Below are positions 1 to 64,000 of a stretch of DNA of 64,000 bases, piece by piece. Position 1 is the first letter of the stretch. The number at the start of each line of letters is the position of its first letter. The notes beneath the pieces are model-generated. The model was not told the DNA's origin and did no database searches. It saw only the letters and a list, made by a program, of their open reading frames with translations. Where the stretch lies: NCBI GenBank assembly GCA_031404815.1, contig JANNIH010000013.1:45196-109195 (forward strand). The letters run 5' to 3'. This DNA comes from Holophagales bacterium (GTDB taxonomy: Bacteria; Acidobacteriota; Thermoanaerobaculia; Multivoradales; UBA5704). Made by a program: the position numbers and the translations under genes.

Positions 1-6
1 CGGGCG

Positions 7-1683
7 TCACTGCAGGAACATGACGACGCGGATGTAATCGATGCTGAACACCGGGCGGAGGGTCATGGTGACCGCGACGATGCCGCGGATCTCTTGGTCG
101 CGCGTGGCCGAAACGCCGAGTTCGTAGGAGACCAGCATCTCGTCCTGCACCATCTGGGTGAGGAAGCCGTTGATCGCGGTACGCAACGCGCCACGCACCC
201 GCTCGTTGTTCAACCGGCCGATGAACGGATTGGCGGCAGAGCGCACACCGAACGAGGCGAAGTCGATGATCCGCCGCGTGGTGATCTGGCGAAACGCCGT
301 GTTGGTCGAGCTGGTGAGCCCCTGGACGATGCGGAGACCCTGGCGCTTTTCCAGAGCGAGCACCCGTGCCTTCACCATCTGTTCCAGCTCGGCGCGGGAG
401 AGGTCGTATTCGAGCCCACCTACGAAGAGCGTCTTGTTGGTCAAGGAGACATGCGCGGGCAGGCTCGACAGCAGGCCGGCCACCGCCGCCGCCGCGAACG
501 ACCCCGGCAGCGCCACATCGACCGGCGGCGAGGCCGCGCGATCGGCGGTCTTGATGCCGGGTGCCACGAAGATCACCCGATCGCTCGCGAGCGGATGGCC
601 CAAGGCCTTGGCGAGGAACGCGTCTTTGGTGGCGGCCGAGCCGCAACCGATCACGCCGATCCGGTTGCGTTGCACGAGATCCGACGAAGCGATCGCGCAA
701 TGGGCCGACAGCTCGTCGCCGAACGACTCGTCCTGGCCCGCCGCGACGATGATGTGGGCATCCTGGTTTTCGAGCAGGTCGAGGCCACCTTTGTAATCGG
801 CGCCGGCGGCACCATTACTGCCACCGACCAGGCGGTCGAAACTCGGGGTGAGGTCGAGGATCTCGTCGATGTGCGCGAGGTTTTCCACAGTGCCTTCGAC
901 CCACGCCGAGGTGGCGAGATCGCGGATCAGATCGCGCCCTGATACCACGGGGAAAACCTCTTTGGCTTCGCCGAGCCGGATCGTCACCTGCACCGCCTTG
1001 CTGCTGTCGGCCATGTAGGAGGCGATCAATTTGTCGCCCGCGGGAAGCGGGGCGTTCAACGTGACCGCACCGCTCGCGAGATCGACCACGACCTGGCCGG
1101 GATTCGGCACCACGGCTGTGTCATAGACGATTGCGAGCGGCCGATCGGAGCCGCCACCGCCCGGTCGAACGCGGATTCGGTTGCGCGAACTCTGGATCAC
1201 CAACTCGACCGCCATCTGCAACCCTTGAACGTCCTCGTCTTCGACGAACGCGTTCTCGGTCGCGGCCTCGATGCGCACTTCGAGATCGTTGCCCCAGGTG
1301 CCCGGGCTCTTGGCCACCAGCTTGACCGGCTGGCCGGAAGCGGAGGTGAGCACCCGCTCCGCGCGGGTCGCGAGGATGGTTCGAGCCGCGTCGTTGTCTT
1401 TCTCCGAGACGCGCACCGCGATCGCGGTCGTCGCGCCATGCTGGAACGCCAGCTCGAGCGCGCGGGTGAGGGTCAGCTCGTCCGCGGTCCCGCCCTGCCA
1501 GAGGTCGTACTCGCCGAAACGCGCGCGCGCCTCGGCGAAGCTTGCGAGGATGACCGGCTGATCGACCGGCCCTTTGCTCGCCGTCCCCACCACCCCGAGA
1601 TTGCCCACCGTGATCGCGGTCGGGACGATCAGTCCCTCGTCGCGAACTTCGATGGATACGCCTGGAAGCACTGTTTCGGCCAT
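7..1683 (-). CDS. Contractile tail sheath protein (phage/eCIS-type). 559 aa from ATG at 1681-1683. The upstream in-frame ORF extension to 1866 has no RBS.
   Basis: The C-terminus ...EIRGIVAVTMTLRPVFSIDYIRVVMFLQ matches the conserved sheath C-terminal fold. Length and composition are typical of sheaths. RBS AAGGAG lies 7 nt upstream of the ATG. The gene abuts the window edge, so the rest of the tail/CIS locus lies below coordinate 1. Confidence 0.75.
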   Translation of the reverse strand: MAETVLPGVSIEVRDEGLIVPTAITVGNLGVVGTASKGPVDQPVILASFAEARARFGEYDLWQGGTADELTLTRALELAFQHGATTAIAVRVSEKDNDAARTILATRAERVLTSASGQPVKLVAKSPGTWGNDLEVRIEAATENAFVEDEDVQGLQMAVELVIQSSRNRIRVRPGGGGSDRPLAIVYDTAVVPNPGQVVVDLASGAVTLNAPLPAGDKLIASYMADSSKAVQVTIRLGEAKEVFPVVSGRDLIRDLATSAWVEGTVENLAHIDEILDLTPSFDRLVGGSNGAAGADYKGGLDLLENQDAHIIVAAGQDESFGDELSAHCAIASSDLVQRNRIGVIGCGSAATKDAFLAKALGHPLASDRVIFVAPGIKTADRAASPPVDVALPGSFAAAAVAGLLSSLPAHVSLTNKTLFVGGLEYDLSRAELEQMVKARVLALEKRQGLRIVQGLTSSTNTAFRQITTRRIIDFASFGVRSAANPFIGRLNNERVRGALRTAINGFLTQMVQDEMLVSYELGVSATRDQEIRGIVAVTMTLRPVFSIDYIRVVMFLQ

Positions 1684-1726
1684 CTGAGATCTCCTTTCGG
1701 CCTGTTCTATTGAGAAAGCATCGGAA

Positions 1727-2761
1727 TCAAGCGCCGTGCGTGCGCAGGTAGAGCACCGCGGGATCGATCGCCCAGCCGGCAGCCGGCTGGGCGATCGAGA
1801 TCTCGAGGCGGTCGATCGATCGTGGAAGTGTGATTTCGGGGGAGAGTGCCAAGTCGCGCAGCGCATAGCGATCCGCGACCAGGTCGAGATCCCAGTCGCC
1901 CAGCTCGACCTCGTCGGTCGCTACGGCGAACAGCGCGAGAAAGTCGGCGAGCGTTGGCAAGGTCATCGAGGCGTGGGCCGAGGCCGCGAGATCGGTGAGC
2001 GAAGCGGCCACCGCCGGAGCGCCGAGCGCGCCGGTATAGGTGCGGGTGAGCGTCACCGCGACGGCGGGCGGCGCGCCGGGCAGGTAGGCGACGGCCGAGA
2101 AGCGGAGGAGGCGCCCCGGCCCGCGCAGCCGCAGCGTCGGCTGCCCTTCGCGGTCCCAACGAACGAGCGGGCCGGTGACCACCCAGGCCTCGTGGCCGCT
2201 CGGATCGAGCCCGGAGAACGGCGAATCGAGATCGGACTCGACCGGGATGCGAGAGATCAAACTCGCTGCGCCATCGACATCGCGGTAGCGGTATTCATAG
2301 AGCGCGCGGTACGAACCGGTGCGCCGAAAGCCGCCGGGCGAGGTCTCGGCGGGGGTGAGCGCACCCGGCTCGAAACGCAGGAACCCGAGCGCCCGCAGCT
2401 CTCGCCGACGGTCGAGCAACGCGGCATGCGCCGCGAGCAGGGCGGCATCCGCCCCTGCGGCATCCACCGCTTCCACCCCCACTTGGAGCCCCACGTCGAG
2501 ACGCCCCCCCTTGATCGTCGCGAACGACAATCCGCCAGGGTTCTCCAAGCCGACCAGGTTCGAAAGCCCCACCGATTTGGGTGTCGCCTCGGTCACGGAG
2601 ACCGTCGGCAAGGGCGCGGGCAGGCTTGCGAGCTGGGCCGAAACCCCGCCCACCAAACCGGCCAAAACATCCGCAAACAGCGGCGTCGCATTCCCAGGAA
2701 TCAGCACGGCCAGAGTCCTCCCCTTGGCGCATCCCAGAGTCGCGCTCATAAGTCCGGTCAC
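1727..2761 (-). CDS. Hypothetical protein co-transcribed upstream of the sheath (344 aa; GTG at 2761 or ATG at 2749).
   Basis: Long ORF on the same strand, 44 nt upstream of the sheath start. No family recognised by eye. Protein-like composition. Confidence 0.45.
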   Translation of the reverse strand: MTGLMSATLGCAKGRTLAVLIPGNATPLFADVLAGLVGGVSAQLASLPAPLPTVSVTEATPKSVGLSNLVGLENPGGLSFATIKGGRLDVGLQVGVEAVDAAGADAALLAAHAALLDRRRELRALGFLRFEPGALTPAETSPGGFRRTGSYRALYEYRYRDVDGAASLISRIPVESDLDSPFSGLDPSGHEAWVVTGPLVRWDREGQPTLRLRGPGRLLRFSAVAYLPGAPPAVAVTLTRTYTGALGAPAVAASLTDLAASAHASMTLPTLADFLALFAVATDEVELGDWDLDLVADRYALRDLALSPEITLPRSIDRLEISIAQPAAGWAIDPAVLYLRTHGA

Positions 2762-2847
2762 GGACCCGCGACTCTCGTGTTCGCTCAGAAGCTTGGGCGC
2801 CCCGGGGGGAGGATTTGTTACGGGGAGATTTGAAACCGTCGGCAGCC

Positions 2848-2882
2848 GGGGCGAACGGGCCCGACCGAACCGGCCGGGCCCC
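2848..2882. repeat. REP-like palindromic extragenic element, copy 1 (GGGCGAACGGGCCCGACCGAACCGGCCGGGCCC).
   Basis: Near-identical 33-35 bp element is also present at 8928-8962. Both copies sit in 3' intergenic spacers. Inverted repeat GGGCCCG/CGGGCCC. Confidence 0.5.
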
Positions 2883-2908
2883 GGCCAAGGAGGTGCCTCA
2901 ACCCCCTC

Positions 2909-3238
2909 TTACGGCGGGCAACCCTGGTTCATCCAGTTCTGGAACATCTGGATCTGCGCCGCCGTGAGGGGTGTGAGGGGCGGCGGCGGCATGGGGTTTC
3001 CGGGGTTGGAGATGCGGCCGTAGATAGTGGCGGCGTTCGCCAACACCGCCTCGTAGGAGGTGAGGTCGAAGCGCCACATCATCGGGCCTTGGAACTGTTT
3101 GAAGAGGGGCATGATGTCCGCCGCGAAAGAGACGGGGGCCGGCTGGGCCGAGGCGGCCGGGGCGGCCGGGGCGGATGCCGAAGCGGGGGCCGGTTGGGCT
3201 TTCCGGGCGGCGTGCCGGACCTGGATGGGTTGTCTCAT
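2909..3238 (-). CDS. Small hypothetical protein (109 aa; Ala/Pro-rich N-terminus, C-terminal ...NWMNQGCPP).
   Basis: Strong RBS AAGGAGAG 6-7 nt upstream of the ATG. Lies immediately downstream of, and on the same strand as, the sGDH-like gene. Confidence 0.5.
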   Translation of the reverse strand: MRQPIQVRHAARKAQPAPASASAPAAPAASAQPAPVSFAADIMPLFKQFQGPMMWRFDLTSYEAVLANAATIYGRISNPGNPMPPPPLTPLTAAQIQMFQNWMNQGCPP

Positions 3239-3259
3239 TGACTCTCCTTGTTAGACCTC

Positions 3260-4534
3260 TTACAGATCACGCAACGGGATTCGCCATAGGCCACCGGTGC
3301 CGGACTGCGCCGCCACTCCCCCGCCGGAGACCATTTCGAAGTCTCCGAAATCGAGGACGTAGGCTGCATCGCCGCGGACGCGGACGTCGATGGGACGGTG
3401 GCAGGGGTTCTCCCCTCCCAAGAGCACCGGGTGCAGCGACCAGTCGGTGGGATCGAGGCGGAGAATCGTCCGTCCAACCTTCGGCCCCGCCGGTCCGGTC
3501 ATCGGCCGTTCGTCTCCGAACAGCGCGACGAGAACCTGTCCTCTAAAGCGGCCGGCGTAGGCGGAAGCAGCTTCGGGAATCACGGCGAGCTTGGTGGCCG
3601 CCGCGTTGACCGCGAATTCGAAAAGCGGCTTCTCGGGCGGTGGCAGTTCCGCGTGGTTGCCCAGGAGCAGCTCGGGGGCCGGGCCGCGGGTTGGCTCGAA
3701 GCGTGGATCGGTGACCGGCACGCCGGCCACGAAATCGGGCCAGCCGTACCAGGCTCCCGGCTTCACTTCGAAGAGCACGTCCGGCGCGTTGCCGATCGGC
3801 CGACTGCCGCGATCGTCCGCGCCCTGGTCGGTCGCGAGAAGCCTGCCGTCGGGCAGGAACGCGAGGCCGTAGGCATTGCGCAGACCCCAGGCCACCAGCT
3901 CGAGATGCGAACCGTCGAGATCGCAGCGCAGGACCGCGGCGGTGCAGGGCACGCGGCCGGCGATGCGGTGGCCCGCCGCCGCGGCAACGCCGAAGGGGGA
4001 GAAGGCGCCCGTCCGGGCTCGGCTGTCGTCGGTTAAGTCCAGGGGATTCGCCGTCTCAGAGCTCCCGCCGACGAGGACGACATCGTAGCCCGGGACATCG
4101 CAGTCATGCGGCAGGCGGCCGAGCCAGCCGAGCTCGTAGGCGTCGAGACCGATGATGCCGCTGTTGGTCATCGCACCCTGACTGAACCAGAGCTTGCCGT
4201 CCGGCCCCACGACCGCCATGTTGGTGTGGTAGTTGCCGAGCCCGGGCAAGTCGTCGAGGATCGTGACTCTCTCGCCGCCCGGCGCCCACCGGCTGATCCG
4301 GCCAGGAGATCCGCCTTCGGAGATGTAGAAGACGCCATCGTGAAAGCAGAGGCCGTTGACCGGAAAGCGCAGGTCCGTGAGCAGCGTCTCGGTCGAGCCT
4401 CCGGAAACGCGCAGGATGCGCCCTCCGGGTTGCGCGCCGCCGAACGGCAGCCCGGATTCGGCGATCCAGGGCACGCCCTCGGCGTCGAAGGCGAGGCTGG
4501 TCGGAAAGTCGAGGCCCTGGACGACCTGTTCCAT
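3260..4534 (-). CDS. PQQ-dependent sugar dehydrogenase (glucose/sorbosone dehydrogenase, GSDH family).
   Basis: GSDH beta-propeller signatures: AYGLAFLPDGRLLATDQG, PWIAESG, GRILRV. Start ATG is about 4534 (MEQVVQGLDFP...). Confidence 0.7.
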   Translation of the reverse strand: MEQVVQGLDFPTSLAFDAEGVPWIAESGLPFGGAQPGGRILRVSGGSTETLLTDLRFPVNGLCFHDGVFYISEGGSPGRISRWAPGGERVTILDDLPGLGNYHTNMAVVGPDGKLWFSQGAMTNSGIIGLDAYELGWLGRLPHDCDVPGYDVVLVGGSSETANPLDLTDDSRARTGAFSPFGVAAAAGHRIAGRVPCTAAVLRCDLDGSHLELVAWGLRNAYGLAFLPDGRLLATDQGADDRGSRPIGNAPDVLFEVKPGAWYGWPDFVAGVPVTDPRFEPTRGPAPELLLGNHAELPPPEKPLFEFAVNAAATKLAVIPEAASAYAGRFRGQVLVALFGDERPMTGPAGPKVGRTILRLDPTDWSLHPVLLGGENPCHRPIDVRVRGDAAYVLDFGDFEMVSGGGVAAQSGTGGLWRIPLRDL

Positions 4535-4553
4535 ATCCCCTCGGGTCAAACCC

Positions 4554-5129
4554 TTAGCCCAAGTCTTTCCAGAAACGGATAGCCGCGAGCGCGACCAGAT
4601 AGGCGCCGGTGAGCGGCTCCGCCCATTCGGGAAGAAAGCGCCGCAGCCGCGCGGAGGTGTACAGCCCGACGCAGCCGAGCCCGCCGCTGATCCCACCGAT
4701 CAGGAGCGAGGAGACGACCACCGGATAGCCCAGCGAGCCGAGCCCCAAGCCAACGAAAAGGTTGTCGAACGAGAGCGAGAGCGGCAGCACGAGGAGCAGC
4801 AACCAGCCGGACGCGAAATTCTTGGTTACCGTCTCTTGGCGCCGCTCGCGCAGCGCCGCGAAGGTGATCAGGCCACCGCACAGGGCGAGGACCAGAGTGC
4901 CGATCGTTTCGGCCGGCGGACCGGCGATGCGCCGAACCAGGTTGCCAAGGCCGAAGCCGACGAGCGGCATGGCGGTCTCGCACAGCAAGAAAGAACCGGC
5001 GAGCGCGAGCCGGCGCCTTCGTCCCATGCGGACGAGCCCCAGGCCGGCCCCCACCTGGAGGTTGTCCAGGCCGGCCAGCAGCCCGAGGATGAGGACGGTC
5101 CCAAGCCCGGTCACGGCAGGAGTCTCAAC
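4554..5129 (-). CDS. MntP/YtaF-family membrane protein (putative Mn2+ efflux pump).
   Basis: Hydrophobic protein with two internal repeats carrying LDNL / SFDNLFVGLGLG motifs, typical of MntP. Probable GTG start near 5129. Confidence 0.45.
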   Translation of the reverse strand, partial: VETPAVTGLGTVLILGLLAGLDNLQVGAGLGLVRMGRRRRLALAGSFLLCETAMPLVGFGLGNLVRRIAGPPAETIGTLVLALCGGLITFAALRERRQETVTKNFASGWLLLLVLPLSLSFDNLFVGLGLGSLGYPVVVSSLLIGGISGGLGCVGLYTSARLRRFLPEWAEPLTGAYLVALAAIRFWKDLG

Positions 5130-6846
5130 TCTGCGGCAAGCCGTAGATGCGCAACAGGCCGCCGTTGCGGCCGTAGACCAGCGCGCCCGCCACGACATAG
5201 TCGCCCCACACCGCCGGCCCCATGCAGTAGCCGTAACCGCCGTTGTCGCCGCCGGTCTCCTCGCCGAGCTGGTCCTGCCAGAGCGGAGTACCGTCGGCGA
5301 CCGAAAACGCGTAGACCGTGATCATGGTGGTCGCCATGAACACCACGTCGTTGACCACCGCCGGAACGCTCAAGCCCGATTCGGTGGCGTTGGTGTACAT
5401 CGGCGGTCGGGCCTTCTGGTAGCGCTGCGGATCGTTGTCATCCAACGGCCAGGCGTCCGACAGATCGTCCCAGGAGAGGGCGCGCATGAACGGCGTCGTC
5501 TCGGTATCGATACCCGGTGCCAGCGGGTGATAATTGTTGCCGCCGAGGCCGACGAAGAGCCGCCCTGTCCCCGGATGAATCGCCGCGGTGCTGTAGGTCC
5601 CCGAGTAGTTTTCGCCCTTGTTCGCGTTCGCGTTCGACACCTCGTTCGGCACGCGGGGATTCATCACATTGTTGTTGGTCTCGTCTGCGGTGCCGTGCGG
5701 ATCGACGGTCGCGATCTGCCCGCCGTCGTTGTAGAACGGCAGCATCTGGCGCAGGGCGAGCGGCACGAGCGTCTGCGCGTCGAGCACCATGTACGAGCCG
5801 TTCTTGCAGCCAACCCCAACCCGCCGATGGCCCTGGGCGTCGGTCCACAGGGTGGGCGCGCCCCCCACGTCGACGTCGATGTCGGTCACCCGATAGCTGC
5901 TCTGCGGCGGGAACTGCACGAAGTTGATGAACGTTCCGGTGTCTGCGGCGAGCACGAGGAGGCCGTTCGAGGTCCCCAAGCTGGGCAGCTCGGAGTCCGG
6001 ACTCGGATTGCCCGTCGAGCAGTAGAGCCGCTTCAGTGTCTCGTCGTAAGCGATACCGGCCCACACCGAGCAGCCCTTGGTCACCGGCGGGCCGTCGAAC
6101 ACGGTGAAGCCGGCCGGCGGCGGACTACTCAGCGTTTCGGCCGGGAGCTGGTTCGGCTGGTTCGCCTGGTTCGCCTGGAACTGGCAGGTGCAGAAAATCC
6201 ACACCACGTCGCCGCTCGCCGCGTCGAGGCAGTAGACGAAGCTGTAGAGGAACGGGTTTTCCCCCTCGCCGAACCCGACGTAGAGCTTGCCATTGACGAC
6301 GACCGGCGACGACCAGCCGGCGGCCGGCGCCAGCCCCTGCTCGGCGCCCAGGTCGTTGGTCACCGGCTGGTTGTGCAGGGCATCCGCATAGCGCAGGTCG
6401 GTGACCCACAGCAGCTTCAGAGTGGCCTGATCGAGGCAGTAGATTTTGCCGTTGAAGGCGCTCCAGTAGACCCGCCCGCCGGTGACGCACGGCGTGCAGC
6501 CCATGCCGCAGAAGCCGTGCGTGTCGCGCTCCTCGGCCGGGATGTCCCAATGGAAGACCGCGGTGATCGCGCCGGTCTTGAGCTCGACTTTATAGAAGGA
6601 GCCGCCGTTGCTACCCACCGCCTCGTGGCTGTTGGCCGTCCCTACGTAGACGAAGCCGGCCACCACCGCCGGGGTCGACAGGATCGGGCCGTCCAGCTCG
6701 ACGTCCCAGAGCGTCGCGAGCGTGCCCACGTTGGCGCTGGTGATCGAGCTGCCGGTGACCAGCCCGCTGTGGGCCGGATCGCCGTGGAACATCCACCAGT
6801 CGGAGACCGGGGCGGGCGGTGAGGCCGTGGAGGAAGCTTGCGCCAT
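5125..6846 (-). CDS. PQQ-like beta-propeller repeat protein (573 aa).
   Basis: Repeated W/G-rich propeller blades (WMFHGDPAHSG, GRVYWSAFNGKIYCLD, GKLYVGFG...). ATG at 6846 preceded by RBS GAGGAG. Confidence 0.7.
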   Translation of the reverse strand: MAQASSTASPPAPVSDWWMFHGDPAHSGLVTGSSITSANVGTLATLWDVELDGPILSTPAVVAGFVYVGTANSHEAVGSNGGSFYKVELKTGAITAVFHWDIPAEERDTHGFCGMGCTPCVTGGRVYWSAFNGKIYCLDQATLKLLWVTDLRYADALHNQPVTNDLGAEQGLAPAAGWSSPVVVNGKLYVGFGEGENPFLYSFVYCLDAASGDVVWIFCTCQFQANQANQPNQLPAETLSSPPPAGFTVFDGPPVTKGCSVWAGIAYDETLKRLYCSTGNPSPDSELPSLGTSNGLLVLAADTGTFINFVQFPPQSSYRVTDIDVDVGGAPTLWTDAQGHRRVGVGCKNGSYMVLDAQTLVPLALRQMLPFYNDGGQIATVDPHGTADETNNNVMNPRVPNEVSNANANKGENYSGTYSTAAIHPGTGRLFVGLGGNNYHPLAPGIDTETTPFMRALSWDDLSDAWPLDDNDPQRYQKARPPMYTNATESGLSVPAVVNDVVFMATTMITVYAFSVADGTPLWQDQLGEETGGDNGGYGYCMGPAVWGDYVVAGALVYGRNGGLLRIYGLPQS

Positions 6847-6858
6847 CGAAATCTCTCC

Positions 6859-8247
6859 TCAGTGCGCGCTGCGCATCAGGGTCCAACTGAAATCGGCCTG
6901 GCCGGCCCGGTAGTGGCAGCTCATGCAGCTGTTACCCCCAGCGCCGGCCGCGTCGCTTTGCGACTGGAGGTAGGTTTCCATCACCGCGTTCGTCACCCCG
7001 TTCGCCGGGAACGCGCCGCCCGCATTCTGCGGATAGATGCCGCCGGCCTCCAAGGTCTTCCAATTCAACGGCTGGCTCGGCCACTGGGTGAGGACGAGTT
7101 GGTAGTACTGCCAGACCGTCTTGCCCATCAACTTTTGAAACTGCATATTGAGCGCCGCGGTGCTGTCCGGAATCGGATTGAAACGGGTGACCTGGACCGG
7201 CGTGCGATCCTTCAGCTTCTGGAGCGGCGCCGGACTGGGCGGCCGGTTGGCATAGCCGCCGACGGTCGGCGGCGCGCTCGTGCCGTTGTTGAACGAGTAG
7301 TGCGCGCCAAGCAGAGGATTCGCCCCGGGCACGTTGTCCACCTGCTCGAACGTGCTCCAGATCCATTGCGGAAACGCCGCAAGCTTCTGCGCGATGTGAA
7401 AACCCACCAGGCCGACCGTCTGCGCGCTGCACTGCTTGGTCAGCGGATCGTAGACCTGTGCCCTCACCGTATAGAAACGCCCCGGTTGGTCTTTCTTCGG
7501 GTCGATGATCTTCCAGCCCGCCTTGACCATCAGCGCCCCCTGGGTGCTCGGTGGTGCGCTCATCGGCATCGAGATCGGCTCCTTTTTCTCCAGGTTGGTC
7601 AACAGGTAGAGCCAGGATTTCAAATCGAGATCGCCGCCGCGGATGAACTCGTACTGTGCCTGGTTGAACCGGATCTCGTAGACCGCATACTGTTTCGACT
7701 GATCGATCAACGGATACGAGAACGCCTGCTTTTGGATCTCCACCACGCTGTCGCCTTTGGTATAGCGCACGAACACCTTCTGCCCCGCCGCCACTTGCGG
7801 GCAGACCCCGACCGAGCTGTTGGGAGCCTGCCAGGCGGCCGGCCGGCCGGTCCCCTGGTCGAATAGCTCGAAGTCCTCTTTGTAGGTCCCCCAGACGACC
7901 GGCGCGCCCTTCGCCGCGTTCAGAAAGACGGCCGGATCGCCTGGCTGTTTCGGCGTCCCCCGCGGACTGTTCGCCGCCGGCCAGGAGAGGGCGATGAACG
8001 ACTGCCAAGAGAAGCTGTCGAAAAACGGCCGCGCCTGTTCCGGGCTCGTCACACCCGATGGAATGATCACCGTGAGCGGCAGGTTGCCGCTGAGTGTCGG
8101 GCTTGGAGGTTGCGGTGGGGGTACGGGCTTTGGCGCCGGGGTGGGCGGCGAAGCCTGCCGGCCGAAGCCGGTGGTGGCGAGGAGGGTCGGCACCAGGGTG
8201 CAGAAGACCAAGAGCATCAGGGAACGAATCTTCGGCGCTACCGACAT
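6859..8247 (-). CDS. Secreted hypothetical protein with a single C-terminal heme-c motif (CMSCH).
   Basis: N-terminal signal-peptide-like segment MSVAPKIRSLMLLVFCTLVPTLLA. CxxCH lies 20 aa from the C-terminus. First gene of the PQQ operon. Confidence 0.55.
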   Translation of the reverse strand: MSVAPKIRSLMLLVFCTLVPTLLATTGFGRQASPPTPAPKPVPPPQPPSPTLSGNLPLTVIIPSGVTSPEQARPFFDSFSWQSFIALSWPAANSPRGTPKQPGDPAVFLNAAKGAPVVWGTYKEDFELFDQGTGRPAAWQAPNSSVGVCPQVAAGQKVFVRYTKGDSVVEIQKQAFSYPLIDQSKQYAVYEIRFNQAQYEFIRGGDLDLKSWLYLLTNLEKKEPISMPMSAPPSTQGALMVKAGWKIIDPKKDQPGRFYTVRAQVYDPLTKQCSAQTVGLVGFHIAQKLAAFPQWIWSTFEQVDNVPGANPLLGAHYSFNNGTSAPPTVGGYANRPPSPAPLQKLKDRTPVQVTRFNPIPDSTAALNMQFQKLMGKTVWQYYQLVLTQWPSQPLNWKTLEAGGIYPQNAGGAFPANGVTNAVMETYLQSQSDAAGAGGNSCMSCHYRAGQADFSWTLMRSAH

Positions 8248-8405
8248 CGTTTGGGACCTCCCGCGAATGAAAGAACGGTACCATACAACTACAGGATGTC
8301 GTCAACCATTGCGGTACCACCCGGAAAGGCCTGTCCCAGAGATCGCGAACTTGGCAATCCGATGGCGTACAATCACGAAACGACACACCGAAAGGGGAGG
8401 TAAGA

Positions 8406-8912
8406 ATGAGCAAGCACCACCATTCGATCGTGGGCACCTGGGCACTGGTCGAAGCCTGGGACATCGGTGACAATCCAAACGACCCGACTCAAAAGACCTA
8501 CCCCTGGGGCGATCCACCGGCGGGCTACTGGGTCTACGACAAAAGTGGCCATTTCAGCCTGATGATTTCCCAGAACCCGGCTCTGGCCATCCCCGCCGAC
8601 CCGTTTTCCGGCAATCCCCAGCCCAACTGGCTGAACCCCACCGCACCGTGGAACGTGCCCCACGATCTACTGATCGCCACGTTCGCCACAGCCAGTCCCT
8701 ATGCCTACTTCGGGACCTACACCGTCGAGATCGACGAACACGATCCCGACCAAGGCAAGATCCTGCACACGGTCGTTTCCGATGTGATGCGCGCCTACAC
8801 CGGCACCGTCCAAACCCGGCCGTTCCGGTTCGACGGACACGACTACCTGAACGTCGGCGTTCCGGGAACATCTCGGGGAAGTTACCTCAGGCGCCTGCAA
8901 CGACTGACGTGA
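8406..8912 (+). CDS. Lipocalin-like domain protein (168 aa).
   Basis: N-terminal SIVGTWALVEAWD motif is typical of the lipocalin-like family. RBS GGGGAGG upstream of the ATG. Confidence 0.5.
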   Translation: MSKHHHSIVGTWALVEAWDIGDNPNDPTQKTYPWGDPPAGYWVYDKSGHFSLMISQNPALAIPADPFSGNPQPNWLNPTAPWNVPHDLLIATFATASPYAYFGTYTVEIDEHDPDQGKILHTVVSDVMRAYTGTVQTRPFRFDGHDYLNVGVPGTSRGSYLRRLQRLT

Positions 8913-8927
8913 CGGCGAGCGGGGGTC

Positions 8928-8962
8928 CTCCCCAGGGCGAACGGGCCCGACCGAACCGGCCG
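8928..8962. repeat. REP-like palindromic extragenic element, copy 2.
   Basis: Matches 2848-2882 at more than 90%. Sits between convergent 3' ends, so it may act as a bidirectional terminator. Confidence 0.5.
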
Positions 8963-8990
8963 GGCCCTGGCACCTAACGGCTCACTCGCA

Positions 8991-9311
8991 CTACTGCCCC
9001 ATGAACTCGAGATCGAGCTCGACCGCAACGGGCGCCAGAGCGGGCGTCGCGTTCTCCGCGATCAGGAAATCCGCTGTTGCGGCGGGCGCGACCGCCGCGA
9101 ACAGGCCGCAGGTGTTCTGGGTCCAGAAGCAGCCGCAGGGGCCGCTGCTCTGACAGGTGGCGCCGGTGTAGCTTCCGGTGTCGACGCACTGGCGACAGAA
9201 CGGCCCCACCCTCTGGCACTGCTGATCGCAGGCCGAGGCGGCGTCGGCCAAACCGAGGCTGCCGACCGCGATGAGGGCGAAGAGAACGACGATGAAACGA
9301 TTCTTCGGCAT
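8991..9311 (-). CDS. Small secreted cysteine-rich protein (106 aa from MPKNRFIVVLFALIAV...).
   Basis: Signal peptide followed by eight Cys in about 50 aa (CDQQCQRVGPFCRQC...CQSSGPCGC...C). RBS GGGAGA upstream of the internal ATG at 9311. Confidence 0.4.
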   Translation of the reverse strand: MPKNRFIVVLFALIAVGSLGLADAASACDQQCQRVGPFCRQCVDTGSYTGATCQSSGPCGCFWTQNTCGLFAAVAPAATADFLIAENATPALAPVAVELDLEFMGQ

Positions 9312-9677
9312 GGGGATCTCCCGAGAAGCGATACGAAGAACATTCTCCGTACCATAACTTCTACGGAAAGCGGGTGCCGAATGTTTGAGACGCATCACCC
9401 GGCGCCCCAAGCCTCTTTCCAATACGATTTTGGAGCGTTGTCGGCATTACCACTTTTCGACCCCTTCCGTGTCTATAGGTTCAGCGCCACTGCATGCATT
9501 TTCCGGGCTAGGGGTGAATCGCGCGAACCGAGGGTTAGAGGTGATAGCGACCGCCTGACGGGTCGCCTACTCTGATCTTCGAACTGCCGATCCGAATAGG
9601 AGGAGAATCATGACGTGGAAAACGACGGCTTTCTATCATCAGAGAGCTGGGCCGCTTCCTCAGGGAAATGAAGTCCG

Positions 9678-10253
9678 TTGAGAGAAGCCACGATCACCCA
9701 ACTGCTCGTGCTGTGGAGCTCGGGAGACCGGGAGGCGGCGGAGCAGGTCCTCCCCTTGGTCTATGAAAAGCTGCGCAGCATCGCGTCCCGTCAGCTCCGC
9801 CTGGAGCGGGATGACCACACGCTTCAGCCAACCGCCATCGTGCATGAGGCCTACCTCCACCTGGTCGAGCAGGCGGGCCTGGATTGGCCGAGCCGGGCCC
9901 ACTTCTTCGCCTTCTCGGCGCGCCTGATCCGCCGCATCCTCGTCGACTATGCCCGACACCGGAACCGGGCCAAGCGGGGAGGTTTGAGCCGGAAGGTGAT
10001 GCTTCGCGAGATGGCGGACCTGGCGCTGGAGAAGAGTCCCGACCTGGTGGCCCTGGACGAGGCTCTCTCTGCCCTGGAAAAGGCCGATCCGCGCAAGGCG
10101 GCCGTCGTCGAGCTGAAGTTCTTCGGCGGGCTCACCCTCGACGAGATCGCCGAGCAGCTCGCGATTTCGCCCGAGACCGTGAGCCGCGAATGGCGCCGCG
10201 CCAGGGCCTGGCTCTACCGGGCGTTGCAGCCGAGCGCGGCGGCCAAAGCCTGA
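9678..10253 (+). CDS. ECF sigma-70 factor, TIGR02999-like subgroup (the type usually paired with Ser/Thr kinases). TTG start.
   Basis: ITQLLVLWSSGDREAAEQVLPLVYEKLRSIA is the hallmark N-terminus of this ECF group. Carries a sigma-4 HTH. Lies directly upstream of a Ser/Thr kinase. Confidence 0.8.
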   Translation: MREATITQLLVLWSSGDREAAEQVLPLVYEKLRSIASRQLRLERDDHTLQPTAIVHEAYLHLVEQAGLDWPSRAHFFAFSARLIRRILVDYARHRNRAKRGGLSRKVMLREMADLALEKSPDLVALDEALSALEKADPRKAAVVELKFFGGLTLDEIAEQLAISPETVSREWRRARAWLYRALQPSAAAKA

Positions 10254-10274
10254 TCCTCAAAGGAAGGAGGAGGA

Positions 10275-13028
10275 ATGGAACCCGAATGGAACGAGGTGGA
10301 CCGCCTGTTCGCGGAGGCCCTGGACCGCCCGACCGCGGAGCGGCCGGCCTTTCTCGACACCGCATGCGCCGGGGACGCCGCCCTCCGCGGTGAAGTGGAG
10401 CAGTTGCTCGCCGCCGATGCAGAGGGGTGCGGTTTTCTGGAGAGCCCGCCGGACGAGCTGCTGCGGCTGACCCTCGATGCCGATGAGGAAGGCGGCAGCC
10501 TCGGCCCGTACCGGCTGCTGCAAAAGATCGGCAGCGGCGGCATGGGGACCGTGTATCTCGCCCGCCGGGAGGACGAGCACTACCGGCGCGATGTCGCCAT
10601 CAAAGTGCTCCGCTCCGGCCTGGCCAGCACCCAGGCCGTCCACCGCTTCGTCGCCGAACGGCAGATCCTGGCCCGCCTGGAGCATCCCAACATCGCCCGT
10701 CTCTACGACGGCGGCAGCACGGACGACGGCCGCCCCTATCTCGTCATGGAGCTGGTCGATGGGCTGCCCGTCGACCAGTACTGCGACCACCACCGGCTGA
10801 CCCTCAACCGGCGCCTCCTGCTGTTCCAGAAGATCTGCGCCGCCGTCCAGTACGCCCACCAGAACCTGCTGGTCCACCGCGACCTCAAACCCGCCAACAT
10901 CCTGATCACTCCCGAGGGGGAGCCCAAACTGCTCGACTTCGGCATCGCAAAGCAGCTCGCACCGGAAGTGGACGACACCCTGCTCCATACCCGGATCGGG
11001 TTTCAGCTCCTGACCCCCCGCTACGCCAGCCCCGAACAGGTCCGGGGCACCGCGATCACCACGGCGAGCGACATCTACTCTCTCGGTGTCCTCCTCTACG
11101 AGATCCTGGCGGGCCGCAGCCCTTACCCGGCCTTGGTGGAGCCGCGGTACGAAATCGAGCGCGCCATTTGCGAAGAGGAGCCGGAACGCCCCAGCCTGGC
11201 CCTGTTCCGGCCGGGACCGCCGAGCGTGAAAGAGATCGCCGCGGCCCGCAAGCTGCTGCCTCAAGCCCTTGCCCACCGGCTGAGCGGCGATCTCGACAAC
11301 GTCGCCCTGATGGCGTTGCGCAAGGATCCCCGGCGACGGTACGGCTCGGCCGAACAGCTCTCCCGCGACCTGGAAAGGCATCTGCGGGACCTCCCCGTCA
11401 CCGCCCGCCCCGACACCCTGCGCTACCGGTCGCGGAAATTCGTGCGCCGCCACCGCGCGGCGGTCGCGGCGACGGCGGCCATGGTGCTGCTCGCGGCAGG
11501 CTTCATCGCGAGCCTGGTCGTCCGGGGGCGCCAGCTCAACCGGGAGCGCGACAAGGCCCGCTATGCGCTCTCCTTCCTGGTGGATACCTTCAAGCAGGCC
11601 GATCCGTATCACACCCAGGGAGAGAGGCTCACGGCCCGCGAGATCCTCGATCAAGGGGCGAGCCGCATCTCGCGCGAGCTCACCGGCCAGCCGGACGTGC
11701 AGGCGGCCGTGATGGACGCGATCGGCGTGGTCAATCTCGGCCTGGGACGCTACGATCAGGCCGAGCCGCTCCTCGCCCGCTCCCTGGCGCTGCGCCGGCA
11801 GGTGTCCGGTCCCAACTCTCTGGACGTGGCGGACAGCCTGGAGCACCTCGCCGAGCTGCGCAACGAGCGCTCCGACCGAACCGGCGCGGAAACGCACCTG
11901 CGGGAGGCTCTCGCCATCCGGCGGCTCCACCAGGGCGACAACGACCTGGCCGTGGCCAGGACCCTCAACCGGCTCGGAGCGACTCTCGTCGAACCAGGCG
12001 TCTCTCCCGAGGCCGCGCCAGCGATCGAGGCGATCCACCGGGAGGCCCTCACCATCGCCCGTCGCGCCGAACGGCCCGAGGGCCTCACCGTGGCCGAGAC
12101 CTTTTTCGCCCTCGCGCATCTGCAACAGGCCCAGGGGAGCTACGCCGAAGCGGAGAGACTCTTCAGGGAGGGGCTGGCCATCGAACGCAAAGCTCTGGGA
12201 GACCGGGACCCGCGGCTCTACCGCGACCAGGCAGAGCTCAGCGCGATCCTGCTCGATGCGGGCAAGCTCAAAGAGGCGGAGGCCGTCCTGCGGCCCTGCC
12301 TCGCGCGGCAACGGACGATCCTCAGCCGCGCGCATCCGGACCTGATGACCACGCTGAACAATCTGGCCGTGGTTCTCGACCAGCAGGGCCGGCACACCGA
12401 GGCGGAGGCCGTGCATCGCGAGCTGCTGGCCCTGGCGCACTCGACCTTTGGTTCTGCCCACTGGCGGGTGGCCACCGCCCTCGTCCACCTGGCATCGAAC
12501 CTCGAGGGCCAGGGCAGGGGCAAGGAAGCGAGCGCCCTGTTTGAACAGGGGCTGGAGATCCGGCGCCGGACGCTCGGCGAGAAGGACTGGCAGACGGGTC
12601 AGGTCCTGCTGCTCCTCGCCCAGGCCTACCGCAATGACGGACAGTTCCTCAAAGCGCTTGGGCTCGCGTTGGAGGCCCATGCGATTCTCGAAGCCGGGGA
12701 AGGGCCGGATCACCCCTACGTAGCGCATGCGCTGCGAGAGATCGGAAGAAACTATCTGCTCCAGGACCGCTTCACAGAGGCGGAGCCCTACCTGCGCCGC
12801 TCCCTGGAAATCCGACGCCAGAAGCTTGCAGCCCGCCATCCCGATCTCGCCAAGGCCGAGGTCTCTCTGGCGCGATGCCTGATCGGGCAGGGTCGCCCCG
12901 AGGAGGCGGTTGCTCTGCTGCGGGATGCACGGACCACCTTCATCGCGGTGTATGGGCAAGACCACGAACTCTCCCAGGTGCCCGGCGACCTGCTGGCCGA
13001 GATCGAGCGCGCCCGCGCCAAGCCGTAG
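10275..13028 (+). CDS. Ser/Thr protein kinase with C-terminal TPR repeats (917 aa).
   Basis: GSGGMGTVYLARR...AIK and HRDLKPANIL kinase motifs. TM helix and long TPR region. Strong RBS AAGGAGGAGGA. Confidence 0.85.
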   Translation: MEPEWNEVDRLFAEALDRPTAERPAFLDTACAGDAALRGEVEQLLAADAEGCGFLESPPDELLRLTLDADEEGGSLGPYRLLQKIGSGGMGTVYLARREDEHYRRDVAIKVLRSGLASTQAVHRFVAERQILARLEHPNIARLYDGGSTDDGRPYLVMELVDGLPVDQYCDHHRLTLNRRLLLFQKICAAVQYAHQNLLVHRDLKPANILITPEGEPKLLDFGIAKQLAPEVDDTLLHTRIGFQLLTPRYASPEQVRGTAITTASDIYSLGVLLYEILAGRSPYPALVEPRYEIERAICEEEPERPSLALFRPGPPSVKEIAAARKLLPQALAHRLSGDLDNVALMALRKDPRRRYGSAEQLSRDLERHLRDLPVTARPDTLRYRSRKFVRRHRAAVAATAAMVLLAAGFIASLVVRGRQLNRERDKARYALSFLVDTFKQADPYHTQGERLTAREILDQGASRISRELTGQPDVQAAVMDAIGVVNLGLGRYDQAEPLLARSLALRRQVSGPNSLDVADSLEHLAELRNERSDRTGAETHLREALAIRRLHQGDNDLAVARTLNRLGATLVEPGVSPEAAPAIEAIHREALTIARRAERPEGLTVAETFFALAHLQQAQGSYAEAERLFREGLAIERKALGDRDPRLYRDQAELSAILLDAGKLKEAEAVLRPCLARQRTILSRAHPDLMTTLNNLAVVLDQQGRHTEAEAVHRELLALAHSTFGSAHWRVATALVHLASNLEGQGRGKEASALFEQGLEIRRRTLGEKDWQTGQVLLLLAQAYRNDGQFLKALGLALEAHAILEAGEGPDHPYVAHALREIGRNYLLQDRFTEAEPYLRRSLEIRRQKLAARHPDLAKAEVSLARCLIGQGRPEEAVALLRDARTTFIAVYGQDHELSQVPGDLLAEIERARAKP

Positions 13029-13194
13029 CCGGGTGAAGACTCTGCCGCGCTATGGCGCTTAAGGCGGCCAGGGCATCTCGCGGGATCGGTTCGCCGCAAA
13101 GATCCTTGCTTCGCAGTGACGGACTTCGCCAAACGATCTCGCATCTCCCTGCAGTTCGCCCCTCTGGGGCGCCATACGCAAGGAGAACCGACCC

Positions 13195-15559
13195 ATGAGA
13201 AACACGAAGCTGTTAACTCTCGCCTGTCTGGCCGTCCTGGCGACCATGAATGCCGCCTCCGTCGCCGGGCAACCGACGGAATCGACCGCTCCACTGCGGC
13301 TTTACACCCTCGACAGCAACCCCCTCGAAAGGGCCGCGGAGGGGTCGAGAACCGACGAGCTCGTTCCGGACGCCGCCGAGGAGTTCGCCATCGACCTCGA
13401 CCCGCAGGCCGTCGCCGACAATCCGCCCTCATTCCTCCTCGATCTTCCCGACGGGCGCACCTTGAAGGCCGTCCGCACCCGCTTCGTCGAGTATCGGGAG
13501 GATTGGAAGAGCTGGGTCGGCTTCGCGCGCGAAGTCGGCAACAAGAAGTCCAAGGCCGGTTTCATCCATCTCGGATATCACGGCGAGCAGCTCACCGCGG
13601 TGATTGATTTAGCGGGCGAACGGTACCGGATCGTCGGCGGCTTCGAGGACAGCCATCGCCTGGTCCGGCTCTCCGATGAGAAGGGACCGCTGTCCTGCGC
13701 GTTCGACGACGCGCAGGGTCTTGGTAAGGCGATGCTCGCAGCCGAAAGCGCCGCCGAGACCGAGGCACCGACCGAGACCGAGGCCGCCGCGCTCACCGCC
13801 AACCGCGTCGATGTCCTCGCCGTCTACCCCAAGGCCTTCTTCAGCACGGGCGCCGCGGAAGAGTCGGGGCTCTTCACCTTCATTCAGGATTCGATCTCGC
13901 TGGCCAACACGGTGTTCGCGAACAGCCAGGTCGACACGAGCTACAACCTGGTCGGCATCGTGCCGATCAAAGGCGTCGCTCAGCCGTCGGGTGGTATCTT
14001 CAACGCCCTGACGTGGTTGAATGGCCTGCCCTCGGAGGTCACGACCCTGCGCAACGCCTTCGGCGCCGACGTGGTGACCATCTACGTCCCGTTTTCCTGG
14101 AATGCCAACAACTACTGCGGCGTCGCCAATCTGCCCCAGAACAACAACACGTTCCTCGCGCCCAGTGGCACGGTGAATGCGCCGATGGGTGACAAGGCGT
14201 TCACCGCCAACCGGAACGCCTGCGGCCAAGGCGATTTCACGCTGGGCCACGAGATCGGCCACAACTACGGCATGTACCACGGTGACCAAGCGGCATCCTC
14301 GCTGGCGATATACCCGTACGCCCGGGGCAAACTCATCACGGTGGGCGGGGTGACCAAGGCTACCGTCATGCACTGCGTCTGCCCGACGGGGGGTTGCTTC
14401 GTCGGGAGCGGCTCCACCTGCAACCGGATCCCCCACTTCTCCGATCCGAACATCTTCTACCTGGGAGTTGCGACAGGCATGGCCGACCGCAACAACGCCC
14501 TGGCGGCCCGGAATGCGACTCCGATCTACGCCGGCTTCAAGCCACAGAGCACGAACACTCCCCCCAACGCCAACTTCACCACCTCCTGCTCCGGCGGCAC
14601 CTGCACCTTCAACGCCGGCTCCTCGACCGACAACACCGCGCTCCCGTCGAACGGCTACTGGTGGGACTTCGGCGACGGCACTACGGGCACGGGCGTGAGC
14701 ACGAGCCACTTCTATCAGACCGCCGGCTCCTACCGGGTCCACCTGGTGGTGACCGACGGCAACGGGACGACCGGCCAGACCGATGTCGCGTGGGGCTCCG
14801 TCAACCCGTCGCCGCTCTATGAGGGCTACCACGACATCGCGAATTGCCGCGACATCTCCGGCTGGGCCTGGGACCAGGGAAGCCCCAACACTGCGGTCAA
14901 CGTCGACATCCATCGGGACGGCACCAAGGTCTCGACCGTGCTGGCGGGGCCTCTTCCGCCAGGATCTCCTGAACGCCGGCAAGGGGAACGGCTATCACGG
15001 CTTCGGCTACTTCCCGAACAGCACGTGGAAGGACGGCCAGTGGCACACGGCCACCATCAAGTACACCGGATCGGGCGCAAACCTGAGCACGACCCCCAGG
15101 AGCGTGATCTGTGCCGTGAGCTGCTTGCCCGGCCTGACGCCCACGGAGAACCTCGACACGGCGGGCATCGTCTACACCGTCGCGACGCAGTTCAGCTCAA
15201 CCCATTCCGGATTCCTCACACACCTTCGCTTCTACAGGGCGCCCGGAGAGACCGGTACCAACGTCGGCACGCTCTGGTCCAATAGCGGCACCCAGCTCGC
15301 GCAAGCGACCTTCCCCAGCAGCCCGACCTCGGGCTGGGTCGAGGTCACAATCTCGCCTGTGGCCATCACGGCGGGAACCCTCTACCGCGTCGGAGTCAAC
15401 ACCAACGTCCGGCAATCCAAGACCGGGTGCGGCATCGGCTCGGGCATCACGAACCAGGTCCTGACCGCCCACTCGGGATACTGGATCGCCGGCAACGGCG
15501 TCTTCCCGACCACTGGAAGTTGCAGCAACTTCTTCGTGGACGTGAAGTTCGATCTTTAA
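13195..15559 (+). CDS. Secreted M12B/reprolysin-like zinc metallopeptidase with PKD and C-terminal DUF4082-like domains. A +1 frameshift sits near 14945 (G-run), so this is either a sequencing error or a pseudogene.
   Basis: Signal peptide. HEIGHNYGMYHGD is a metzincin HExxHxxGxxH motif. PKD segment GYWWDFGDGTTGTGVSTSHFYQTAGSYRVHLVVTDGNGTTG. The frame then switches (STVLAG | GLFRQDLLNAGKGNGYHG...) and continues into a DUF4082-like segment (LRFYRAPGETGTNVGTLWSNSGTQLA...GWVEV). RBS AAGGAGAA. Confidence 0.6.
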
Positions 15560-15609
15560 AAGAATCGCTCTCGGTAAGGCCGGCCCTCTCCGGGCGAAAG
15601 GAGTACACC

Positions 15610-15783
15610 ATGGAGAAGAAGCAAGCGCAGAAGATATCCACCCTCACCCTGCGGACCGAAACCCTCCGCCGGCTCGACGATGCGCATCTGCCGGGAGTGG
15701 CCGGAGGAGGGAGGCTCCGCGTCCCCATCGGCTTCGCGAACGACACCACCCCGCTTTACGACGACGACACGACCGGCGGTTGA
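15610..15783 (+). CDS. GG-leader peptide, a putative RiPP/bacteriocin-type precursor (57 aa).
   Basis: MEKKQAQKISTLTLRTETLRRLDDAHLPGVAGGG + RLRVPIGFANDTTPLYDDDTTGG. The leader fits the K-rich LxLxxETLRxLxx...VxGG pattern of double-glycine natural-product precursors. RBS AAAGGAG. Confidence 0.4.
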   Translation: MEKKQAQKISTLTLRTETLRRLDDAHLPGVAGGGRLRVPIGFANDTTPLYDDDTTGG

Positions 15784-15946
15784 AACCCGCCGCGATGTGC
15801 CTCGGGATCGCCCTGCCGATCGGCAGGGTGCTTCCGAGGCGCACGTTCCCTAGGACCCTCCCTGCACCCACGCAAGAATATTCGCCTGATGGCATCGCCG
15901 ACCCGCGGCTCGGGCCGACTCGTATCATCATTGCGACCGAAACAAC

Positions 15947-15975
15947 GGGTGTGAGGCCGGCCGGTCCTCACACCC
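15947..15975. terminator. Perfect 10-bp-stem hairpin (GGGTGTGAGG-CCGGCCGGT-CCTCACACCC) between convergent genes.
   Basis: Perfect inverted repeat read directly. It is 3' to both 15610-15783 (+) and 16002-16388 (-). No U-tract, so if it terminates it is intrinsic-like but atypical. Confidence 0.35.
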
Positions 15976-16001
15976 GCGGCCATCAACAGGAAGGCGACGG
16001 C

Positions 16002-16388
16002 TTACCCGATCTCGACCGCCGGATCGGCCGGGCGCACCGTCTTCGCGGCTTGATCAGCTCGGCGGTTCCGGGGGCGGATCGGCGAGACTCGGAACTGCAC
16101 CAGGCGCTCGCTCTTCGTGCCGAGAATGGACTTGGTCACACCGCGCAGGCGACGCGCCATCTCGCGACCTTGAGTGATCATCTCCCGCAGATCCTGGGTG
16201 GCTTCCTGCCGCCTGGCCGTGCAGGAGTCCTGCCGTGCCTTCTGCGCCCGAACCCGCGCCAGGGCCGCCACCAGCGCCTCCCGCTGCGGCTGCGCCCCGG
16301 CCTGGACGCCCTCATTGTCGTTGGTCGCTTCGAGCAGCAGCTCCCAATCTCGAACGATGTCGGAAAAAGAACTGGGAATGGTCGCCAT
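16002..16388 (-). CDS. Hypothetical protein (128 aa from MATIPSSFSDIVRDW...).
   Basis: RBS GAGGAAGG precedes the internal ATG. No family recognised. Confidence 0.4.
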   Translation of the reverse strand: MATIPSSFSDIVRDWELLLEATNDNEGVQAGAQPQREALVAALARVRAQKARQDSCTARRQEATQDLREMITQGREMARRLRGVTKSILGTKSERLVQFRVSPIRPRNRRADQAAKTVRPADPAVEIG

Positions 16389-16594
16389 GATTCGCCATCC
16401 TTCCTCAATCGCGGCCGAACGCGGCGAGAGTGCCGCGCGGCCACGCCCCACGGGGCGCGAGAACGGTTCTACCAATCCAATTCCGGGAAATCTAGCTTTT
16501 CGGCCTCCAGAGCGAAAATAGTTCCCGGTCCCCGCGAAAACGAGCGATCGGCAGCGAGATCTGAAGGGTAGAGACCGATTTTTACGCCATCCGA

Positions 16595-17330
16595 AGCCAG
16601 CTCGCGACGGCTCCCAGCCAGCTCGCGACAGCTCCCATCTGGCTCGCAACGGTCGCCAGCCGGAGCGGAGCCGCCCAAGGTCTCTTTGAGCGTCTCGGAG
16701 CCGGTTCGCGACGTTCGCGAGCGAGATCGGAGAGACCGCGAGCGGGTTGCGAGCCTCTCCGATCGAGATGGGAGAGGCTCCGAGCTGGAGCGCAGCCTCC
16801 CCCAGCCGGCTCGGAGCCTTCCAAGGTAGGTTGGAGCCTCAGCGAGCCGGCTCGCGACCATCGCGAGCCGGCTCTCTGACCCCCAGATCTGGCTGCGAGC
16901 CGCTCCCATCCGGCTCGCGGAGTGTCCGAGCCCGCTCGGAACCGCTCAATAGGGGGGTGGGCGGCTGCGAGCCCGCTCGCGAAGGCTCAGAACCCGCTGC
17001 GAACCGCTCACAACCCGCTCGCAGTCGCTGCGAGCCGGCTCGGGGTCTCCCCCATCCGGATGGGAGAGGCTCAGAACCGGATGGGAACCGCTCAAATCGA
17101 GGTTGGGAGGTTGCGAGCGAGTTCGCGATGGCTCGCAGCCCGCTGGCAATCGCTCCGAGCGAGATGCAGACCGCGCCGAGCCCGCTCGGAATCGCTTCGA
17201 GCAAAGTGCCGACCGCGCCGAGTTGGATGCGACAGGCTTTAGTTGAGCCGCCGACGACCGCGAGCCGGCTTCGAGCCCTTGCGAGACTGAAGTCGCCGAG
17301 TGGGAACCGCGCTGCGAGGGGGCGACCCTC
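16595..17330. repeat. Degenerate tandem array of about 35 units of 21 bp (core CGCGAGCCGGCTCGCG, which is palindromic). Phase is strictly conserved with no indels.
   Basis: Manual segmentation shows every unit is exactly 21 nt and carries ...CCGGCTCGCGA...CGCTC... variants. The region is stop-free in several frames and yields only low-complexity heptad translations. No start codon with an RBS. Confidence 0.6.
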
Positions 17331-17359
17331 CTGACCCTCGATCTCGCCCTGGCCGCCAG

Positions 17360-17445
17360 CCACCCGACCGAGAATTGAAGATCGCGCGCAGGCGCGTGAA
17401 GGAGTTGCAAGATGGTTGATCTGAAGCACAACCCGATCCGGCAAA
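17360..17445 (+). repeat. Duplicated fragment of the higB 3' end and higA 5' end. About 95% identical to 18747-18822, with an orphan 12-codon higA start (MVDLKHNPIRQTT*).
   Basis: GAGAATTGAAGATCGCGCGCAGGCGCGTGAAGGAG..CAAGATGG.TGATCTGAAGCACA.CCCGATCCGGCA is shared, with 4 mismatches in about 75 nt. Confidence 0.6.
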
Positions 17446-17482
17446 CCACTTAAGTTAGGCCCCCCCCCCTGTGCAAGCTTCT

Positions 17483-18115
17483 TCAGCAGCAGCAGCACGG
17501 ACGCGCGGCCATTCCCCAGTGCGTGAGCTTGTTCTTGCCGATCACGGTCGCCTTTCCCGTCGCGACGTTGATGTCCACGAGCTCACCATTCGCGGTCGTC
17601 CCGTACAAACGGCAACCGAAGAAAGCCAAGCCGTAGACCGTGCTCAGCCCGGTGGAACCGATCAGGGTCGCCTGGTTCGTGGTGAGATTGATCTGCGCCA
17701 GGGACACCGAGCCTCCCGAATTCAACGCCCCAAAGAGAACGTCGTTCGAGTCGAAAGCCAGGTCGCCGCTGGAGGAAAGCCCGGGACCGTAGTTTCCTGG
17801 CACCGGCATTCCAGCTCCTGTGACCGGATTGAGCTTGACCAACTGAGTGGCGCCTGCGGCGTAGATCGTGCCGTCGGAGTGCACGGCCAGTCCGTTGGTC
17901 GTCGAACCCGTCGCGCCGACGACGGTCCCCTTTCCGGTATCGGGGTTGAGCTTCAAGAGTTGAGAGAAGCTCACCCCATACAAGGTCGGGCCATGAAACG
18001 CGATGTCCGTAACGTTGGCGATCGTCACCGGCCCGACGGCGTTCGGCGAAGCGGTCGCGGGATCGATGGTGTAGAGGGTGCTGGTCGGATCTACGACGTA
18101 GAGGCATTTGGACAT
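17483..18115 (-). CDS. Secreted beta-propeller (NHL-like) repeat protein ending in CCCC (210 aa).
   Basis: Repeated xGxLYxV/DG blades. RBS GGGGAGAA. The stop codon is followed directly by a G10/C10 homopolymer at 17460-17469. Confidence 0.5.
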   Translation of the reverse strand: MSKCLYVVDPTSTLYTIDPATASPNAVGPVTIANVTDIAFHGPTLYGVSFSQLLKLNPDTGKGTVVGATGSTTNGLAVHSDGTIYAAGATQLVKLNPVTGAGMPVPGNYGPGLSSSGDLAFDSNDVLFGALNSGGSVSLAQINLTTNQATLIGSTGLSTVYGLAFFGCRLYGTTANGELVDINVATGKATVIGKNKLTHWGMAARPCCCC

Positions 18116-18254
18116 GACGGGTTCTCCCCGAAGCGAGACCGGATGATTCCGACCTCGCTTGGGTATTCGCTTCGAGGGTCAGGATTCTGACTTTGCGACG
18201 CGACAGCCTCAATCGCGCTCTCTCTCGGTTCGGCTGGCACCTACTCGGGAACCA

Positions 18255-18449
18255 TCAGGCGGCGCTGCGGCGGCGAGGAATCGGACGGAGATCCTTCTCC
18301 GTACCGCCGATCCGGACCAGCCATGGTGCGCTTTCGAGAGCGATAAGCGCCTCCAAACCAGAACGAACGAGCGCGGTCTTCTCGCTGACGCCGGTCAGTT
18401 GCGCGGCCTGCTCCAGAAGCTGCTCGTCGATCTCCAGCGTCGTTCTCAT
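18255..18449 (-). CDS. vapB: VapB-type (MRTTLEIDEQLL...) antitoxin, orphan: no cognate PIN toxin gene.
   Basis: MRTTLEIDEQLLEQAAQLTGVSEKTALVRSGLEALI matches the VapB-family antitoxin. No PIN-domain ORF downstream on the same strand. Confidence 0.5.
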   Translation of the reverse strand: MRTTLEIDEQLLEQAAQLTGVSEKTALVRSGLEALIALESAPWLVRIGGTEKDLRPIPRRRSAA

Positions 18450-18509
18450 ATGCACATCCTCCGGGAGATCATCGACGATGGAAGGGAGCGCGCGATGGCA
18501 GACGCATCG

Positions 18510-18527
18510 GTTGCGGCCGGTTAGCGT
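18510..18527. promoter_or_regulatory. Inverted repeat GTTAGC-N6-GCTAAC, a putative autoregulatory operator immediately upstream of higB.
   Basis: Perfect 6-bp half-sites about 20 nt upstream of the higB start, which is the usual position of TA operators. Confidence 0.3.
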
Positions 18528-18545
18528 TTCTGCTAACTTCGAGGT

Positions 18546-18800
18546 GTGGCGTTTGAGATCGAGTACTTCCACGAGCGGATTCTCGCAGAGATTGAGGCGT
18601 GGCCTGTAGACGTTTTGGCGGACTACGCACGGCTCCTGGAGTTGCTGGCAGCCTACGGTCCCAGCCTGCGCCTGCCTCACTCGCGCGCTATGGGCAACGG
18701 CCTATTCGAGCTGCGGCCACGCGGTCGATCCGGTATCGGCCGAGCGAGAATTGAAGATCGCGCGCAGGCGCGTGAAGGAGCTCCAAGATGGCTGATCTGA
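18546..18800 (+). pseudogene. higB: HigB/Gp49-like (DUF891) RelE-superfamily toxin with an in-frame internal deletion of about 25 aa. It is missing the core between ...GIGRA and the C-terminal IE.RA.AR tail.
   Basis: The N-terminus FEIEYFHERILAEIE...LADYARLLELLAAYGPSLRLPHSRAMGNGLFELRPRGRSGIGRA is typical of this toxin family. The expected LY..VVLHAF.KK.QKTP segment is absent (84 aa versus about 105-110). GTG start. Confidence 0.5.
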
Positions 18801-19099
18801 AGCACAGCCCGATCCGGCACGATCATGAAGCCTTCTTGGCGAAAGCAAGACTTCGCAAAGGTTTCAGCGAAGCCTATGAAGCTCTCGATCTCGAGTACCA
18901 GGTCGTCGGCCAGCTGCTCAAGGCACGCGAACGCGCAGGACTGACTCAAGACGCGGTCGCCGAGCGGATGGGCACCACAAAGAGCGCGATCTCGCGTCTG
19001 GAATCTGCCGGGAAGCATGCGCCGTCTCTCTCGACGCTCCGGCGTTATGCCCAAGCCGTAGGCTGCGACATTCAGGTCAAGCTGGTACCGCAGAAGTGA
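18788..19099 (+). CDS. higA: HigA-type HTH (XRE) antitoxin.
   Basis: HTH segment LTQDAVAERMGTTKSAISRLES. Overlaps the higB stop. RBS GAAGGAG. Confidence 0.75.
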   Translation: MADLKHSPIRHDHEAFLAKARLRKGFSEAYEALDLEYQVVGQLLKARERAGLTQDAVAERMGTTKSAISRLESAGKHAPSLSTLRRYAQAVGCDIQVKLVPQK

Positions 19100-19172
19100 C
19101 GCTGGGCTCGCCTCCGCGGTCAATGAGCCTCGAGTTCCTGCCACGGTAGACGGGAGCCACAACGGAGCGCCA

Positions 19173-19470
19173 ATGCCTCTCGATCTCCAAGCCACCGCCG
19201 ATCTCAACCGCGACGCCATCGTTCGTCGGCTGCGAGAGAGCTACCCCGAAATCAATGCGCGTTTCGGGGTCCGGCGGATGGGGCTGTTCGGATCGTTTGC
19301 GAGCGACACGGCGAACGAAACCAGCGACGTGGATCTGATCGTCAATTTCGAGCGGCCCATCGGCCTGGGGTTCGTCGAGCTGGTCGAGTACCTGGAGACT
19401 CTCGGACGTTTCGGCGATCTCGGCCGCTACGAGTGCCGAGCTGGTGCTCGGCGTTCCCGGGGGTACTTAC
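19173..19470 (+). CDS. Nucleotidyltransferase (MNT-type, antitoxin of HEPN/MNT modules). The 3' end is uncertain: the reading frame runs on abnormally to 19682, and no HEPN partner is present.
   Basis: GLFGSFASDTANETSDVDLIVNF is the GS...DxD NTase motif. After ...VEYLETLGR the sequence no longer resembles MNT proteins and overlaps convergent brnA. Confidence 0.55.
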
Positions 19471-19721
19471 GCGGCTTGGGTTTTCCGCTTGCGAGCGGGG
19501 CGAGCGGTCTCGGCGGCGACATCCACCAGCAGACGGAGAGCCCTGTTGACCGCTTCGGAAGTCGGGAATGCCTTCGCTACATCAGGGTCCAGGACGGCGA
19601 TGTTGCTGTCGGCCATAACGCGTTCGTAGTACTTTCCCCGCACCCCCTCCCCGAGGGTCGCGAGATCGTATTCCGGGCGTAGCTCGTCCTCGGCTCTCTT
19701 AGTTGTTTTCTTGGTAGCCAT
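19467..19721 (-). CDS. BrnA-like antitoxin (84 aa).
   Basis: EYDLATLGEGVRGKYYER...LDPDVAKAFPTSEAVNRALR is the conserved core of BrnA-family antitoxins. Lies immediately downstream of a brnT remnant. Confidence 0.5.
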   Translation of the reverse strand: MATKKTTKRAEDELRPEYDLATLGEGVRGKYYERVMADSNIAVLDPDVAKAFPTSEAVNRALRLLVDVAAETARPARKRKTQAA

Positions 19722-19866
19722 GGCTTTCTCGTCTCGTGGTCAGCCTCGCCGGATCGGCAAACGTCAGAGCCAAGGGATCAAGGAACAGGGTCGCCGGCTC
19801 AGGGAAGGACACCCCATGTTTGCGGAGGTTGCTCGCCGCCTTTCTCCGGTCCCATTCGAAGAACAC
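19699..19866 (-). pseudogene. BrnT (DUF497) toxin remnant. Only the N-terminal roughly 50 aa remain (VFFEWDRRKAASNLRKHGVSFPEPATLFLDPLALTFADP...).
   Basis: FEWD..K...N..KHGVSF.E....F.DP is the BrnT N-terminal signature. The ORF stops after 55 codons inside the brnA start region, whereas full-length BrnT is about 90-100 aa. Confidence 0.45.
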
Positions 19867-20188
19867 CTTGCTATTGTAGCCCCAGAGGCCTCATCTCGAC
19901 GCCCGCGAACGCCTTAGCCAAAGCCGGCCACTTCGAGTGCCGAGCTTGTGCTTAAGCGGGTCGAGGTTCACGAGAGCGAACAGGAGCGGCACCTGGTCCA
20001 CCCGGGCGAGGAACTCACCGCGCCGGGGATCCTGCGCAATCCCGTGCCCGTAAATGCGCTCTTCGACCGCGGCTTCGGCTGACGAGATCTTCTCCGACTA
20101 GTGAGCGTCGCCCCCGGGGCGGCAGGCCTTTCGCCTTCCCGAGCCCAGAAGGCACCCGCCCGACGCCGAATACTCCGAAACTTTCTCC

Positions 20189-20440
20189 GTCGGGCACGAG
20201 ACATTTAGCGTCGGGCCGAAGAGAATCGACGTCGGGGTCGAGGGAATCTACGCCGGGTAGATAAGAACCCACGTCGGGTAGATAAGAACCCACGCCGGGT
20301 AGATGAGAATCGCAGCCGGGGTCGTGCCCATCGTCGTTGGGGTCGAGGTATTCTTCGATGAGCGCACAAGAATCTCCAGAGGGCGCACGATAATCTGCGC
20401 CGGGTTCGGGCGAATCGGCGGTTCGGGCGAAAGAATCGAC
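20189..20440. repeat. Second 21-bp-periodic degenerate tandem array (12 units; consensus GYCGGG-N6-7-AGAATC-NAC).
   Basis: Consecutive 21-nt units are gtcgggccgaagagaatcgac, gtcggggtcgagggaatctac, gccgggtagataagaacccac, gtcgggtagataagaacccac, gccgggtagatgagaatcgca, and so on. Lies 3' of the E2 gene. Confidence 0.55.
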
Positions 20441-20512
20441 GAAGCGCGTTCGAGTGCCCGCGGCCCGGCGTCGCCCCCGGGCCTTGGGAACCTGCCGGAA
20501 AGGGACGTTCGA

Positions 20513-21910
20513 TCAGAGGTACGGTTCGAGCTCGCCCCAGGTGTCTTCTTCGATCGTGCGCTTGATTTCCAGCATGAAACGGTCGGCGTCGGCTCCGTCG
20601 ACCAGGCGGTGGTCGTAGGTGATCGCGAGGTAGCACATGGTCTTGATCGCGATGTTGTCGTTGCCGTCTTGGTCGGTGATCACGATCGGGCGCTTTTCGA
20701 TCGCTCCGACGCCGAGGATGGCGACTTGGGGCTGGTTGATCACCGGGGTGCCGAACAGGCTGCCGAAGACTCCTGGGTTGGTGATCGTGAAGGTGCCGCC
20801 CGAGGCTTCTTCGGGCTTGAGCTTCTTGGTGCGGGCGCGGTCGGCGAGGTCGTTCGCACTCTTGGCGAGACCGACAAGCGAGAGCTGATCGGCTTTCTTG
20901 ATGACGGGCACGATCAGGCCGTGGCCGAGATCGACCGCCATGCCGAGGTTGATGTCCTTCTTGTAGACGATGTTCGTGCCGTCGATCGAGGCGTTCACCT
21001 GCTTGTAGGCCTTCAAACCGTTGACCACCGCCTTGAAGATGAACGGCATGAAGGTGAGCTTGGTCGCTTCCTTCTTGAAAAAGCCGTCCTTGGCGCGGGC
21101 ACGGAGCTTCGCGATCTTCGAGAAATCGACGTGGAACACCGTTGTCACGTGCGCCGAGGTCGCCTTCGAGTAGACCATGTGCGCCGCCGTGATCTGGCGA
21201 ATCTTGGACATCGGCTCGATCTCGACGTTGTCGTTCGGGCCATAGGCCGCGACGGAAAAGCCGCCGGTCGGACGCTGCGCGGGCGCGGTGGCTTGAGCCG
21301 GCGGAACCGGAGCCGCCGCGGCAGGTGCGGCCATCGGAGCCGCCGGAGCAGCCGGAACGGTAGGCGCCGCGGCGCCCGACTTCTTCGCTTCGACCACCGA
21401 CAGAATGTCGTCCTTGGTCACCCGGCCATGGGCGCCGCTGCCGGAGAGGGTTGAAATGTCGATCCCCTCCTGCGCCGCGATGTTGCGGACCAGCGGGCTC
21501 GAGAAGTTCCGCAGGCGATCCTCTTCGGTCGCGGGCGCACCTGCGCTCGGTGGGGTTGCAGCAACGGCGGCTACGGGGGCCGCTTCCGGCGCGACAGCCG
21601 CCGCAGGAACCGGTGTTGGTTCGGCGGCGGGAGCCGGAGCCGCTACAGGAGCAGCCGCGGCAGCCGGAGCGTCTGCGCCGCCGATCATCGCGACCACTTT
21701 ATTGACGGCGACGGTCTCACCCTCTTGATTCAGGATCTCGGTGAGCACGCCCGCGGCCGGACTCGGAATCTCCGCGTCGACCTTGTCGGTCGAAATTTCG
21801 AACAGCGGCTGGTCGCGTTCGACCTTGTCTCCCACCTTCACCAGCCACTTGGTGATCGTTCCCTCGGCGATCGACTCGCCCATCTGGGGCATCACGACTT
21901 CGGTTGCCAT
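20513..21910 (-). CDS. Dihydrolipoamide acyltransferase (E2) of a 2-oxoacid dehydrogenase complex.
   Basis: Lipoyl domain with ...EISTDKVDAEIPSP. Ala/Pro linker. Catalytic domain with DHRLVDGA. Confidence 0.9.
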   Translation of the reverse strand: MATEVVMPQMGESIAEGTITKWLVKVGDKVERDQPLFEISTDKVDAEIPSPAAGVLTEILNQEGETVAVNKVVAMIGGADAPAAAAAPVAAPAPAAEPTPVPAAAVAPEAAPVAAVAATPPSAGAPATEEDRLRNFSSPLVRNIAAQEGIDISTLSGSGAHGRVTKDDILSVVEAKKSGAAAPTVPAAPAAPMAAPAAAAPVPPAQATAPAQRPTGGFSVAAYGPNDNVEIEPMSKIRQITAAHMVYSKATSAHVTTVFHVDFSKIAKLRARAKDGFFKKEATKLTFMPFIFKAVVNGLKAYKQVNASIDGTNIVYKKDINLGMAVDLGHGLIVPVIKKADQLSLVGLAKSANDLADRARTKKLKPEEASGGTFTITNPGVFGSLFGTPVINQPQVAILGVGAIEKRPIVITDQDGNDNIAIKTMCYLAITYDHRLVDGADADRFMLEIKRTIEEDTWGELEPYL

Positions 21911-21965
21911 ATCCTTCTCCGTGTTATCTCGGCTCGATCTCGATCCAGGGTCGGCTCGGATGAAG

Positions 21966-22961
21966 CTAGTAGCGGAGCAGGTCGCGGACCTTCGCGACCA
22001 GCTTCTCGGCGTTGGGCAGGTAAAACTCTTCCATCGTTGGGCTGAACGGCACGGGGGTATCCGGGCAGCAGAAACGGGTCACCGGCGCGTCGAGGAAGCC
22101 GAAGGCCAGCTCGCCGATCCGTGCCGCCACCTCCCCCGCGACCGAACCGGTCGTCTGTTCCTCGGTCAAAACCAGCACCCGACTCGTCTTCTTGGCGGTC
22201 GCAAGGATCGCTTCCTGGTCGAGCGGCTTGATCGTGCGGAGGTCCAGAACCTCGATCTCGATGCCCTCGGCCTCGAGGAGTGCGGCGGCATCCAGAGCCA
22301 CATGGAGCATAGCACCGTAGGTGATGATCGACAGGTCACGGCCGGTGCGCGCCAGACGCGCCTTGCCGATCGGCACGATCCAGTCTCCCTCCGGCACCTC
22401 TTCCTTGATCCGCCGATAAAGGTACTTGTGCTCGAAGAAGAGCACCGGGTTCGGATCGCGGATCGCCGCACGGATCAGCCCCTTGGCATCGATCGCGCTC
22501 GATGGGGCGACGATCTTCAAGCCCGGCGTGTGCTGAAAGTAGCTCTCCGGGTTCTGGCTGTGAAACGCCGAACCGTGGATGTTGCCGCCCGACGGGCCGC
22601 GGATCACAATCGGCACGCTCTGGCCCCAGCGGTAGCGGCAGGTCGCGGCGAAGTTGATGATCTGGTTGTAGGCGCACGAGATGAAATCGATGAACTGCAT
22701 CTCGACGATCGGCCGGAGCCCCATCATCGAGGCGCCGATCGCCGCCCCCACCATGCCCGATTCCGAAATCGGCGTATCGATCACTCGCGACGGGCCGAAA
22801 TGGTCGAGGAAACCGGCCGTGACGCGGAACGCGCCGCCGTAGGTGCCGACATCCTGGCCGAGCAGGAAGACCCGCTCGTCCTTCTCCATCTCGTCCCACA
22901 TCCCCTGGCGGATCGCTTCGAGGTAGGTCTGGGTTGTCGTCGCTCGGGTTGGCGAGTTCAT
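21966..22961 (-). CDS. pdhB: 2-oxoacid (pyruvate/branched-chain) dehydrogenase E1 beta subunit.
   Basis: Transketolase-like beta subunit, 331 aa. Overlaps the E1 alpha stop. Confidence 0.9.
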   Translation of the reverse strand: MNSPTRATTTQTYLEAIRQGMWDEMEKDERVFLLGQDVGTYGGAFRVTAGFLDHFGPSRVIDTPISESGMVGAAIGASMMGLRPIVEMQFIDFISCAYNQIINFAATCRYRWGQSVPIVIRGPSGGNIHGSAFHSQNPESYFQHTPGLKIVAPSSAIDAKGLIRAAIRDPNPVLFFEHKYLYRRIKEEVPEGDWIVPIGKARLARTGRDLSIITYGAMLHVALDAAALLEAEGIEIEVLDLRTIKPLDQEAILATAKKTSRVLVLTEEQTTGSVAGEVAARIGELAFGFLDAPVTRFCCPDTPVPFSPTMEEFYLPNAEKLVAKVRDLLRY

Positions 22962-24073
22962 CGGGCACCTCCCCCAGTCTGCTCCCTCTGACCATTGACC
23001 GGTGGAACATCAGGCAAGATCGTTCCCAGCCCCGCGGCCGGATCCGGCTCGTAGACCCCTTCGAGCGCCCGCTCCGGCGGCGGCATCGGCGAGGCGAGCG
23101 CGAAATCGACTTCCGTATCGAGGCCGCGGTCGATCTCGGCGACGATATTCTGGAGATCCTCTCGGGTGGCGAGGCCGAACCCCAGCAGATGGCGCTCGAA
23201 GCGATCGATCGGGTCTTTCTTCCGCCACTGCTCGAACAGCTCAGGGGGCACGTAGCCGGCGTCATCGTGCTCGGCGTGCCCCTTCATGCGGAAGGTCTTC
23301 GCCTCGATCAGCGTCGGCCCACCGCCCCCGCGCGCGCGCTCGACCGCCTTCTTCGTCACCTCGTAGACCGCGAGGATGTCGTTGCCATCGACCATCTCGC
23401 CCGGTATGCCGTAGGCGGCGGCGCGCGCCACGATGTGCTTGATCTTCATCTGCCGCGCGGTCGGGGTCGAATAGGCGTAGCCGTTGTGCTCGGCGATCAG
23501 GACGAACGGCACGTCGAGCACCGCCGCGAGGTTCAACCCCTCGTGGAAGTCTCCCGTCGAGGTGCCGCCGTCGCCGATGTAAGTGAGGGCGACCAGTGGG
23601 CGCCCTTGCAGCTTCGCCGCGAGAGCCACCCCCGCCATCACCGGGATCACCGAGCCGAGCATCGAGATCGGGGCGACGATGCCGCGCGCCAGATCGCCGA
23701 AGTGGGTGTTGCCGTCCTTGCCGCCGGTGGGCGAGAGCCCGCGCGCCATGTACTGCATCATCACTTCGCGCGGTTGGACGCCGCGGACCAGCATCGAGCC
23801 CAGATTGCGGATCAGCGGCCCGATGAAATCCCCCGCTTCAAGAGCGTAGGCGGAACCGACCGCGGTCGCCTCCTGCCCCAGGCTGGTGTAGAGCCCACCC
23901 ACCACCTTGTTCTGGCGGTAGAGGTTACCGAGCCGCCCTTCGACCATCCGGGTCAAGCGGAGCAGCCGGTAGAGGTCGAGCTGGCGCTCGCGCGAGAGTT
24001 TCGTCTCCGCCAGGCGCTCGACCTCCGGAGCTTGCGGGTGGAGCGATCCGAACGATTTTCCAGTTGTGGACAT
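22958..24073 (-). CDS. pdhA: 2-oxoacid dehydrogenase E1 alpha subunit (TPP-dependent).
   Basis: TPP-binding GDGG...N motif region. The ATG at 24073 has RBS AAGGAG, whereas the ORF track starts at an upstream TTG. Confidence 0.9.
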   Translation of the reverse strand: MSTTGKSFGSLHPQAPEVERLAETKLSRERQLDLYRLLRLTRMVEGRLGNLYRQNKVVGGLYTSLGQEATAVGSAYALEAGDFIGPLIRNLGSMLVRGVQPREVMMQYMARGLSPTGGKDGNTHFGDLARGIVAPISMLGSVIPVMAGVALAAKLQGRPLVALTYIGDGGTSTGDFHEGLNLAAVLDVPFVLIAEHNGYAYSTPTARQMKIKHIVARAAAYGIPGEMVDGNDILAVYEVTKKAVERARGGGGPTLIEAKTFRMKGHAEHDDAGYVPPELFEQWRKKDPIDRFERHLLGFGLATREDLQNIVAEIDRGLDTEVDFALASPMPPPERALEGVYEPDPAAGLGTILPDVPPVNGQREQTGGGAR

Positions 24074-24091
24074 CGGCAAGCTCCTTCCGCC

Positions 24092-25495
24092 TTAAAAGTG
24101 GATCGCCTGGCCGTGGGCGGCGTGGGCCGCTTCCATCACCGCTTCCGACATCGTCGGGTGGGCGTGCATGGTGCGGAACAGCTCCTCGTCCGTCCCCTCC
24201 ATCTGGAGCGCCACGCACGCTTCGGCGATCAAGTCGGTCGCGTGGGCGCCGAGGATGTGGACGCCCAAGATCTCGTCGTACTTCTTGTCGCGAACCACTT
24301 TCACAAACCCTTCCGGCCGGCCGAGGATCGCCGCCTTGGCGAGCGCCGAGAGCGGGAACTTACCCACCGCGACATCGTAGCCGCGCTCCTTCGCCTTCGC
24401 TTCGGTGAGGCCCACACTCGCCACTTCCGGATCGCAATAGGTGCAGGAGGGGACCCGGTCGTAATTGATCGGCCGGACCGCGTGCCCCGCCATGTGCTCG
24501 GCGGCCAAGATGCCCTCCGCCGAGGCGACGTGCGCCAGCCACGGCGTGTTCACCACGTCGCCGATCGCATAGATGTGCGGCACGGTGGTCTGCATGAATT
24601 CGTTGATTTTGACGTAGCCACGCTCGATCTCGACCCCCAGCGCCTCGAACCCGAGATTCTCGGTCACCGGTTTGCGGCCGACCGCGACGAGCAGCATCTC
24701 GGCTTCGATCTGGTCCTTTTTGCCCCCTTCGAGGCGGAGCCGCACGCCCGTCTCGGTCTTCTCGCACGAGAGCATCTTGGTGCCGGTCATGATCTCGATC
24801 CCGCGCTTGCGAAGGATCTTTTCGAGGTCGGCCGAGACCTCTTCATCTTCGATCGGCAGGACGCGCGGCAACATCTCGATCAGAGTTACCTTGGTACCGA
24901 ACGAGGTGTAGATCGAAGCGAACTCGGTCCCCACCGCGCCCGCGCCGAGGACGATCAAACTCTGCGGCACCTTTTGCAGCTCCAAGATGTGGTCGGAGTT
25001 GAGCACCCGCTCGCCGTCGGCCGGGGCGATGGGGATATCGCGCGGCACCGAGCCGGTCCCGATCAGGATGTTCTTCGCCTCGTAGACCACGGTGCCATTG
25101 GCACCGGCCACCTCCACCTGGTTCGGACCGACCATGCGACCGAAGCCTTGGATGCCGGTCACCTTGTTCTTCTTGAACAGGAACTCGATACCGCGGGCGT
25201 TCTTGTCCACCACTTTGCGCTTGCGCTCTTGAGCGCGGCCGATGTCGAGTTTCGGTTCGCCGACGTCGATGCCGATCGCCCCCGCCTCCCGGATCTCGTC
25301 GAGTACTGACGCGGTATGGAGGAGCGCCTTGGTCGGGATGCAGCCGCGGTGCAGGCAGGTACCACCGAACTTCGGGTCCTTCTCGATCACCGCGACTCTG
25401 AGGCCCAACTGACCGGCGCGGATGCCGGCGACATAGCCGCCGGGGCCGCTGCCGAGGATGATCAGGTCGAAACTGTCTTGGGATTCGTGCGCCAT
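24092..25495 (-). CDS. lpdA: Dihydrolipoyl dehydrogenase (E3).
   Basis: GSGPGGYVAGIRAGQLG FAD-binding fold and the redox-active disulfide GTCLHRGCIPTK. Confidence 0.9.
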   Translation of the reverse strand: MAHESQDSFDLIILGSGPGGYVAGIRAGQLGLRVAVIEKDPKFGGTCLHRGCIPTKALLHTASVLDEIREAGAIGIDVGEPKLDIGRAQERKRKVVDKNARGIEFLFKKNKVTGIQGFGRMVGPNQVEVAGANGTVVYEAKNILIGTGSVPRDIPIAPADGERVLNSDHILELQKVPQSLIVLGAGAVGTEFASIYTSFGTKVTLIEMLPRVLPIEDEEVSADLEKILRKRGIEIMTGTKMLSCEKTETGVRLRLEGGKKDQIEAEMLLVAVGRKPVTENLGFEALGVEIERGYVKINEFMQTTVPHIYAIGDVVNTPWLAHVASAEGILAAEHMAGHAVRPINYDRVPSCTYCDPEVASVGLTEAKAKERGYDVAVGKFPLSALAKAAILGRPEGFVKVVRDKKYDEILGVHILGAHATDLIAEACVALQMEGTDEELFRTMHAHPTMSEAVMEAAHAAHGQAIHF

Positions 25496-25556
25496 GGGGT
25501 CTCCAGGGGTATCAGGAATGTCGAAATCGGGAATCTGGAATCGGAATGGCCGGCGG

Positions 25557-26408
25557 TTACGGCGCCGTCACCGGCTCGGCGCGGAAGCGCCCGGGACGGT
25601 CGGAGACCAGCCGCGCGAGCGGAGTTTCGGCGTCGTGCTCGAAGATGCAGAGCCAATGTTCTTCCGCGGCGCGCGGCAGCCATTTCTTCTTGTTCTCAAG
25701 GGTCGTCAGAGGATAGAGGTCGTAGCCCATGATCCAGGGGAGCGGCACGTGGGCGACGGTCGGGACCAGGTCGGCCCAGAAGACTCCGCACTGGCTCTCC
25801 CCTCCATCCAAGAGAACGATGCACATGTCCGCGTTATGCCCCGGGGTGCGCACCGCGCGGACGCCCGGCATCGGCACCGCTTCGTCGTCGAACAGCTCGA
25901 CGACTCCAGCTTCGAACAGCGGCTCCCAGTTGTCGGGAAAGTAGCTCGCCCGGTCGCGCTCGCTGGGGTTGCGGGCGTGCTCCACTTCTCCCCGGTTCAG
26001 CCAGTAGCGGGCGTTCGGGAAGGTCGGAACCACCCGCCCCTCGGGATTGCGGCGGGTGTTCCAGCCGGAATGGTCGAAATGGAGGTGCGAAAGGAGGACG
26101 TGGGTGACGTCGGTGAGATCGAATCCGGCCCTCCGGATCGATTCGGGCAGGCGGACGGCGTGGGGGTCCATGCCATAAATCTCGCCGAACTTCTCGTTGT
26201 GTTTGTCGCCGATGCCGGTGTCGATCAGGAGGAGGTCGCTCCCCCTCCGGACCAGCAGGCAGTTGGTCGCCATGCGGATCCGGTTGTCCTCGTCCGGCAC
26301 TTTGGCTTCGGCCCAGAGCGTCTTCGGCACCACCCCGAACATGGCTCCGCCGTCGAGGCGGCACTCTCCATCACCGACCAGGGTCAGCTCGAGGTCTCCA
26401 AGGCGCAT
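25557..26408 (-). CDS. MBL-fold metallo-hydrolase (283 aa from MRLGDLELTLVG...).
   Basis: HLHFDHSGW (HxHxDH) metallo-beta-lactamase motif. Confidence 0.7.
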   Translation of the reverse strand: MRLGDLELTLVGDGECRLDGGAMFGVVPKTLWAEAKVPDEDNRIRMATNCLLVRRGSDLLLIDTGIGDKHNEKFGEIYGMDPHAVRLPESIRRAGFDLTDVTHVLLSHLHFDHSGWNTRRNPEGRVVPTFPNARYWLNRGEVEHARNPSERDRASYFPDNWEPLFEAGVVELFDDEAVPMPGVRAVRTPGHNADMCIVLLDGGESQCGVFWADLVPTVAHVPLPWIMGYDLYPLTTLENKKKWLPRAAEEHWLCIFEHDAETPLARLVSDRPGRFRAEPVTAP

Positions 26409-26496
26409 CACGGGAGCGAATTTATAGCATAGAGCTTCGCTGCACCCAGGCCACGAGACCGGGCGCCGGAGGAGTGTCCGGCGCCCTCGCTTCAAC

Positions 26497-26682
26497 TTAG
26501 CGGCAGATGCAGACCGAAATCGGACCGCAGGAGTCGGTGCACTGGGCGGAGGTGGTACATACGGTAGGGTTGACGGTGCAGTTCGAGGTCGCTCCACCCG
26601 CAACCTCGAGCATGTCGAAGTTGTTCAGACGGCGCACGGTCTCTGCACTCAGGGCCAGTTTCTTGTCGCGCTTCGATTTCAT
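26497..26682 (-). CDS. GG-leader, Cys/Thr/Ser-rich RiPP-like precursor peptide (61 aa).
   Basis: MKSKRDKKLALSAETVRRLNNFDMLEVAGG | ATSNCTVNPTVCTTSAQCTDSCGPISVCICR. RBS AGGGGA. Same leader architecture as 15610-15783. Confidence 0.5.
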   Translation of the reverse strand: MKSKRDKKLALSAETVRRLNNFDMLEVAGGATSNCTVNPTVCTTSAQCTDSCGPISVCICR

Positions 26683-26816
26683 GGGCGGTCCCCTATTCGT
26701 TCGGAGGGCGAAGGATTTCGCCTTCTCGAAGAGATAGGCGTCATCTGGGGTGAAACCGAATCACGCGCCGTCCGCGGCGGCTCAGAACAGATTAGAATCT
26801 CTCCCGGGAGGTCCCC

Positions 26817-27032
26817 ATGGCGCTCCAGTTCGATGTCATCGTCGAAAAAGATTCCGACGGCTATTTCGTGGCTTCGGTCCCGGTCTTGCCGGGCTGTCAC
26901 ACCCAGGCGAGGTCCCTCGACGAGCTGATGGCGCGAATCCGAGAGGCTATCGAGCTTTGCCTCGAGGTCGAGGGAGCGCCGGGCGAGTCTCTGGACTTTG
27001 TTGGAGTCCAGCGGATCACGGTCGCCGCATGA
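26817..27032 (+). CDS. hicB: HicB-family antitoxin.
   Basis: UPF0150/HicB N-terminal fold (FDVIVEKDSDGYFVASVPVLPGCHTQARSLDE...). The ATGA overlap places the hicA start on its stop. Confidence 0.75.
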   Translation: MALQFDVIVEKDSDGYFVASVPVLPGCHTQARSLDELMARIREAIELCLEVEGAPGESLDFVGVQRITVAA

Positions 27033-27253
27033 CGACCTGGCCGAGCCTTTCGGGTAAGCAAGTGCTCGCCGCTCTCTCCCGAGTAGGTTTCGAGACCCTC
27101 CGCGTCAAAGGCAGTCACCACTTCCTGCGCCACCCCGACGGCCGATCCACGGTCGTCCCGGTTCACTCCAACGAAGCGATCGGACGTGGTCTCCTCGCCA
27201 AGATCCTGCGCGACTGCGACCTGAGCCGCGAGCGGTTTCGAGAGCCGCTCTGA
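27029..27253 (+). CDS. hicA: HicA-family mRNA interferase toxin.
   Basis: LSGKQVLAALSRVGFETLRVKGSHHFLRHPDGRSTVVPVH is the HicA (YcfA) signature. Confidence 0.75.
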   Translation: MTTWPSLSGKQVLAALSRVGFETLRVKGSHHFLRHPDGRSTVVPVHSNEAIGRGLLAKILRDCDLSRERFREPL

Positions 27254-27358
27254 GCGCGGCCCGCAAACGCCAATCCGATCGATTTGCCGGCTGAGCCGGC
27301 GGTTCGCCCTATACCGCCCGCCGGTCACGATCAGCCCACGCGCTTTTTGCCGACCATG

Positions 27359-28429
27359 TCAGGCCACCGTCACCCCATCGCACAGATAGACATCCTGGAT
27401 CGCCCGCAGCAGCGCGGCGCCTTCGGCCATCGGGCGTTGGAATGCCTTGCGGCCGGAGATCAGGCCGCTGCCGGCGGCGCGTTTGTTGATCACCGCGGTG
27501 CGCACGGCCTGGGAGAGATCGGCGGCACCCTGGGACTCTCCCCCTGAGTTGATCAGGCCGATCCGGCCAAGGTAGCAATTCGCGACCTGCCAGCGGTTCC
27601 AGTCGATCGGATGATCTTCGACCAGCTCGCCGTAGATCTTCGGGCTGGTCTTGCCAAAGCCGATCGCCGGATAGCCGCCGTTGGTGGTCGCGAGCTTCTG
27701 CTTGATGATGTCGGCCTGGATCGTCACGCCGAGGTGGTTCGCCTGGCCGGTCAGGTCGGCGGCGGTGTGGTAGTCCTTCCCGTCTTTGAGTTTGAACGCG
27801 CTGTTCCGGGTGTAGCACCAGAGCACGGTCGCCAGGCCCAGCTCGTGCGCGTGCCGAAACGCTTCGGAAATCTCGACGATCTCGCGCGCGGCGTCGTCCG
27901 AGCCGAAGTAGATGGTGGCGCCGATCGCGGCGGCGCCCATCTCCCAGGCCTGTTCGACCGAGCCGAACAGGATCTGCTCCGCCTTGTTCGGGTAGGTCAG
28001 CAGCTCGTTGTGGTTGATCTTGGCGATGAACGGGATCTTGTGCGCGTACTTGCGCGCCACCGCACCGAGCACGCCGACCGTCGAGGCGACCGCGTTGCAG
28101 CCCCCTTCGATCGCGAGCTTGACGATATTTTCCGGCTCCATATAGATCGGATTCGGCGCGAATGACGCCGCCGCCGAGTGCTCGATCCCTTGATCGACCG
28201 GCAAGATCGACAGGTACCCGGTGTTGGCGAGCCGGCCGGTGCCATAGAGCCGGCCGAGGTTGACCAGCACCTGGGTCTTCCGGTCCGAAAGCGCGAACGC
28301 GCGGTCGAGGTGGTCGGGACCGGGCAGGGTCAGCATCTCTTTCGGGATGCCCTTACAGGTAAAGGAGAGGAGGTCGTCCGCGTCGGCGCCTAAGTGGCCC
28401 GCGATTCCATCGATCGTCTGCAAGCTCAT
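27359..28429 (-). CDS. fbaB: Class I fructose-bisphosphate aldolase (FbaB/DhnA-type).
   Basis: Near-collinear with E. coli FbaB by eye ([15 protein letters not shown]..., [18 protein letters not shown]..., [13 protein letters not shown]). Confidence 0.85.
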
Positions 28430-28470
28430 GCGTCCCTCGTTCGAATAAGCGATCTCAGTTCCCGCGCATC

Positions 28471-29409
28471 CTACCGCGAGCCGGCCGGTGGCTCCACCGC
28501 CTGCCAGACGGCCTTGGAGACCGCCGCGATCGCCGCGTTGGCATCCTCCTCGCTGGGGTACCCTTCGGTGAGCACTACGAGGATGTACGGCTCTCGCCCC
28601 GCTGGGAAAATGATCGCCGCATCGTGGTGGACTCCGGTGATGTCGCCGGTCTTGTTCGCGACCCGCGTACCGGGGGGGAGCCCCGCGGGGATCTTCTCTT
28701 TGAACTCTTGGCCCTCGAGGATCTCGATCATCGCGGCGCTCGCGGCGGGCGAGACCGCCTTCCGCTCGGCGATCGCGCGGAGGATGACCGCGAGATCGTA
28801 GGCGGTCGTCGAGTTGATCAGGCCCGCGGCGAACGCCTTCTCGTCCTCCACTCCGCGCAGCACTTCGATGTCATTTGCCCCAAGCGCCCTCATCTCGGCG
28901 GTCACGCGCTGCGCACCGAGCAGCTCGATCAACAGGTTGGTCGACAGGTTCGAGCTGCGCTGGATCATCCGTCGCGCGAGCTCGGTCACCGGCCGGCTCT
29001 CCCCTACGGACAAGTAGAGCCCCGGATCGCCGTCCTCCCCCTGCTCCAGGGTGAACGGCGAGCCATCCACCAGGCTCTTGAACTCGTTGCGTACGGTGAC
29101 CGGTCGATCCAACGTCAACTCGCCCCGATCGATCGCCCGATAGAGTTCGACCAACACCGGCACCTTCATGGTGCTCGCCGCGTGGAAGCGGCGATGCTCG
29201 TCGCGCCCTGCCTCCTCCCCTGTGGCCAGGCCGTAAAACGATACCGCGGTGATCCCTAAAGCCCCGGCCAAGGCGCTCTCGATCGCGGCGGAGACCCCCG
29301 TCATCGGGGGGTTGGCCGCTTCTCCGGCGGGCCTCGATGCGGGCGGCCCGGTCGCAGTGCAGGCGGTGGCGAGCAGGATTCCTCCGAGCGACAGCAGGCG
29401 TCGCGTCAT
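28471..29409 (-). CDS. Class A beta-lactamase-family serine hydrolase with signal peptide (lipoprotein-like).
   Basis: STMK (SxxK) motif, an SDN-like segment, and KTG (ANKTGDITG). ATG at 29409 with RBS GGAGGG. Confidence 0.75.
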
Positions 29410-29519
29410 CTTTTGAGCCCTCCGGTGTCTGGCCGGACGATAACACCGTGAAGGCACCACCAAGCGGGTCCACTCACCCGCTCTCTTAAAGGTCGGCCTC
29501 TTCGCGGTAAAGTCCACCC

Positions 29520-30998
29520 ATGAAATCCAACGGCCACTCCTCTCGCGAGCGTCTGCAGTCGATCGCCCATCGCGTCATGCTCGAGCGCGGCCTTGAGCCG
29601 GACTTTCCCTCCGCGGCCCTTAACCAGGTCGCAATGTTGCGCGGTCCCGCGAATGCGGACGACACGGCGGGTGTCCGAGATCTGCGCGATCGGCTCTGGT
29701 GCTCGATCGACAACGACGATTCGCGCGACCTCGACCAGCTGACGGTCGGCGAGAAGCTCCCGGCGGGTGGCGTCCGCCTGCTGATCGCGATCGCCGACGT
29801 CGATGCCCTGGTACCGGCCGGCAGCCCGGTCGATCGGCATGCGTACGCCAACACCACCTCGGTCTATACCGCGGCGCGGATCTTTCCGATGCTGCCGGAG
29901 CGGCTTTCGACCGACCTCACCTCGTTGAACGAGGGGGAAGAGCGGCTCGCGGTGGTGGTTTCGATCGATCTCGACGCTCGGGGCAAGATCGGCGCCTCCG
30001 ACGTATACCGCGGCCGGGTGGAGAACCGCGCGAAACTCGCCTATGGCGCGGTCGCCGCCTGGCTCGAAGGGACCGGGCCGCTGCCGGAAGCCGCCGCCGC
30101 GGTGCCCGGTTTGCCTGAAAACTTGAAGCTGCAGGACCGGGCGACGCAACAGCTCCGCACGCTGCGGGCGGCAAGCGGCGCGCTGTCGCTCGAATCGATC
30201 GAAGCGCGGCCGGTGTTCGACCACGACCGTCTGCGCGACCTCGAAGCGCAGGAGAAGAACCGGGCCAAAGAGCTGATCGAGGACTGCATGATCGCGGCGA
30301 ACGGGGTCACCGCGCGCTTCTTGGACGGGCACGGCTATGCCTCGCTCCGCCGGGTGGTGCGGGTGCCGAAACGTTGGAGCCGGATTGTCGACCTGGCCCG
30401 AGGCTTCCGCGTCAAGCTGCCCGATGAACCCGACCACCGCGCGCTCTCCCGGTTTCTCGACGCCCGCCGAGAGGCCGATCTGGAGGGCTTTCCCGAGATC
30501 TCACTCTCCGTGGTCAAGCTGCTCGGCTCGGGCGAGTACGCGGTCGATCTGCCGGGCGAAGACCCTCCGGGCCACTTCGGTCTCGCGGTGCGCGACTACG
30601 CTCATTCGACCGCGCCGAACCGTCGCTTCCCCGACCTGATCACCCAACGGCTGCTGAAGGCCGCATTCCTGGGCGCTCCCTCACCCTACTCGGTACCCGA
30701 CCTCGAAGCGCTGGCGCGTCAATGCACGAAGAAAGAGGACGACGCGAGCAAAGTCGAGCGCCAGGTCCGCAAATCGGCTGCGGCTCTGCTCCTCTCCGAC
30801 CGAATCGGCCAGACGTTCGACGCGATCGTCACCGGTGCCTCGGAAAAAGGCACTTGGGTGCGCGTCTTCCATCCTCCGGTCGAAGGGCGGCTGGAGCGCG
30901 GCCATGAGGGTCTGGATGTCGGCGACCGTCTGCGCGTCCGCCTGCTCGACACCGATGTCGAGAGGGGATTCATCGATTTCGCGAGAATCGACGGCTGA
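29520..30998 (+). CDS. RNB-domain 3'-5' exoribonuclease (RNase II/R family, short form).
   Basis: RNB catalytic-region motifs (DLD...DDAL-like, VYTAARIFPMLP) and a C-terminal S1-like domain. Confidence 0.7.
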   Translation: MKSNGHSSRERLQSIAHRVMLERGLEPDFPSAALNQVAMLRGPANADDTAGVRDLRDRLWCSIDNDDSRDLDQLTVGEKLPAGGVRLLIAIADVDALVPAGSPVDRHAYANTTSVYTAARIFPMLPERLSTDLTSLNEGEERLAVVVSIDLDARGKIGASDVYRGRVENRAKLAYGAVAAWLEGTGPLPEAAAAVPGLPENLKLQDRATQQLRTLRAASGALSLESIEARPVFDHDRLRDLEAQEKNRAKELIEDCMIAANGVTARFLDGHGYASLRRVVRVPKRWSRIVDLARGFRVKLPDEPDHRALSRFLDARREADLEGFPEISLSVVKLLGSGEYAVDLPGEDPPGHFGLAVRDYAHSTAPNRRFPDLITQRLLKAAFLGAPSPYSVPDLEALARQCTKKEDDASKVERQVRKSAAALLLSDRIGQTFDAIVTGASEKGTWVRVFHPPVEGRLERGHEGLDVGDRLRVRLLDTDVERGFIDFARIDG

Positions 30999-31061
30999 AC
31001 CGGGAGGACCGGGACGCCCCCTTGCCGGGTAGACCGGAAGGGGGCAAGAGGACTGCGATTT

Positions 31062-31622
31062 TTACGCCGCGCCGCGCGACTTGACCGGTAGTTTGACCGG
31101 TAGTTTGACCGGATAACCGAGCGCGAGCAGCTGCTCGCAAAGCACCATCTGACAACGACCGACCACCTTGCGGATGCTCGACGGGCGGTAGTCGAGCTGG
31201 GCTGCGACCTCTCCCGGGCGCATGCCCATGCCGTAGCGGAGGCGGAGCAGGTCGCGACAGCGCGGCGAGAGCTGGTCGAGAGCCCGGGCGAGATCACGGC
31301 GGAGGGCTATTTTCTCTTGCGCCGGGGCTTGCGGCTCGGCCAGCAGGTCGAGGATCGCCGCATCGACCGACTCGGCGAGCTGACGGCGGGCACCGCGCCA
31401 ATGCATCACGCAGCGCCACTTGAGGGTTCCGATCAACCAGGCTTCGGGGCACTCGACCTCGTCCCAGCGTTGCAGCAGGATGACCAGCGAATCTTGAATC
31501 AGATCCTCGGCGTCTTGGGCCGAGACGCGATAGCGGCGCAACACCCGTTCGATCTTCGGGCGCAGCGAAGGGAGCAGATCGGCAAAGGAGTCCGCGTAGA
31601 GGGTTCTGGCGAGCGGTGTCAT
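31062..31622 (-). CDS. ECF sigma-70 factor. The C-terminus carries PVKLPVKLPVK, encoded by a 12-nt tandem repeat at 31070-31105.
   Basis: Sigma-2 region (DLIQDSLVILLQRW) and sigma-4 HTH. Confidence 0.7.
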   Translation of the reverse strand: MTPLARTLYADSFADLLPSLRPKIERVLRRYRVSAQDAEDLIQDSLVILLQRWDEVECPEAWLIGTLKWRCVMHWRGARRQLAESVDAAILDLLAEPQAPAQEKIALRRDLARALDQLSPRCRDLLRLRYGMGMRPGEVAAQLDYRPSSIRKVVGRCQMVLCEQLLALGYPVKLPVKLPVKSRGAA

Positions 31623-32087
31623 GCGAGGTCGGTTCCTCCGAGCTTTCGGTTCAAGGCCTTACGGCCCGGGAGGGAGCGCCACCGGCAGGCTTTTACAGTG
31701 CAGCAAAGTCTCGAGCGTCGAAGGGTTCGCCAACGCGTTCTCCCGGCGACGTACCCAGAGAACGTGGGGTCTGCCAAGCCTTGTCTTCACTGGTGGAAGC
31801 CTTGTGCTGCGGAGCGTACTCCAGATGACCGAGAGGCGACAATCTACGATCGTTTCGGGGCGACCCGATGAACCGCTTTCTGTCGGCCTCCGCGCGGGGA
31901 GACCCGGGCTTTCACCCGGGGTTCGAAGCCCCGTCTTTGACCCCCGGTGTCCTGGCCGGAAAGCCGAAGCGGAACGGACCTGCGCAGTCTACTCCAAAAA
32001 ATTGGCGATCAACCCTGTCAATTTTTGACCAGTGACCGCGAAACGACGCGCGATGAAATCCTCACCCCCCTGATATTCTTCCCCACC

Positions 32088-33272
32088 ATGCTGCGACGCC
32101 TCTCCCTCACCACCGCCGGCGAGAGCCATGGCCCAGGCCTGACCGCGATCCTCACCGGTCTGCCTGCCGGGCTGCCGATCGATTTCGACCTGCTCGCCCG
32201 CGATCTGGCGCGGCGGCAGCACGGCTTCGGCCGCGGGCGCCGGATGGCGATCGAGCACGATCGCGCCGAGCTTCGCGCCGGGGTGCGCGGCGGCGAGACG
32301 ATCGGCGGCCCGGTCGCCCTCTGGATCGAGAACCGCGATTGGGTGAACTGGCAGCAGGTGATGGGCATCGAGGCGGTCGATCCGCACCGGGCCGAGCTGC
32401 GGCGGATCAAAAGCCCGCGCCCCGGTCATGTCGATCTTCCCGGTGGCCAGAAATATGACCGCCGCGATCTGCGCGACGTGCTCGAACGGGCGTCCGCGCG
32501 CGAGACCGCCGCCCGGGTCGCGGCCGGTGCCCTGGCCAAGATGCTGCTCGGCGCGCTCGGGATCGAGATCCGTAGCGGCGTCCGCTCGTTGGGGCCGATC
32601 GGCACCGATCGGGCAACCCCCGATTGGGAAGATCTGCTCGGGGTGGACGACAGCTCGCCCTTGCGCGCGATCGACCGGGCGCTCGAACCCGAGATGATCC
32701 GGCTGGTCGAGGAGGCCAAGGACCTTGGGGAGACGCTGGGCGGCGCGGTCACCGTGATCGCCCGCGGCGTGCCGGTAGGCCTCGGTTCCTACGTGCAGTG
32801 GAGCGACAAGCTCGACGGTCGGCTGGCCCAGGCGGTGCTCTCGGTCCACGCGATCAAAGCGGTCGAGATCGGCGGCGGGATCGAGGCGAGCCGCGGCTTC
32901 GGCAGCACCGCCCACGATCCGATCGAGATCGAAAACGGGAGGTTCGTCCGCCCGACCAATCGCGCCGGCGGCCTGGAAGGGGGGGTCACCAACGGCGAGG
33001 ACGTGGTGATCACGGCCTACAAGAAACCGATTGCGACGCTACGCAAAGGGCTCCCTTCGGTCGATCTCGACACCCTGGAAGCGGCGCCCTCCCAATACGA
33101 GCGGAGCGATGTGACCGCGCTCCCGGCGGCCGGCGTGATCGTCGAGGCGATGGTCGCCCTGGTCCTCGCCGACGCGCTACTCGAGAAGCTCGGCGGCGAC
33201 TCGCTCGCCGAGGTCAAAGCCCACGCCCTAGCCACTAGAGCCCTCCAGGAACGTTGGTCGAACCGCAGTTGA
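32088..33272 (+). CDS. aroC: Chorismate synthase.
   Basis: MLRRLSLTTAGESHGPGLTAILTGLPAGL..., GRSSARETAARVAAGA and the G-rich C-terminal half are typical of AroC. Confidence 0.85.
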   Translation: MLRRLSLTTAGESHGPGLTAILTGLPAGLPIDFDLLARDLARRQHGFGRGRRMAIEHDRAELRAGVRGGETIGGPVALWIENRDWVNWQQVMGIEAVDPHRAELRRIKSPRPGHVDLPGGQKYDRRDLRDVLERASARETAARVAAGALAKMLLGALGIEIRSGVRSLGPIGTDRATPDWEDLLGVDDSSPLRAIDRALEPEMIRLVEEAKDLGETLGGAVTVIARGVPVGLGSYVQWSDKLDGRLAQAVLSVHAIKAVEIGGGIEASRGFGSTAHDPIEIENGRFVRPTNRAGGLEGGVTNGEDVVITAYKKPIATLRKGLPSVDLDTLEAAPSQYERSDVTALPAAGVIVEAMVALVLADALLEKLGGDSLAEVKAHALATRALQERWSNRS

Positions 33273-33311
33273 ACGGGTGCTCCTGCACTCAACCGGCCCG
33301 GGCGCGTATAC

Positions 33312-33746
33312 TTGGCCCCACCGAACCCACCGACCAGGGGTGGGCGGAGACACCGAAAGGAGACGATCATCAGCGCGAGAGTGTTCGTCGGCAATCTCAG
33401 TGACTACACGACACAGGGCGATCTTCAGACGCTGTTTGCCGAGGCCGGCGAGGTGGTCGAGGTCTTCCTGCCCACCGACCGCGCCACCGGCCGGCCGCGC
33501 GGATTCGCCTTCATCGAGTTCGGCGACGACGGCCAAGCGGCCGCGGCGATCGAAAAGTTCGAAGGGCACGAGCTGGAAGGGCGCAAGATTCGGGTGACCG
33601 AGGCCGAAGATCGGCGCAGCGGACCTCCCTCCGGATTCTCCGGAGGAGGGGGTGGCGGCGGCGGATTTGGTCCCCCCGCAGCCAAGAATCGCCCCAAGCC
33701 TAAGGGCAGCCGGCGCAACCTCCGCGGTCGCAAGCGGAGTCTCTAG
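33312..33746 (+). CDS. RRM-type RNA-binding protein with Gly-rich tail. The true start is probably near 33378, a non-ATG codon after RBS AAAGGAGA.
   Basis: RNP-2 VFVGNL and RNP-1 RGFAFIEF motifs. GGGGGGGG tail. Confidence 0.65.
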   Translation: MAPPNPPTRGGRRHRKETIISARVFVGNLSDYTTQGDLQTLFAEAGEVVEVFLPTDRATGRPRGFAFIEFGDDGQAAAAIEKFEGHELEGRKIRVTEAEDRRSGPPSGFSGGGGGGGGFGPPAAKNRPKPKGSRRNLRGRKRSL

Positions 33747-33823
33747 GGCGAAGGGGTAGGCAAGCGAACGGAGCGGGCCTCTGAACCCCGCTCCGCCGCG
33801 AGCATCTTCCTCTCCGCCGGACG

Positions 33824-34708
33824 TCAGCGGGTGCCCGCGAGCCGCAGCAGCGTCCCCAGCGTGTACAAAACGCCGGCCGCTCCGGCCGCGAGCGCCACCA
33901 CCAGCACCTGAAGCAACCAGAGAATCGCCGTCGCCCCCGCCCAGACGGCGAGCCAGACCGCAAGCCAGAGGGCACCGAGCACGGCGAGCGGACTCAAGAG
34001 AACGAACCCGAGCGACACCGCCGGGCGCTTCCCGGGAGTCTGCCACCCACGTCTCAGGGCAGCCACCAGACGGCCGAACCACCTGAGCCCGGCGCTTGCC
34101 CAAGCCTTCCGCCAGTACGCCAGGCCGCTCGCCTCGACCACCAGCTCCGCCACGCCGAAAAGGCTCGCAGGGTCCGGCGGATGCTCTTCCCCTCCAGAAC
34201 AGGAACGGCAGTGCATCTCGAACCGGCTCGCCCTCTTCCCGGCCTGCACGTATGCGTCGGTTTCGAGCGGATGCCCTTCGTAGAGAAACCGATTCGCCGC
34301 CGCACAAGCCAGATAGAGAATCGGAAACGGGCGCACCAAGCCGAGCCCCCAACCGCCGAGCGCGTCTTGGATCTGCAGCGCATGAAACGCCTCGTGAACC
34401 AGCAGGCCGAGCCCGTGCACCGTGTCCGGTCGAAACGATCCGCGGCGTACAAAGATCGAGACGTTCCGCACCCCGAACGTCGCGGGCAGGGTGATCGCCT
34501 GGTACGGCCCCATTTTAAGCAGGTGAGGCATGCCGAGGTGAAAAGTCACGCGCGCCAGATCGAGCCGTGGATAGACCTCCCGAAGCACCGCGAGCAGTTC
34601 GGAACTCGCCGCCACCCGCGGCGGAAACGTCCAACGCCAGACCGCGCGCGCAGCGACAAGCAGCCGCTCGCCGAGGGGTGGGCGAAGACGCGCGCGGGTT
34701 CTCGACAC
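33824..34708 (-). CDS. DUF4157 (HExxH, eCIS-associated-type domain) protein with C-terminal TM helices.
   Basis: ...VTFHLG...YQAITLPATFGVRNVSIFVRRGSFRPDTVHGLGLLVHEAFHALQ matches the DUF4157 core (LLAHELTHVVQ-type). Last gene of the KS-halogenase operon. Confidence 0.5.
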   Translation of the reverse strand: MSRTRARLRPPLGERLLVAARAVWRWTFPPRVAASSELLAVLREVYPRLDLARVTFHLGMPHLLKMGPYQAITLPATFGVRNVSIFVRRGSFRPDTVHGLGLLVHEAFHALQIQDALGGWGLGLVRPFPILYLACAAANRFLYEGHPLETDAYVQAGKRASRFEMHCRSCSGGEEHPPDPASLFGVAELVVEASGLAYWRKAWASAGLRWFGRLVAALRRGWQTPGKRPAVSLGFVLLSPLAVLGALWLAVWLAVWAGATAILWLLQVLVVALAAGAAGVLYTLGTLLRLAGTR

Positions 34709-34757
34709 GTGCGCGACGATATCGTACGGCGTGAATCAGAGCCGGGGAAAACCCTCC

Positions 34758-36185
34758 CTACGCCTCCGGCACGAACGTAGCGTGGAAGCAGAGGTGCTGC
34801 GCTTCCGGAAACCGCACCCGCGCGCGCGGGCCGGCGGCGACGTTCCAGGCGTCGAAGAGCGCGAGATCCGTGGTACCCCGGGCGGCGTCGAACAGCGGGC
34901 AGAGGAGGACCCCCTCTTTCTCCCGGTCGGGATCGGGGACCACCACCGGCTCGGCGGCCGGGTAGACCCCGGCGGGCGCGGTCCAGAGATCGCGCGGCCC
35001 ACCCGTTTCAGTCCAATCGAGATGGACGAGCTGATCGAAAAATTTCCGCCCTTTCCTGCCGGTGGTCGAAACACCGAGCACCCAGACGTCGTCGATCGGC
35101 CGGGCGAAGCGGCGCGGGTCGATCGCCGGAAAATCGGGCGCTCCTTCGTAGGATGAGGCCCGGCGTTCGACCACGGCGCCCCAACCGAGATCGACGCTTA
35201 GGCGGACCAGGCGACCGGGCGAAACATCGACGAACAGATCGGGGAGCGGTTGATACTGATCGTAGACCGGCCGGTCGAGCTCGATCAGATCGAGAGTCAG
35301 TCGATCGCCCTGGTCCCAGGCGTTCGCGAGATGCAGACAATAGCCGCCATCGAGCGGGATCGTCATCACGCCCTCCCCAGTCGCCCGCTCGACCACCACG
35401 AGCCGGCTCCCCAGCTCTTCGCGCCAGACCAGGCAATCCTGGAGCGACTTAGGCCCCGCGAGCAGCGGCGCGATCTCGATCACGTAGGGCGACAGGTGAA
35501 AGATGCAGAAGCGCTCCGAGACCGCGAAATCGTGGAGCACCGCGGGTCGGTCGATCGGGATCCGACGGCGCAGCGCGAGCGCGCCGTCCGCGCCGAAGCG
35601 ATAGAGCGTGACACTCGGTTGCGCCCCGGCGAACGAAGCGCCGAAATGGATCAGCTCTCCCGTGTGCGGATCGAGCTTCGGATGGGCGGCGAGCGGCGAC
35701 AGCGCGTTCAGCCTGCCGCCAAACGTGTACTCGCCCCGAGTCTTAAGCGTTTCGGGATCGAGGTCGTAGGGCAGCCCCTGCTCGCCGCTCGCGAGCAGCC
35801 GGCCCTGCCAAGGAATGACGCTCACGTTGGCGGGTGAAGCGAGCGCCACGCCGCGGATCAGACCGTCGCCGGGAAACGCGGTGCCGAAGGCCCGGTAGAT
35901 CGCGCGCCCTGCCGCCACCTCCTCGCGCCGCTTGGCGGTCGCGACGTGGCGCGCGGTCGCCCGCGGCGCCGCCCCCCCCTCGAACCGGACCGAGACGACG
36001 CGGCCGTCGCCGTCGAGCCAATGGCGATACGAGAGATCGGCACGGCCGAAGCTCGCCGGCCCGTTTGCGATCCAACAGCCCGAGAGGTAGCCGGGCAGCT
36101 CCCCAGCCACTTCGAGCTCGACCGCATCTATCTCCCCCGGCTCGGTCGCGAAAGCCGTTTCGATCCCCGGGGCAAAGTCGTTCAT
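34758..36185 (-). CDS. Carotenoid/stilbene cleavage oxygenase (RPE65/CCO family).
   Basis: CCO-family layout with conserved His-containing blades (HWLDGDG, FHLSPYV, CLHLANAW...). Start MNDFAPGIETAF. Confidence 0.7.
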   Translation of the reverse strand: MNDFAPGIETAFATEPGEIDAVELEVAGELPGYLSGCWIANGPASFGRADLSYRHWLDGDGRVVSVRFEGGAAPRATARHVATAKRREEVAAGRAIYRAFGTAFPGDGLIRGVALASPANVSVIPWQGRLLASGEQGLPYDLDPETLKTRGEYTFGGRLNALSPLAAHPKLDPHTGELIHFGASFAGAQPSVTLYRFGADGALALRRRIPIDRPAVLHDFAVSERFCIFHLSPYVIEIAPLLAGPKSLQDCLVWREELGSRLVVVERATGEGVMTIPLDGGYCLHLANAWDQGDRLTLDLIELDRPVYDQYQPLPDLFVDVSPGRLVRLSVDLGWGAVVERRASSYEGAPDFPAIDPRRFARPIDDVWVLGVSTTGRKGRKFFDQLVHLDWTETGGPRDLWTAPAGVYPAAEPVVVPDPDREKEGVLLCPLFDAARGTTDLALFDAWNVAAGPRARVRFPEAQHLCFHATFVPEA

Positions 36186-36204
36186 CGGGAACGTTCCCTC
36201 CGCC

Positions 36205-38001
36205 TCAAGCGACCGCGAGAGCCGGGACAGGCTCCAGCGTCGGTTCGGGCACCGCGGAGCGGCTCGACACAGGGCTTGGCGCACCGAGCGCCCGGCGGAG
36301 AATCATCGGATCGAAGCCCCACTCCATCTCTCCGGGAATCGCGCGCGCCTCGTCCCAGGCCGCTCCGAGCGCCACCGGATCGAAACGGAGATGTTCGAGG
36401 TCGATCCGCTCCACGAACGCGCGGCTCGAGAAGACCTCTGCGGTGCCGAGCACCGTCGAGGCCACTTGGGCCACCGTGTAGCGCGCCTGGATCTCAAGCG
36501 ATGAGAGCGCCCGGTCGAGCACGCCGCGCGCCTCGACCGGGTGGAGGCCGATCTTGTAGAACGACTGCTCCGCTTCGCGCAAGGGCCCGATCGACGGAAA
36601 GTCGAAGAAGATCGGCGCCCTGGGCGCAGGCAGACCCGCGGTCAATTTCCAGCGCTGGAACTCGGCGAGGAAGGTCTGCAACCCCAGATTCCACGGCCCG
36701 AGCTTGGCGAACCGGCGCAGAAACGAGGGGAGGAAGATCGGGTCGGTGAACAGGTCGTTGATGAACGGAAAGACATAGAAATTGAAGTAGATCGACAGCT
36801 CCCATGCGTAGCGGAGGGTGAACGCCTCCTGGTCACCGAGCGTGTTGTACGACAGCAGGTAGCTCGGCACGTACGCCTCGTAGAGACCGCGGGCGAGCGT
36901 TTCGTACAAGCGCACCTTGGTCGCGAGCAGCCCACCATCTGTGGTGCGGATCGCGTCGGTGATCAACGTGTTGTGGACCGCGATCAGGTCGCCCCCCGGG
37001 CTGTAGAGCGGATCGGAGAATCGGCACGCCTCGCCGGTGAGCGCCCACCGCTCGTTCGACAAGGTCTGCCGGCAGTCGTGGGCGAAGCTCACGAAACCGG
37101 AACCGTCGAAGATCTTCCGTTGCGGCAGGTCGCGGGCGAAGAGCGGAAACTCACGGCAGATCCAGGCCACCAGCTTCTCCGGGCTGGACACCTCGGCGCG
37201 GTGGATCTTTTGGGAGTCGTAGACCAAGCCGAGGCTGGTCTTGCCGTGCAGCGGGATGACCCAGAACCAGAAACCGTCGCCGCAGAAGTGGTTGGTGGCC
37301 AAGAAGGTCGGCATGTGGCCGAGCGCCGCGCGGTCCGGGCGCTTGCGGATCTCTCCCGCCGACAGATCGGTGAGCTTCTCAGGATCGAGCAACCCTTCGA
37401 CCCAGAAGAACGAGGTGCCATGGCGGATCGGGCTCTCGGCCAGCAGGCCGAGCTTCTTGGCCAGGAAGCGCCGACGCCCCGACGCATCGACCACCCAGCG
37501 CGCTCGTCCCTCGACCCGCTCGCCGTCGGCCGCGGTGTAGCTGAACTCGTGGCGCGCGTCGCCGGCCCCCATTTCGACTTCCAGCCCCGAGATCGGAGCG
37601 GCCAGGGTGAAGCGCGGATCGGCCGCATTCACCCGCAGCAACTCGGCCTCCAGGAGGTTCCGGTCGAGCTGGTAGGTCGCGATGTTCGAGACCGATTTGA
37701 TGTACGACTGGCTGTACCCCTCAGCGCGATCTTCGAGGCCCGGCACTTTCCACCAGAAGCGGAGGTTGTACTTCAAGTAGTGCTGCCGCAGCAGATGCTC
37801 TTCCAACTCGAGCACGCGCGAAAAGTAATAGCCGGAGACCTGCACCGTCGCCTCGCCCACCTTCTGCTTCTCGGGCGGCACCGCTCGACGATCGACCAGG
37901 TGGACCGAAGGGACGCCTTCTAGCAACAGCTGGCGAGCGAGCGACAGGCCGGCGAGACCGGCCCCGACGATCAGGACGTCGCAGTCGAGGGTTCGTGTCA
38001 T
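36205..38001 (-). CDS. Flavin-dependent halogenase (tryptophan-halogenase family).
   Basis: GAGLAGLSLA FAD fold plus the diagnostic GDGFWFWVIP (WxWxIP) motif. Confidence 0.75.
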   Translation of the reverse strand: MTRTLDCDVLIVGAGLAGLSLARQLLLEGVPSVHLVDRRAVPPEKQKVGEATVQVSGYYFSRVLELEEHLLRQHYLKYNLRFWWKVPGLEDRAEGYSQSYIKSVSNIATYQLDRNLLEAELLRVNAADPRFTLAAPISGLEVEMGAGDARHEFSYTAADGERVEGRARWVVDASGRRRFLAKKLGLLAESPIRHGTSFFWVEGLLDPEKLTDLSAGEIRKRPDRAALGHMPTFLATNHFCGDGFWFWVIPLHGKTSLGLVYDSQKIHRAEVSSPEKLVAWICREFPLFARDLPQRKIFDGSGFVSFAHDCRQTLSNERWALTGEACRFSDPLYSPGGDLIAVHNTLITDAIRTTDGGLLATKVRLYETLARGLYEAYVPSYLLSYNTLGDQEAFTLRYAWELSIYFNFYVFPFINDLFTDPIFLPSFLRRFAKLGPWNLGLQTFLAEFQRWKLTAGLPAPRAPIFFDFPSIGPLREAEQSFYKIGLHPVEARGVLDRALSSLEIQARYTVAQVASTVLGTAEVFSSRAFVERIDLEHLRFDPVALGAAWDEARAIPGEMEWGFDPMILRRALGAPSPVSSRSAVPEPTLEPVPALAVA

Positions 38002-38053
38002 GGCGGTCCCTTTCTGCTCGAACCCCTTGAGGAGGAGTCCGAGGGCAAGTTCG

Positions 38054-39292
38054 TTACGCGTCGGGCGCCCCGACCAACAGCGCCATCACCGGTCCGTCGG
38101 CCGAGACCGAGGTCGCGAGCGCGAGCGCGCCGGGCCGCACGGAGATCTGTTGCACCGCAGCCGAAACGCCGCCGAGCGGGAATCCGTCGTCGGTCGCTTC
38201 GAGCCCGATGACCCCCGGTAGACGCCCGTCGGCCAAGGAAGCGATCAGACTCATCACTTGGAACACGCCAGAGGCCCCGAGAGCTTCCCCCAACCTCGAT
38301 TTGATCGCGGCGACCGGTAGATCCAACCCGTTACCCGAGCCGCTCTCAAGCCCCCGGGCGATCCCCGCGGCCTCGAACCGGTCGAGATCGCGCGCACCGC
38401 TCGCGCCGGAACCGACGCAACAGAGGTCGGCGCGCAAGGCGCCGCGATCCGCGAAAGCGGCGTCGATCGCCCGTGCGAGCGCGCCGGCCAGATCCTCGCT
38501 CCGGTCCGGCGCGAACGCCGCGCCGCTCCCCGCGATCCGCGCCAAGACCGTGGCACCACGCGCCGCCGCCACCTCGGCCGCTTCGAGCACCAGCAACCCC
38601 GCCCCTTCCGCAGGCACAAAACCGGTGCGCCGTCGGTCGAACGGAATTGAGACTCCCCCAAGGCCGGCGAGCCGCCCGGCGCGCGAATAGGCGAGCGCCG
38701 ATTCGAAGCAGAGCTCCTCCACCCCACCCGCGAGCACCACATCGGTCTGGCCGGTGCGGATCAGGTCGGCGGCGTAGGCGATCGCCTGAAGCCCGGAAGT
38801 CTCCCCGCCGCCGAGTGTCGAGTTGACTCCGGAGAAGCCGTGCCAGATCGCCGCCTGGCCGGCTGCGGCGTTGATCACACTGTTGGCGAAATCGAACGGG
38901 GAGACGTAGTTCGGTCCGAGCTTCAAGCCGCGGCGGTCGAACTCGGCGATCGTGTGCATGCTGCAGTAGGTCGTGCCGACCACCAGCGACAGCTCGCGCC
39001 CGCCGCGCGCCTCAGGGCTCCAGCCGGAATGTTCGAGCGCGCGGGTGGCCGCCGAGATCAACAGCCGCGAGGTCCGGTCGAGCGGCCGCAGGTTCCGGTC
39101 GCCCAAATAGCGTTCCGGCTCGAACGGCCGGATCTCGCCGCCCACCTGGGTCGTGAGCAGGCTCGAATCGAACAACTCGATCGGGCCGATCCCGCTCTGC
39201 CCGCCGAGCAGCGCCTCGTGCACCGCGCCCAACTCGTCGCCGAGCGGCGAAAGCAGGCCGATCCCGGTGACCACGACCGCGCGCTCAGACAC
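38054..39292 (-). CDS. Ketosynthase-like protein lacking the active-site Cys (chain-length-factor-like, KS-beta).
   Basis: Thiolase fold. Where KS-alpha has TACAAG this protein has GGETSG, with Cys replaced by Glu. Translationally coupled to KS-alpha. Confidence 0.65.
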   Translation of the reverse strand: MSERAVVVTGIGLLSPLGDELGAVHEALLGGQSGIGPIELFDSSLLTTQVGGEIRPFEPERYLGDRNLRPLDRTSRLLISAATRALEHSGWSPEARGGRELSLVVGTTYCSMHTIAEFDRRGLKLGPNYVSPFDFANSVINAAAGQAAIWHGFSGVNSTLGGGETSGLQAIAYAADLIRTGQTDVVLAGGVEELCFESALAYSRAGRLAGLGGVSIPFDRRRTGFVPAEGAGLLVLEAAEVAAARGATVLARIAGSGAAFAPDRSEDLAGALARAIDAAFADRGALRADLCCVGSGASGARDLDRFEAAGIARGLESGSGNGLDLPVAAIKSRLGEALGASGVFQVMSLIASLADGRLPGVIGLEATDDGFPLGGVSAAVQQISVRPGALALATSVSADGPVMALLVGAPDA

Positions 39293-40535
39293 GAGGCCTC
39301 CGGAAGATCACCGAGGCGTTGTTGCCGCCGAACGCGTAGGCGTTGTTCATCGCGACCGAAACCGGAATCTGGCGCGCCTGGTTCGGCACGCAATCGAGAT
39401 CGCATTCCGGATCGCTCTCCTCGAAGTTCATGGTCGGTGGGATCCACCCCTCGTGGATCGCGAGCGCACAGACCGCCGCCTCGATCGCCGACGCCGCGCC
39501 CATCGTGTGGCCGATCATCGACTTGATCGAGCTGATCGGCACCCGGGACCCGCGCCCGAACACCCGGTGCACCGCGAGCGTCTCCAGCTTGTCGTTGGTG
39601 GGCGTCCCGGTGCCGTGGGCGCTCACGTAGGAGACCTCTTCCGCGGACAGACCGCCCGCGGCGAGCGCCCGCTCCATCGCCCGCGCCGGTCCGTCCCCTT
39701 CCGGGTGCGCCGCGGTCATGTGGTGGGCGTCGCACGATAAGCCGTAGCCGGCGATCTCGGCGTAGATCCGGGCGCCGCGCGCGATCGCCCGCTCGGTCGG
39801 TTCGAGCACAATCACGCCCGCCCCTTCGCCCGGGATCATTCCCTTCCGTCCCTTGGCGAACGGACGGACGACGTCCGGCGCGATCGCGCCTAGTTTCGCG
39901 AAACCGGTGTACGTGATGCGCGAGAACGCGTCCGCCCCTCCGGCGATCATCAGATCAGCCCGGCCGGCCCGGAGCAGATCGACGGCGTGGGCGATCGCGT
40001 AGTTGCCCGCGGCGCAGGCGGTCGGGATCATCTGGTTCGGCCCCGCGAACCCGAGTTCGGAGGCGACATTGGCCGCGATCAGATGGCACGGATAGCGGCC
40101 GGCCAGCTCGCCCCCCAGCTCGCCGAGCCGGTCGCCGAGCATCAGGTTGTCCAGGTGCTCGATCTCCAGCGGCTCGCCGGAGGTCGTGCCAAACGCGACC
40201 CCGACGCGCTCCGACCGTTCGAGGGGCATGGGCGCCAAATCGACCCCTGCGTCGGCGAGCGCCAGACGGGCCGCTGCGATCGCGAGCTGGGACGCGCGCC
40301 CCATCGAATCGACCCGGAGCCGGCGGACCCAGGCGGTCGGGTCGAAATCCGGCACCTCGGCCCCCAGGTGCGCCGAGTGGCGCGAGGTGTCGAATGAAGA
40401 GACCGGCCGGAACCCCGAGCGCCCGGCCAGGAGGCCGGGCCAAACCGTTTCGTGGCCCGAACCGATCGGGGTGACCAGCCCGAGCCCGGTGACGGCGATC
40501 GCGGTCGTCCGGCGTTCTCCCGCGCTCGACCTCAC
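39285..40535 (-). CDS. Beta-ketoacyl synthase (KS-alpha) with intact Cys-His-His.
   Basis: IPTACAAGNYAIAHA active site. HGTGT and GHT..AAS motifs present. Confidence 0.8.
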   Translation of the reverse strand: MRSSAGERRTTAIAVTGLGLVTPIGSGHETVWPGLLAGRSGFRPVSSFDTSRHSAHLGAEVPDFDPTAWVRRLRVDSMGRASQLAIAAARLALADAGVDLAPMPLERSERVGVAFGTTSGEPLEIEHLDNLMLGDRLGELGGELAGRYPCHLIAANVASELGFAGPNQMIPTACAAGNYAIAHAVDLLRAGRADLMIAGGADAFSRITYTGFAKLGAIAPDVVRPFAKGRKGMIPGEGAGVIVLEPTERAIARGARIYAEIAGYGLSCDAHHMTAAHPEGDGPARAMERALAAGGLSAEEVSYVSAHGTGTPTNDKLETLAVHRVFGRGSRVPISSIKSMIGHTMGAASAIEAAVCALAIHEGWIPPTMNFEESDPECDLDCVPNQARQIPVSVAMNNAYAFGGNNASVIFRRPRV

Positions 40536-40794
40536 GCCGAGACCGGCGCCAACTCGGCGAGTCGCGTCTCGACCAGATCGACCATCTGCGGCAGGGTGGC
40601 CAGCTCCTTGTAACGCTCGTCAGGAAGATTGAGTTGGAACGAGTAATCGACATCGACGCCTATCTCGAGCAGCGACAGCGAGTCGAGCGACAAGTCGTCG
40701 CGCAGCGAATCTTCGTCGCCGATCTTCTCGCGCTTCAAGCCGGCGACGTTCGCGATGATTTCCTTGATCTTTTCGCGGATCTCGATTCTTTCCA
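40532..40794 (-). CDS. Acyl carrier protein.
   Basis: LSLDSLSLLEIGV phosphopantetheine-attachment motif. RBS AGGAGGAA. ATGA overlap with KS. Confidence 0.75.
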
Positions 40795-41016
40795 TGACTT
40801 CCTCCTGGTTGCCCGGTCGCACCCCGTTTGCCGGCGAATCCTAGGCCTCTTCCGCTCGGAAGTGAATCTTCTCTAGCGTCGGAAGGTCCTTTGAAATAAG
40901 GACTTGCGCGTCTCGTCCCCAAAATTTCACCATCCCGCCAGAGAGAGGCTCCGGGGCGGCGCGAAGCGTTACACGCACCCCGCTATCCGGGAAATCTCGG
41001 TTCAGGACCCAAGGGC

Positions 41017-41898
41017 TCAAACCAAAAGAATGAGGGCGACCCCCGCGGCCATCAACACCACCGCGACAAGTTTGCGCAACGTAATCGCCTCAGCGAACGC
41101 CAGGCGTCCGATCAGGAGTGCGAACAGATTGCCGATCGCCCGCTTGAGCGTCTCGACGACCCTCACCGACACCGTCTGGAGCGCCGCGAGCTGAGCACCG
41201 AGCGCGAGCGCGGAGACCACGAGCGCCGCCAGAAACAGCCCCGGCGACCGGCGCAGCTCGAAGAGTTGGTGGAGCTCGCGGCGCTGGGCCAAGATCAGCA
41301 GAGCCGCCAACGCGACACCAAGATTCAACACCAAGGCGTGCAGCGGCGGGTGCGAATGGGACACCGCGAGCTTGTCGAGAGGGATGGTGAGCGACCAGCA
41401 GAGGGCGGTGCCCGCCATCAGCCAGAATCCGCGCCGGGCGAGCATCGAGCGCAAGCTCCACCTCCGCCCGCCGCTCGGCGCTTGGAGGGCAAGAGCACCG
41501 ATCACCACCAGCGCGATCCCGCAGCCGTCAGACACGGACGGCCGCTCGCCGAGCAGGGGGATCGCCATCACCGAAGCGAACGCCGGGGTGAGCGAAAGGA
41601 GCGGCACCGCAACCGACAGTTCGGCCGTGCGCAGCGCTTCGAGGAACAACAGATTCGCCACCACGTTCAGGGCGACCGAGCCGAGCGCGGGAGCCCAGTA
41701 GCCCTCAGCCGTTATGAAACCACCCTGCAGGTACGCCCAGAGCGCGAACGGGGGCGCCGACGCGAGGCAGAGCGCAGCCATCAGCGGCAACGGGCCGAAC
41801 TCGCGCGACAGGAGCTTCCTCAACAGGTCGAATCCCGCCCACGAGAGCGCCGAGACCATCACGAGGGCGAGCGAGCCGGCGGCGATTCCATCCATCAT
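41017..41898 (-). CDS. EamA/DMT-family transporter.
   Basis: Ten predicted TM helices with two EamA-like halves. Confidence 0.6.
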   Translation of the reverse strand: MMDGIAAGSLALVMVSALSWAGFDLLRKLLSREFGPLPLMAALCLASAPPFALWAYLQGGFITAEGYWAPALGSVALNVVANLLFLEALRTAELSVAVPLLSLTPAFASVMAIPLLGERPSVSDGCGIALVVIGALALQAPSGGRRWSLRSMLARRGFWLMAGTALCWSLTIPLDKLAVSHSHPPLHALVLNLGVALAALLILAQRRELHQLFELRRSPGLFLAALVVSALALGAQLAALQTVSVRVVETLKRAIGNLFALLIGRLAFAEAITLRKLVAVVLMAAGVALILLV

Positions 41899-42038
41899 GA
41901 CTGCAGGGGGGCTCCTCGAAAAAGGACGTGCGACTCTACCGCGGAACCGCCCGCCGGTCGGCCACCTGGTATCGTGCGGCAGCCGTGTCCTCCACTTGCC
42001 CAGAAGCCAGAACCACCGATCCCCCGGCCATTCCCCCG

Positions 42039-42959
42039 ATGCCGTTCGTGCTCGGCGTCGGCCGCTCCGGCACCACGATGCTGCGCCTGATGCTCGACGC
42101 GCACTCCCGGCTCGCGATCCCGCCCGAGACCGGTTTTTCCGAGGAGATCGAGCGCCGCATGTCGGCGGGAGTGTCGCTCGCCGAGGCGGCGCTCGGCGCC
42201 ATCTCCGACTGCGACAACGCTCAGAGCTTTGGCCTCGCCGCGGACGACCTGGCGCGCGCGTTCGCCCACCTCCCGCCCGGCGACCGGTACGGCACCGGGG
42301 TTGGACTCGCTCTGCGCGCGTTCTACCGCCTCTATGCCGAAACCCAAGGGAAGCCGCGCGCGGGAGACAAGACGCCGATCCACACCGGCCACATCACGCG
42401 CCTCGCGCGTTACCTACCGGAGGCGCGCTTCATCCACTTGATCCGCGACGGCCGCGATGTCGCGGCGTCGATCCGCGATCTCTGGTTCGCCCCCAGCCGC
42501 GAGTTGGGCGCCTTGGCCCTTTGGTGGCGGGAAACTATCGAGGCGGCGCGGCGCCAGGCGAGCGATCTACCGGCCGGCACCTACCTCGAAGTGCGCTACG
42601 AAGAGCTGGTCGCGCATCCCGCCGCAGAACTCCAACGGATTTGCGCGTTCGCCGATCTGCCGTTCGAACCCGAGATGCTCGACTTCCACGCCCGCGCCCC
42701 GGCACGCCTCGCCGAAATGCAGACGGTTCGCGGGCAAGACGGCCGGGTGGTGATCACCGACGAGGAGCGACGCCACCAGCACCGGCTGACCACCGAGCCG
42801 CCCCGCACCGAACGGATCGGCCGCTTCCGCAGCGTCCTTACCCACCGAGAGATAGCGAAGTTCGAAGCGGAAGGCGGCACCTTTCTGCGGGACCTCGGCT
42901 ACCCGCTGGTCACCAGCTCTTGGGCGCGGCTTCGGGCGCGCATCTCCCGTTCGAGATAA
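42039..42959 (+). CDS. Sulfotransferase (Stf0-like family).
   Basis: PAPS-binding loop FVLGVGRSGTTML. RDGRDV motif. Confidence 0.65.
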   Translation: MPFVLGVGRSGTTMLRLMLDAHSRLAIPPETGFSEEIERRMSAGVSLAEAALGAISDCDNAQSFGLAADDLARAFAHLPPGDRYGTGVGLALRAFYRLYAETQGKPRAGDKTPIHTGHITRLARYLPEARFIHLIRDGRDVAASIRDLWFAPSRELGALALWWRETIEAARRQASDLPAGTYLEVRYEELVAHPAAELQRICAFADLPFEPEMLDFHARAPARLAEMQTVRGQDGRVVITDEERRHQHRLTTEPPRTERIGRFRSVLTHREIAKFEAEGGTFLRDLGYPLVTSSWARLRARISRSR

Positions 42960-44485
42960 TCGCGCAGCGGCGCAACGTGCAGCGCCTGGTCGTGCCACTC
43001 ACCGAACAGGTGCTCGAGCATGTGGTGCTCGGAGAGCTTCTCGCCGGCGCGGAAATGGCGGACCACGGGGTGGAGGAAGAAGCTCTCCTCCGCCGCTTCC
43101 GGGTCGGGACGGCGAACGACGTTGAACGGGTCACCCTCCGTTGTACCGAACTCCAGGGTGACGACGTAGCAGTCGGAGTTTCGATCCAGCGCGATCTCCC
43201 GCAGGTAGTCCACCGGCATCTCTTCGAGCCTGCGCCCTTCGATCCCTTCTTTCGGCAGCACGAAGATCTCGGCCAAGTAACCGAACATCTGCCAGAGGGC
43301 CGAAGTCTGGTTGATGCGCGTAAGAATCGCTCGCGAGAGCCCATCCGGCGTGGCGGCAAACGGCGCCACGGGCCAGGGATTCCCTTCGTAACGCTCCTCC
43401 AAGATGCGATGGAGGGCGCGGCAGTTGTAGCGGAAGCCGTGGATGAACCCGGACGTGATCTTCTTGAAGTCGCGCATCTGCATGAGGCCGCCCGCGATGT
43501 AGAGATCGGGGATGTTGACCGATTCCCAGGCGCTCGTCTGGTCCGGAAAGCGATCTTGGATCGCGAGCTTCGGCCGGCAGCTCGCATCGAAAATCGAGTC
43601 GTCGAAGCGGAAGCCGGTGCAGGCGATCACCCGGTCGTAGATCAGCGCCTCCTGCTCCTGGTGGGCGTGGGTGTAGGTGACTTTGACTTGGAACTTACCA
43701 TCCTCGCGCTTCTCGATGCACTGGATCGAACAATCGAGCACGGCGTTCTGCGATTTCAGCTGGTAGGTGTCGAGCAGGTTGTTGTTGACCGCGCGCAGGT
43801 GGCCCACATGGTGGGTGCGCCAGGCGAATTGGACCGGCCGGGGGCTCGCGATGTGGATGATCGCCGCGCGCGACACCAGATGGTCGGCGGTCTCGAAACC
43901 GGAGTTCCCTTTGCCGATGATCAACACCCGCTGGTTGCGAAACTCCTCGCGGTCGAGCGAGACATCGACATAGTTGTCCGCCAAATCGATGCCCGGAATG
44001 TCAGGAACGAAGGGGCGCGAGATGCCGGTCGCGACGATCAGCCGCCGGGCCGCGAAGGTTTCGCCCGCCGCGGTTTCGACCTGGAAGCGACCGTCGCGTG
44101 ACACCCGGGTCGCCCGCGCGCCGTAGCGGATACGCAGCGCGAAGCGCTCGGCGAACTCTTCGAGGTAGCGCACCATGAGGTCGGCGTGCGGGAAGAAGTC
44201 TAGGCTGTAGTTTTTGAACAGTAGCTCCGAGTCGTCGCTGAGCAGCGAGTTCCAGTCGAAGCGGAGGTTGACCTCCGGATCGTCGTAGCCGGTAAACACC
44301 TTGTTGTTCGAGATCAGTTGGCGATGGCGCGGAAAACGCCGGAAGAAGTCTCCGGCGCCCGCAGCCGCTTCGAGGATCAGATAGTCCCGCCCGGCGCGCT
44401 CGAGGAAGTAGCCCAGCTGAAGGCCCGCCGGGCCGGCACCAAGGATCAGATAGTCGACCAGGACGGACGCTTCGGGCTGGTTCAT
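42899..44485 (-). CDS. FAD/NAD(P)-binding oxidoreductase (flavin monooxygenase-like).
   Basis: Two Rossmann motifs: YLILGAGPAGL and VLIIGKGNSGFE. RBS GAGAGGAG. Confidence 0.65.
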   Translation of the reverse strand: MNQPEASVLVDYLILGAGPAGLQLGYFLERAGRDYLILEAAAGAGDFFRRFPRHRQLISNNKVFTGYDDPEVNLRFDWNSLLSDDSELLFKNYSLDFFPHADLMVRYLEEFAERFALRIRYGARATRVSRDGRFQVETAAGETFAARRLIVATGISRPFVPDIPGIDLADNYVDVSLDREEFRNQRVLIIGKGNSGFETADHLVSRAAIIHIASPRPVQFAWRTHHVGHLRAVNNNLLDTYQLKSQNAVLDCSIQCIEKREDGKFQVKVTYTHAHQEQEALIYDRVIACTGFRFDDSIFDASCRPKLAIQDRFPDQTSAWESVNIPDLYIAGGLMQMRDFKKITSGFIHGFRYNCRALHRILEERYEGNPWPVAPFAATPDGLSRAILTRINQTSALWQMFGYLAEIFVLPKEGIEGRRLEEMPVDYLREIALDRNSDCYVVTLEFGTTEGDPFNVVRRPDPEAAEESFFLHPVVRHFRAGEKLSEHHMLEHLFGEWHDQALHVAPLRDYLEREMRARSRAQELVTSG

Positions 44486-44632
44486 TGGAGCTCCTCTCGT
44501 TGGCTTCGGTGGAAGGTGCGGCCTCGAGTTCTCGCCCGAACATGAGACCTCCCAAAGCTGGTGGTGCTCGCGGGGGTCTCTAGGGGTCCACGTTTGGACA
44601 AGTCGGTTGGAATCGAACCGCACTCAGCGCAC

Positions 44633-45295
44633 TCAGCCAGGGAAGCGCCTGGCGAGCCAGGCCTCGACCTCCTCCGGATGGAAGCCGAACGGCCCGGTTT
44701 TCCCCTTGTAGACGAGGGTCTTTTTTTCGTCGATCACGTAGATCCGTTCCGGCCAGCCGGCGTAGGCGGCATCGGCCGGATTGGTGATGTCATCGACCAG
44801 GAGGGGAATCGGAAAGCGAAAACGGCGCACCATGTCGTTGGCGATCGCCACGCGCGCCGCCGTGCTCTTAGGCTGCGGGTAGCAGACGCCCTCTTTCTCG
44901 TTGCTCTCCATTTGCCACTCGTCGGTCGGATGGGCTTCGCGGATGTAGACCGCAACGAACGTCGCGCGGTCCCTATAGCGGCGGTACATCTGGCTCAGGC
45001 GCTCGACCGAGCGCCGGAACGGCGGTCAGGTGTAGCTGCCGAAGATAAGAACGAGCGGTCTCTCCCCCATCCGTTCGCTTAACCGAACGCGGGTGCGGCC
45101 GTCGAGCGCCAAGAGCGAGACATCCGGCGCCCGGTCGCCTATTTCAAGCGCGCCTTCCTGCCGCGTGTCGTAGCGCAGCATCCCCCAGACGTTGCTCGGA
45201 CCGATGGTGACCAACGCCCAGGTGGCGGCGCCGACCATGGCAACACCCAACACGAGGCCGGCCCAACGGAGAGTTCTCGTCAAAACGGTTTTCAT
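44633..45295 (-). CDS. Iodothyronine-deiodinase-like selenoprotein. The in-frame TGA at 45026-45028 reads as selenocysteine in the FGSYT-U-PPF active-site motif.
   Basis: The two track ORFs (45026-45295 and 44633-44989) are in the same frame. Their junction reads PLVLIFGSYT-TGA-PPFRRS...FVAVYIREAHPTDEW, which is collinear with the deiodinase FGS.TUP.F...YI.EAH..DGW core. N-terminal TM anchor. A SECIS-like hairpin sits 11 nt downstream. Confidence 0.65.
44998..45015 (-). other. SECIS-like hairpin (GGCGCUC-GGUC-GAGCGCC) beginning 11 nt 3' of the UGA.
   Basis: Perfect 7-bp GC stem with a GGUC apical loop, at the spacing bacterial SECIS elements use. Confidence 0.5.
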
Positions 45296-45491
45296 GGCGG
45301 CTCCTTCGCACCCTCGTTTCCCCGCGTGTCAACGAGTGCGGGCAAGACCCTTTTAGGCGTCCGCGCGCACTCTCTTTCAATAGGGGTGCGCGCACCGCGC
45401 ACTCGGGGGACGTTTCGGAGCGAGCCATCGAGCGCTCGGACTCAGAGTTACCCTCTCGCCTTGGACCCAAAGGGTCCGAAAGGAGTCACAG

Positions 45492-45788
45492 ATGTCTAAA
45501 CTGTCGCTCGCCTTCCTCGCCGTGCTCTTCCTCGTCGTGCCGGCAATCAGCCGAGCAGCGTCCTACTGCGAAAAAGACTTTTACAGCGACGCGACCTACA
45601 CGAACTTGGTGGGCGGCCGAACCACCAACTGCCAAGGGCAGACTTACTCCTGGGGTGTTGTGACCGCTTTTAAGCTCGGTGGCTGCGAGCCCTGCGGCGG
45701 TGCCGCGGTCTCTCTTTCGACCCAAGAGTCCGGAACGGCGAAACCGCTGGACCTCGCCCCCGCCGCCTGCCTGGCGCCGATTCGCTGA
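45492..45788 (+). CDS. Small secreted Cys-containing hypothetical protein (98 aa).
   Basis: Signal peptide MSKLSLAFLAVLFLVVPAISRAAS. RBS AAAGGAG. Confidence 0.45.
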   Translation: MSKLSLAFLAVLFLVVPAISRAASYCEKDFYSDATYTNLVGGRTTNCQGQTYSWGVVTAFKLGGCEPCGGAAVSLSTQESGTAKPLDLAPAACLAPIR

Positions 45789-45862
45789 GCCTGTGAAGAA
45801 CCAGGGGCGACGTCAACCGTGCCGTCGCCCCGACCTTCGCACTTCGTTTCTCGTTGGCCCAC

Positions 45863-46822
45863 CTACGATCCGTGCGGTTCCCCTTCCGGCACCGGGCGGA
45901 GCCGGGCGCTCTCTTTCGATTCGACCCAGGTCTTGACCAGCGTGGCGGCCAAGATCACCGCTCCTCCGGCGAGCGACCAGGCGCTCGGCTGTTCGTGGTG
46001 GACGAGCCAGGCCCAGATCGGATTGAGCACCGGTTCGAGGAAGAGCAGAAGCGATGTCTCGAACGCCGGGACATGGCGGATCGCCTTGGTCAGGAAGACG
46101 TAGGCGAAGCCGATCTGAAAAATACCCAGGTAGGAGACCACCGCGAGATCGACCCCACCGATGCGGGAGATCGGCAACGCGAGCGGCAGGCAGACCAGGC
46201 AGGCGAATGCGTTTCCCCAGAGCGTCGCCGAAGCGGGAGAACCCGCGCCCGCCACCCCACTTGCGGACTCCCCCGGGCGGCTGAGCACGCGCAGCCCCAT
46301 CACCGTGAGCGCCCAGAACAGGCCAGAGGAGAGCGCCAGGATGTTGCCCAGGAGTGGCCGCGGTGCGGTGGCCGAAGCCGGGTCGAGCCCGATGAAGAAG
46401 AGGCTTAGCCCCAAGCCCAGCAGGGCCACGAAATAGAGGTCGCGCCGCTTCACCCGCTCGTCGAGCAGCCAGGGGCCGAGCAGCAGGACGTAGAGCGGCG
46501 CGGTCGATTGAAGGAAGATCGAACTCGCCGCCGTGGTCATCTTGTTGGAGAGCACGAACAGGATCATCGTCGTCGCGTGCGCGGCCGACACCAAGAGGGT
46601 CGCTCGGGTCGGCCGTCGGCGCGCCGCCGGGAGCATCAGAAAGAGCGCCACGGTCGCGATGCCGGCGCGGAAACAGGCGACCTGCCAACCGGAGAGCGAG
46701 GCCGCTTTGATCGCGGCGCCGCCAGTTGAAAACAGGGCGGCCGCAGCGAGCACGCCGAGCCGACCGGTGAGTGCGGTTCTTTGAACGGAGGGGAGGGCGG
46801 CTTGCTGTGCGGCGAGTGACAT
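45863..46822 (-). CDS. EamA/DMT-family transporter.
   Basis: Ten TM helices. Start MSLAAQQAALPSV. Confidence 0.65.
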   Translation of the reverse strand: MSLAAQQAALPSVQRTALTGRLGVLAAAALFSTGGAAIKAASLSGWQVACFRAGIATVALFLMLPAARRRPTRATLLVSAAHATTMILFVLSNKMTTAASSIFLQSTAPLYVLLLGPWLLDERVKRRDLYFVALLGLGLSLFFIGLDPASATAPRPLLGNILALSSGLFWALTVMGLRVLSRPGESASGVAGAGSPASATLWGNAFACLVCLPLALPISRIGGVDLAVVSYLGIFQIGFAYVFLTKAIRHVPAFETSLLLFLEPVLNPIWAWLVHHEQPSAWSLAGGAVILAATLVKTWVESKESARLRPVPEGEPHGS

Positions 46823-47042
46823 CGCGCGGCATTGTATGCCGGGGCCGGCCGCGGCAAATCTGACGTTCGCTGCCACCGGCGCCGACGTGCCCGTCACCTT
46901 ATTGACTCTTGCCAATATCTAGATCGACAGGCAGAATAGGCGGCGACTCGTGGTTGATCTCGCCGTTCGTGCCACCCGGTGATGGCCTCCTGCCGGGAGA
47001 GCTTTTGGAGTCGAAATTTCTTTTTGCCGGAAGGAGACACGC

Positions 47043-48569
47043 ATGCGACCTGCCACCTCCCTCGCGCCGGGGTTCTTCGGTCTGACGCGCTCGGCTCCAA
47101 ACGCCGAGCTGCTCGGCCGGGTGACCCACCCGAGCCTCCGCGCCCTTCGGGCCGCGCGCTCCGATCGCCCGCTCGCCGAGGCGCTCGAAGCCCACGCGCA
47201 GGCACAAGAGCCACAGGCCGGCGTTGTGCTCACCCCCGAGCAGCGCCTGCTCGGGCGGATCTCGTTCGGCCCCACGAGCGCGGATCACGCCCGGATGCGC
47301 CAAATCGGCTACACCGCCTACCTCGAAGAGCAGCTCGCCTACACCCGGCTGGATGATTCGGAACTCGAAAACGCGCTCACCGCGGCGTTCCCGACGCTCT
47401 CGATGACCCCTGCCGAGCTGTATTTCGGCGACAACTTCGACCTCACCTATGAGCTGCCGATCGCCGCGATCTACCGCGCGATCTACAGCAAGCGGCAACT
47501 GTTCGAAACCATGGTCAACTTCTGGACCGACCATTTCAACATCGACCTCGGGGGCGACACCGCCCACTTCTTGAAGCATGTCGATGAGCGCGACGTGATC
47601 CGCAAGCACGCGCTGGGGAAGTTCCCCGATCTGCTGCGGGCGAGCTCGAAGAGCCCGGCGATGCTCACCTACCTCTCGAACGACTCGAACTACGCCGACT
47701 ATCCGAACGAGAACTACGCCCGCGAGGTGATGGAACTCCATTCGCTCGGCGCCGACCAGGGGTACACCCAGATCGACGTGCGCGAGCTCGCCCGCTGCCT
47801 GACCGGATGGTTCATCGTCTACGAGGAGGACGTGAACAACTTCGGCAAGTTCAAGTTCGAGCCCGACGCCCACGACAATGGCGCGAAGCGGGTGATCGGG
47901 TTGGCCATCCCCGCGGGCGGCGGCGTCACCGATGGCGAGAAGGTGATCAACCGCCTGGCGCTCCACCCGAACACCGCCAAATACATCGCGAGGAAGCTGC
48001 TGATCTACTTCTGGGGCTACGAACCGCCGCAGAACTACGTCAACCGGGTGGCCACGGTCTTCCGAAACACCGGCGGCGATATCAAGGCGATGCTGCGCAC
48101 GATCCTCCAGCGGAGCTGGATCGAAAACGCCACTCCGAAGCTCAAGCGGCCGTTCCACTACGCGGCCTCCGCCGTGCGCGCGACGTTCGGCGCGGTCGAC
48201 GAGCCCGGTCCGCTGTTCGACCACCTCGCGGACTCGGGCCAGCTCCCCTATTACTGGTCGCCGCCGAACGGCTATCCGGACACCCGCGTCTACTGGTCGG
48301 GATTCCTGCGCAATCGGTGGAACTTCTCGCTCGATATGGCGGCCACGGACTCGCTCGGCATCCGACTCGACCTGGACGCATTTCTGGGCCTCAGCCTTTC
48401 TCCGCAGGCGCTCACCACGCGGATCAACGCGCTGGTCGCCAACGGCAAACTCGCCCCGATCACCCAGAATGCCGTGCGCGATTTTCTCCGCGCCGGCTCC
48501 CGCACCACCGGGCGCGTCCGCGAAGCGCTCGGCCTCGCCCTCGCTTCGCCCGATTTTCAGGAATTCTGA
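47043..48569 (+). CDS. DUF1800-family protein.
   Basis: Typical DUF1800 length and motifs (...HSLGADQGYTQ..., WFIVYEEDVNNFGKFKF...). Always paired with DUF1501. RBS GGAAGGAGA. Confidence 0.7.
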   Translation: MRPATSLAPGFFGLTRSAPNAELLGRVTHPSLRALRAARSDRPLAEALEAHAQAQEPQAGVVLTPEQRLLGRISFGPTSADHARMRQIGYTAYLEEQLAYTRLDDSELENALTAAFPTLSMTPAELYFGDNFDLTYELPIAAIYRAIYSKRQLFETMVNFWTDHFNIDLGGDTAHFLKHVDERDVIRKHALGKFPDLLRASSKSPAMLTYLSNDSNYADYPNENYAREVMELHSLGADQGYTQIDVRELARCLTGWFIVYEEDVNNFGKFKFEPDAHDNGAKRVIGLAIPAGGGVTDGEKVINRLALHPNTAKYIARKLLIYFWGYEPPQNYVNRVATVFRNTGGDIKAMLRTILQRSWIENATPKLKRPFHYAASAVRATFGAVDEPGPLFDHLADSGQLPYYWSPPNGYPDTRVYWSGFLRNRWNFSLDMAATDSLGIRLDLDAFLGLSLSPQALTTRINALVANGKLAPITQNAVRDFLRAGSRTTGRVREALGLALASPDFQEF

Positions 48570-48597
48570 TCGCCCGCGCCGGCGAGGAGACCCGTTC

Positions 48598-49890
48598 ATG
48601 AGCTCGCATGAAGAGAAGAAGGGTTGCACGGAATTCCATCAGCTGTCTCGGCGCCGGTTCCTCGGCCTGTCGGCCGGAGCGCTGGCCGCGACGGCGGTCC
48701 CCGCCTGGTTGCCCAAAGTCGCATTCGCCACCACCGGTGGCTCGCGCGATGTCCTGGTTTCGATCTTCCTGCGCGGCGGCGCCGACGGCCTCACCCTCAT
48801 CGTGCCGCACGGCGAGAATGCCTACTACGACCTGCGGCCGACGCTCGCGATCCCCCGCCCGGGGAGCGGACCCACCTCTGCGATCGATCTCGACGGCTTC
48901 TTCGGGCTGCCGCCTGCGATGAGCGCGCTTAAAGAAGCGTACGACGACGAGGTACTCCTGTTCGTCCACGCGACCGGCCTGCCCGATCCGACCCGCTCTC
49001 ACTTCTCTGCCATGTACTTTATGGAGGTTGGCCGGCCTTCGCCCCCGACCTCGCTCTTCTCCGGTTGGCTGGGCCGCCACCTCGCGACCACCCCGGCCGC
49101 CTCTCCCGGTGCGCCGCTGCGCGCCCTCGGCCTTGGCTACGGCTTGCCGCGCAGCCTGGTGGGCGCCCCCCAAACCGTGCCGGTGCGCGACCTGGGTAAC
49201 GTCGGCCTGGCGGGGGACGAGGATCTCGCACCCGGGCGCCGCAGGGCGCTCGACAGCATGTACGCGGCGGCGACCGACAGTCTGCTCAAGGCGTCGGCGA
49301 GCAACACGACGCGGACCATCGACCTGCTTGAGCAGATCGACTTCGCCGGCTATCAGCCGGCCGGCGGCGCGGAGTACCCGGACGACGAGTTCGGCAACGC
49401 GCTTAAATCGACCGCGGCGCTGATCAAAGCGCAGGTGGGGGTCGAAGCGGCGACGATCGATCTCTCCGGCTGGGACAGCCATGAAGAGATGGGCGCGATC
49501 GACGGCGATCTGGCCGCGTTGATGACCAGCCTGTCGCGCGGCCTCGCGGCATTCCACAAAGACCTGTTCACCAGCGGTTTCGACCGGGTGGTGGTGACCG
49601 TCCAGTCGGAGTTCGGCCGCAACGCGAACGAAAACGCGAGCCGCGGCACCGACCATGGCCATGGCGGCGCGATGATCGTGCTCGGCGGCCAGGTGGCGGG
49701 CGGCCGGGTGCTCGCCGACTGGCCCGGATTGGCCCCCGAACAACTCTACGAAGAGCAAGATCTCCAGATCACGATCGACTACCGCGACGTGCTCGCCGAG
49801 ATTTTGGAGAAGCGGCTCGGCAATACGAACCTTGCCGCGGTCTTCCCCGATCCGGCCTACACCCCGAGCTTCAAGGGTGTGATTCGGTAG
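48598..49890 (+). CDS. DUF1501-family protein with Tat signal.
   Basis: RRRFLGLSAGALAA twin-arginine motif. ...TDHGHGG... sulfatase-like core. Confidence 0.75.
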   Translation: MSSHEEKKGCTEFHQLSRRRFLGLSAGALAATAVPAWLPKVAFATTGGSRDVLVSIFLRGGADGLTLIVPHGENAYYDLRPTLAIPRPGSGPTSAIDLDGFFGLPPAMSALKEAYDDEVLLFVHATGLPDPTRSHFSAMYFMEVGRPSPPTSLFSGWLGRHLATTPAASPGAPLRALGLGYGLPRSLVGAPQTVPVRDLGNVGLAGDEDLAPGRRRALDSMYAAATDSLLKASASNTTRTIDLLEQIDFAGYQPAGGAEYPDDEFGNALKSTAALIKAQVGVEAATIDLSGWDSHEEMGAIDGDLAALMTSLSRGLAAFHKDLFTSGFDRVVVTVQSEFGRNANENASRGTDHGHGGAMIVLGGQVAGGRVLADWPGLAPEQLYEEQDLQITIDYRDVLAEILEKRLGNTNLAAVFPDPAYTPSFKGVIR

Positions 49891-50836
49891 CCGGAGCCGA
49901 CGGTTTCCGCACGTACAGGCCGTCCCACTCCGATTCCCAGGTCACCCCTTTGTCACTCGACTTCTCGATGTACTGACGGACGCGGTCCGGTCCGAGCGGG
50001 GTGTAGGTCATTCGGTAGCGCGTCGAAACCCCGTCCGCGCCGACGGCGTCACGCGTGAACTGGACCGAATTGCCTACCGCCGCGCCGAACCAGTCCTGGA
50101 CATCTCCCTGGCTGTCGACATAGCGCTGGGTCCACGCTTTGGTGGCGGAGGACCAGGCGCTCAAGCTCTGGCCGAAATAATCGCCGTTGTTGTGCTTGTA
50201 ATCTTCGTGGATCGCGCAGCCGCCGAGCACCGAAGTGATCCGGCTGGCCGCGGACGAATTCCCCGCCGGGGCCTGCACGTCCCAGTCACCGAGCCAAAAG
50301 GAGAGCTGCTTGTACTCCGGAAACACGGAGCAAGGATCGGCCTTCGCGCGGACCGCGGCGATCGCCTGCACGAAGCGTGGGTCGCTCCGGAGCGACTCGA
50401 AATCCGGGTTTTTCTCCATTGTCGACAGGCCGGCAAAACCGAGCTTGACCGCCTTTTCGAGCTCTACCAGCGCCTCTTCGCGCTTTGCCAAGCGGGAGAG
50501 CACTCGGGATTTCCGGGCCGCAATGAGAATTGGGTCGTAGCCTGCTCCGCCCGACTGGGCATAAGCGTCGGCGGCCGGCTGCCAGTGACCGAGTTCGTGA
50601 TGCGCGGCGCCGAGGGCAAACCAGGCATCGGCGTTCTTCGGGTTGGCTGCCACGATCGCAGAATACGCCTCGACCGCACCGGCCCAATCCTTGGCCGCCA
50701 ACAGCGCCGCCGCGCGGGCGACCGGATCGCTCGCCGTCGCCGTTTCTTCCGCCGCGCCAGCCCGATCAGGAGCGAGCATCTGCCCCACCCAAATCAAGGC
50801 CAGCGCCCCGATCGCCCCTCTCCACCTCCTGCTCAT
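49871..50836 (-). CDS. Secreted TPR-repeat protein.
   Basis: Signal peptide followed by TPR-like helices (NADAWFALGAAHHELGHW...). Confidence 0.5.
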   Translation of the reverse strand: MSRRWRGAIGALALIWVGQMLAPDRAGAAEETATASDPVARAAALLAAKDWAGAVEAYSAIVAANPKNADAWFALGAAHHELGHWQPAADAYAQSGGAGYDPILIAARKSRVLSRLAKREEALVELEKAVKLGFAGLSTMEKNPDFESLRSDPRFVQAIAAVRAKADPCSVFPEYKQLSFWLGDWDVQAPAGNSSAASRITSVLGGCAIHEDYKHNNGDYFGQSLSAWSSATKAWTQRYVDSQGDVQDWFGAAVGNSVQFTRDAVGADGVSTRYRMTYTPLGPDRVRQYIEKSSDKGVTWESEWDGLYVRKPSAPATESHP

Positions 50837-50927
50837 CGAACGTCCGCTCCTGCCGACCATCGAGAACCTCCTGATTCGCGTTTGACATGCTTGCACTCTA
50901 TCAAACCTAGCGCTTGCGCCGACGCGC

Positions 50928-53264
50928 TTAGTGGACTTCTTTGGGTGCTCCCGGCAGGTCGAGCCGAATCCGCCCGTCGGCACCGAACCGGAGCCGGATC
51001 AGGCCGTCGCGATCGGTGCGCAGCACCTGTAGGTTCCGCGCGGCGAGACGCTCCAGCACCTCGGACGAAGGGTGGTAGTAGGGATTCTTCGGCCCGACCG
51101 AGATGACCGCCCAGCGCGGCTGGACGACATCGAGCAAGAACCCGGCCGAAGAGGTTCGGCTGCCGTGGTGGGCGACTTTGAGCACATCGGCGCGCAGGCG
51201 CTCCTCCGGCTGGTCGAGCAGCCGGATCTCCCCCACCCTTTCGACATCTCCGGTGAGCAACACCCGCCGGCCGAAGGCCTCGGCCGAAAGGATCAACGAG
51301 CGCTCGTTCTCGGCCGACTTCGCCCGTAGGACCTCCTCGCGCGTCGGCCCGAGGACCGAGAGGCGCCAACGTCCGACCCGGCCGGAGGCTCCCGCCACGA
51401 ACGTGCGCACCCGCGCCCCCGGCACCGCGAACAGCTCCCCGGCGCAACCCGTCGCGGGCCACCCGGGCGCGGTCCAGATCTCCCTGACGTGCAGGTACGA
51501 CGACAGATCGACCAGCCCCTGGCAGTGATCGGTATCCGGGTGGGTCATTACCACCGCATCGAGCCGCCGCACCCCCTCCGCGAGCAGGGCGGGGAGCAGC
51601 ACCCTCCCGCCCAGATCGCCTCGGCGCCAGCCACCGCCATCGATCAAAATCGCCCGTTCTCGATCGCGCAGCAGAATCGCATCCCCCTGGCCGACGTCGA
51701 GAAGCGCGAGCGTCGGTTCGGTCCCGCCGGGTCGGTGCGCGCCGACGGCAAATCCGCCGAGCGCCAGAGCGCTCCCGAGAGCCAACAGAAAGCGACGCCT
51801 GCGCGCCATCCGCCGGTCCGGAACGAGCGCCAGAAGACCCATTCCAACGGCCAACAAAACGGCGACGCCGAAACCGGCCGCTACCGGAACCGCCGGTCTT
51901 AGGCCGCCCGGAATCCGCGCCGGCCAGCCGAGCGGCGCCGCAAGCGCATCGAGCCCAGGCAGCGTCGCCGCGGCGAGACCGGGCGCCCAACAGGCGAGCC
52001 CCAGCCAGACGAAGCAGGCGGCCAGCGCGAACGCCGCCCACGGAATCGCAATCAGGTTGAGGACAAACGAGGCAGGCGCGAGCAGGTGAAACGCCGGCAG
52101 CGCCCAGGGAAGAGTCGCCACTTCCGCCCCGGCGCTCGCCGCGAGAGCTCTCCGCAACCAGGGGGTGGCCGAGAGCGGCCCACGGTTCCAAGCCTGCTCG
52201 AAGCGGGGCGCGAGCGCCAGCAGCCCGACCGTCGCGGACATCGAGAGGGCAAAGGAGAGGTCGAGCACCAGATCCGGCCGGCTCGCAACCGCGAGCAGCA
52301 GCGCGAGCCCGAGCCCGTTCTTGGCCGCCGGAGGGCGCTCGAACGCGAGAGCCGCCAGGGCCAACAACCCCATGACCGAAGCGCGCACGAGGGCGGGGAG
52401 CGGCCCCGCAACCATTAGATACGCGGCGACCGCTCCGGCCGCGAGCAGCAGCCGGACCCCGCGCGGCAGCCACCTGCCAGCCAAGCCACCGAGCAGGAAG
52501 ACGAGGGTCGCGGCAAGGCCCACATGCACCCCGGAGACCGACAGGAGATGGAACAGACCGGTCCAGCGCAATCCCCGTTTCCACGCCGGCTCGATGCGCG
52601 AAGCATCGCCCAGCACGAACGCGCGAACCAACGCCTTGCCCGCGCTCTCCGGCCCGGCCGCCTCGATCCGCCGCTCGAGCGCCCGCCGCCATCTCCCCGA
52701 AGCCTCGCCAAGCGCTCCCGGCGGCCGTTCGATCTCCAGAAATACGCGGCTCTTGAGCGAGATTCGCCAGCCACCCGGCTCGCTCGGAGCCGCATTGGCG
52801 AACGGCGCCGAGCGCCTCAGGTACCCCTCCACCCGAACCCGAGAGCCGAGCTCCGGCGGCTCCCCTGTTCCCGGAATCCGCAACCGCGCCGCGAACCGGG
52901 CCGAGGCGGAGCGCCCAGCCTGCGCGAAGCGTTCGACTTCGAAAAGAGCCTCCCATCCGTCGTCGTCGTCCGCGGTCCAATGCCCGGCGATCTTGCCCGA
53001 GAGAACCACCGGCCGGTCCGAATCGATCGACTGCTCGGCCCGGCCGGGCAAGGAGTAGAAGAGCGTCGCGACCAGGGCCCCCGCCCCGACCGCCGCGACG
53101 AGCACTCCCACCTGGCGACGTAGAGCCAGCCCCAAGGCGATGAGGGCGAACAAGAGGGGAACGGACAGGCGCACTGAGAACAGCGCAAACAGCGCCCCCG
53201 CGGTCAACGCGAGAGCCGGGGCGAAGAGAGGGGCGGGCGGGGCCGATCGGTCTTTGGATTTCAT
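50928..53264 (-). CDS. comEC: DNA internalization competence protein ComEC/Rec2.
   Basis: Polytopic N-terminal domain plus C-terminal MBL domain (LLDVGQGDAILL...HPDTDH). Confidence 0.8.
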   Translation of the reverse strand: MKSKDRSAPPAPLFAPALALTAGALFALFSVRLSVPLLFALIALGLALRRQVGVLVAAVGAGALVATLFYSLPGRAEQSIDSDRPVVLSGKIAGHWTADDDDGWEALFEVERFAQAGRSASARFAARLRIPGTGEPPELGSRVRVEGYLRRSAPFANAAPSEPGGWRISLKSRVFLEIERPPGALGEASGRWRRALERRIEAAGPESAGKALVRAFVLGDASRIEPAWKRGLRWTGLFHLLSVSGVHVGLAATLVFLLGGLAGRWLPRGVRLLLAAGAVAAYLMVAGPLPALVRASVMGLLALAALAFERPPAAKNGLGLALLLAVASRPDLVLDLSFALSMSATVGLLALAPRFEQAWNRGPLSATPWLRRALAASAGAEVATLPWALPAFHLLAPASFVLNLIAIPWAAFALAACFVWLGLACWAPGLAAATLPGLDALAAPLGWPARIPGGLRPAVPVAAGFGVAVLLAVGMGLLALVPDRRMARRRRFLLALGSALALGGFAVGAHRPGGTEPTLALLDVGQGDAILLRDRERAILIDGGGWRRGDLGGRVLLPALLAEGVRRLDAVVMTHPDTDHCQGLVDLSSYLHVREIWTAPGWPATGCAGELFAVPGARVRTFVAGASGRVGRWRLSVLGPTREEVLRAKSAENERSLILSAEAFGRRVLLTGDVERVGEIRLLDQPEERLRADVLKVAHHGSRTSSAGFLLDVVQPRWAVISVGPKNPYYHPSSEVLERLAARNLQVLRTDRDGLIRLRFGADGRIRLDLPGAPKEVH

Positions 53265-53297
53265 GCCCCCCTTAGACGCGAACGGGGGGCGCCAACC

Positions 53298-54623
53298 TTA
53301 CAGTTGCCCGCGGATGAGCGGCGCGATCAGGCGGTACCACCAGAGCTTTCTCACCTTCGCTTTGGACGCCCCCGGGAAGCGCTCGTTCGATCCCTCCGGC
53401 ATTCCCCGCTCGTCGATTCGCCACGAGCTTCTAAGGTGGGTGGCCATGATCCGTTCTTCGGCGGAGGCGAGCTCCGGGCTGTCGATCAGAACGGCGAGCT
53501 CCGAGTTCAGGTGCTCGGAGCGCGGATCGATGTTGAACGAACCGACGATCAGCCAACGCCCGTCGATCACCGCGACTTTGGAGTGCAAGCTCTCCGGCCC
53601 GCGGTACTCCCAGAGCTCGACGCCGCTTGTGACCAGCCGGCGCTTGCCGCCGACGTAGCCGGCCTGCGCCCAAAGGTTGTCGGTGGTGGCGAGCGAGTTG
53701 GTGAGGATGCGCACCTTCACCCCTTTTTCGAGCGCGCGCGTCAATCCGCGGCGGAACGCGCGGGTGGGGATCAGATAGGGCGATTCGATGGCGATCGACT
53801 CGCGCGCCGAATCCAAGCGCGCGAACAGCTCCGCTCCGACCCCGCGCGTCGGGTCCTTGCGGCCGATCGGATCGTGAAGAAAGCGGAGGTTAGGAACCTC
53901 GATCGGCGCATCGAGAAGCGGAATGGCGGAGAGGCGGGCGGCGCCGATCCGCCGGTCGAGCCAGGCCTGGTAGCCGTCGAGCCGAAGAGCAGCTGCGGCC
54001 TTCGCCGCGGCGGACGCGGTGCGTCTTCTTTTCTTCACGTGGTGGCTCTGCCAGAGCGAGAGAAAGTAGTCGCGCGCGTGGGCCCCGAGCGCACCGCGGA
54101 CTTCGACGTCGCAATCGAGGTAGTTGCGCCGGCCGAGCTGGCTCGGACCGAAGCCGAAGTAGGGGCTCTCGATGTTGCGCCCTCCGGCGATCAACACCTC
54201 AGCGTCGACCACCACGAGCTTGTCGTGCAGCCGGCGGGTCAGCCAATGGAGGTTGCCCCAACCGAACGGATGGTAAGTGCGGATCTCGACCCCCTCGTCC
54301 ATCAGGTGGGCCTGAACCGCCGCCGGGATCTTGTTCCACTGGTCATCGACCAGGAGCTTGACCGCGACACCGCGTCGCGCCGCGTTCCGGAGCAGGGAGA
54401 GCGCGCTCAAGGTGAACGGATCGTCGCCCACGATGAACGACGAGGCGAGGATCTCGGAGCGCGCGCCGAGCACGACTTCTACCCGCGAAGCCGCCGCTTC
54501 GAGCTCGGTATCGAGCAGGCGAACCCCGTCCCCCCGGGCCGGGTGGGTGCCCGCCAGCAACCCGGCAACGACCAGGGCGAAACGGCAGGCGGAGGTCGGT
54601 TGGGAGCGCGAGAAAATGGCCAC
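53298..54623 (-). CDS. Phospholipase D / cardiolipin-synthase-family protein (two HKD motifs). GTG start.
   Basis: HDKLVVVDAEVLIAGGRNI and HSKVAVIDGRWLIVGSFNIDPRS. Confidence 0.75.
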   Translation of the reverse strand: MAIFSRSQPTSACRFALVVAGLLAGTHPARGDGVRLLDTELEAAASRVEVVLGARSEILASSFIVGDDPFTLSALSLLRNAARRGVAVKLLVDDQWNKIPAAVQAHLMDEGVEIRTYHPFGWGNLHWLTRRLHDKLVVVDAEVLIAGGRNIESPYFGFGPSQLGRRNYLDCDVEVRGALGAHARDYFLSLWQSHHVKKRRRTASAAAKAAAALRLDGYQAWLDRRIGAARLSAIPLLDAPIEVPNLRFLHDPIGRKDPTRGVGAELFARLDSARESIAIESPYLIPTRAFRRGLTRALEKGVKVRILTNSLATTDNLWAQAGYVGGKRRLVTSGVELWEYRGPESLHSKVAVIDGRWLIVGSFNIDPRSEHLNSELAVLIDSPELASAEERIMATHLRSSWRIDERGMPEGSNERFPGASKAKVRKLWWYRLIAPLIRGQL

Positions 54624-54672
54624 GGGCGGCGCAGTCTACGACGGCTTGGCCCCTCGACCTTCCGCCCCCGCC

Positions 54673-55983
54673 CTATCCTCGAGAAATCTGCGCGCTCACC
54701 TCTCGCAGCAGGGCGAGCGTGGCCTGATCGTGCTGGGCCGCCTCGCCAAGCAGGCGGAGCGCAGCGAGCGCCTCGGGGCGGACCTTGTGCGATTGGAAGG
54801 CGACGAACATCTCTTCAACACTTGTGCGAACCTGCCGGGTTTCGCCCTGTGCCAACCAGATCGCAGCGAGGTCGAGGGTCACCAGGGCGCTCTCGTAGGA
54901 GAGGCCGAGGTTTGTGTACTCGCTCCGCGCCGCGCGGAGGAAGGTCTCGGCCCGAGCGAGATGACCGCGCCCGACCTCGATCTTGCCCTCCAGCCACCGG
55001 AGCTTGACGAGATCGATCGCGCCGCCCAACGCCGCGTAGAGCGGTCGGGCCTGCCGGATCAGCCGCGCGGCACCTCCCGGATTTCCGAGCTCGAAAAGGT
55101 AATAGATCAGGTTGTGGTACGCCGCGAGCAGCAGTGCGGGCTCGCGCTTGGCGGAAATCTGCGTGAGCCCCTCCTCGAGCAAGGCGGCCGCGGTCGCAAA
55201 GTCCTGGCGCCTGCCCGCGACCAACCCGCGAAGGATCGCCGCCCGGCCGGCGAGGTGCGTCTCGCCGAGATGGAGGTAAGCCCGATAGGCCTGGGCAAAG
55301 AGCGCATCGGCAGCGGGAAGATCCCGCGCGTCCTTCAGGAATGCCGCCGCGATCTCGGTCGCCGCGGCGGTTTCGAGCAGACCCACATCGCCCTTCTCGC
55401 CGATCGCCGCAGTGATGCCGAGCGCCCGCTCGGCGCGGGAGTGGAAGCCGCGGATCCGATGGGCGTTCGCGATCTCGGCCCAGATTTGATGGTGAAGCCG
55501 AGCGGTCTCGCCGGAGGAATCGGCCGGGGAGAGCTGCGAAGCGTGGCTCCAGGCGACCGAGACCAGTGCGAGCATGGCGTACGGGTCTTCGTGCCGAAGC
55601 TTCCGCGCCTGGTCCAGGGCCAGCTCCGAGCGCGCCCGGGAGAGCGCGGACGAACAGGGAATGTGGACCGGCGAGAGGCCTTTCCACTCCCGCTCCGCCT
55701 GGGAGCGCGCGGCCGCCTTCTGCTCCGCCCTGCGGAACACCGATCGGTCGCCGTTGCGCCGGCCGAACTCGACGACGTTTTGGGCCGGCGGCGCACCTTT
55801 CGCCGAGCGCTCGGCTGCGACGATCGCCTCTGCGAGATCGGCCATGCGTTCCCGACAAAGGGAGCAACCGGCGATGAAATGATCGAGGATCGCGCGCCGT
55901 GCGGGGCGATCCTCTGGGGCGGCGAGCCGACCGCCGAGAAAGGCGGCCAAGACTGCCGGGTCGAGGTGAGGGGTATCGATCAT
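54673..55983 (-). CDS. Putative anti-sigma factor / regulator with an N-terminal zf-HC2 (H-x3-C-x2-C) and C-terminal helical repeats.
   Basis: HFIAGCSLCRERM motif. No sigma factor is adjacent. Confidence 0.45.
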   Translation of the reverse strand: MIDTPHLDPAVLAAFLGGRLAAPEDRPARRAILDHFIAGCSLCRERMADLAEAIVAAERSAKGAPPAQNVVEFGRRNGDRSVFRRAEQKAAARSQAEREWKGLSPVHIPCSSALSRARSELALDQARKLRHEDPYAMLALVSVAWSHASQLSPADSSGETARLHHQIWAEIANAHRIRGFHSRAERALGITAAIGEKGDVGLLETAAATEIAAAFLKDARDLPAADALFAQAYRAYLHLGETHLAGRAAILRGLVAGRRQDFATAAALLEEGLTQISAKREPALLLAAYHNLIYYLFELGNPGGAARLIRQARPLYAALGGAIDLVKLRWLEGKIEVGRGHLARAETFLRAARSEYTNLGLSYESALVTLDLAAIWLAQGETRQVRTSVEEMFVAFQSHKVRPEALAALRLLGEAAQHDQATLALLREVSAQISRG

Positions 55984-56103
55984 CCGTCATCCTGCCAAAT
56001 ACAACTCGAGCGGTTCGACGGAAGTTACGCCGAACCGCCCTCCTTACGCAACTTCAGATTGTCACACAACTCCCCCTTGTCTCGCGATAGGGAAAATGGA
56101 GAC

Positions 56104-56348
56104 TCAGCGCCCACCGAGCGGATCGATCTCCACCCCCTTGTCGCCAACGGCGGCGAGCGCGGACGGCAAACTCTGCCAGAGCTCGACCACGCGCCGGGAA
56201 GCCGAGGCGAGCCAGCCCCAGGGCGCGAACGCCGACCTTCCTCCCCCCGGGAGCGCTGCGGAATGGCTCGGTACGGCGATCCAGAAACAGAGGATGACCA
56301 CGGTGGCGACAGCGGTGAAGCGACCGGCGGTTGCAGGCGCTCTCGACA
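56104..56348 (-). CDS. Small single-TM protein (81 aa).
   Basis: RBS GAGGGA precedes the ATG. Hydrophobic helix FTAVATVVILCFWIAV. Confidence 0.3.
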
Positions 56349-56480
56349 TGACACGTCCCTCGATCCCACGGGACGGGCCGGGTGCCGGGATGACCCCCGC
56401 GCCCGCGGGGGCAACGCACAGGCGTTGCAATTCTGGAGATAAGCATCGCAAGGATCGGCCCGCTCTTGTACAGTCTCGAC

Positions 56481-56951
56481 ATGCGCGACGGCGATCACGA
56501 CCGCTCTTTCGGGCTTTTGGAGCCGCTGCTTCAATCTTTTGGCGCGGCTCGCCCGGAAATCGATCGCGAGACCGGCCGGCCCATCCGCGAAATCGAGCGC
56601 ATCTTGACGGGAAAGGCCGAACCCGAGATGCGGCGCCTGCTCGGGTCCCTCGGGGCGCTCAACATCGAACCCCGGGCATTTCTCGAATCGATCTTCGCCG
56701 CGGTCTCCCCAGAAACCGACGAAACACCGCAGAATCCGGTCCGCCTTCGGTTCGAGAGCCGGCTCGCCGCCCTTGAGGTTCCGGCCGAACCGCCCGGTCG
56801 GCTGAATCATCGCTCCCTAGAGACCCCAGGGGAGGGTGCCGATCGCGACCTGGCTCTGAGGCTCGAGCGGAGGGTGGCGGCCGGCATCGAGAGCCGGCTG
56901 GCCGAGCTCGGTTTGGCTCCTGCGGCCGCCTCGGGCGACGACGATCGGTGA
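56481..56951 (+). CDS. Hypothetical protein.
   Basis: ORF translationally coupled (ATGA) to the downstream membrane protein. Confidence 0.35.
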   Translation: MRDGDHDRSFGLLEPLLQSFGAARPEIDRETGRPIREIERILTGKAEPEMRRLLGSLGALNIEPRAFLESIFAAVSPETDETPQNPVRLRFESRLAALEVPAEPPGRLNHRSLETPGEGADRDLALRLERRVAAGIESRLAELGLAPAAASGDDDR

Positions 56952-58723
56952 TTCAGTCCGGGACGATCCCCAAACCCGAGCGAGACGGGACGCCGCTCCC
57001 TCGGCCGGGGCTCCGGCCGAGGCTTTGGCCGGCCTTCGGATCGGCGCTCCTCGGCGCGCTCTGGGTCGCGCCACTCTGGCTGGTCCGTTTCCTGCCGATG
57101 GTCGACTATCCGCAGCAACTCGCAGCGGCGTCGATCCTCCGCTTCTATGAGGACCCAGCCCGGGCCCTGCGGCAGACCTACGAAATCGTACTGCTGCGTC
57201 CCCAGGGGCTGTTCGAGATGATCACCGCGGGCTTCGGGTTTGTGCTTCCGATCGAGGCCGCCGGCAAGCTCGTGGTCGCGCTCTCCCTGCTCGCCGTGCC
57301 ACTCGCCGTGGCTCTCGCCTGCCGCCGAACCGGCCGGCCGGCCTGGTACGCGCTGCTCGCCCTCGCGGTCACCTACAACCACGCCTTCACTTGGGGGTTT
57401 GTCGACAACCTCCTCGCCTATCCTCTCGTTCTGGTCGGGGTCGTCCTCGCGGACCGGTGCTTCGAGCGGCCGTTCGTTGGGAGATCGTGGGCGCTCCTCG
57501 CCGCGCTCGGCCTGTTGTTCTACACGGTCCACCTTGAGTTCCTGCTCATCTTTGCCGGCGCGATGGCTTGGTTCGCGCTGGTGCGCCGCCCACCCATTTT
57601 CCGGCTTGCGCTATGGCTCTCCCCTCTCTTGCCAGGGCTTCTCCTCGGCGTCGGGGTCCTCTCTTGGGCGCACCTTCATGCCGCAGAGGTGATGACCGGC
57701 TACCAGCAGGTTCTGGCTGCGGAACCGGCCCGGTTCGCGCCGCTCGCCGTGCGCACCGCCAACATCCCCGCCATCCTCTTCTCCGGCGGAGCGGACGACC
57801 TGCGCCTGCCCTTGACCGCGCTATTCTTCGGCGCGATCCTGCTACTCACCGTTAGGCGCGTTCCGCCCGATCACGGGAGCCTTGAGAGCGGCCTGCCCTT
57901 GGTTCGGACCCGGTATCTCTCTTTGGCCGCTTGGATCGCTCTCCTGTTCTTCACCCTTCCCAACATCGCGAGCGGATACCTGGTCTCGGACCGACTGCTC
58001 CCCTTGGCGGTGATGCTCGCGATCCCTGGCCTACCCTGCCCCCCTCCGGCCTCACGCCGACTCCGCCTGGCAGCTCTCTTGACCTTCGGGCTGCTCGCCC
58101 TCCAGCTGCTGCGGACGGCGACCGGCTGTTTGGACTTTGCGTCCGAAGTCAACGGATTGGGTGAGCTGATTGACCCGACCGAGCCGGGGCAATCGTTGGC
58201 CGGCCTGATCTACGAGCCCGGCGGCGAGCTCGGAGCGGACGGCTGGGAGGAGCCACCACTGCTGATCCACACGCCGGCCTACTACCAAGTCCAAAAGGGC
58301 GGTCGAATCCACTTCTCGTTCCTCCAATTCTTCAACTCGCCCGTGGCCTACCGCAAGGGGCAGAACGAGGACGACGCCCTCTTGGCCGAGTGGGACGAAT
58401 GGAACCCGCAGCGGTTCGTCGATCTGCGGCACGGCCCCCACTACCAATACTTCTTGGTGCGGGGCGGAGCGGAGCGCCTACCCGCCGCGTTCGGCCCGAA
58501 CCTCGCGCAGATGAAGGTCCAGCGGGCCGGGCGCTGGTTTTTGGTGGAGCGACCGCCGCGTTCCGAGGAACGGCGGCCGGTCCCAACCGCGCTTTCCACT
58601 CGGGTGCCTCCTCCGGCCCCCGCCTCGGTGTATCGTCTCCCACATGCCTCACCGATCGATCCTGACCGAGAGCCCGAGACCGGGACTCATGCTCACCACG
58701 CGCGAAGAGTTCGCCGCCCTTGA
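56948..58723 (+). CDS. Polytopic integral membrane protein (about 12 TM), hypothetical.
   Basis: Long hydrophobic N-terminal two-thirds with a soluble C-terminal domain. Confidence 0.5.
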   Translation: MIQSGTIPKPERDGTPLPRPGLRPRLWPAFGSALLGALWVAPLWLVRFLPMVDYPQQLAAASILRFYEDPARALRQTYEIVLLRPQGLFEMITAGFGFVLPIEAAGKLVVALSLLAVPLAVALACRRTGRPAWYALLALAVTYNHAFTWGFVDNLLAYPLVLVGVVLADRCFERPFVGRSWALLAALGLLFYTVHLEFLLIFAGAMAWFALVRRPPIFRLALWLSPLLPGLLLGVGVLSWAHLHAAEVMTGYQQVLAAEPARFAPLAVRTANIPAILFSGGADDLRLPLTALFFGAILLLTVRRVPPDHGSLESGLPLVRTRYLSLAAWIALLFFTLPNIASGYLVSDRLLPLAVMLAIPGLPCPPPASRRLRLAALLTFGLLALQLLRTATGCLDFASEVNGLGELIDPTEPGQSLAGLIYEPGGELGADGWEEPPLLIHTPAYYQVQKGGRIHFSFLQFFNSPVAYRKGQNEDDALLAEWDEWNPQRFVDLRHGPHYQYFLVRGGAERLPAAFGPNLAQMKVQRAGRWFLVERPPRSEERRPVPTALSTRVPPPAPASVYRLPHASPIDPDREPETGTHAHHARRVRRP

Positions 58724-59978
58724 CGCGGCGGACCCGCTTCGGTTCCACCGTGAGCGGTTCGTCCTGCCGGCAGGCCTGATCTATCTCGACGGCAACTCGC
58801 TCGGCGCGCTGCCGAAGGTGACGGCGGAGCGGGTCAGGAAGGCGATCGAGGAGGAGTGGGGGCGCGACCTGATCCGGAGTTGGAACAGTGCCGGCTGGAT
58901 CGACTTGCCCCTCGCAGTCGGCGACAAGATCGGCCGGCTGATCGGCGCCGCACCGGCCGAGACGGTGGTCGCCGACTCGACCTCGATCAACCTCTTTAAG
59001 GTGCTCGCGGCGGCGCTCGCGCTCCGCCCAGGGCGGCGGCGGATCGTGTCGCAGCGCGACAACTTCCCCACCGAACTCTACATCGCCCAAGGGCTCACCG
59101 GCCTGCTCGGGGGCGACTACGAGCTCACCCTGCTCGACGACGACCCGAGCGTCGAGGCGATCGAGAGCGCGCTCGCGGCGGGCGGCGGCGGTGACTCCGG
59201 TGACTCCGGTGACTCTAACATCGCGGTCCTCTTACTCACCCACGTCAACTACCGGACCGGGCGCCTGCACGACATCGAGCGGCTCTCGGCCGCAGCGCAT
59301 CGCGCGGGCGCCCTGGTGGTCTGGGATCTCGCGCACACCGCCGGGGCGATCCCGGTCGATCTGAATGCCGCCGACGCCGATTTCGCGGTCGGCTGCGGCT
59401 ACAAGTATCTGAACGGCGGCCCGGGGGCGCCCGCCTTCCTCTGGGTTGCCGCGCGCCACCAAGAGGTGTTCGCGCAGCCGCTCTCCGGCTGGCTCGGCCA
59501 TGAGGCGCCGTTCGATTTCGACCCGACCTACCGGCCCGCGCCGGGCATCTCCCGCTATCTGTGCGGCACCCCGCCGGTCCTCTCGATGACCGCGCTCGAC
59601 TGCGGGGTGGAGAGCGTGCTCGCCGCGGACCTCCAAGCGCTGCGCCAAAAATCGATGCGCCTCACCGACCTGTTTATCGAGTTGGTCGAGGCGCGCGTCG
59701 GTTCGGCTTCCGGTCTCACCCTCGCCTCACCCCGAAACGCGCTGGAGCGCGGCTCGCAGGTGAGCTTCCGCCACCGCCAAGGGTACGCGGTCATGCAGGC
59801 ACTGATCGCGCGCGGGGTGATCGGCGATTTTCGTGCGCCCGATATCCTTCGCTTCGGTTTCGCGCCGCTCTACCTGCGCTACGTCGATGTCTGGGATGCC
59901 GCCGAGGCACTCGGCGATCTGCTCCGCACCGGCGCCTGGGATCGCCCCGTACACCACCAGCGCGCGGCGGTGACTTAA
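58689..59978 (+). CDS. kynU: Kynureninase.
   Basis: [13 protein letters not shown]..., [15 protein letters not shown]-enzyme motifs. N-terminus collinear with bacterial KynU. Confidence 0.85.
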
Positions 59979-59983
59979 AAGTG

Positions 59984-60862
59984 CCGTCCGACCGAAAGGC
60001 CTCCGAACCGTTGAGCCACATTCCAACCCCCACCGATCCGAGCGGCCGCCTGGGCGGCGCCCTCACCGACTTCGAAAAGCGGATGAGCTACGGCGACTAT
60101 CTGGCCCTCGACCAGATCCTCGACGCCCAGCATCCCCGTTCGGAAGACCCCAACGAATTGCTGTTCATCATCCAGCACCAGACCAGCGAGCTGTGGATCA
60201 AGCTGATGCTCCACGAGCTGGAGCAGGCGCTGGCTTGGATCCGCGGCGACCAGCTGCCCCCCGCCTTCAAATGCCTCGCGCGGGTGTCGCGCATCTTCGA
60301 GCAGCTGGTCCAATCCTGGAGCGTGCTCGCCACCCTCACGCCTTCCGAATACGCCCGCATCCGCCCGCACCTCGGCCATTCGAGCGGCTTTCAATCGTGG
60401 CAATACCGTCTGGTCGAGTTCTATCTCGGCAACAAGAGCGCGGTGCTCGTCGGGCCGCACACCCATCGCCCCGATCTGGTGGAGATCCTTGAGCGGGCGC
60501 TCGCCGCCCCGTCGCTCTACGACGAGGCGATCCGCCTGCTCGCCCGGCGCGGGTTCGCGATCGACCCGGCCGTCCTTGAACGCGACGTAGCGCTCCCCCA
60601 CACCTCAAACCCGAGTGTCGAAGAGGCATGGCTCACCATCTACCGCAACAGCGGTGAATACTTCGAACTCTACGAGCTGTCCGAGGAGTTGGTCGATCTG
60701 GAGGATACGTTCCTGCAATGGCGTTTCCGCCACATGGTGACGGTCTCGCGGATCATCGGCGCGAAACCCGGCACGGGCGGCACCGAAGGGGTGCCCTACC
60801 TGCGCCGGGTGCTCGAAACCCGACTCTTTCCCGAACTCTGGCAGGCGCGGTCGGAGCTGTAA
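59984..60862 (+). CDS. kynA: Tryptophan 2,3-dioxygenase. GTG start 5 nt after the kynU stop.
   Basis: [31 protein letters not shown] and WRFRHM..V.R.IG.K.GTGG are TDO signatures. N-terminal length matches Xanthomonas-type TDO. Confidence 0.85.
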
Positions 60863-61012
60863 ACCGGGAAACGGCGGATCGGCAAGACCCGAATCGAGGA
60901 GGTGGACCGCGGTCGAGGAGGCTTTGTTGAGTTCCGAGGCGTGGGCTTCGTAGTTGAACGCGCACGCGATCAGTACGTCGAAATCCGCATCGACTGCCTC
61001 GCGCGCCACCGA

Positions 61013-61315
61013 CTATTCTTGCCGCTCGCGCCAGTAGTCCGGTTTGCGTCGATGGTGGGCGACAGCCAAGATCGTTACAACGCTCCCCACGACGTCGTAG
61101 AACACGGAGTAGGGGAATCGTCGCAGGATGTACTTTCGGTTTCCTTCGTCGTCCGCCGGCCAGGTCAACGGCGCCGTTGCGATTCGATCGACCGCATCGA
61201 AGACCTCGCTTCGAAACGCGTCCGCCGCGAGAGGGTTGCGTTCGCGGTACCAGAGATAAGCGTCGCCGATCTCGTCCTCTGCGGCGGGGGCGAACTCGGC
61301 GACAAACTCAATCAC
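61013..61315 (-). CDS. parE: ParE/RelE-family toxin. GTG start overlaps the antitoxin stop.
   Basis: ...RRFPYSVFYDVVGSVVTILAVAHHRRKPDYW. Confidence 0.7.
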   Translation of the reverse strand: MIEFVAEFAPAAEDEIGDAYLWYRERNPLAADAFRSEVFDAVDRIATAPLTWPADDEGNRKYILRRFPYSVFYDVVGSVVTILAVAHHRRKPDYWRERQE

Positions 61316-61539
61316 AGGGCGTTCAGCCGGGCGCGGACTTGGTCCCAAGGCACCGCGCGCACAACCCCCGAGCGAAGCTCGCTCTTGCGCTTGCGGATCT
61401 CGGCAGCCCAGGCCTCGGTCACCGAGTCGTCACCATCGAGACTGTCGAGACTGTCCATCAACAAGAGCGCCACCGCGGACCTCTCGTCCGGTGCGAGCTC
61501 TAGAGCTTCGTCGATGAGGCGATCAACGCGCGCGTTCAT
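61312..61539 (-). CDS. Addiction-module antitoxin (TIGR02574-like, partner of ParE).
   Basis: ...EAWAAEIRKRKSELRSGVVRAVPWDQVRARL is the conserved C-terminus of this antitoxin family. Confidence 0.65.
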   Translation of the reverse strand: MNARVDRLIDEALELAPDERSAVALLLMDSLDSLDGDDSVTEAWAAEIRKRKSELRSGVVRAVPWDQVRARLNAL

Positions 61540-61618
61540 TTCTGGAGTCTAACAGTCTTCGCCGCGAGCGAGGGGCACCCAGTGATCCGGTCGAGGAGGC
61601 TGATCATGGCAGGCAAAT

Positions 61619-64000
61619 CTAGGCCGTGGGCCTTGGAGGTGTCAACTTAGAGGCGAGCCTTCCAGCCATAACAACAATCGCGTCGCCGAACCTGGGTGTC
61701 TGCGCGAGGTCCTCGGCAAGGGGATTGATGAACACTTTTGGGTTCTCTAAGAATGCAGACGAGCGCGCGTACTCGGCAGCGATCTGCGGCGCGCTCACGT
61801 GTTCCAAGAAGCCTTCGCGCGAGAACACCTTCGCAGCCATCTTGCGCACCTCGGCGTCGGGATCCCGGAAGAATGGCGTCAAGGTGGCGATTGCCTCCGT
61901 CGCGATTCCCTCACCGGAGCACGCCACTGCCGCCACAGCGGCCACTCCACGGCGTTGGGAAGGGTTTCCGGTCTGGCATTGGCGCAATAACCCTCCGAGT
62001 CGCCCATCGAAAAGCCAGGCAGCGGCTATCAATTCGGCCCCCAACTGGGCAGCAGCGGCCACGTCGCTCGCGATCATGCGATGGAGGAGCGGTTCGAGGG
62101 CGTTCAGCTGTTCGCGCCAGACCCGGTCAACGAACCGACGCGCCTCCGAGGAGGCGAGCACACGGTCGTCTTCGTGGTCGCTGGCGGCCAGGAAAAGCTC
62201 GATTGCGGTCTGGGGGTCGTCAATGAGCAGCTGCCTCGCAGCGGCCTGGACTGCAACGCGTACCGCACCGTTAGGGTCTCCCGAAGCAACTTGAAATGCC
62301 CGCAAACGCCTTACCCGTAGCGCGTGATCCACCAGGGAAAGTGCTGCCAAGGCGGAAATCCACTCGATCGCCCGATCGGCGTGATCGCTCGCATTGAGCG
62401 CTATGAGGGTCGTGGCGGCGACTCGATCCTGTTGCGTTGACGCGCCTAACCGCTGGACGATCGCCAAGGCGGCGAAAGGCGATGCCTTGGCGAGTTCCTC
62501 GCCCGCCGCACCCAATCCGCTCACCACAACCTCTTCAAGTGGATGCCAGGTGAAGTAATCGCCAGACTCTGCCCGCCGCGCCGCCGCTTCGCCGATCCCG
62601 CCCAACAGCGGCAGGTAGAGATCGCAGGCTTCCTGCGGACACGCCTTGAAGGCAGCGCCGATAGCCTTCAATTGGTCGTCGTGAACCAGGTCCTGCATCG
62701 TTGCCTGGTCTTCTTTGGAGGGCTCCTCGAAGCGCCCGAGCGCTCCCTCCACGATCGCATGCACGAGCCTCAGCGCCTTTGAAGGCGCGCTCTCGACCAG
62801 AGGTTCGAGCATCAAGCCGAGTTGCGGGGCCGCCTCCCAGGGATGAGACCGGGCCAGCTTCAGCCGCTCCTCGAAAATTGAGGGTGAGTCGGTGGCGACA
62901 TCGTGGGGCAGCAGTCGGGCGATCTCTCTTGAAGCGTAGCCAGTCTCGCGGAGCACTGGGAGCGCGATCGCAGCGATCATGTCTCCCAACTGCTCGCTGC
63001 AGGAACCAAGGACCCCCAAAGCCATAGAGCGCAAGGCCGAATTCGAAGAGCGCAACCAGGGCGACACCAGACCTCTTTCAAGGATGGCCCGCGTCCATAG
63101 CGGCGAATAGGCGAGCAGGTGTTGCGAGAGATACTCGGTCAGCTCACCGGCCTGCAGAACTTCCACGACAAGATCAACTTCGGCGGTGAGAGGATCGTCC
63201 ACTTGGCGCAGCACTTGAACGGCCAAGTGGCGAAGATGGAATCGGATGTCGGAAGAGCTGAGCAGCTCAGCCATCGCTTGGACATACGTGGAAGGGTCAT
63301 CGTCCCGCAGCATCTGGAGCACCTGGCGCACCTGCTCGCGGCGAAAGAGGGACTGGTCACCCTCGAGCCATTGAAGGATTTTTGTCCCTTCAGCGAGGAT
63401 CTTCGAGACGACCCGCTGCGCGATCAGGTAATCGGCGTGTGCTTGGTGGGCGAATCGGACCCGTCCGCCTTGCTGCTGCAACAAGCCGAGGGACAGTAGC
63501 GCCTCGGCGGCCACAGTGTGTGAGTTCAACAGAACGCGAGGTGCGTCGAGCCGACGCTCCCGGTCGAGATAAGACACTAGCTGATCGAGCAGAGCGTTCA
63601 CGTCGGCGTCGCGGAGGCCACGCTCTATCCGCACTGCCTTGCGTTGTTGCTCCCAGTACGCCCGCAGGAGGTGGGTGCGACTGGCGAAATGCAGCGGTGG
63701 CTCCGACCGCCGAGCGATATCCACCCACAGGGCGAGGGTGAAAGCGTTGCGCAGCATCTGGCGAGGACAGCTTGGCGCCGATCCGCAACCGCTTCGAGGC
63801 AGGCGAGGGGATCGGCGAGAAGGCCGAGCTTGTCAGTACTGAACGCCTTCAGGTCGCAATCCGGGCGCTCGAGGTCCAAACGCAGCGGCAGGAACGGCAC
63901 CTGACGCTCCCTCAGTTCACGACAGACTTCCAGCAGGACGCCGGATTTACCACTTCCAGCTCCACCGGCGATCAGGATCACACCTGCGGGCGGGTCGTCC
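61619..64000 (-). CDS. Large P-loop NTPase (STAND/AAA-like) with a long helical-repeat C-terminal region. Partial, since the N-terminus lies beyond the window. It has an apparent frameshift near 63740-63757.
   Basis: Walker A LIAGGAGSGKSGVLLE at 63900-63950 in one frame. A downstream 712-aa Ala/Leu-rich repeat region sits in another frame, and the two overlap over about 130 nt. Confidence 0.45.

Follow-up and report, generated by a model that had tools for sequence, protein, structure and literature searches.

A deiodinase-family gene with an in-frame UGA, predicted to encode selenocysteine, from an Acidobacteriota-dominated bacterial clade

Introduction

Bacterial deiodinase-like proteins that contain selenocysteine (Sec) and carry their SECIS element within the open reading frame were described from the Sargasso Sea by Zhang, Fomenko, and Gladyshev in 2005 (PMC1088965), and the family also appears in the GOS analysis of 2008 and in prokaryotic selenoproteome reviews of 2022 and 2026. 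In the literature we found no characterised bacterial deiodinase beyond the 2005 description. Acidobacteria have been recorded as Sec users (PMC1794560), and our search for literature on Thermoanaerobaculia and selenocysteine returned no paper.

A locus in a Holophagales bacterium (GenBank assembly GCA_031404815.1, contig JANNIH010000013.1) raises the question of how a deiodinase-like reading frame that is interrupted by a TGA should be read, and what its product might do. The stretch analysed, hereafter the window, is 64 kb long (64,000 nucleotides). In this study, we examined the frame, the family and active site of its product, its relatives, the RNA hairpin that follows the TGA, and the surrounding genes. 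We conclude that 45295..44633 is very probably one functional deiodinase-family gene whose UGA at codon 90 is recoded as selenocysteine.

Results

One reading frame across an in-frame TGA

The gene lies on the minus strand, where 45295..44633 forms one frame of 220 sense codons, counting the UGA. Its only internal stop is the TGA at 45028..45026, and it ends with a second TGA at 44635..44633. The reconstituted junction reads ...LVLIFGSYT-*-PPFRRSVERL..., with YIREAHPTDEW 27 codons further on. An earlier note on this DNA had held that the six-frame track splits the gene at a TGA with both halves in one frame, and that the junction restores FGSYT-U-PPF with YIREAHPTDEW downstream; translation of 45295..44633 bears out each of these points. 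That note gave no strand for the gene; the strand is minus. The gene (44633..45295) is complete, as indicated by the single frame, by the protein family matches given below, and by tblastn, in which relatives are matched over residues 1-220, across the TGA.

A Shine-Dalgarno-like AAGGAG, read from the sequence at 45301..45306 (minus strand), stands 5 nt 5' of the ATG at 45295..45293. For the ATG at 44989, the internal one from which public gene calls start, no AAGGAG-like element is present, and initiation at 45295 rather than at 44989 is thereby supported. A promoter and terminator scan around the gene gave nothing useful. Near the N-terminus, hydropathy marks the segment WAGLVLGVAMVGAATWALVTI (residues ~11-31; 45203..45265, minus strand), preceded by K2, R7, and R10; the top 19-residue Kyte-Doolittle window covers residues 13-31 with a mean of 2.02, and the AlphaFold model of the homologue P0009 has a long N-terminal helix at residues 2-25. 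The segment is likely a signal-anchor or transmembrane helix, and on the sole basis of the positive-inside rule the catalytic domain would probably face outward, into the periplasm.

Family, fold, and active site

The Pfam and Dio comparisons were made with U read as C. The Pfam family T4_deiodinase (PF00837) matched residues 47-217 over profile positions 70-236 of 237 (E=1.7e-36; 126.2 bits against a cut-off of 27), and the catalytic cores of mouse Dio3 (4tr3) and Dio2 (9h48) matched with E=1.1e-24 and E=4.4e-24, respectively. With a profile score of 126 bits against 27 and core matches at E~1e-24, the deiodinase-like identity proposed earlier stands. Weaker Pfam matches were to AhpC-TSA and Redoxin. 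The NCBIfam model NF038285 ('deiodinase family protein', a hypothetical equivalog) scored 211.3 bits, below its cut-off of 250, in a match limited to profile positions 177-339 of 347; judged from its sequence, the protein is related to this equivalog and is not a member of it.

The fold was taken from the AlphaFold model (pLDDT 87.9) of P0009, a Cys homologue with 52% identity. Its top PDB matches are 4tr3 (E=3e-14) and 9h48 (E=2e-13), with TM values by target of 0.79-0.82, and its next structural neighbours are membrane thiol oxidoreductases of the ResA/TlpA/DsbE type and 1-Cys peroxiredoxins.

The in-frame UGA, predicted from the frame and the alignments to encode selenocysteine 90 in FGSYT-U-PPF (45026..45028, minus strand), aligns with Cys in full-length bacterial Cys-type homologues (P0002-P0017 type) and falls where the mouse Dio3 and Dio2 crystal constructs have their Sec-to-Cys substitution. 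The S-x-T-Sec-P-P-F motif and the relay residues are present as S87, T89, U90, Y117, E120, H122, and W127, all at least 95% conserved. In the Dio2/Dio3 alignment, YIREAHPTDEW (residues 117-127; 44915..44947, minus strand) is the deiodinase loop-D edge motif; it carries the counterparts of Dio2 Tyr157, Glu160, His162, and Trp167, each conserved in at least 95% of 83 Sec-type sequences. The roles of the deiodinase relay and clamp residues are taken from PMC11592359. By these assignments, the second relay His (Dio2 His182/Dio3 His219) is replaced by an invariant Pro142, and the substrate-carboxylate clamp (Dio3 Arg275/Dio2 Lys241) is Thr200 here and Pro or Thr across the clade. With both missing, thyronine-type substrate binding is unlikely.

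Cys138 (TGC; 44882..44884, minus strand) is conserved in 83/83 Sec-type sequences, and most Cys-type homologues, like Dio3, have Val in its place. Its invariance in the Sec-type clade makes it a candidate resolving cysteine for Sec90. This role, as well as the topology and the substrate class, is much less certain than the gene and its recoding.

The UGA and both half-ORFs are conserved

The comparison set consisted of the 80 closest genomic loci, with flanks totalling 1.33 Mb. They come mostly from Thermoanaerobaculia/Acidobacteriota, with some from Polyangia and Planctomycetota, and represent at least three phyla. The TGA is kept at the homologous codon in 80/80 of these best related loci and also in two distant ones, L082 and L083, which brings the count to 82/82 Sec-type loci, diverged to 57-80% identity. 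The best 80 loci of this Acidobacteriota-dominated clade, mostly from soil or sediment, are uniformly Sec.

Residue conservation, computed over 83 Sec-type sequences, extends to both sides of the UGA. U-P-P-F occurs in all 83, and there is little or no variation at Ser87, Thr89, Tyr117, Glu120, His122, Trp127, and Cys138. Conservation reaches into the N-terminal half as well, with R41, Y42, D43, G53, A56, P57, and others at 95% or more. TGA is the ordinary stop of 16 of the 32 confident genes in the window, the deiodinase-like gene among them, and therefore it has not been reassigned genome-wide.

In public gene calling, this exact sequence is represented by a 118-aa C-terminal fragment, and fragments of this kind make up about 100 of the 120 best database relatives (lengths 118-135 aa overall), while some JGI calls print W (Trp) for the TGA. 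The expectation that standard pipelines would mis-annotate the gene was thus correct.

A SECIS-like hairpin under RNA-level selection

Sequence and comparative evidence together define a SECIS-like hairpin, GGCGCUC-GGUC-GAGCGCC, at 44998..45015 (minus strand), made up of a 5' arm GGCGCTC (45015..45009), a loop GGTC (45008..45005), and a 3' arm GAGCGCC (45004..44998). From the UGA it is 10 nt to the 7-bp stem and 11 nt to the conserved 6-bp core GCGCUC/GAGCGC, and the GGUC loop begins 17 nt past the UGA. The UGA-to-loop distance of bacterial SECIS elements is 16-37 nt (PMC10778597), and the hairpin agrees with the rule of a small G-containing apical loop within that range (PMC10778597, PMC1088965). 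The earlier note had pointed to this very hairpin just after the UGA and to its bacterial SECIS placement; its sequence is exact, and the 17 nt fit the known range.

The single-sequence fold of this region is not significant in DNA of 66% G+C (z = -1.25; 23/200 shuffles fold as well), and we therefore relied on comparative evidence. An Rfam search of 44600..45400, with E values up to 10, gave two chance-level matches only and no SECIS family. Of the alignment cells in the helix, 86% are paired, compared with 30-68% when the partners are slid, and two base pairs show compensatory double changes (GC-to-CG ten times and UA-to-GC four times). The covariation score is 0.114 versus 0.044 in shuffles, and 0/500 shuffles reach 0.114, subject to the caveat that related sequences may exceed shuffles without any structure. 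Some of the compensatory pairs alter the protein, turning RRSVER into RRAVAR (Ser-Val-Glu to Ala-Val-Ala). Within the hairpin, codons +5 to +8 almost never vary at their synonymous sites, being CGC (80/81), TCG (73/74), GTC (80/81), and GAG (67/67), and the same amino acids use 3-5 synonymous codons elsewhere in the gene. In the distant TGA homologue L083, where the peptide reads RRQIGDL, a different hairpin, of 7 bp and with a G in its loop, lies about as far from the UGA, and distant Cys homologues with RRNTSD/RRNTGD at the hairpin site have none. L084 carries a fossil SECIS element. A longer lower helix, which folding of the window sequence predicts, is maintained in only 46-78% and was therefore not counted, so that the conserved element is just 5-6 bp plus the tetraloop. 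As judged from the compared sequences, selection acts on this hairpin at the RNA level. It is a clean natural case in which the structure of an mRNA limits the protein that can be encoded, with the SECIS holding RRSVER in place.

Sec machinery and further candidates

ARAGORN reported no tRNA-Sec in the 64-kb window or in the 80 related loci, a Pfam scan of about 40 ORFs found no selA, selB, or selD in the window, and motif scans for SelD, SelA, and SelB in the 1.33 Mb of relatives' flanks gave nothing. Beyond the deiodinase-like gene, the window held no other convincing in-frame-TGA and hairpin candidate. One at 60607 (minus strand) was rejected, as its frame, judged by eye, looks antisense to the plus-strand ORF 59561..60862. 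The same scan of the relatives' flanks returned two matches, both unconvincing.

Genomic neighbourhood

A co-directional flavoprotein gene lies 147 nt downstream of the deiodinase-like gene, followed by genes for a sulfotransferase, EamA, ACP, KS, KS/CLF, a flavin-halogenase-like protein (motifs GxGxxG and WxWxIP), and an RPE65-type dioxygenase. Across the 80 related loci (1.33 Mb), no halogenase or flavoprotein homologue and no WxWxIP ORF of any kind occurs within 10 kb, and the sulfotransferase is retained only by the two closest relatives, L002 and L003. Recurrent neighbours in the other loci are response regulators, an FmdA/AmdA-like protein, and a PKD protein, which are uninformative, and the conserved-neighbour analysis of the related loci gave no operon partner that would hint at the substrate or the reductant. 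The Cys-type homologues sit with AhpD/CMD-like genes, which point to peroxide/thiol redox chemistry.

Discussion

The Pfam match, the alignment with Dio and Cys-type proteins, the conserved UGA, the conservation of both half-ORFs, and the covarying hairpin all support the original proposal of a deiodinase-family selenoprotein whose UGA specifies Sec. The product would be a thioredoxin-fold, peroxiredoxin-like protein of about 220 residues, anchored in the membrane by its N-terminal helix. We infer that residue 90 is Sec and that its insertion depends on SelB. During translation, the hairpin would fold in the mRNA just 3' of the UGA while the ribosome stands on that codon, and SelB-GTP-Sec-tRNA(Sec) would bind it and deliver Sec in competition with release factor 2; the terminal TGA, with no hairpin after it, would act as an ordinary stop. 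The mature protein may be a one-Sec oxidoreductase with Sec90 at the N-terminus of the active-site helix in S-x-T-U-P-P-F, backed by a hydrogen-bond network of Ser87, Thr89, Tyr117, Glu120, and His122 that is common with the vertebrate deiodinases. Sec90 might then attack an electrophilic atom, be it a peroxide oxygen, a sulfur, or the halogen of an aromatic ring, and the selenenyl intermediate could be resolved by Cys138 to a Se-S bond, to be reduced in turn by a thiol reductant.

Other readings of the TGA and of the hairpin have to be weighed against this one. The TGA could be a real stop, leaving a pseudogene or two small genes that encode an 89-aa membrane peptide and the 118-aa C-terminal fragment. 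Public callers do annotate that fragment here, together with some 100 similar ones of 121-135 aa in relatives, and the window shows no Sec machinery. However, 82/82 diverged relatives from several phyla would not all have fixed a disabling stop at the same codon, nor would both halves stay in frame with amino-acid conservation in each. The split would also cut the thioredoxin fold through its active-site motif and leave a C-terminal piece without the catalytic residue, and the good Shine-Dalgarno sequence precedes 45295 rather than the internal ATG. A genuine stop is scarcely credible on this evidence. It is very unlikely, too, that the UGA is read through as something other than Sec, by a suppressor or allo-tRNA, by a SelC*-type tRNA-Cys, or under a code in which TGA means Trp or Gly. 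The unusual 8/4 and 9/3 allo-tRNAs of Acidobacteria are able to suppress nonsense codons, some anaerobes have a SelC* tRNA-Cys capable of placing Cys at UGA (PMC5389517), and the W printed by JGI pipelines would suit such a code. Yet half of the confident genes in the window, the deiodinase-like gene among them, end with TGA, which means that no reassignment of the code has taken place, and SelC* genes are not reported from Acidobacteria (PMC5389517). The position is also the family's Sec site in animals and in marine bacteria, and a conserved, covarying GGUC hairpin at SECIS distance is needed by SelB recoding but not by general suppression. The hairpin itself might be a mere by-product of the conserved RRSVER peptide written in G+C-rich codons, with no function as RNA. 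Such an origin is most improbable, even though RRSVER is highly conserved, the single-sequence z-score is modest, there is no Rfam match, and related sequences can beat shuffles without structure. Third-codon positions in the stem and loop are nearly invariant despite the synonymous choice seen elsewhere in the gene, the stem changes on both sides together at the cost of altering Ser-Val-Glu to Ala-Val-Ala, and pairing falls when the partners are slid. Moreover, L083 has a different hairpin at the same place, and the Cys homologues with RRNTSD/RRNTGD have none. Recoding of codon 90 as Sec therefore remains our reading.

What the selenoprotein does is a separate matter. The earlier note had taken its location in a halogenase/KS/sulfotransferase neighbourhood as fitting a reductive dehalogenase. 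Those genes are real in the window, but the argument drawn from them fails: the linkage is absent from the 80 relatives, and the neighbourhood therefore says little about function. A reductive dehalogenase that works with the adjacent halogenase/type II PKS-like cluster, removing a halogen from a phenolic or polyketide product, is accordingly unlikely. In its favour are the membership in the deiodinase family, the vertebrate-type S-x-T-U-P-P-F site, the retention of most proton-relay residues, and, in the source genome, the place of the gene beside the flavoprotein and the halogenase/KS/ACP/sulfotransferase cluster. Against it, this arrangement is unique to the source genome, the nearest relatives keep the sulfotransferase only, the recurrent neighbours elsewhere are uninformative, the Cys-type homologues adjoin AhpD/CMD-like genes, and the clamp residue and second relay His of true deiodinases are absent. 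The describers of the bacterial family in 2005, too, expected a different, redox function (PMC1088965). The bolder proposal that the uniformly Sec Acidobacteriota clade as a whole is a selenium-dependent reductive dehalogenase of halogenated phenolic natural products, acting here on the product of the adjacent cluster, is decidedly a long shot. If true, the enzyme would be the first of its type from bacteria and would serve as a living model for the ancestral thyroid-hormone deiodinase. A general thiol/peroxide redox role seems to us more likely than dehalogenation.

The gene is a new member of the bacterial Sec deiodinase-like family known since 2005, and it overturns nothing in current understanding. 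It comes from a large, mostly soil Acidobacteriota clade with a vertebrate-type TUPPF site and an invariant candidate resolving cysteine, Cys138. Selenoprotein-aware annotation would restore this whole clade across many Thermoanaerobaculia/Acidobacteriota MAGs, and the clade suggests that a conserved redox enzyme of soil Acidobacteriota, probably facing the envelope, depends on selenium. The clade offers easily expressed bacterial relatives of the thyroid-hormone deiodinases with most of the catalytic network kept, and these could help to investigate dehalogenation or peroxiredoxin-like reactions based on Sec, as well as how the deiodinase family arose.

Among known systems, oxidoreductases of the TlpA/ResA/DsbE type and 1-Cys peroxiredoxins resemble the protein in having an N-terminal anchor and a probably outward-facing thioredoxin-fold domain. 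However, they use CxxC or a peroxidatic Cys, whereas the present protein relies on a single Sec without a Cys at +3 and bears deiodinase-specific motifs. The hairpin is best compared with the SECIS of the E. coli fdhF type, which it resembles as an in-ORF hairpin directly after the UGA, with an upper stem 11 nt after the UGA and a GGUC tetraloop with G-U. In structures of the fdhF minimal SECIS with SelB, G23 and U24 of the GGUC loop contact SelB. In contrast to the fdhF element, the hairpin here lacks a bulged U in its core and has a stem of 5-7 bp, a poorly conserved lower helix, and no Rfam model, and it is a putative SelB target.

The marine deiodinase-like selenoproteins share with the present gene PF00837, the in-frame UGA, an in-ORF SECIS with a G in a small apical loop, the existence of Cys homologues, and a presumed redox function. 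Compared by published descriptions, in which reviews give a UxxC motif for the marine members and the GOS table gives none, the Acidobacteriota clade differs in having U-P-P-F, no Cys at +3, and the invariant distal Cys138. The described members are marine metagenome sequences, whereas the Acidobacteriota-dominated clade is found mostly in soil and sediment.

To our knowledge, no thyronine substrate is to be expected in bacteria. The vertebrate Dio1-3 enzymes (Dio3, 4TR3; Dio2, 9H48) are close in architecture, with an N-terminal membrane anchor and a thioredoxin-fold core at about 30-33% identity, and they share FGS-x-T-U-PPF and Y-I-x-E-A-H-P-x-D-x-W, including counterparts of Dio2 Ser127, Thr129, Tyr157, Glu160, His162, and Trp167. 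In animal Dio genes the SECIS is a eukaryotic element in the 3'-UTR, whereas in the bacterial gene it is a hairpin within the ORF. Compared with Dio2 and Dio3, the bacterial protein has Pro142 in place of Dio2 His182, Thr or Pro in place of Dio3 Arg275/Dio2 Lys241, a shorter loop between the EAHP motif and the next helix, and an extra invariant Cys138 where Dio3 has Val.

Results

The deiodinase-like gene is intact and occupies one frame of 221 codons on the minus strand (45295..44633). The frame holds two TGA codons, a single internal one (45028..45026) and the terminal stop. The junction reads ERPLVLIFGSYT-*-PPFRRSVERLSQMY, followed downstream by YIREAHPTDEW (residues 117-127). The earlier note, which had read the sequence alone and left the strand unnamed, was right to describe a single gene with both halves in frame and a deiodinase active site restored at the TGA. 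A Shine-Dalgarno-like AAGGAG lies 5 nt upstream of ATG 45295, and no such element precedes the internal ATG 44989 chosen by gene callers. The window has a G+C content of 66%, and the GC3 excess is as expected in this frame on both sides of the TGA. As TGA is the stop codon of 16 of the 32 confident genes in the window, the code has not been reassigned.

When the protein database was searched with Cys in place of U, 788 relatives were found. Of the 120 best, about 100 are pieces of 121-135 amino acids that start at a Met 12 residues past the TGA and share 66-83% identity with the C-terminal half of the protein. These are truncated gene calls, the very mis-annotation by standard pipelines that had been predicted. 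Full-length matches carry Cys at the TGA position, or 'W' in three JGI calls, and in both 'W' cases whose DNA was checked (L082:265-894, P0005; L083:533-1567, P0011) the codon is TGA. The L083 call also crosses a second, upstream TGA, giving an artefactual 344-aa protein, and a glutaredoxin gene lies directly upstream (101-370). Scanning prokaryotic genomes at one per species gave at least 569 relatives, of which the best 80 (57-80% identity) were analysed. They come mainly from Thermoanaerobaculia/Acidobacteriota MAGs and also take in Holophagales, Polyangium sp. 6x1, and one MAG each of Polyangiaceae, Planctomycetota and Pseudomonadota. The homologous codon is an in-frame TGA in all 80, and tblastn matches cross it. 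In an alignment of 83 Sec-type sequences, conservation reaches at least 95% at many positions upstream of the TGA, among them R41, Y42, D43, R45, G48, G53, A56 and P57, which shows that the N-terminal half is translated and under selection within the same protein.

The fold is of the deiodinase type. With Cys standing in for U, the protein scores 126 bits against Pfam T4_deiodinase (cut-off 27), and AhpC-TSA and Redoxin match more weakly. It matches the catalytic cores of mouse Dio3 (4TR3) and Dio2 (9H48) at E ~1e-24, and the TGA aligns with the residue at which these constructs have Cys in place of Sec. The same two structures are nearest to the AlphaFold model of the Cys homologue P0009 (52% identical; pLDDT 87.9), followed by ResA/TlpA/DsbE-type membrane thiol-disulfide oxidoreductases and 1-Cys peroxiredoxins. 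Near the N-terminus, residues 11-31 make up a hydrophobic anchor with three basic residues ahead of it; the positive-inside rule would put the catalytic domain on the outer side. Cys138 is invariant in 83/83 Sec-type sequences, and Dio3 and most Cys-type homologues have Val there. It is proposed as the resolving cysteine.

The perfect hairpin noted earlier after the UGA is exact: after a spacing of 10 nt, the arm GGCGCUC (45015..45009), the loop GGUC (45008..45005) and the arm GAGCGCC (45004..44998) follow on the minus strand. Its fold alone is unremarkable for G+C-rich RNA (z = -1.25; equalled by 23/200 shuffles). Comparative evidence, including the covariance check suggested for it (81 sequences in the alignment, 78 distinct rows counted), shows selection at the RNA level. 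In the 7-pair helix 86% of cells are paired, a share that falls to 30-68% on shifting the 3' partners by 1-3 columns, and the covariation score of 0.114 (0.044 in shuffles) was reached by none of 500 shuffles. Compensatory double changes affect two pairs, converting one from G-C to C-G (n=10) or A-U (n=1) and the other from U-A to G-C (n=4), with U-G in a further eight. Some of them recode the peptide from Ser-Val-Glu to Ala-Val-Ala, which runs counter to conservation acting on the peptide alone. Within the stem and loop, third-codon positions are almost fixed (Arg CGC 80/81, Ser TCG 73/74, Val GTC 80/81, Glu GAG 67/67); elsewhere in the gene these residues use three to five codons. The conserved element is a 5-6-bp stem, GCGCUC/GAGCGC, 11 nt from the UGA, and the lower helix added by RNAfold in the window sequence is conserved only partly. 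The GGUC loop, also part of this element, begins 17 nt from the UGA, which falls in the 16-37 nt range given for SECIS elements of bacteria (PMC10778597). The distant TGA-type L083, whose peptide is RRQIGDL, carries another 7-bp hairpin instead, CCAGAUC-GGC-GAUCUGG, 14 nt past its UGA, and two distant Cys-type homologues (RRNTSD, RRNTGD) have none at the SECIS position. A further Cys-type locus, L084:29-664 (P0009, JGI metagenome 3300037479), has TGC, FGGFTCPPFRRSVERL, and keeps the full hairpin CCGCUC-GGUC-GAGCGG there; it is either the fossil of a SECIS left behind by a recent change from Sec to Cys or an error at one base in sequencing or assembly.

Discussion

These results support a deiodinase-family selenoprotein gene in which UGA encodes Sec under a downstream SECIS. 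We infer both the Sec identity and the SelB dependence of UGA decoding. With the ribosome at the UGA, SelB-GTP-Sec-tRNA(Sec) would bind the GGUC hairpin and Sec90 would be inserted; the terminal TGA, having no downstream hairpin, would act as a stop. In a cycle of the peroxiredoxin/deiodinase type, Sec90 may then attack an electrophilic atom of the presumed substrate, Cys138 may resolve the selenenyl intermediate, and a thiol reductant may recycle the enzyme. Neither the 64-kb window nor the flanks of related loci contain tRNA-Sec, selA, selB or selD; Sec use in Acidobacteria is on record (PMC1794560). Reading of the UGA by a suppressor-like allo-tRNA, odd examples of which have been recorded from Acidobacteria (PMC5389517), is a minor rival to Sec insertion.

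The earlier note had also suggested reductive dehalogenation from the halogenase/KS/sulfotransferase neighbourhood. The genes are really there. Downstream of the selenoprotein gene, and on its strand save for a convergent sulfotransferase (plus strand), lie genes for a Pyr_redox_3 flavoprotein (44485..42899, 147 nt away), an EamA transporter, an ACP, a KS, a KS/CLF-like protein, an FAD protein of 598 aa that bears the two flavin-halogenase signatures (GAGLAG, WFWVIP), and an RPE65-type dioxygenase. The stretch 34758-44485, which holds these genes, resembles a compact, mostly minus-strand biosynthetic cluster, with a dioxygenase of the RPE65/lignostilbene type, a FabF-like KS with its KS/CLF-like partner, and EamA as exporter; its product could be a halogenated, sulfated polyketide or lipid. 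However, homologues of the halogenase and flavoprotein, and any WxWxIP ORF, are missing from the 1.33 Mb that make up all 80 related loci, KS has a distant homologue (28-31% identity) in only three, ~7-8 kb away, and the sulfotransferase is kept only by the two closest relatives, so the linkage is unique to this genome among those compared. Moreover, AhpD/CMD-like genes surround Cys-type homologues: those at L085:8622-9827 and L086:3795-6302 are flanked by two or three, at loci that also hold a class V aminotransferase (cysteine desulfurase-like), a context that suggests a role in peroxide or thiol redox, not in dehalogenation. Because of this unique linkage and redox context, dehalogenation is possible but not indicated, and we consider it unlikely.

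Recurrent neighbours in related loci (OmpR-type regulators, an FmdA/AmdA-like protein, a PKD-domain protein) are uninformative. A secreted PKD-domain, reprolysin-like family lies ~0.6 kb downstream of the gene in 31/80 loci (e.g., L030:11590-13563), and a PKD/Reprolysin_3 protein of similar size is encoded 30 kb from it in the window (13195-15285, plus strand). Divergent from the selenoprotein gene is a 98-aa Cys-rich DUF6289 protein with a signal-peptide-like N-terminus (45492-45788, plus strand), and ~2 kb upstream are adjacent DUF1800/DUF1501 genes (47043-49890, plus strand), a common pairing. Elsewhere on the minus strand are a 2-oxoacid dehydrogenase operon (20513-25495; dihydrolipoyl dehydrogenase E3, E1 alpha, E1 beta, lipoyl-E2 acyltransferase) and, at the window edge, a 619-aa protein with phage tail-sheath domains (7-1866), possibly part of a contractile injection system or of the tail module of a prophage.

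The family itself is already known in bacteria, and this gene is a further member; the practical value of the result is the correction of a systematic mis-annotation, and its scientific interest is modest. A 2005 description from the Sargasso Sea (PMC1088965) covers 'deiodinase-like' proteins of bacteria, Sec- and Cys-containing, with bacterial SECIS elements; they were counted again in GOS and listed in reviews of 2022 and 2026. All sequence-based tests place the gene in that family. It differs in three ways: it misses the cut-off of NCBIfam NF038285 (211 vs 250 bits); its clade is large, uniformly Sec and mainly from Thermoanaerobaculia; and instead of the UxxC given in the reviews this clade has U-P-P-F plus the distal Cys138. 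Compared with Dio2, residues Ser127, Thr129, Tyr157, Glu160, His162 and Trp167, whose roles have been described (PMC11592359), correspond to the essentially invariant S87, T89, Y117, E120, H122 and W127, whereas the second relay His of vertebrate deiodinases is replaced by Pro142 and their Arg/Lys substrate clamp by Thr or Pro.
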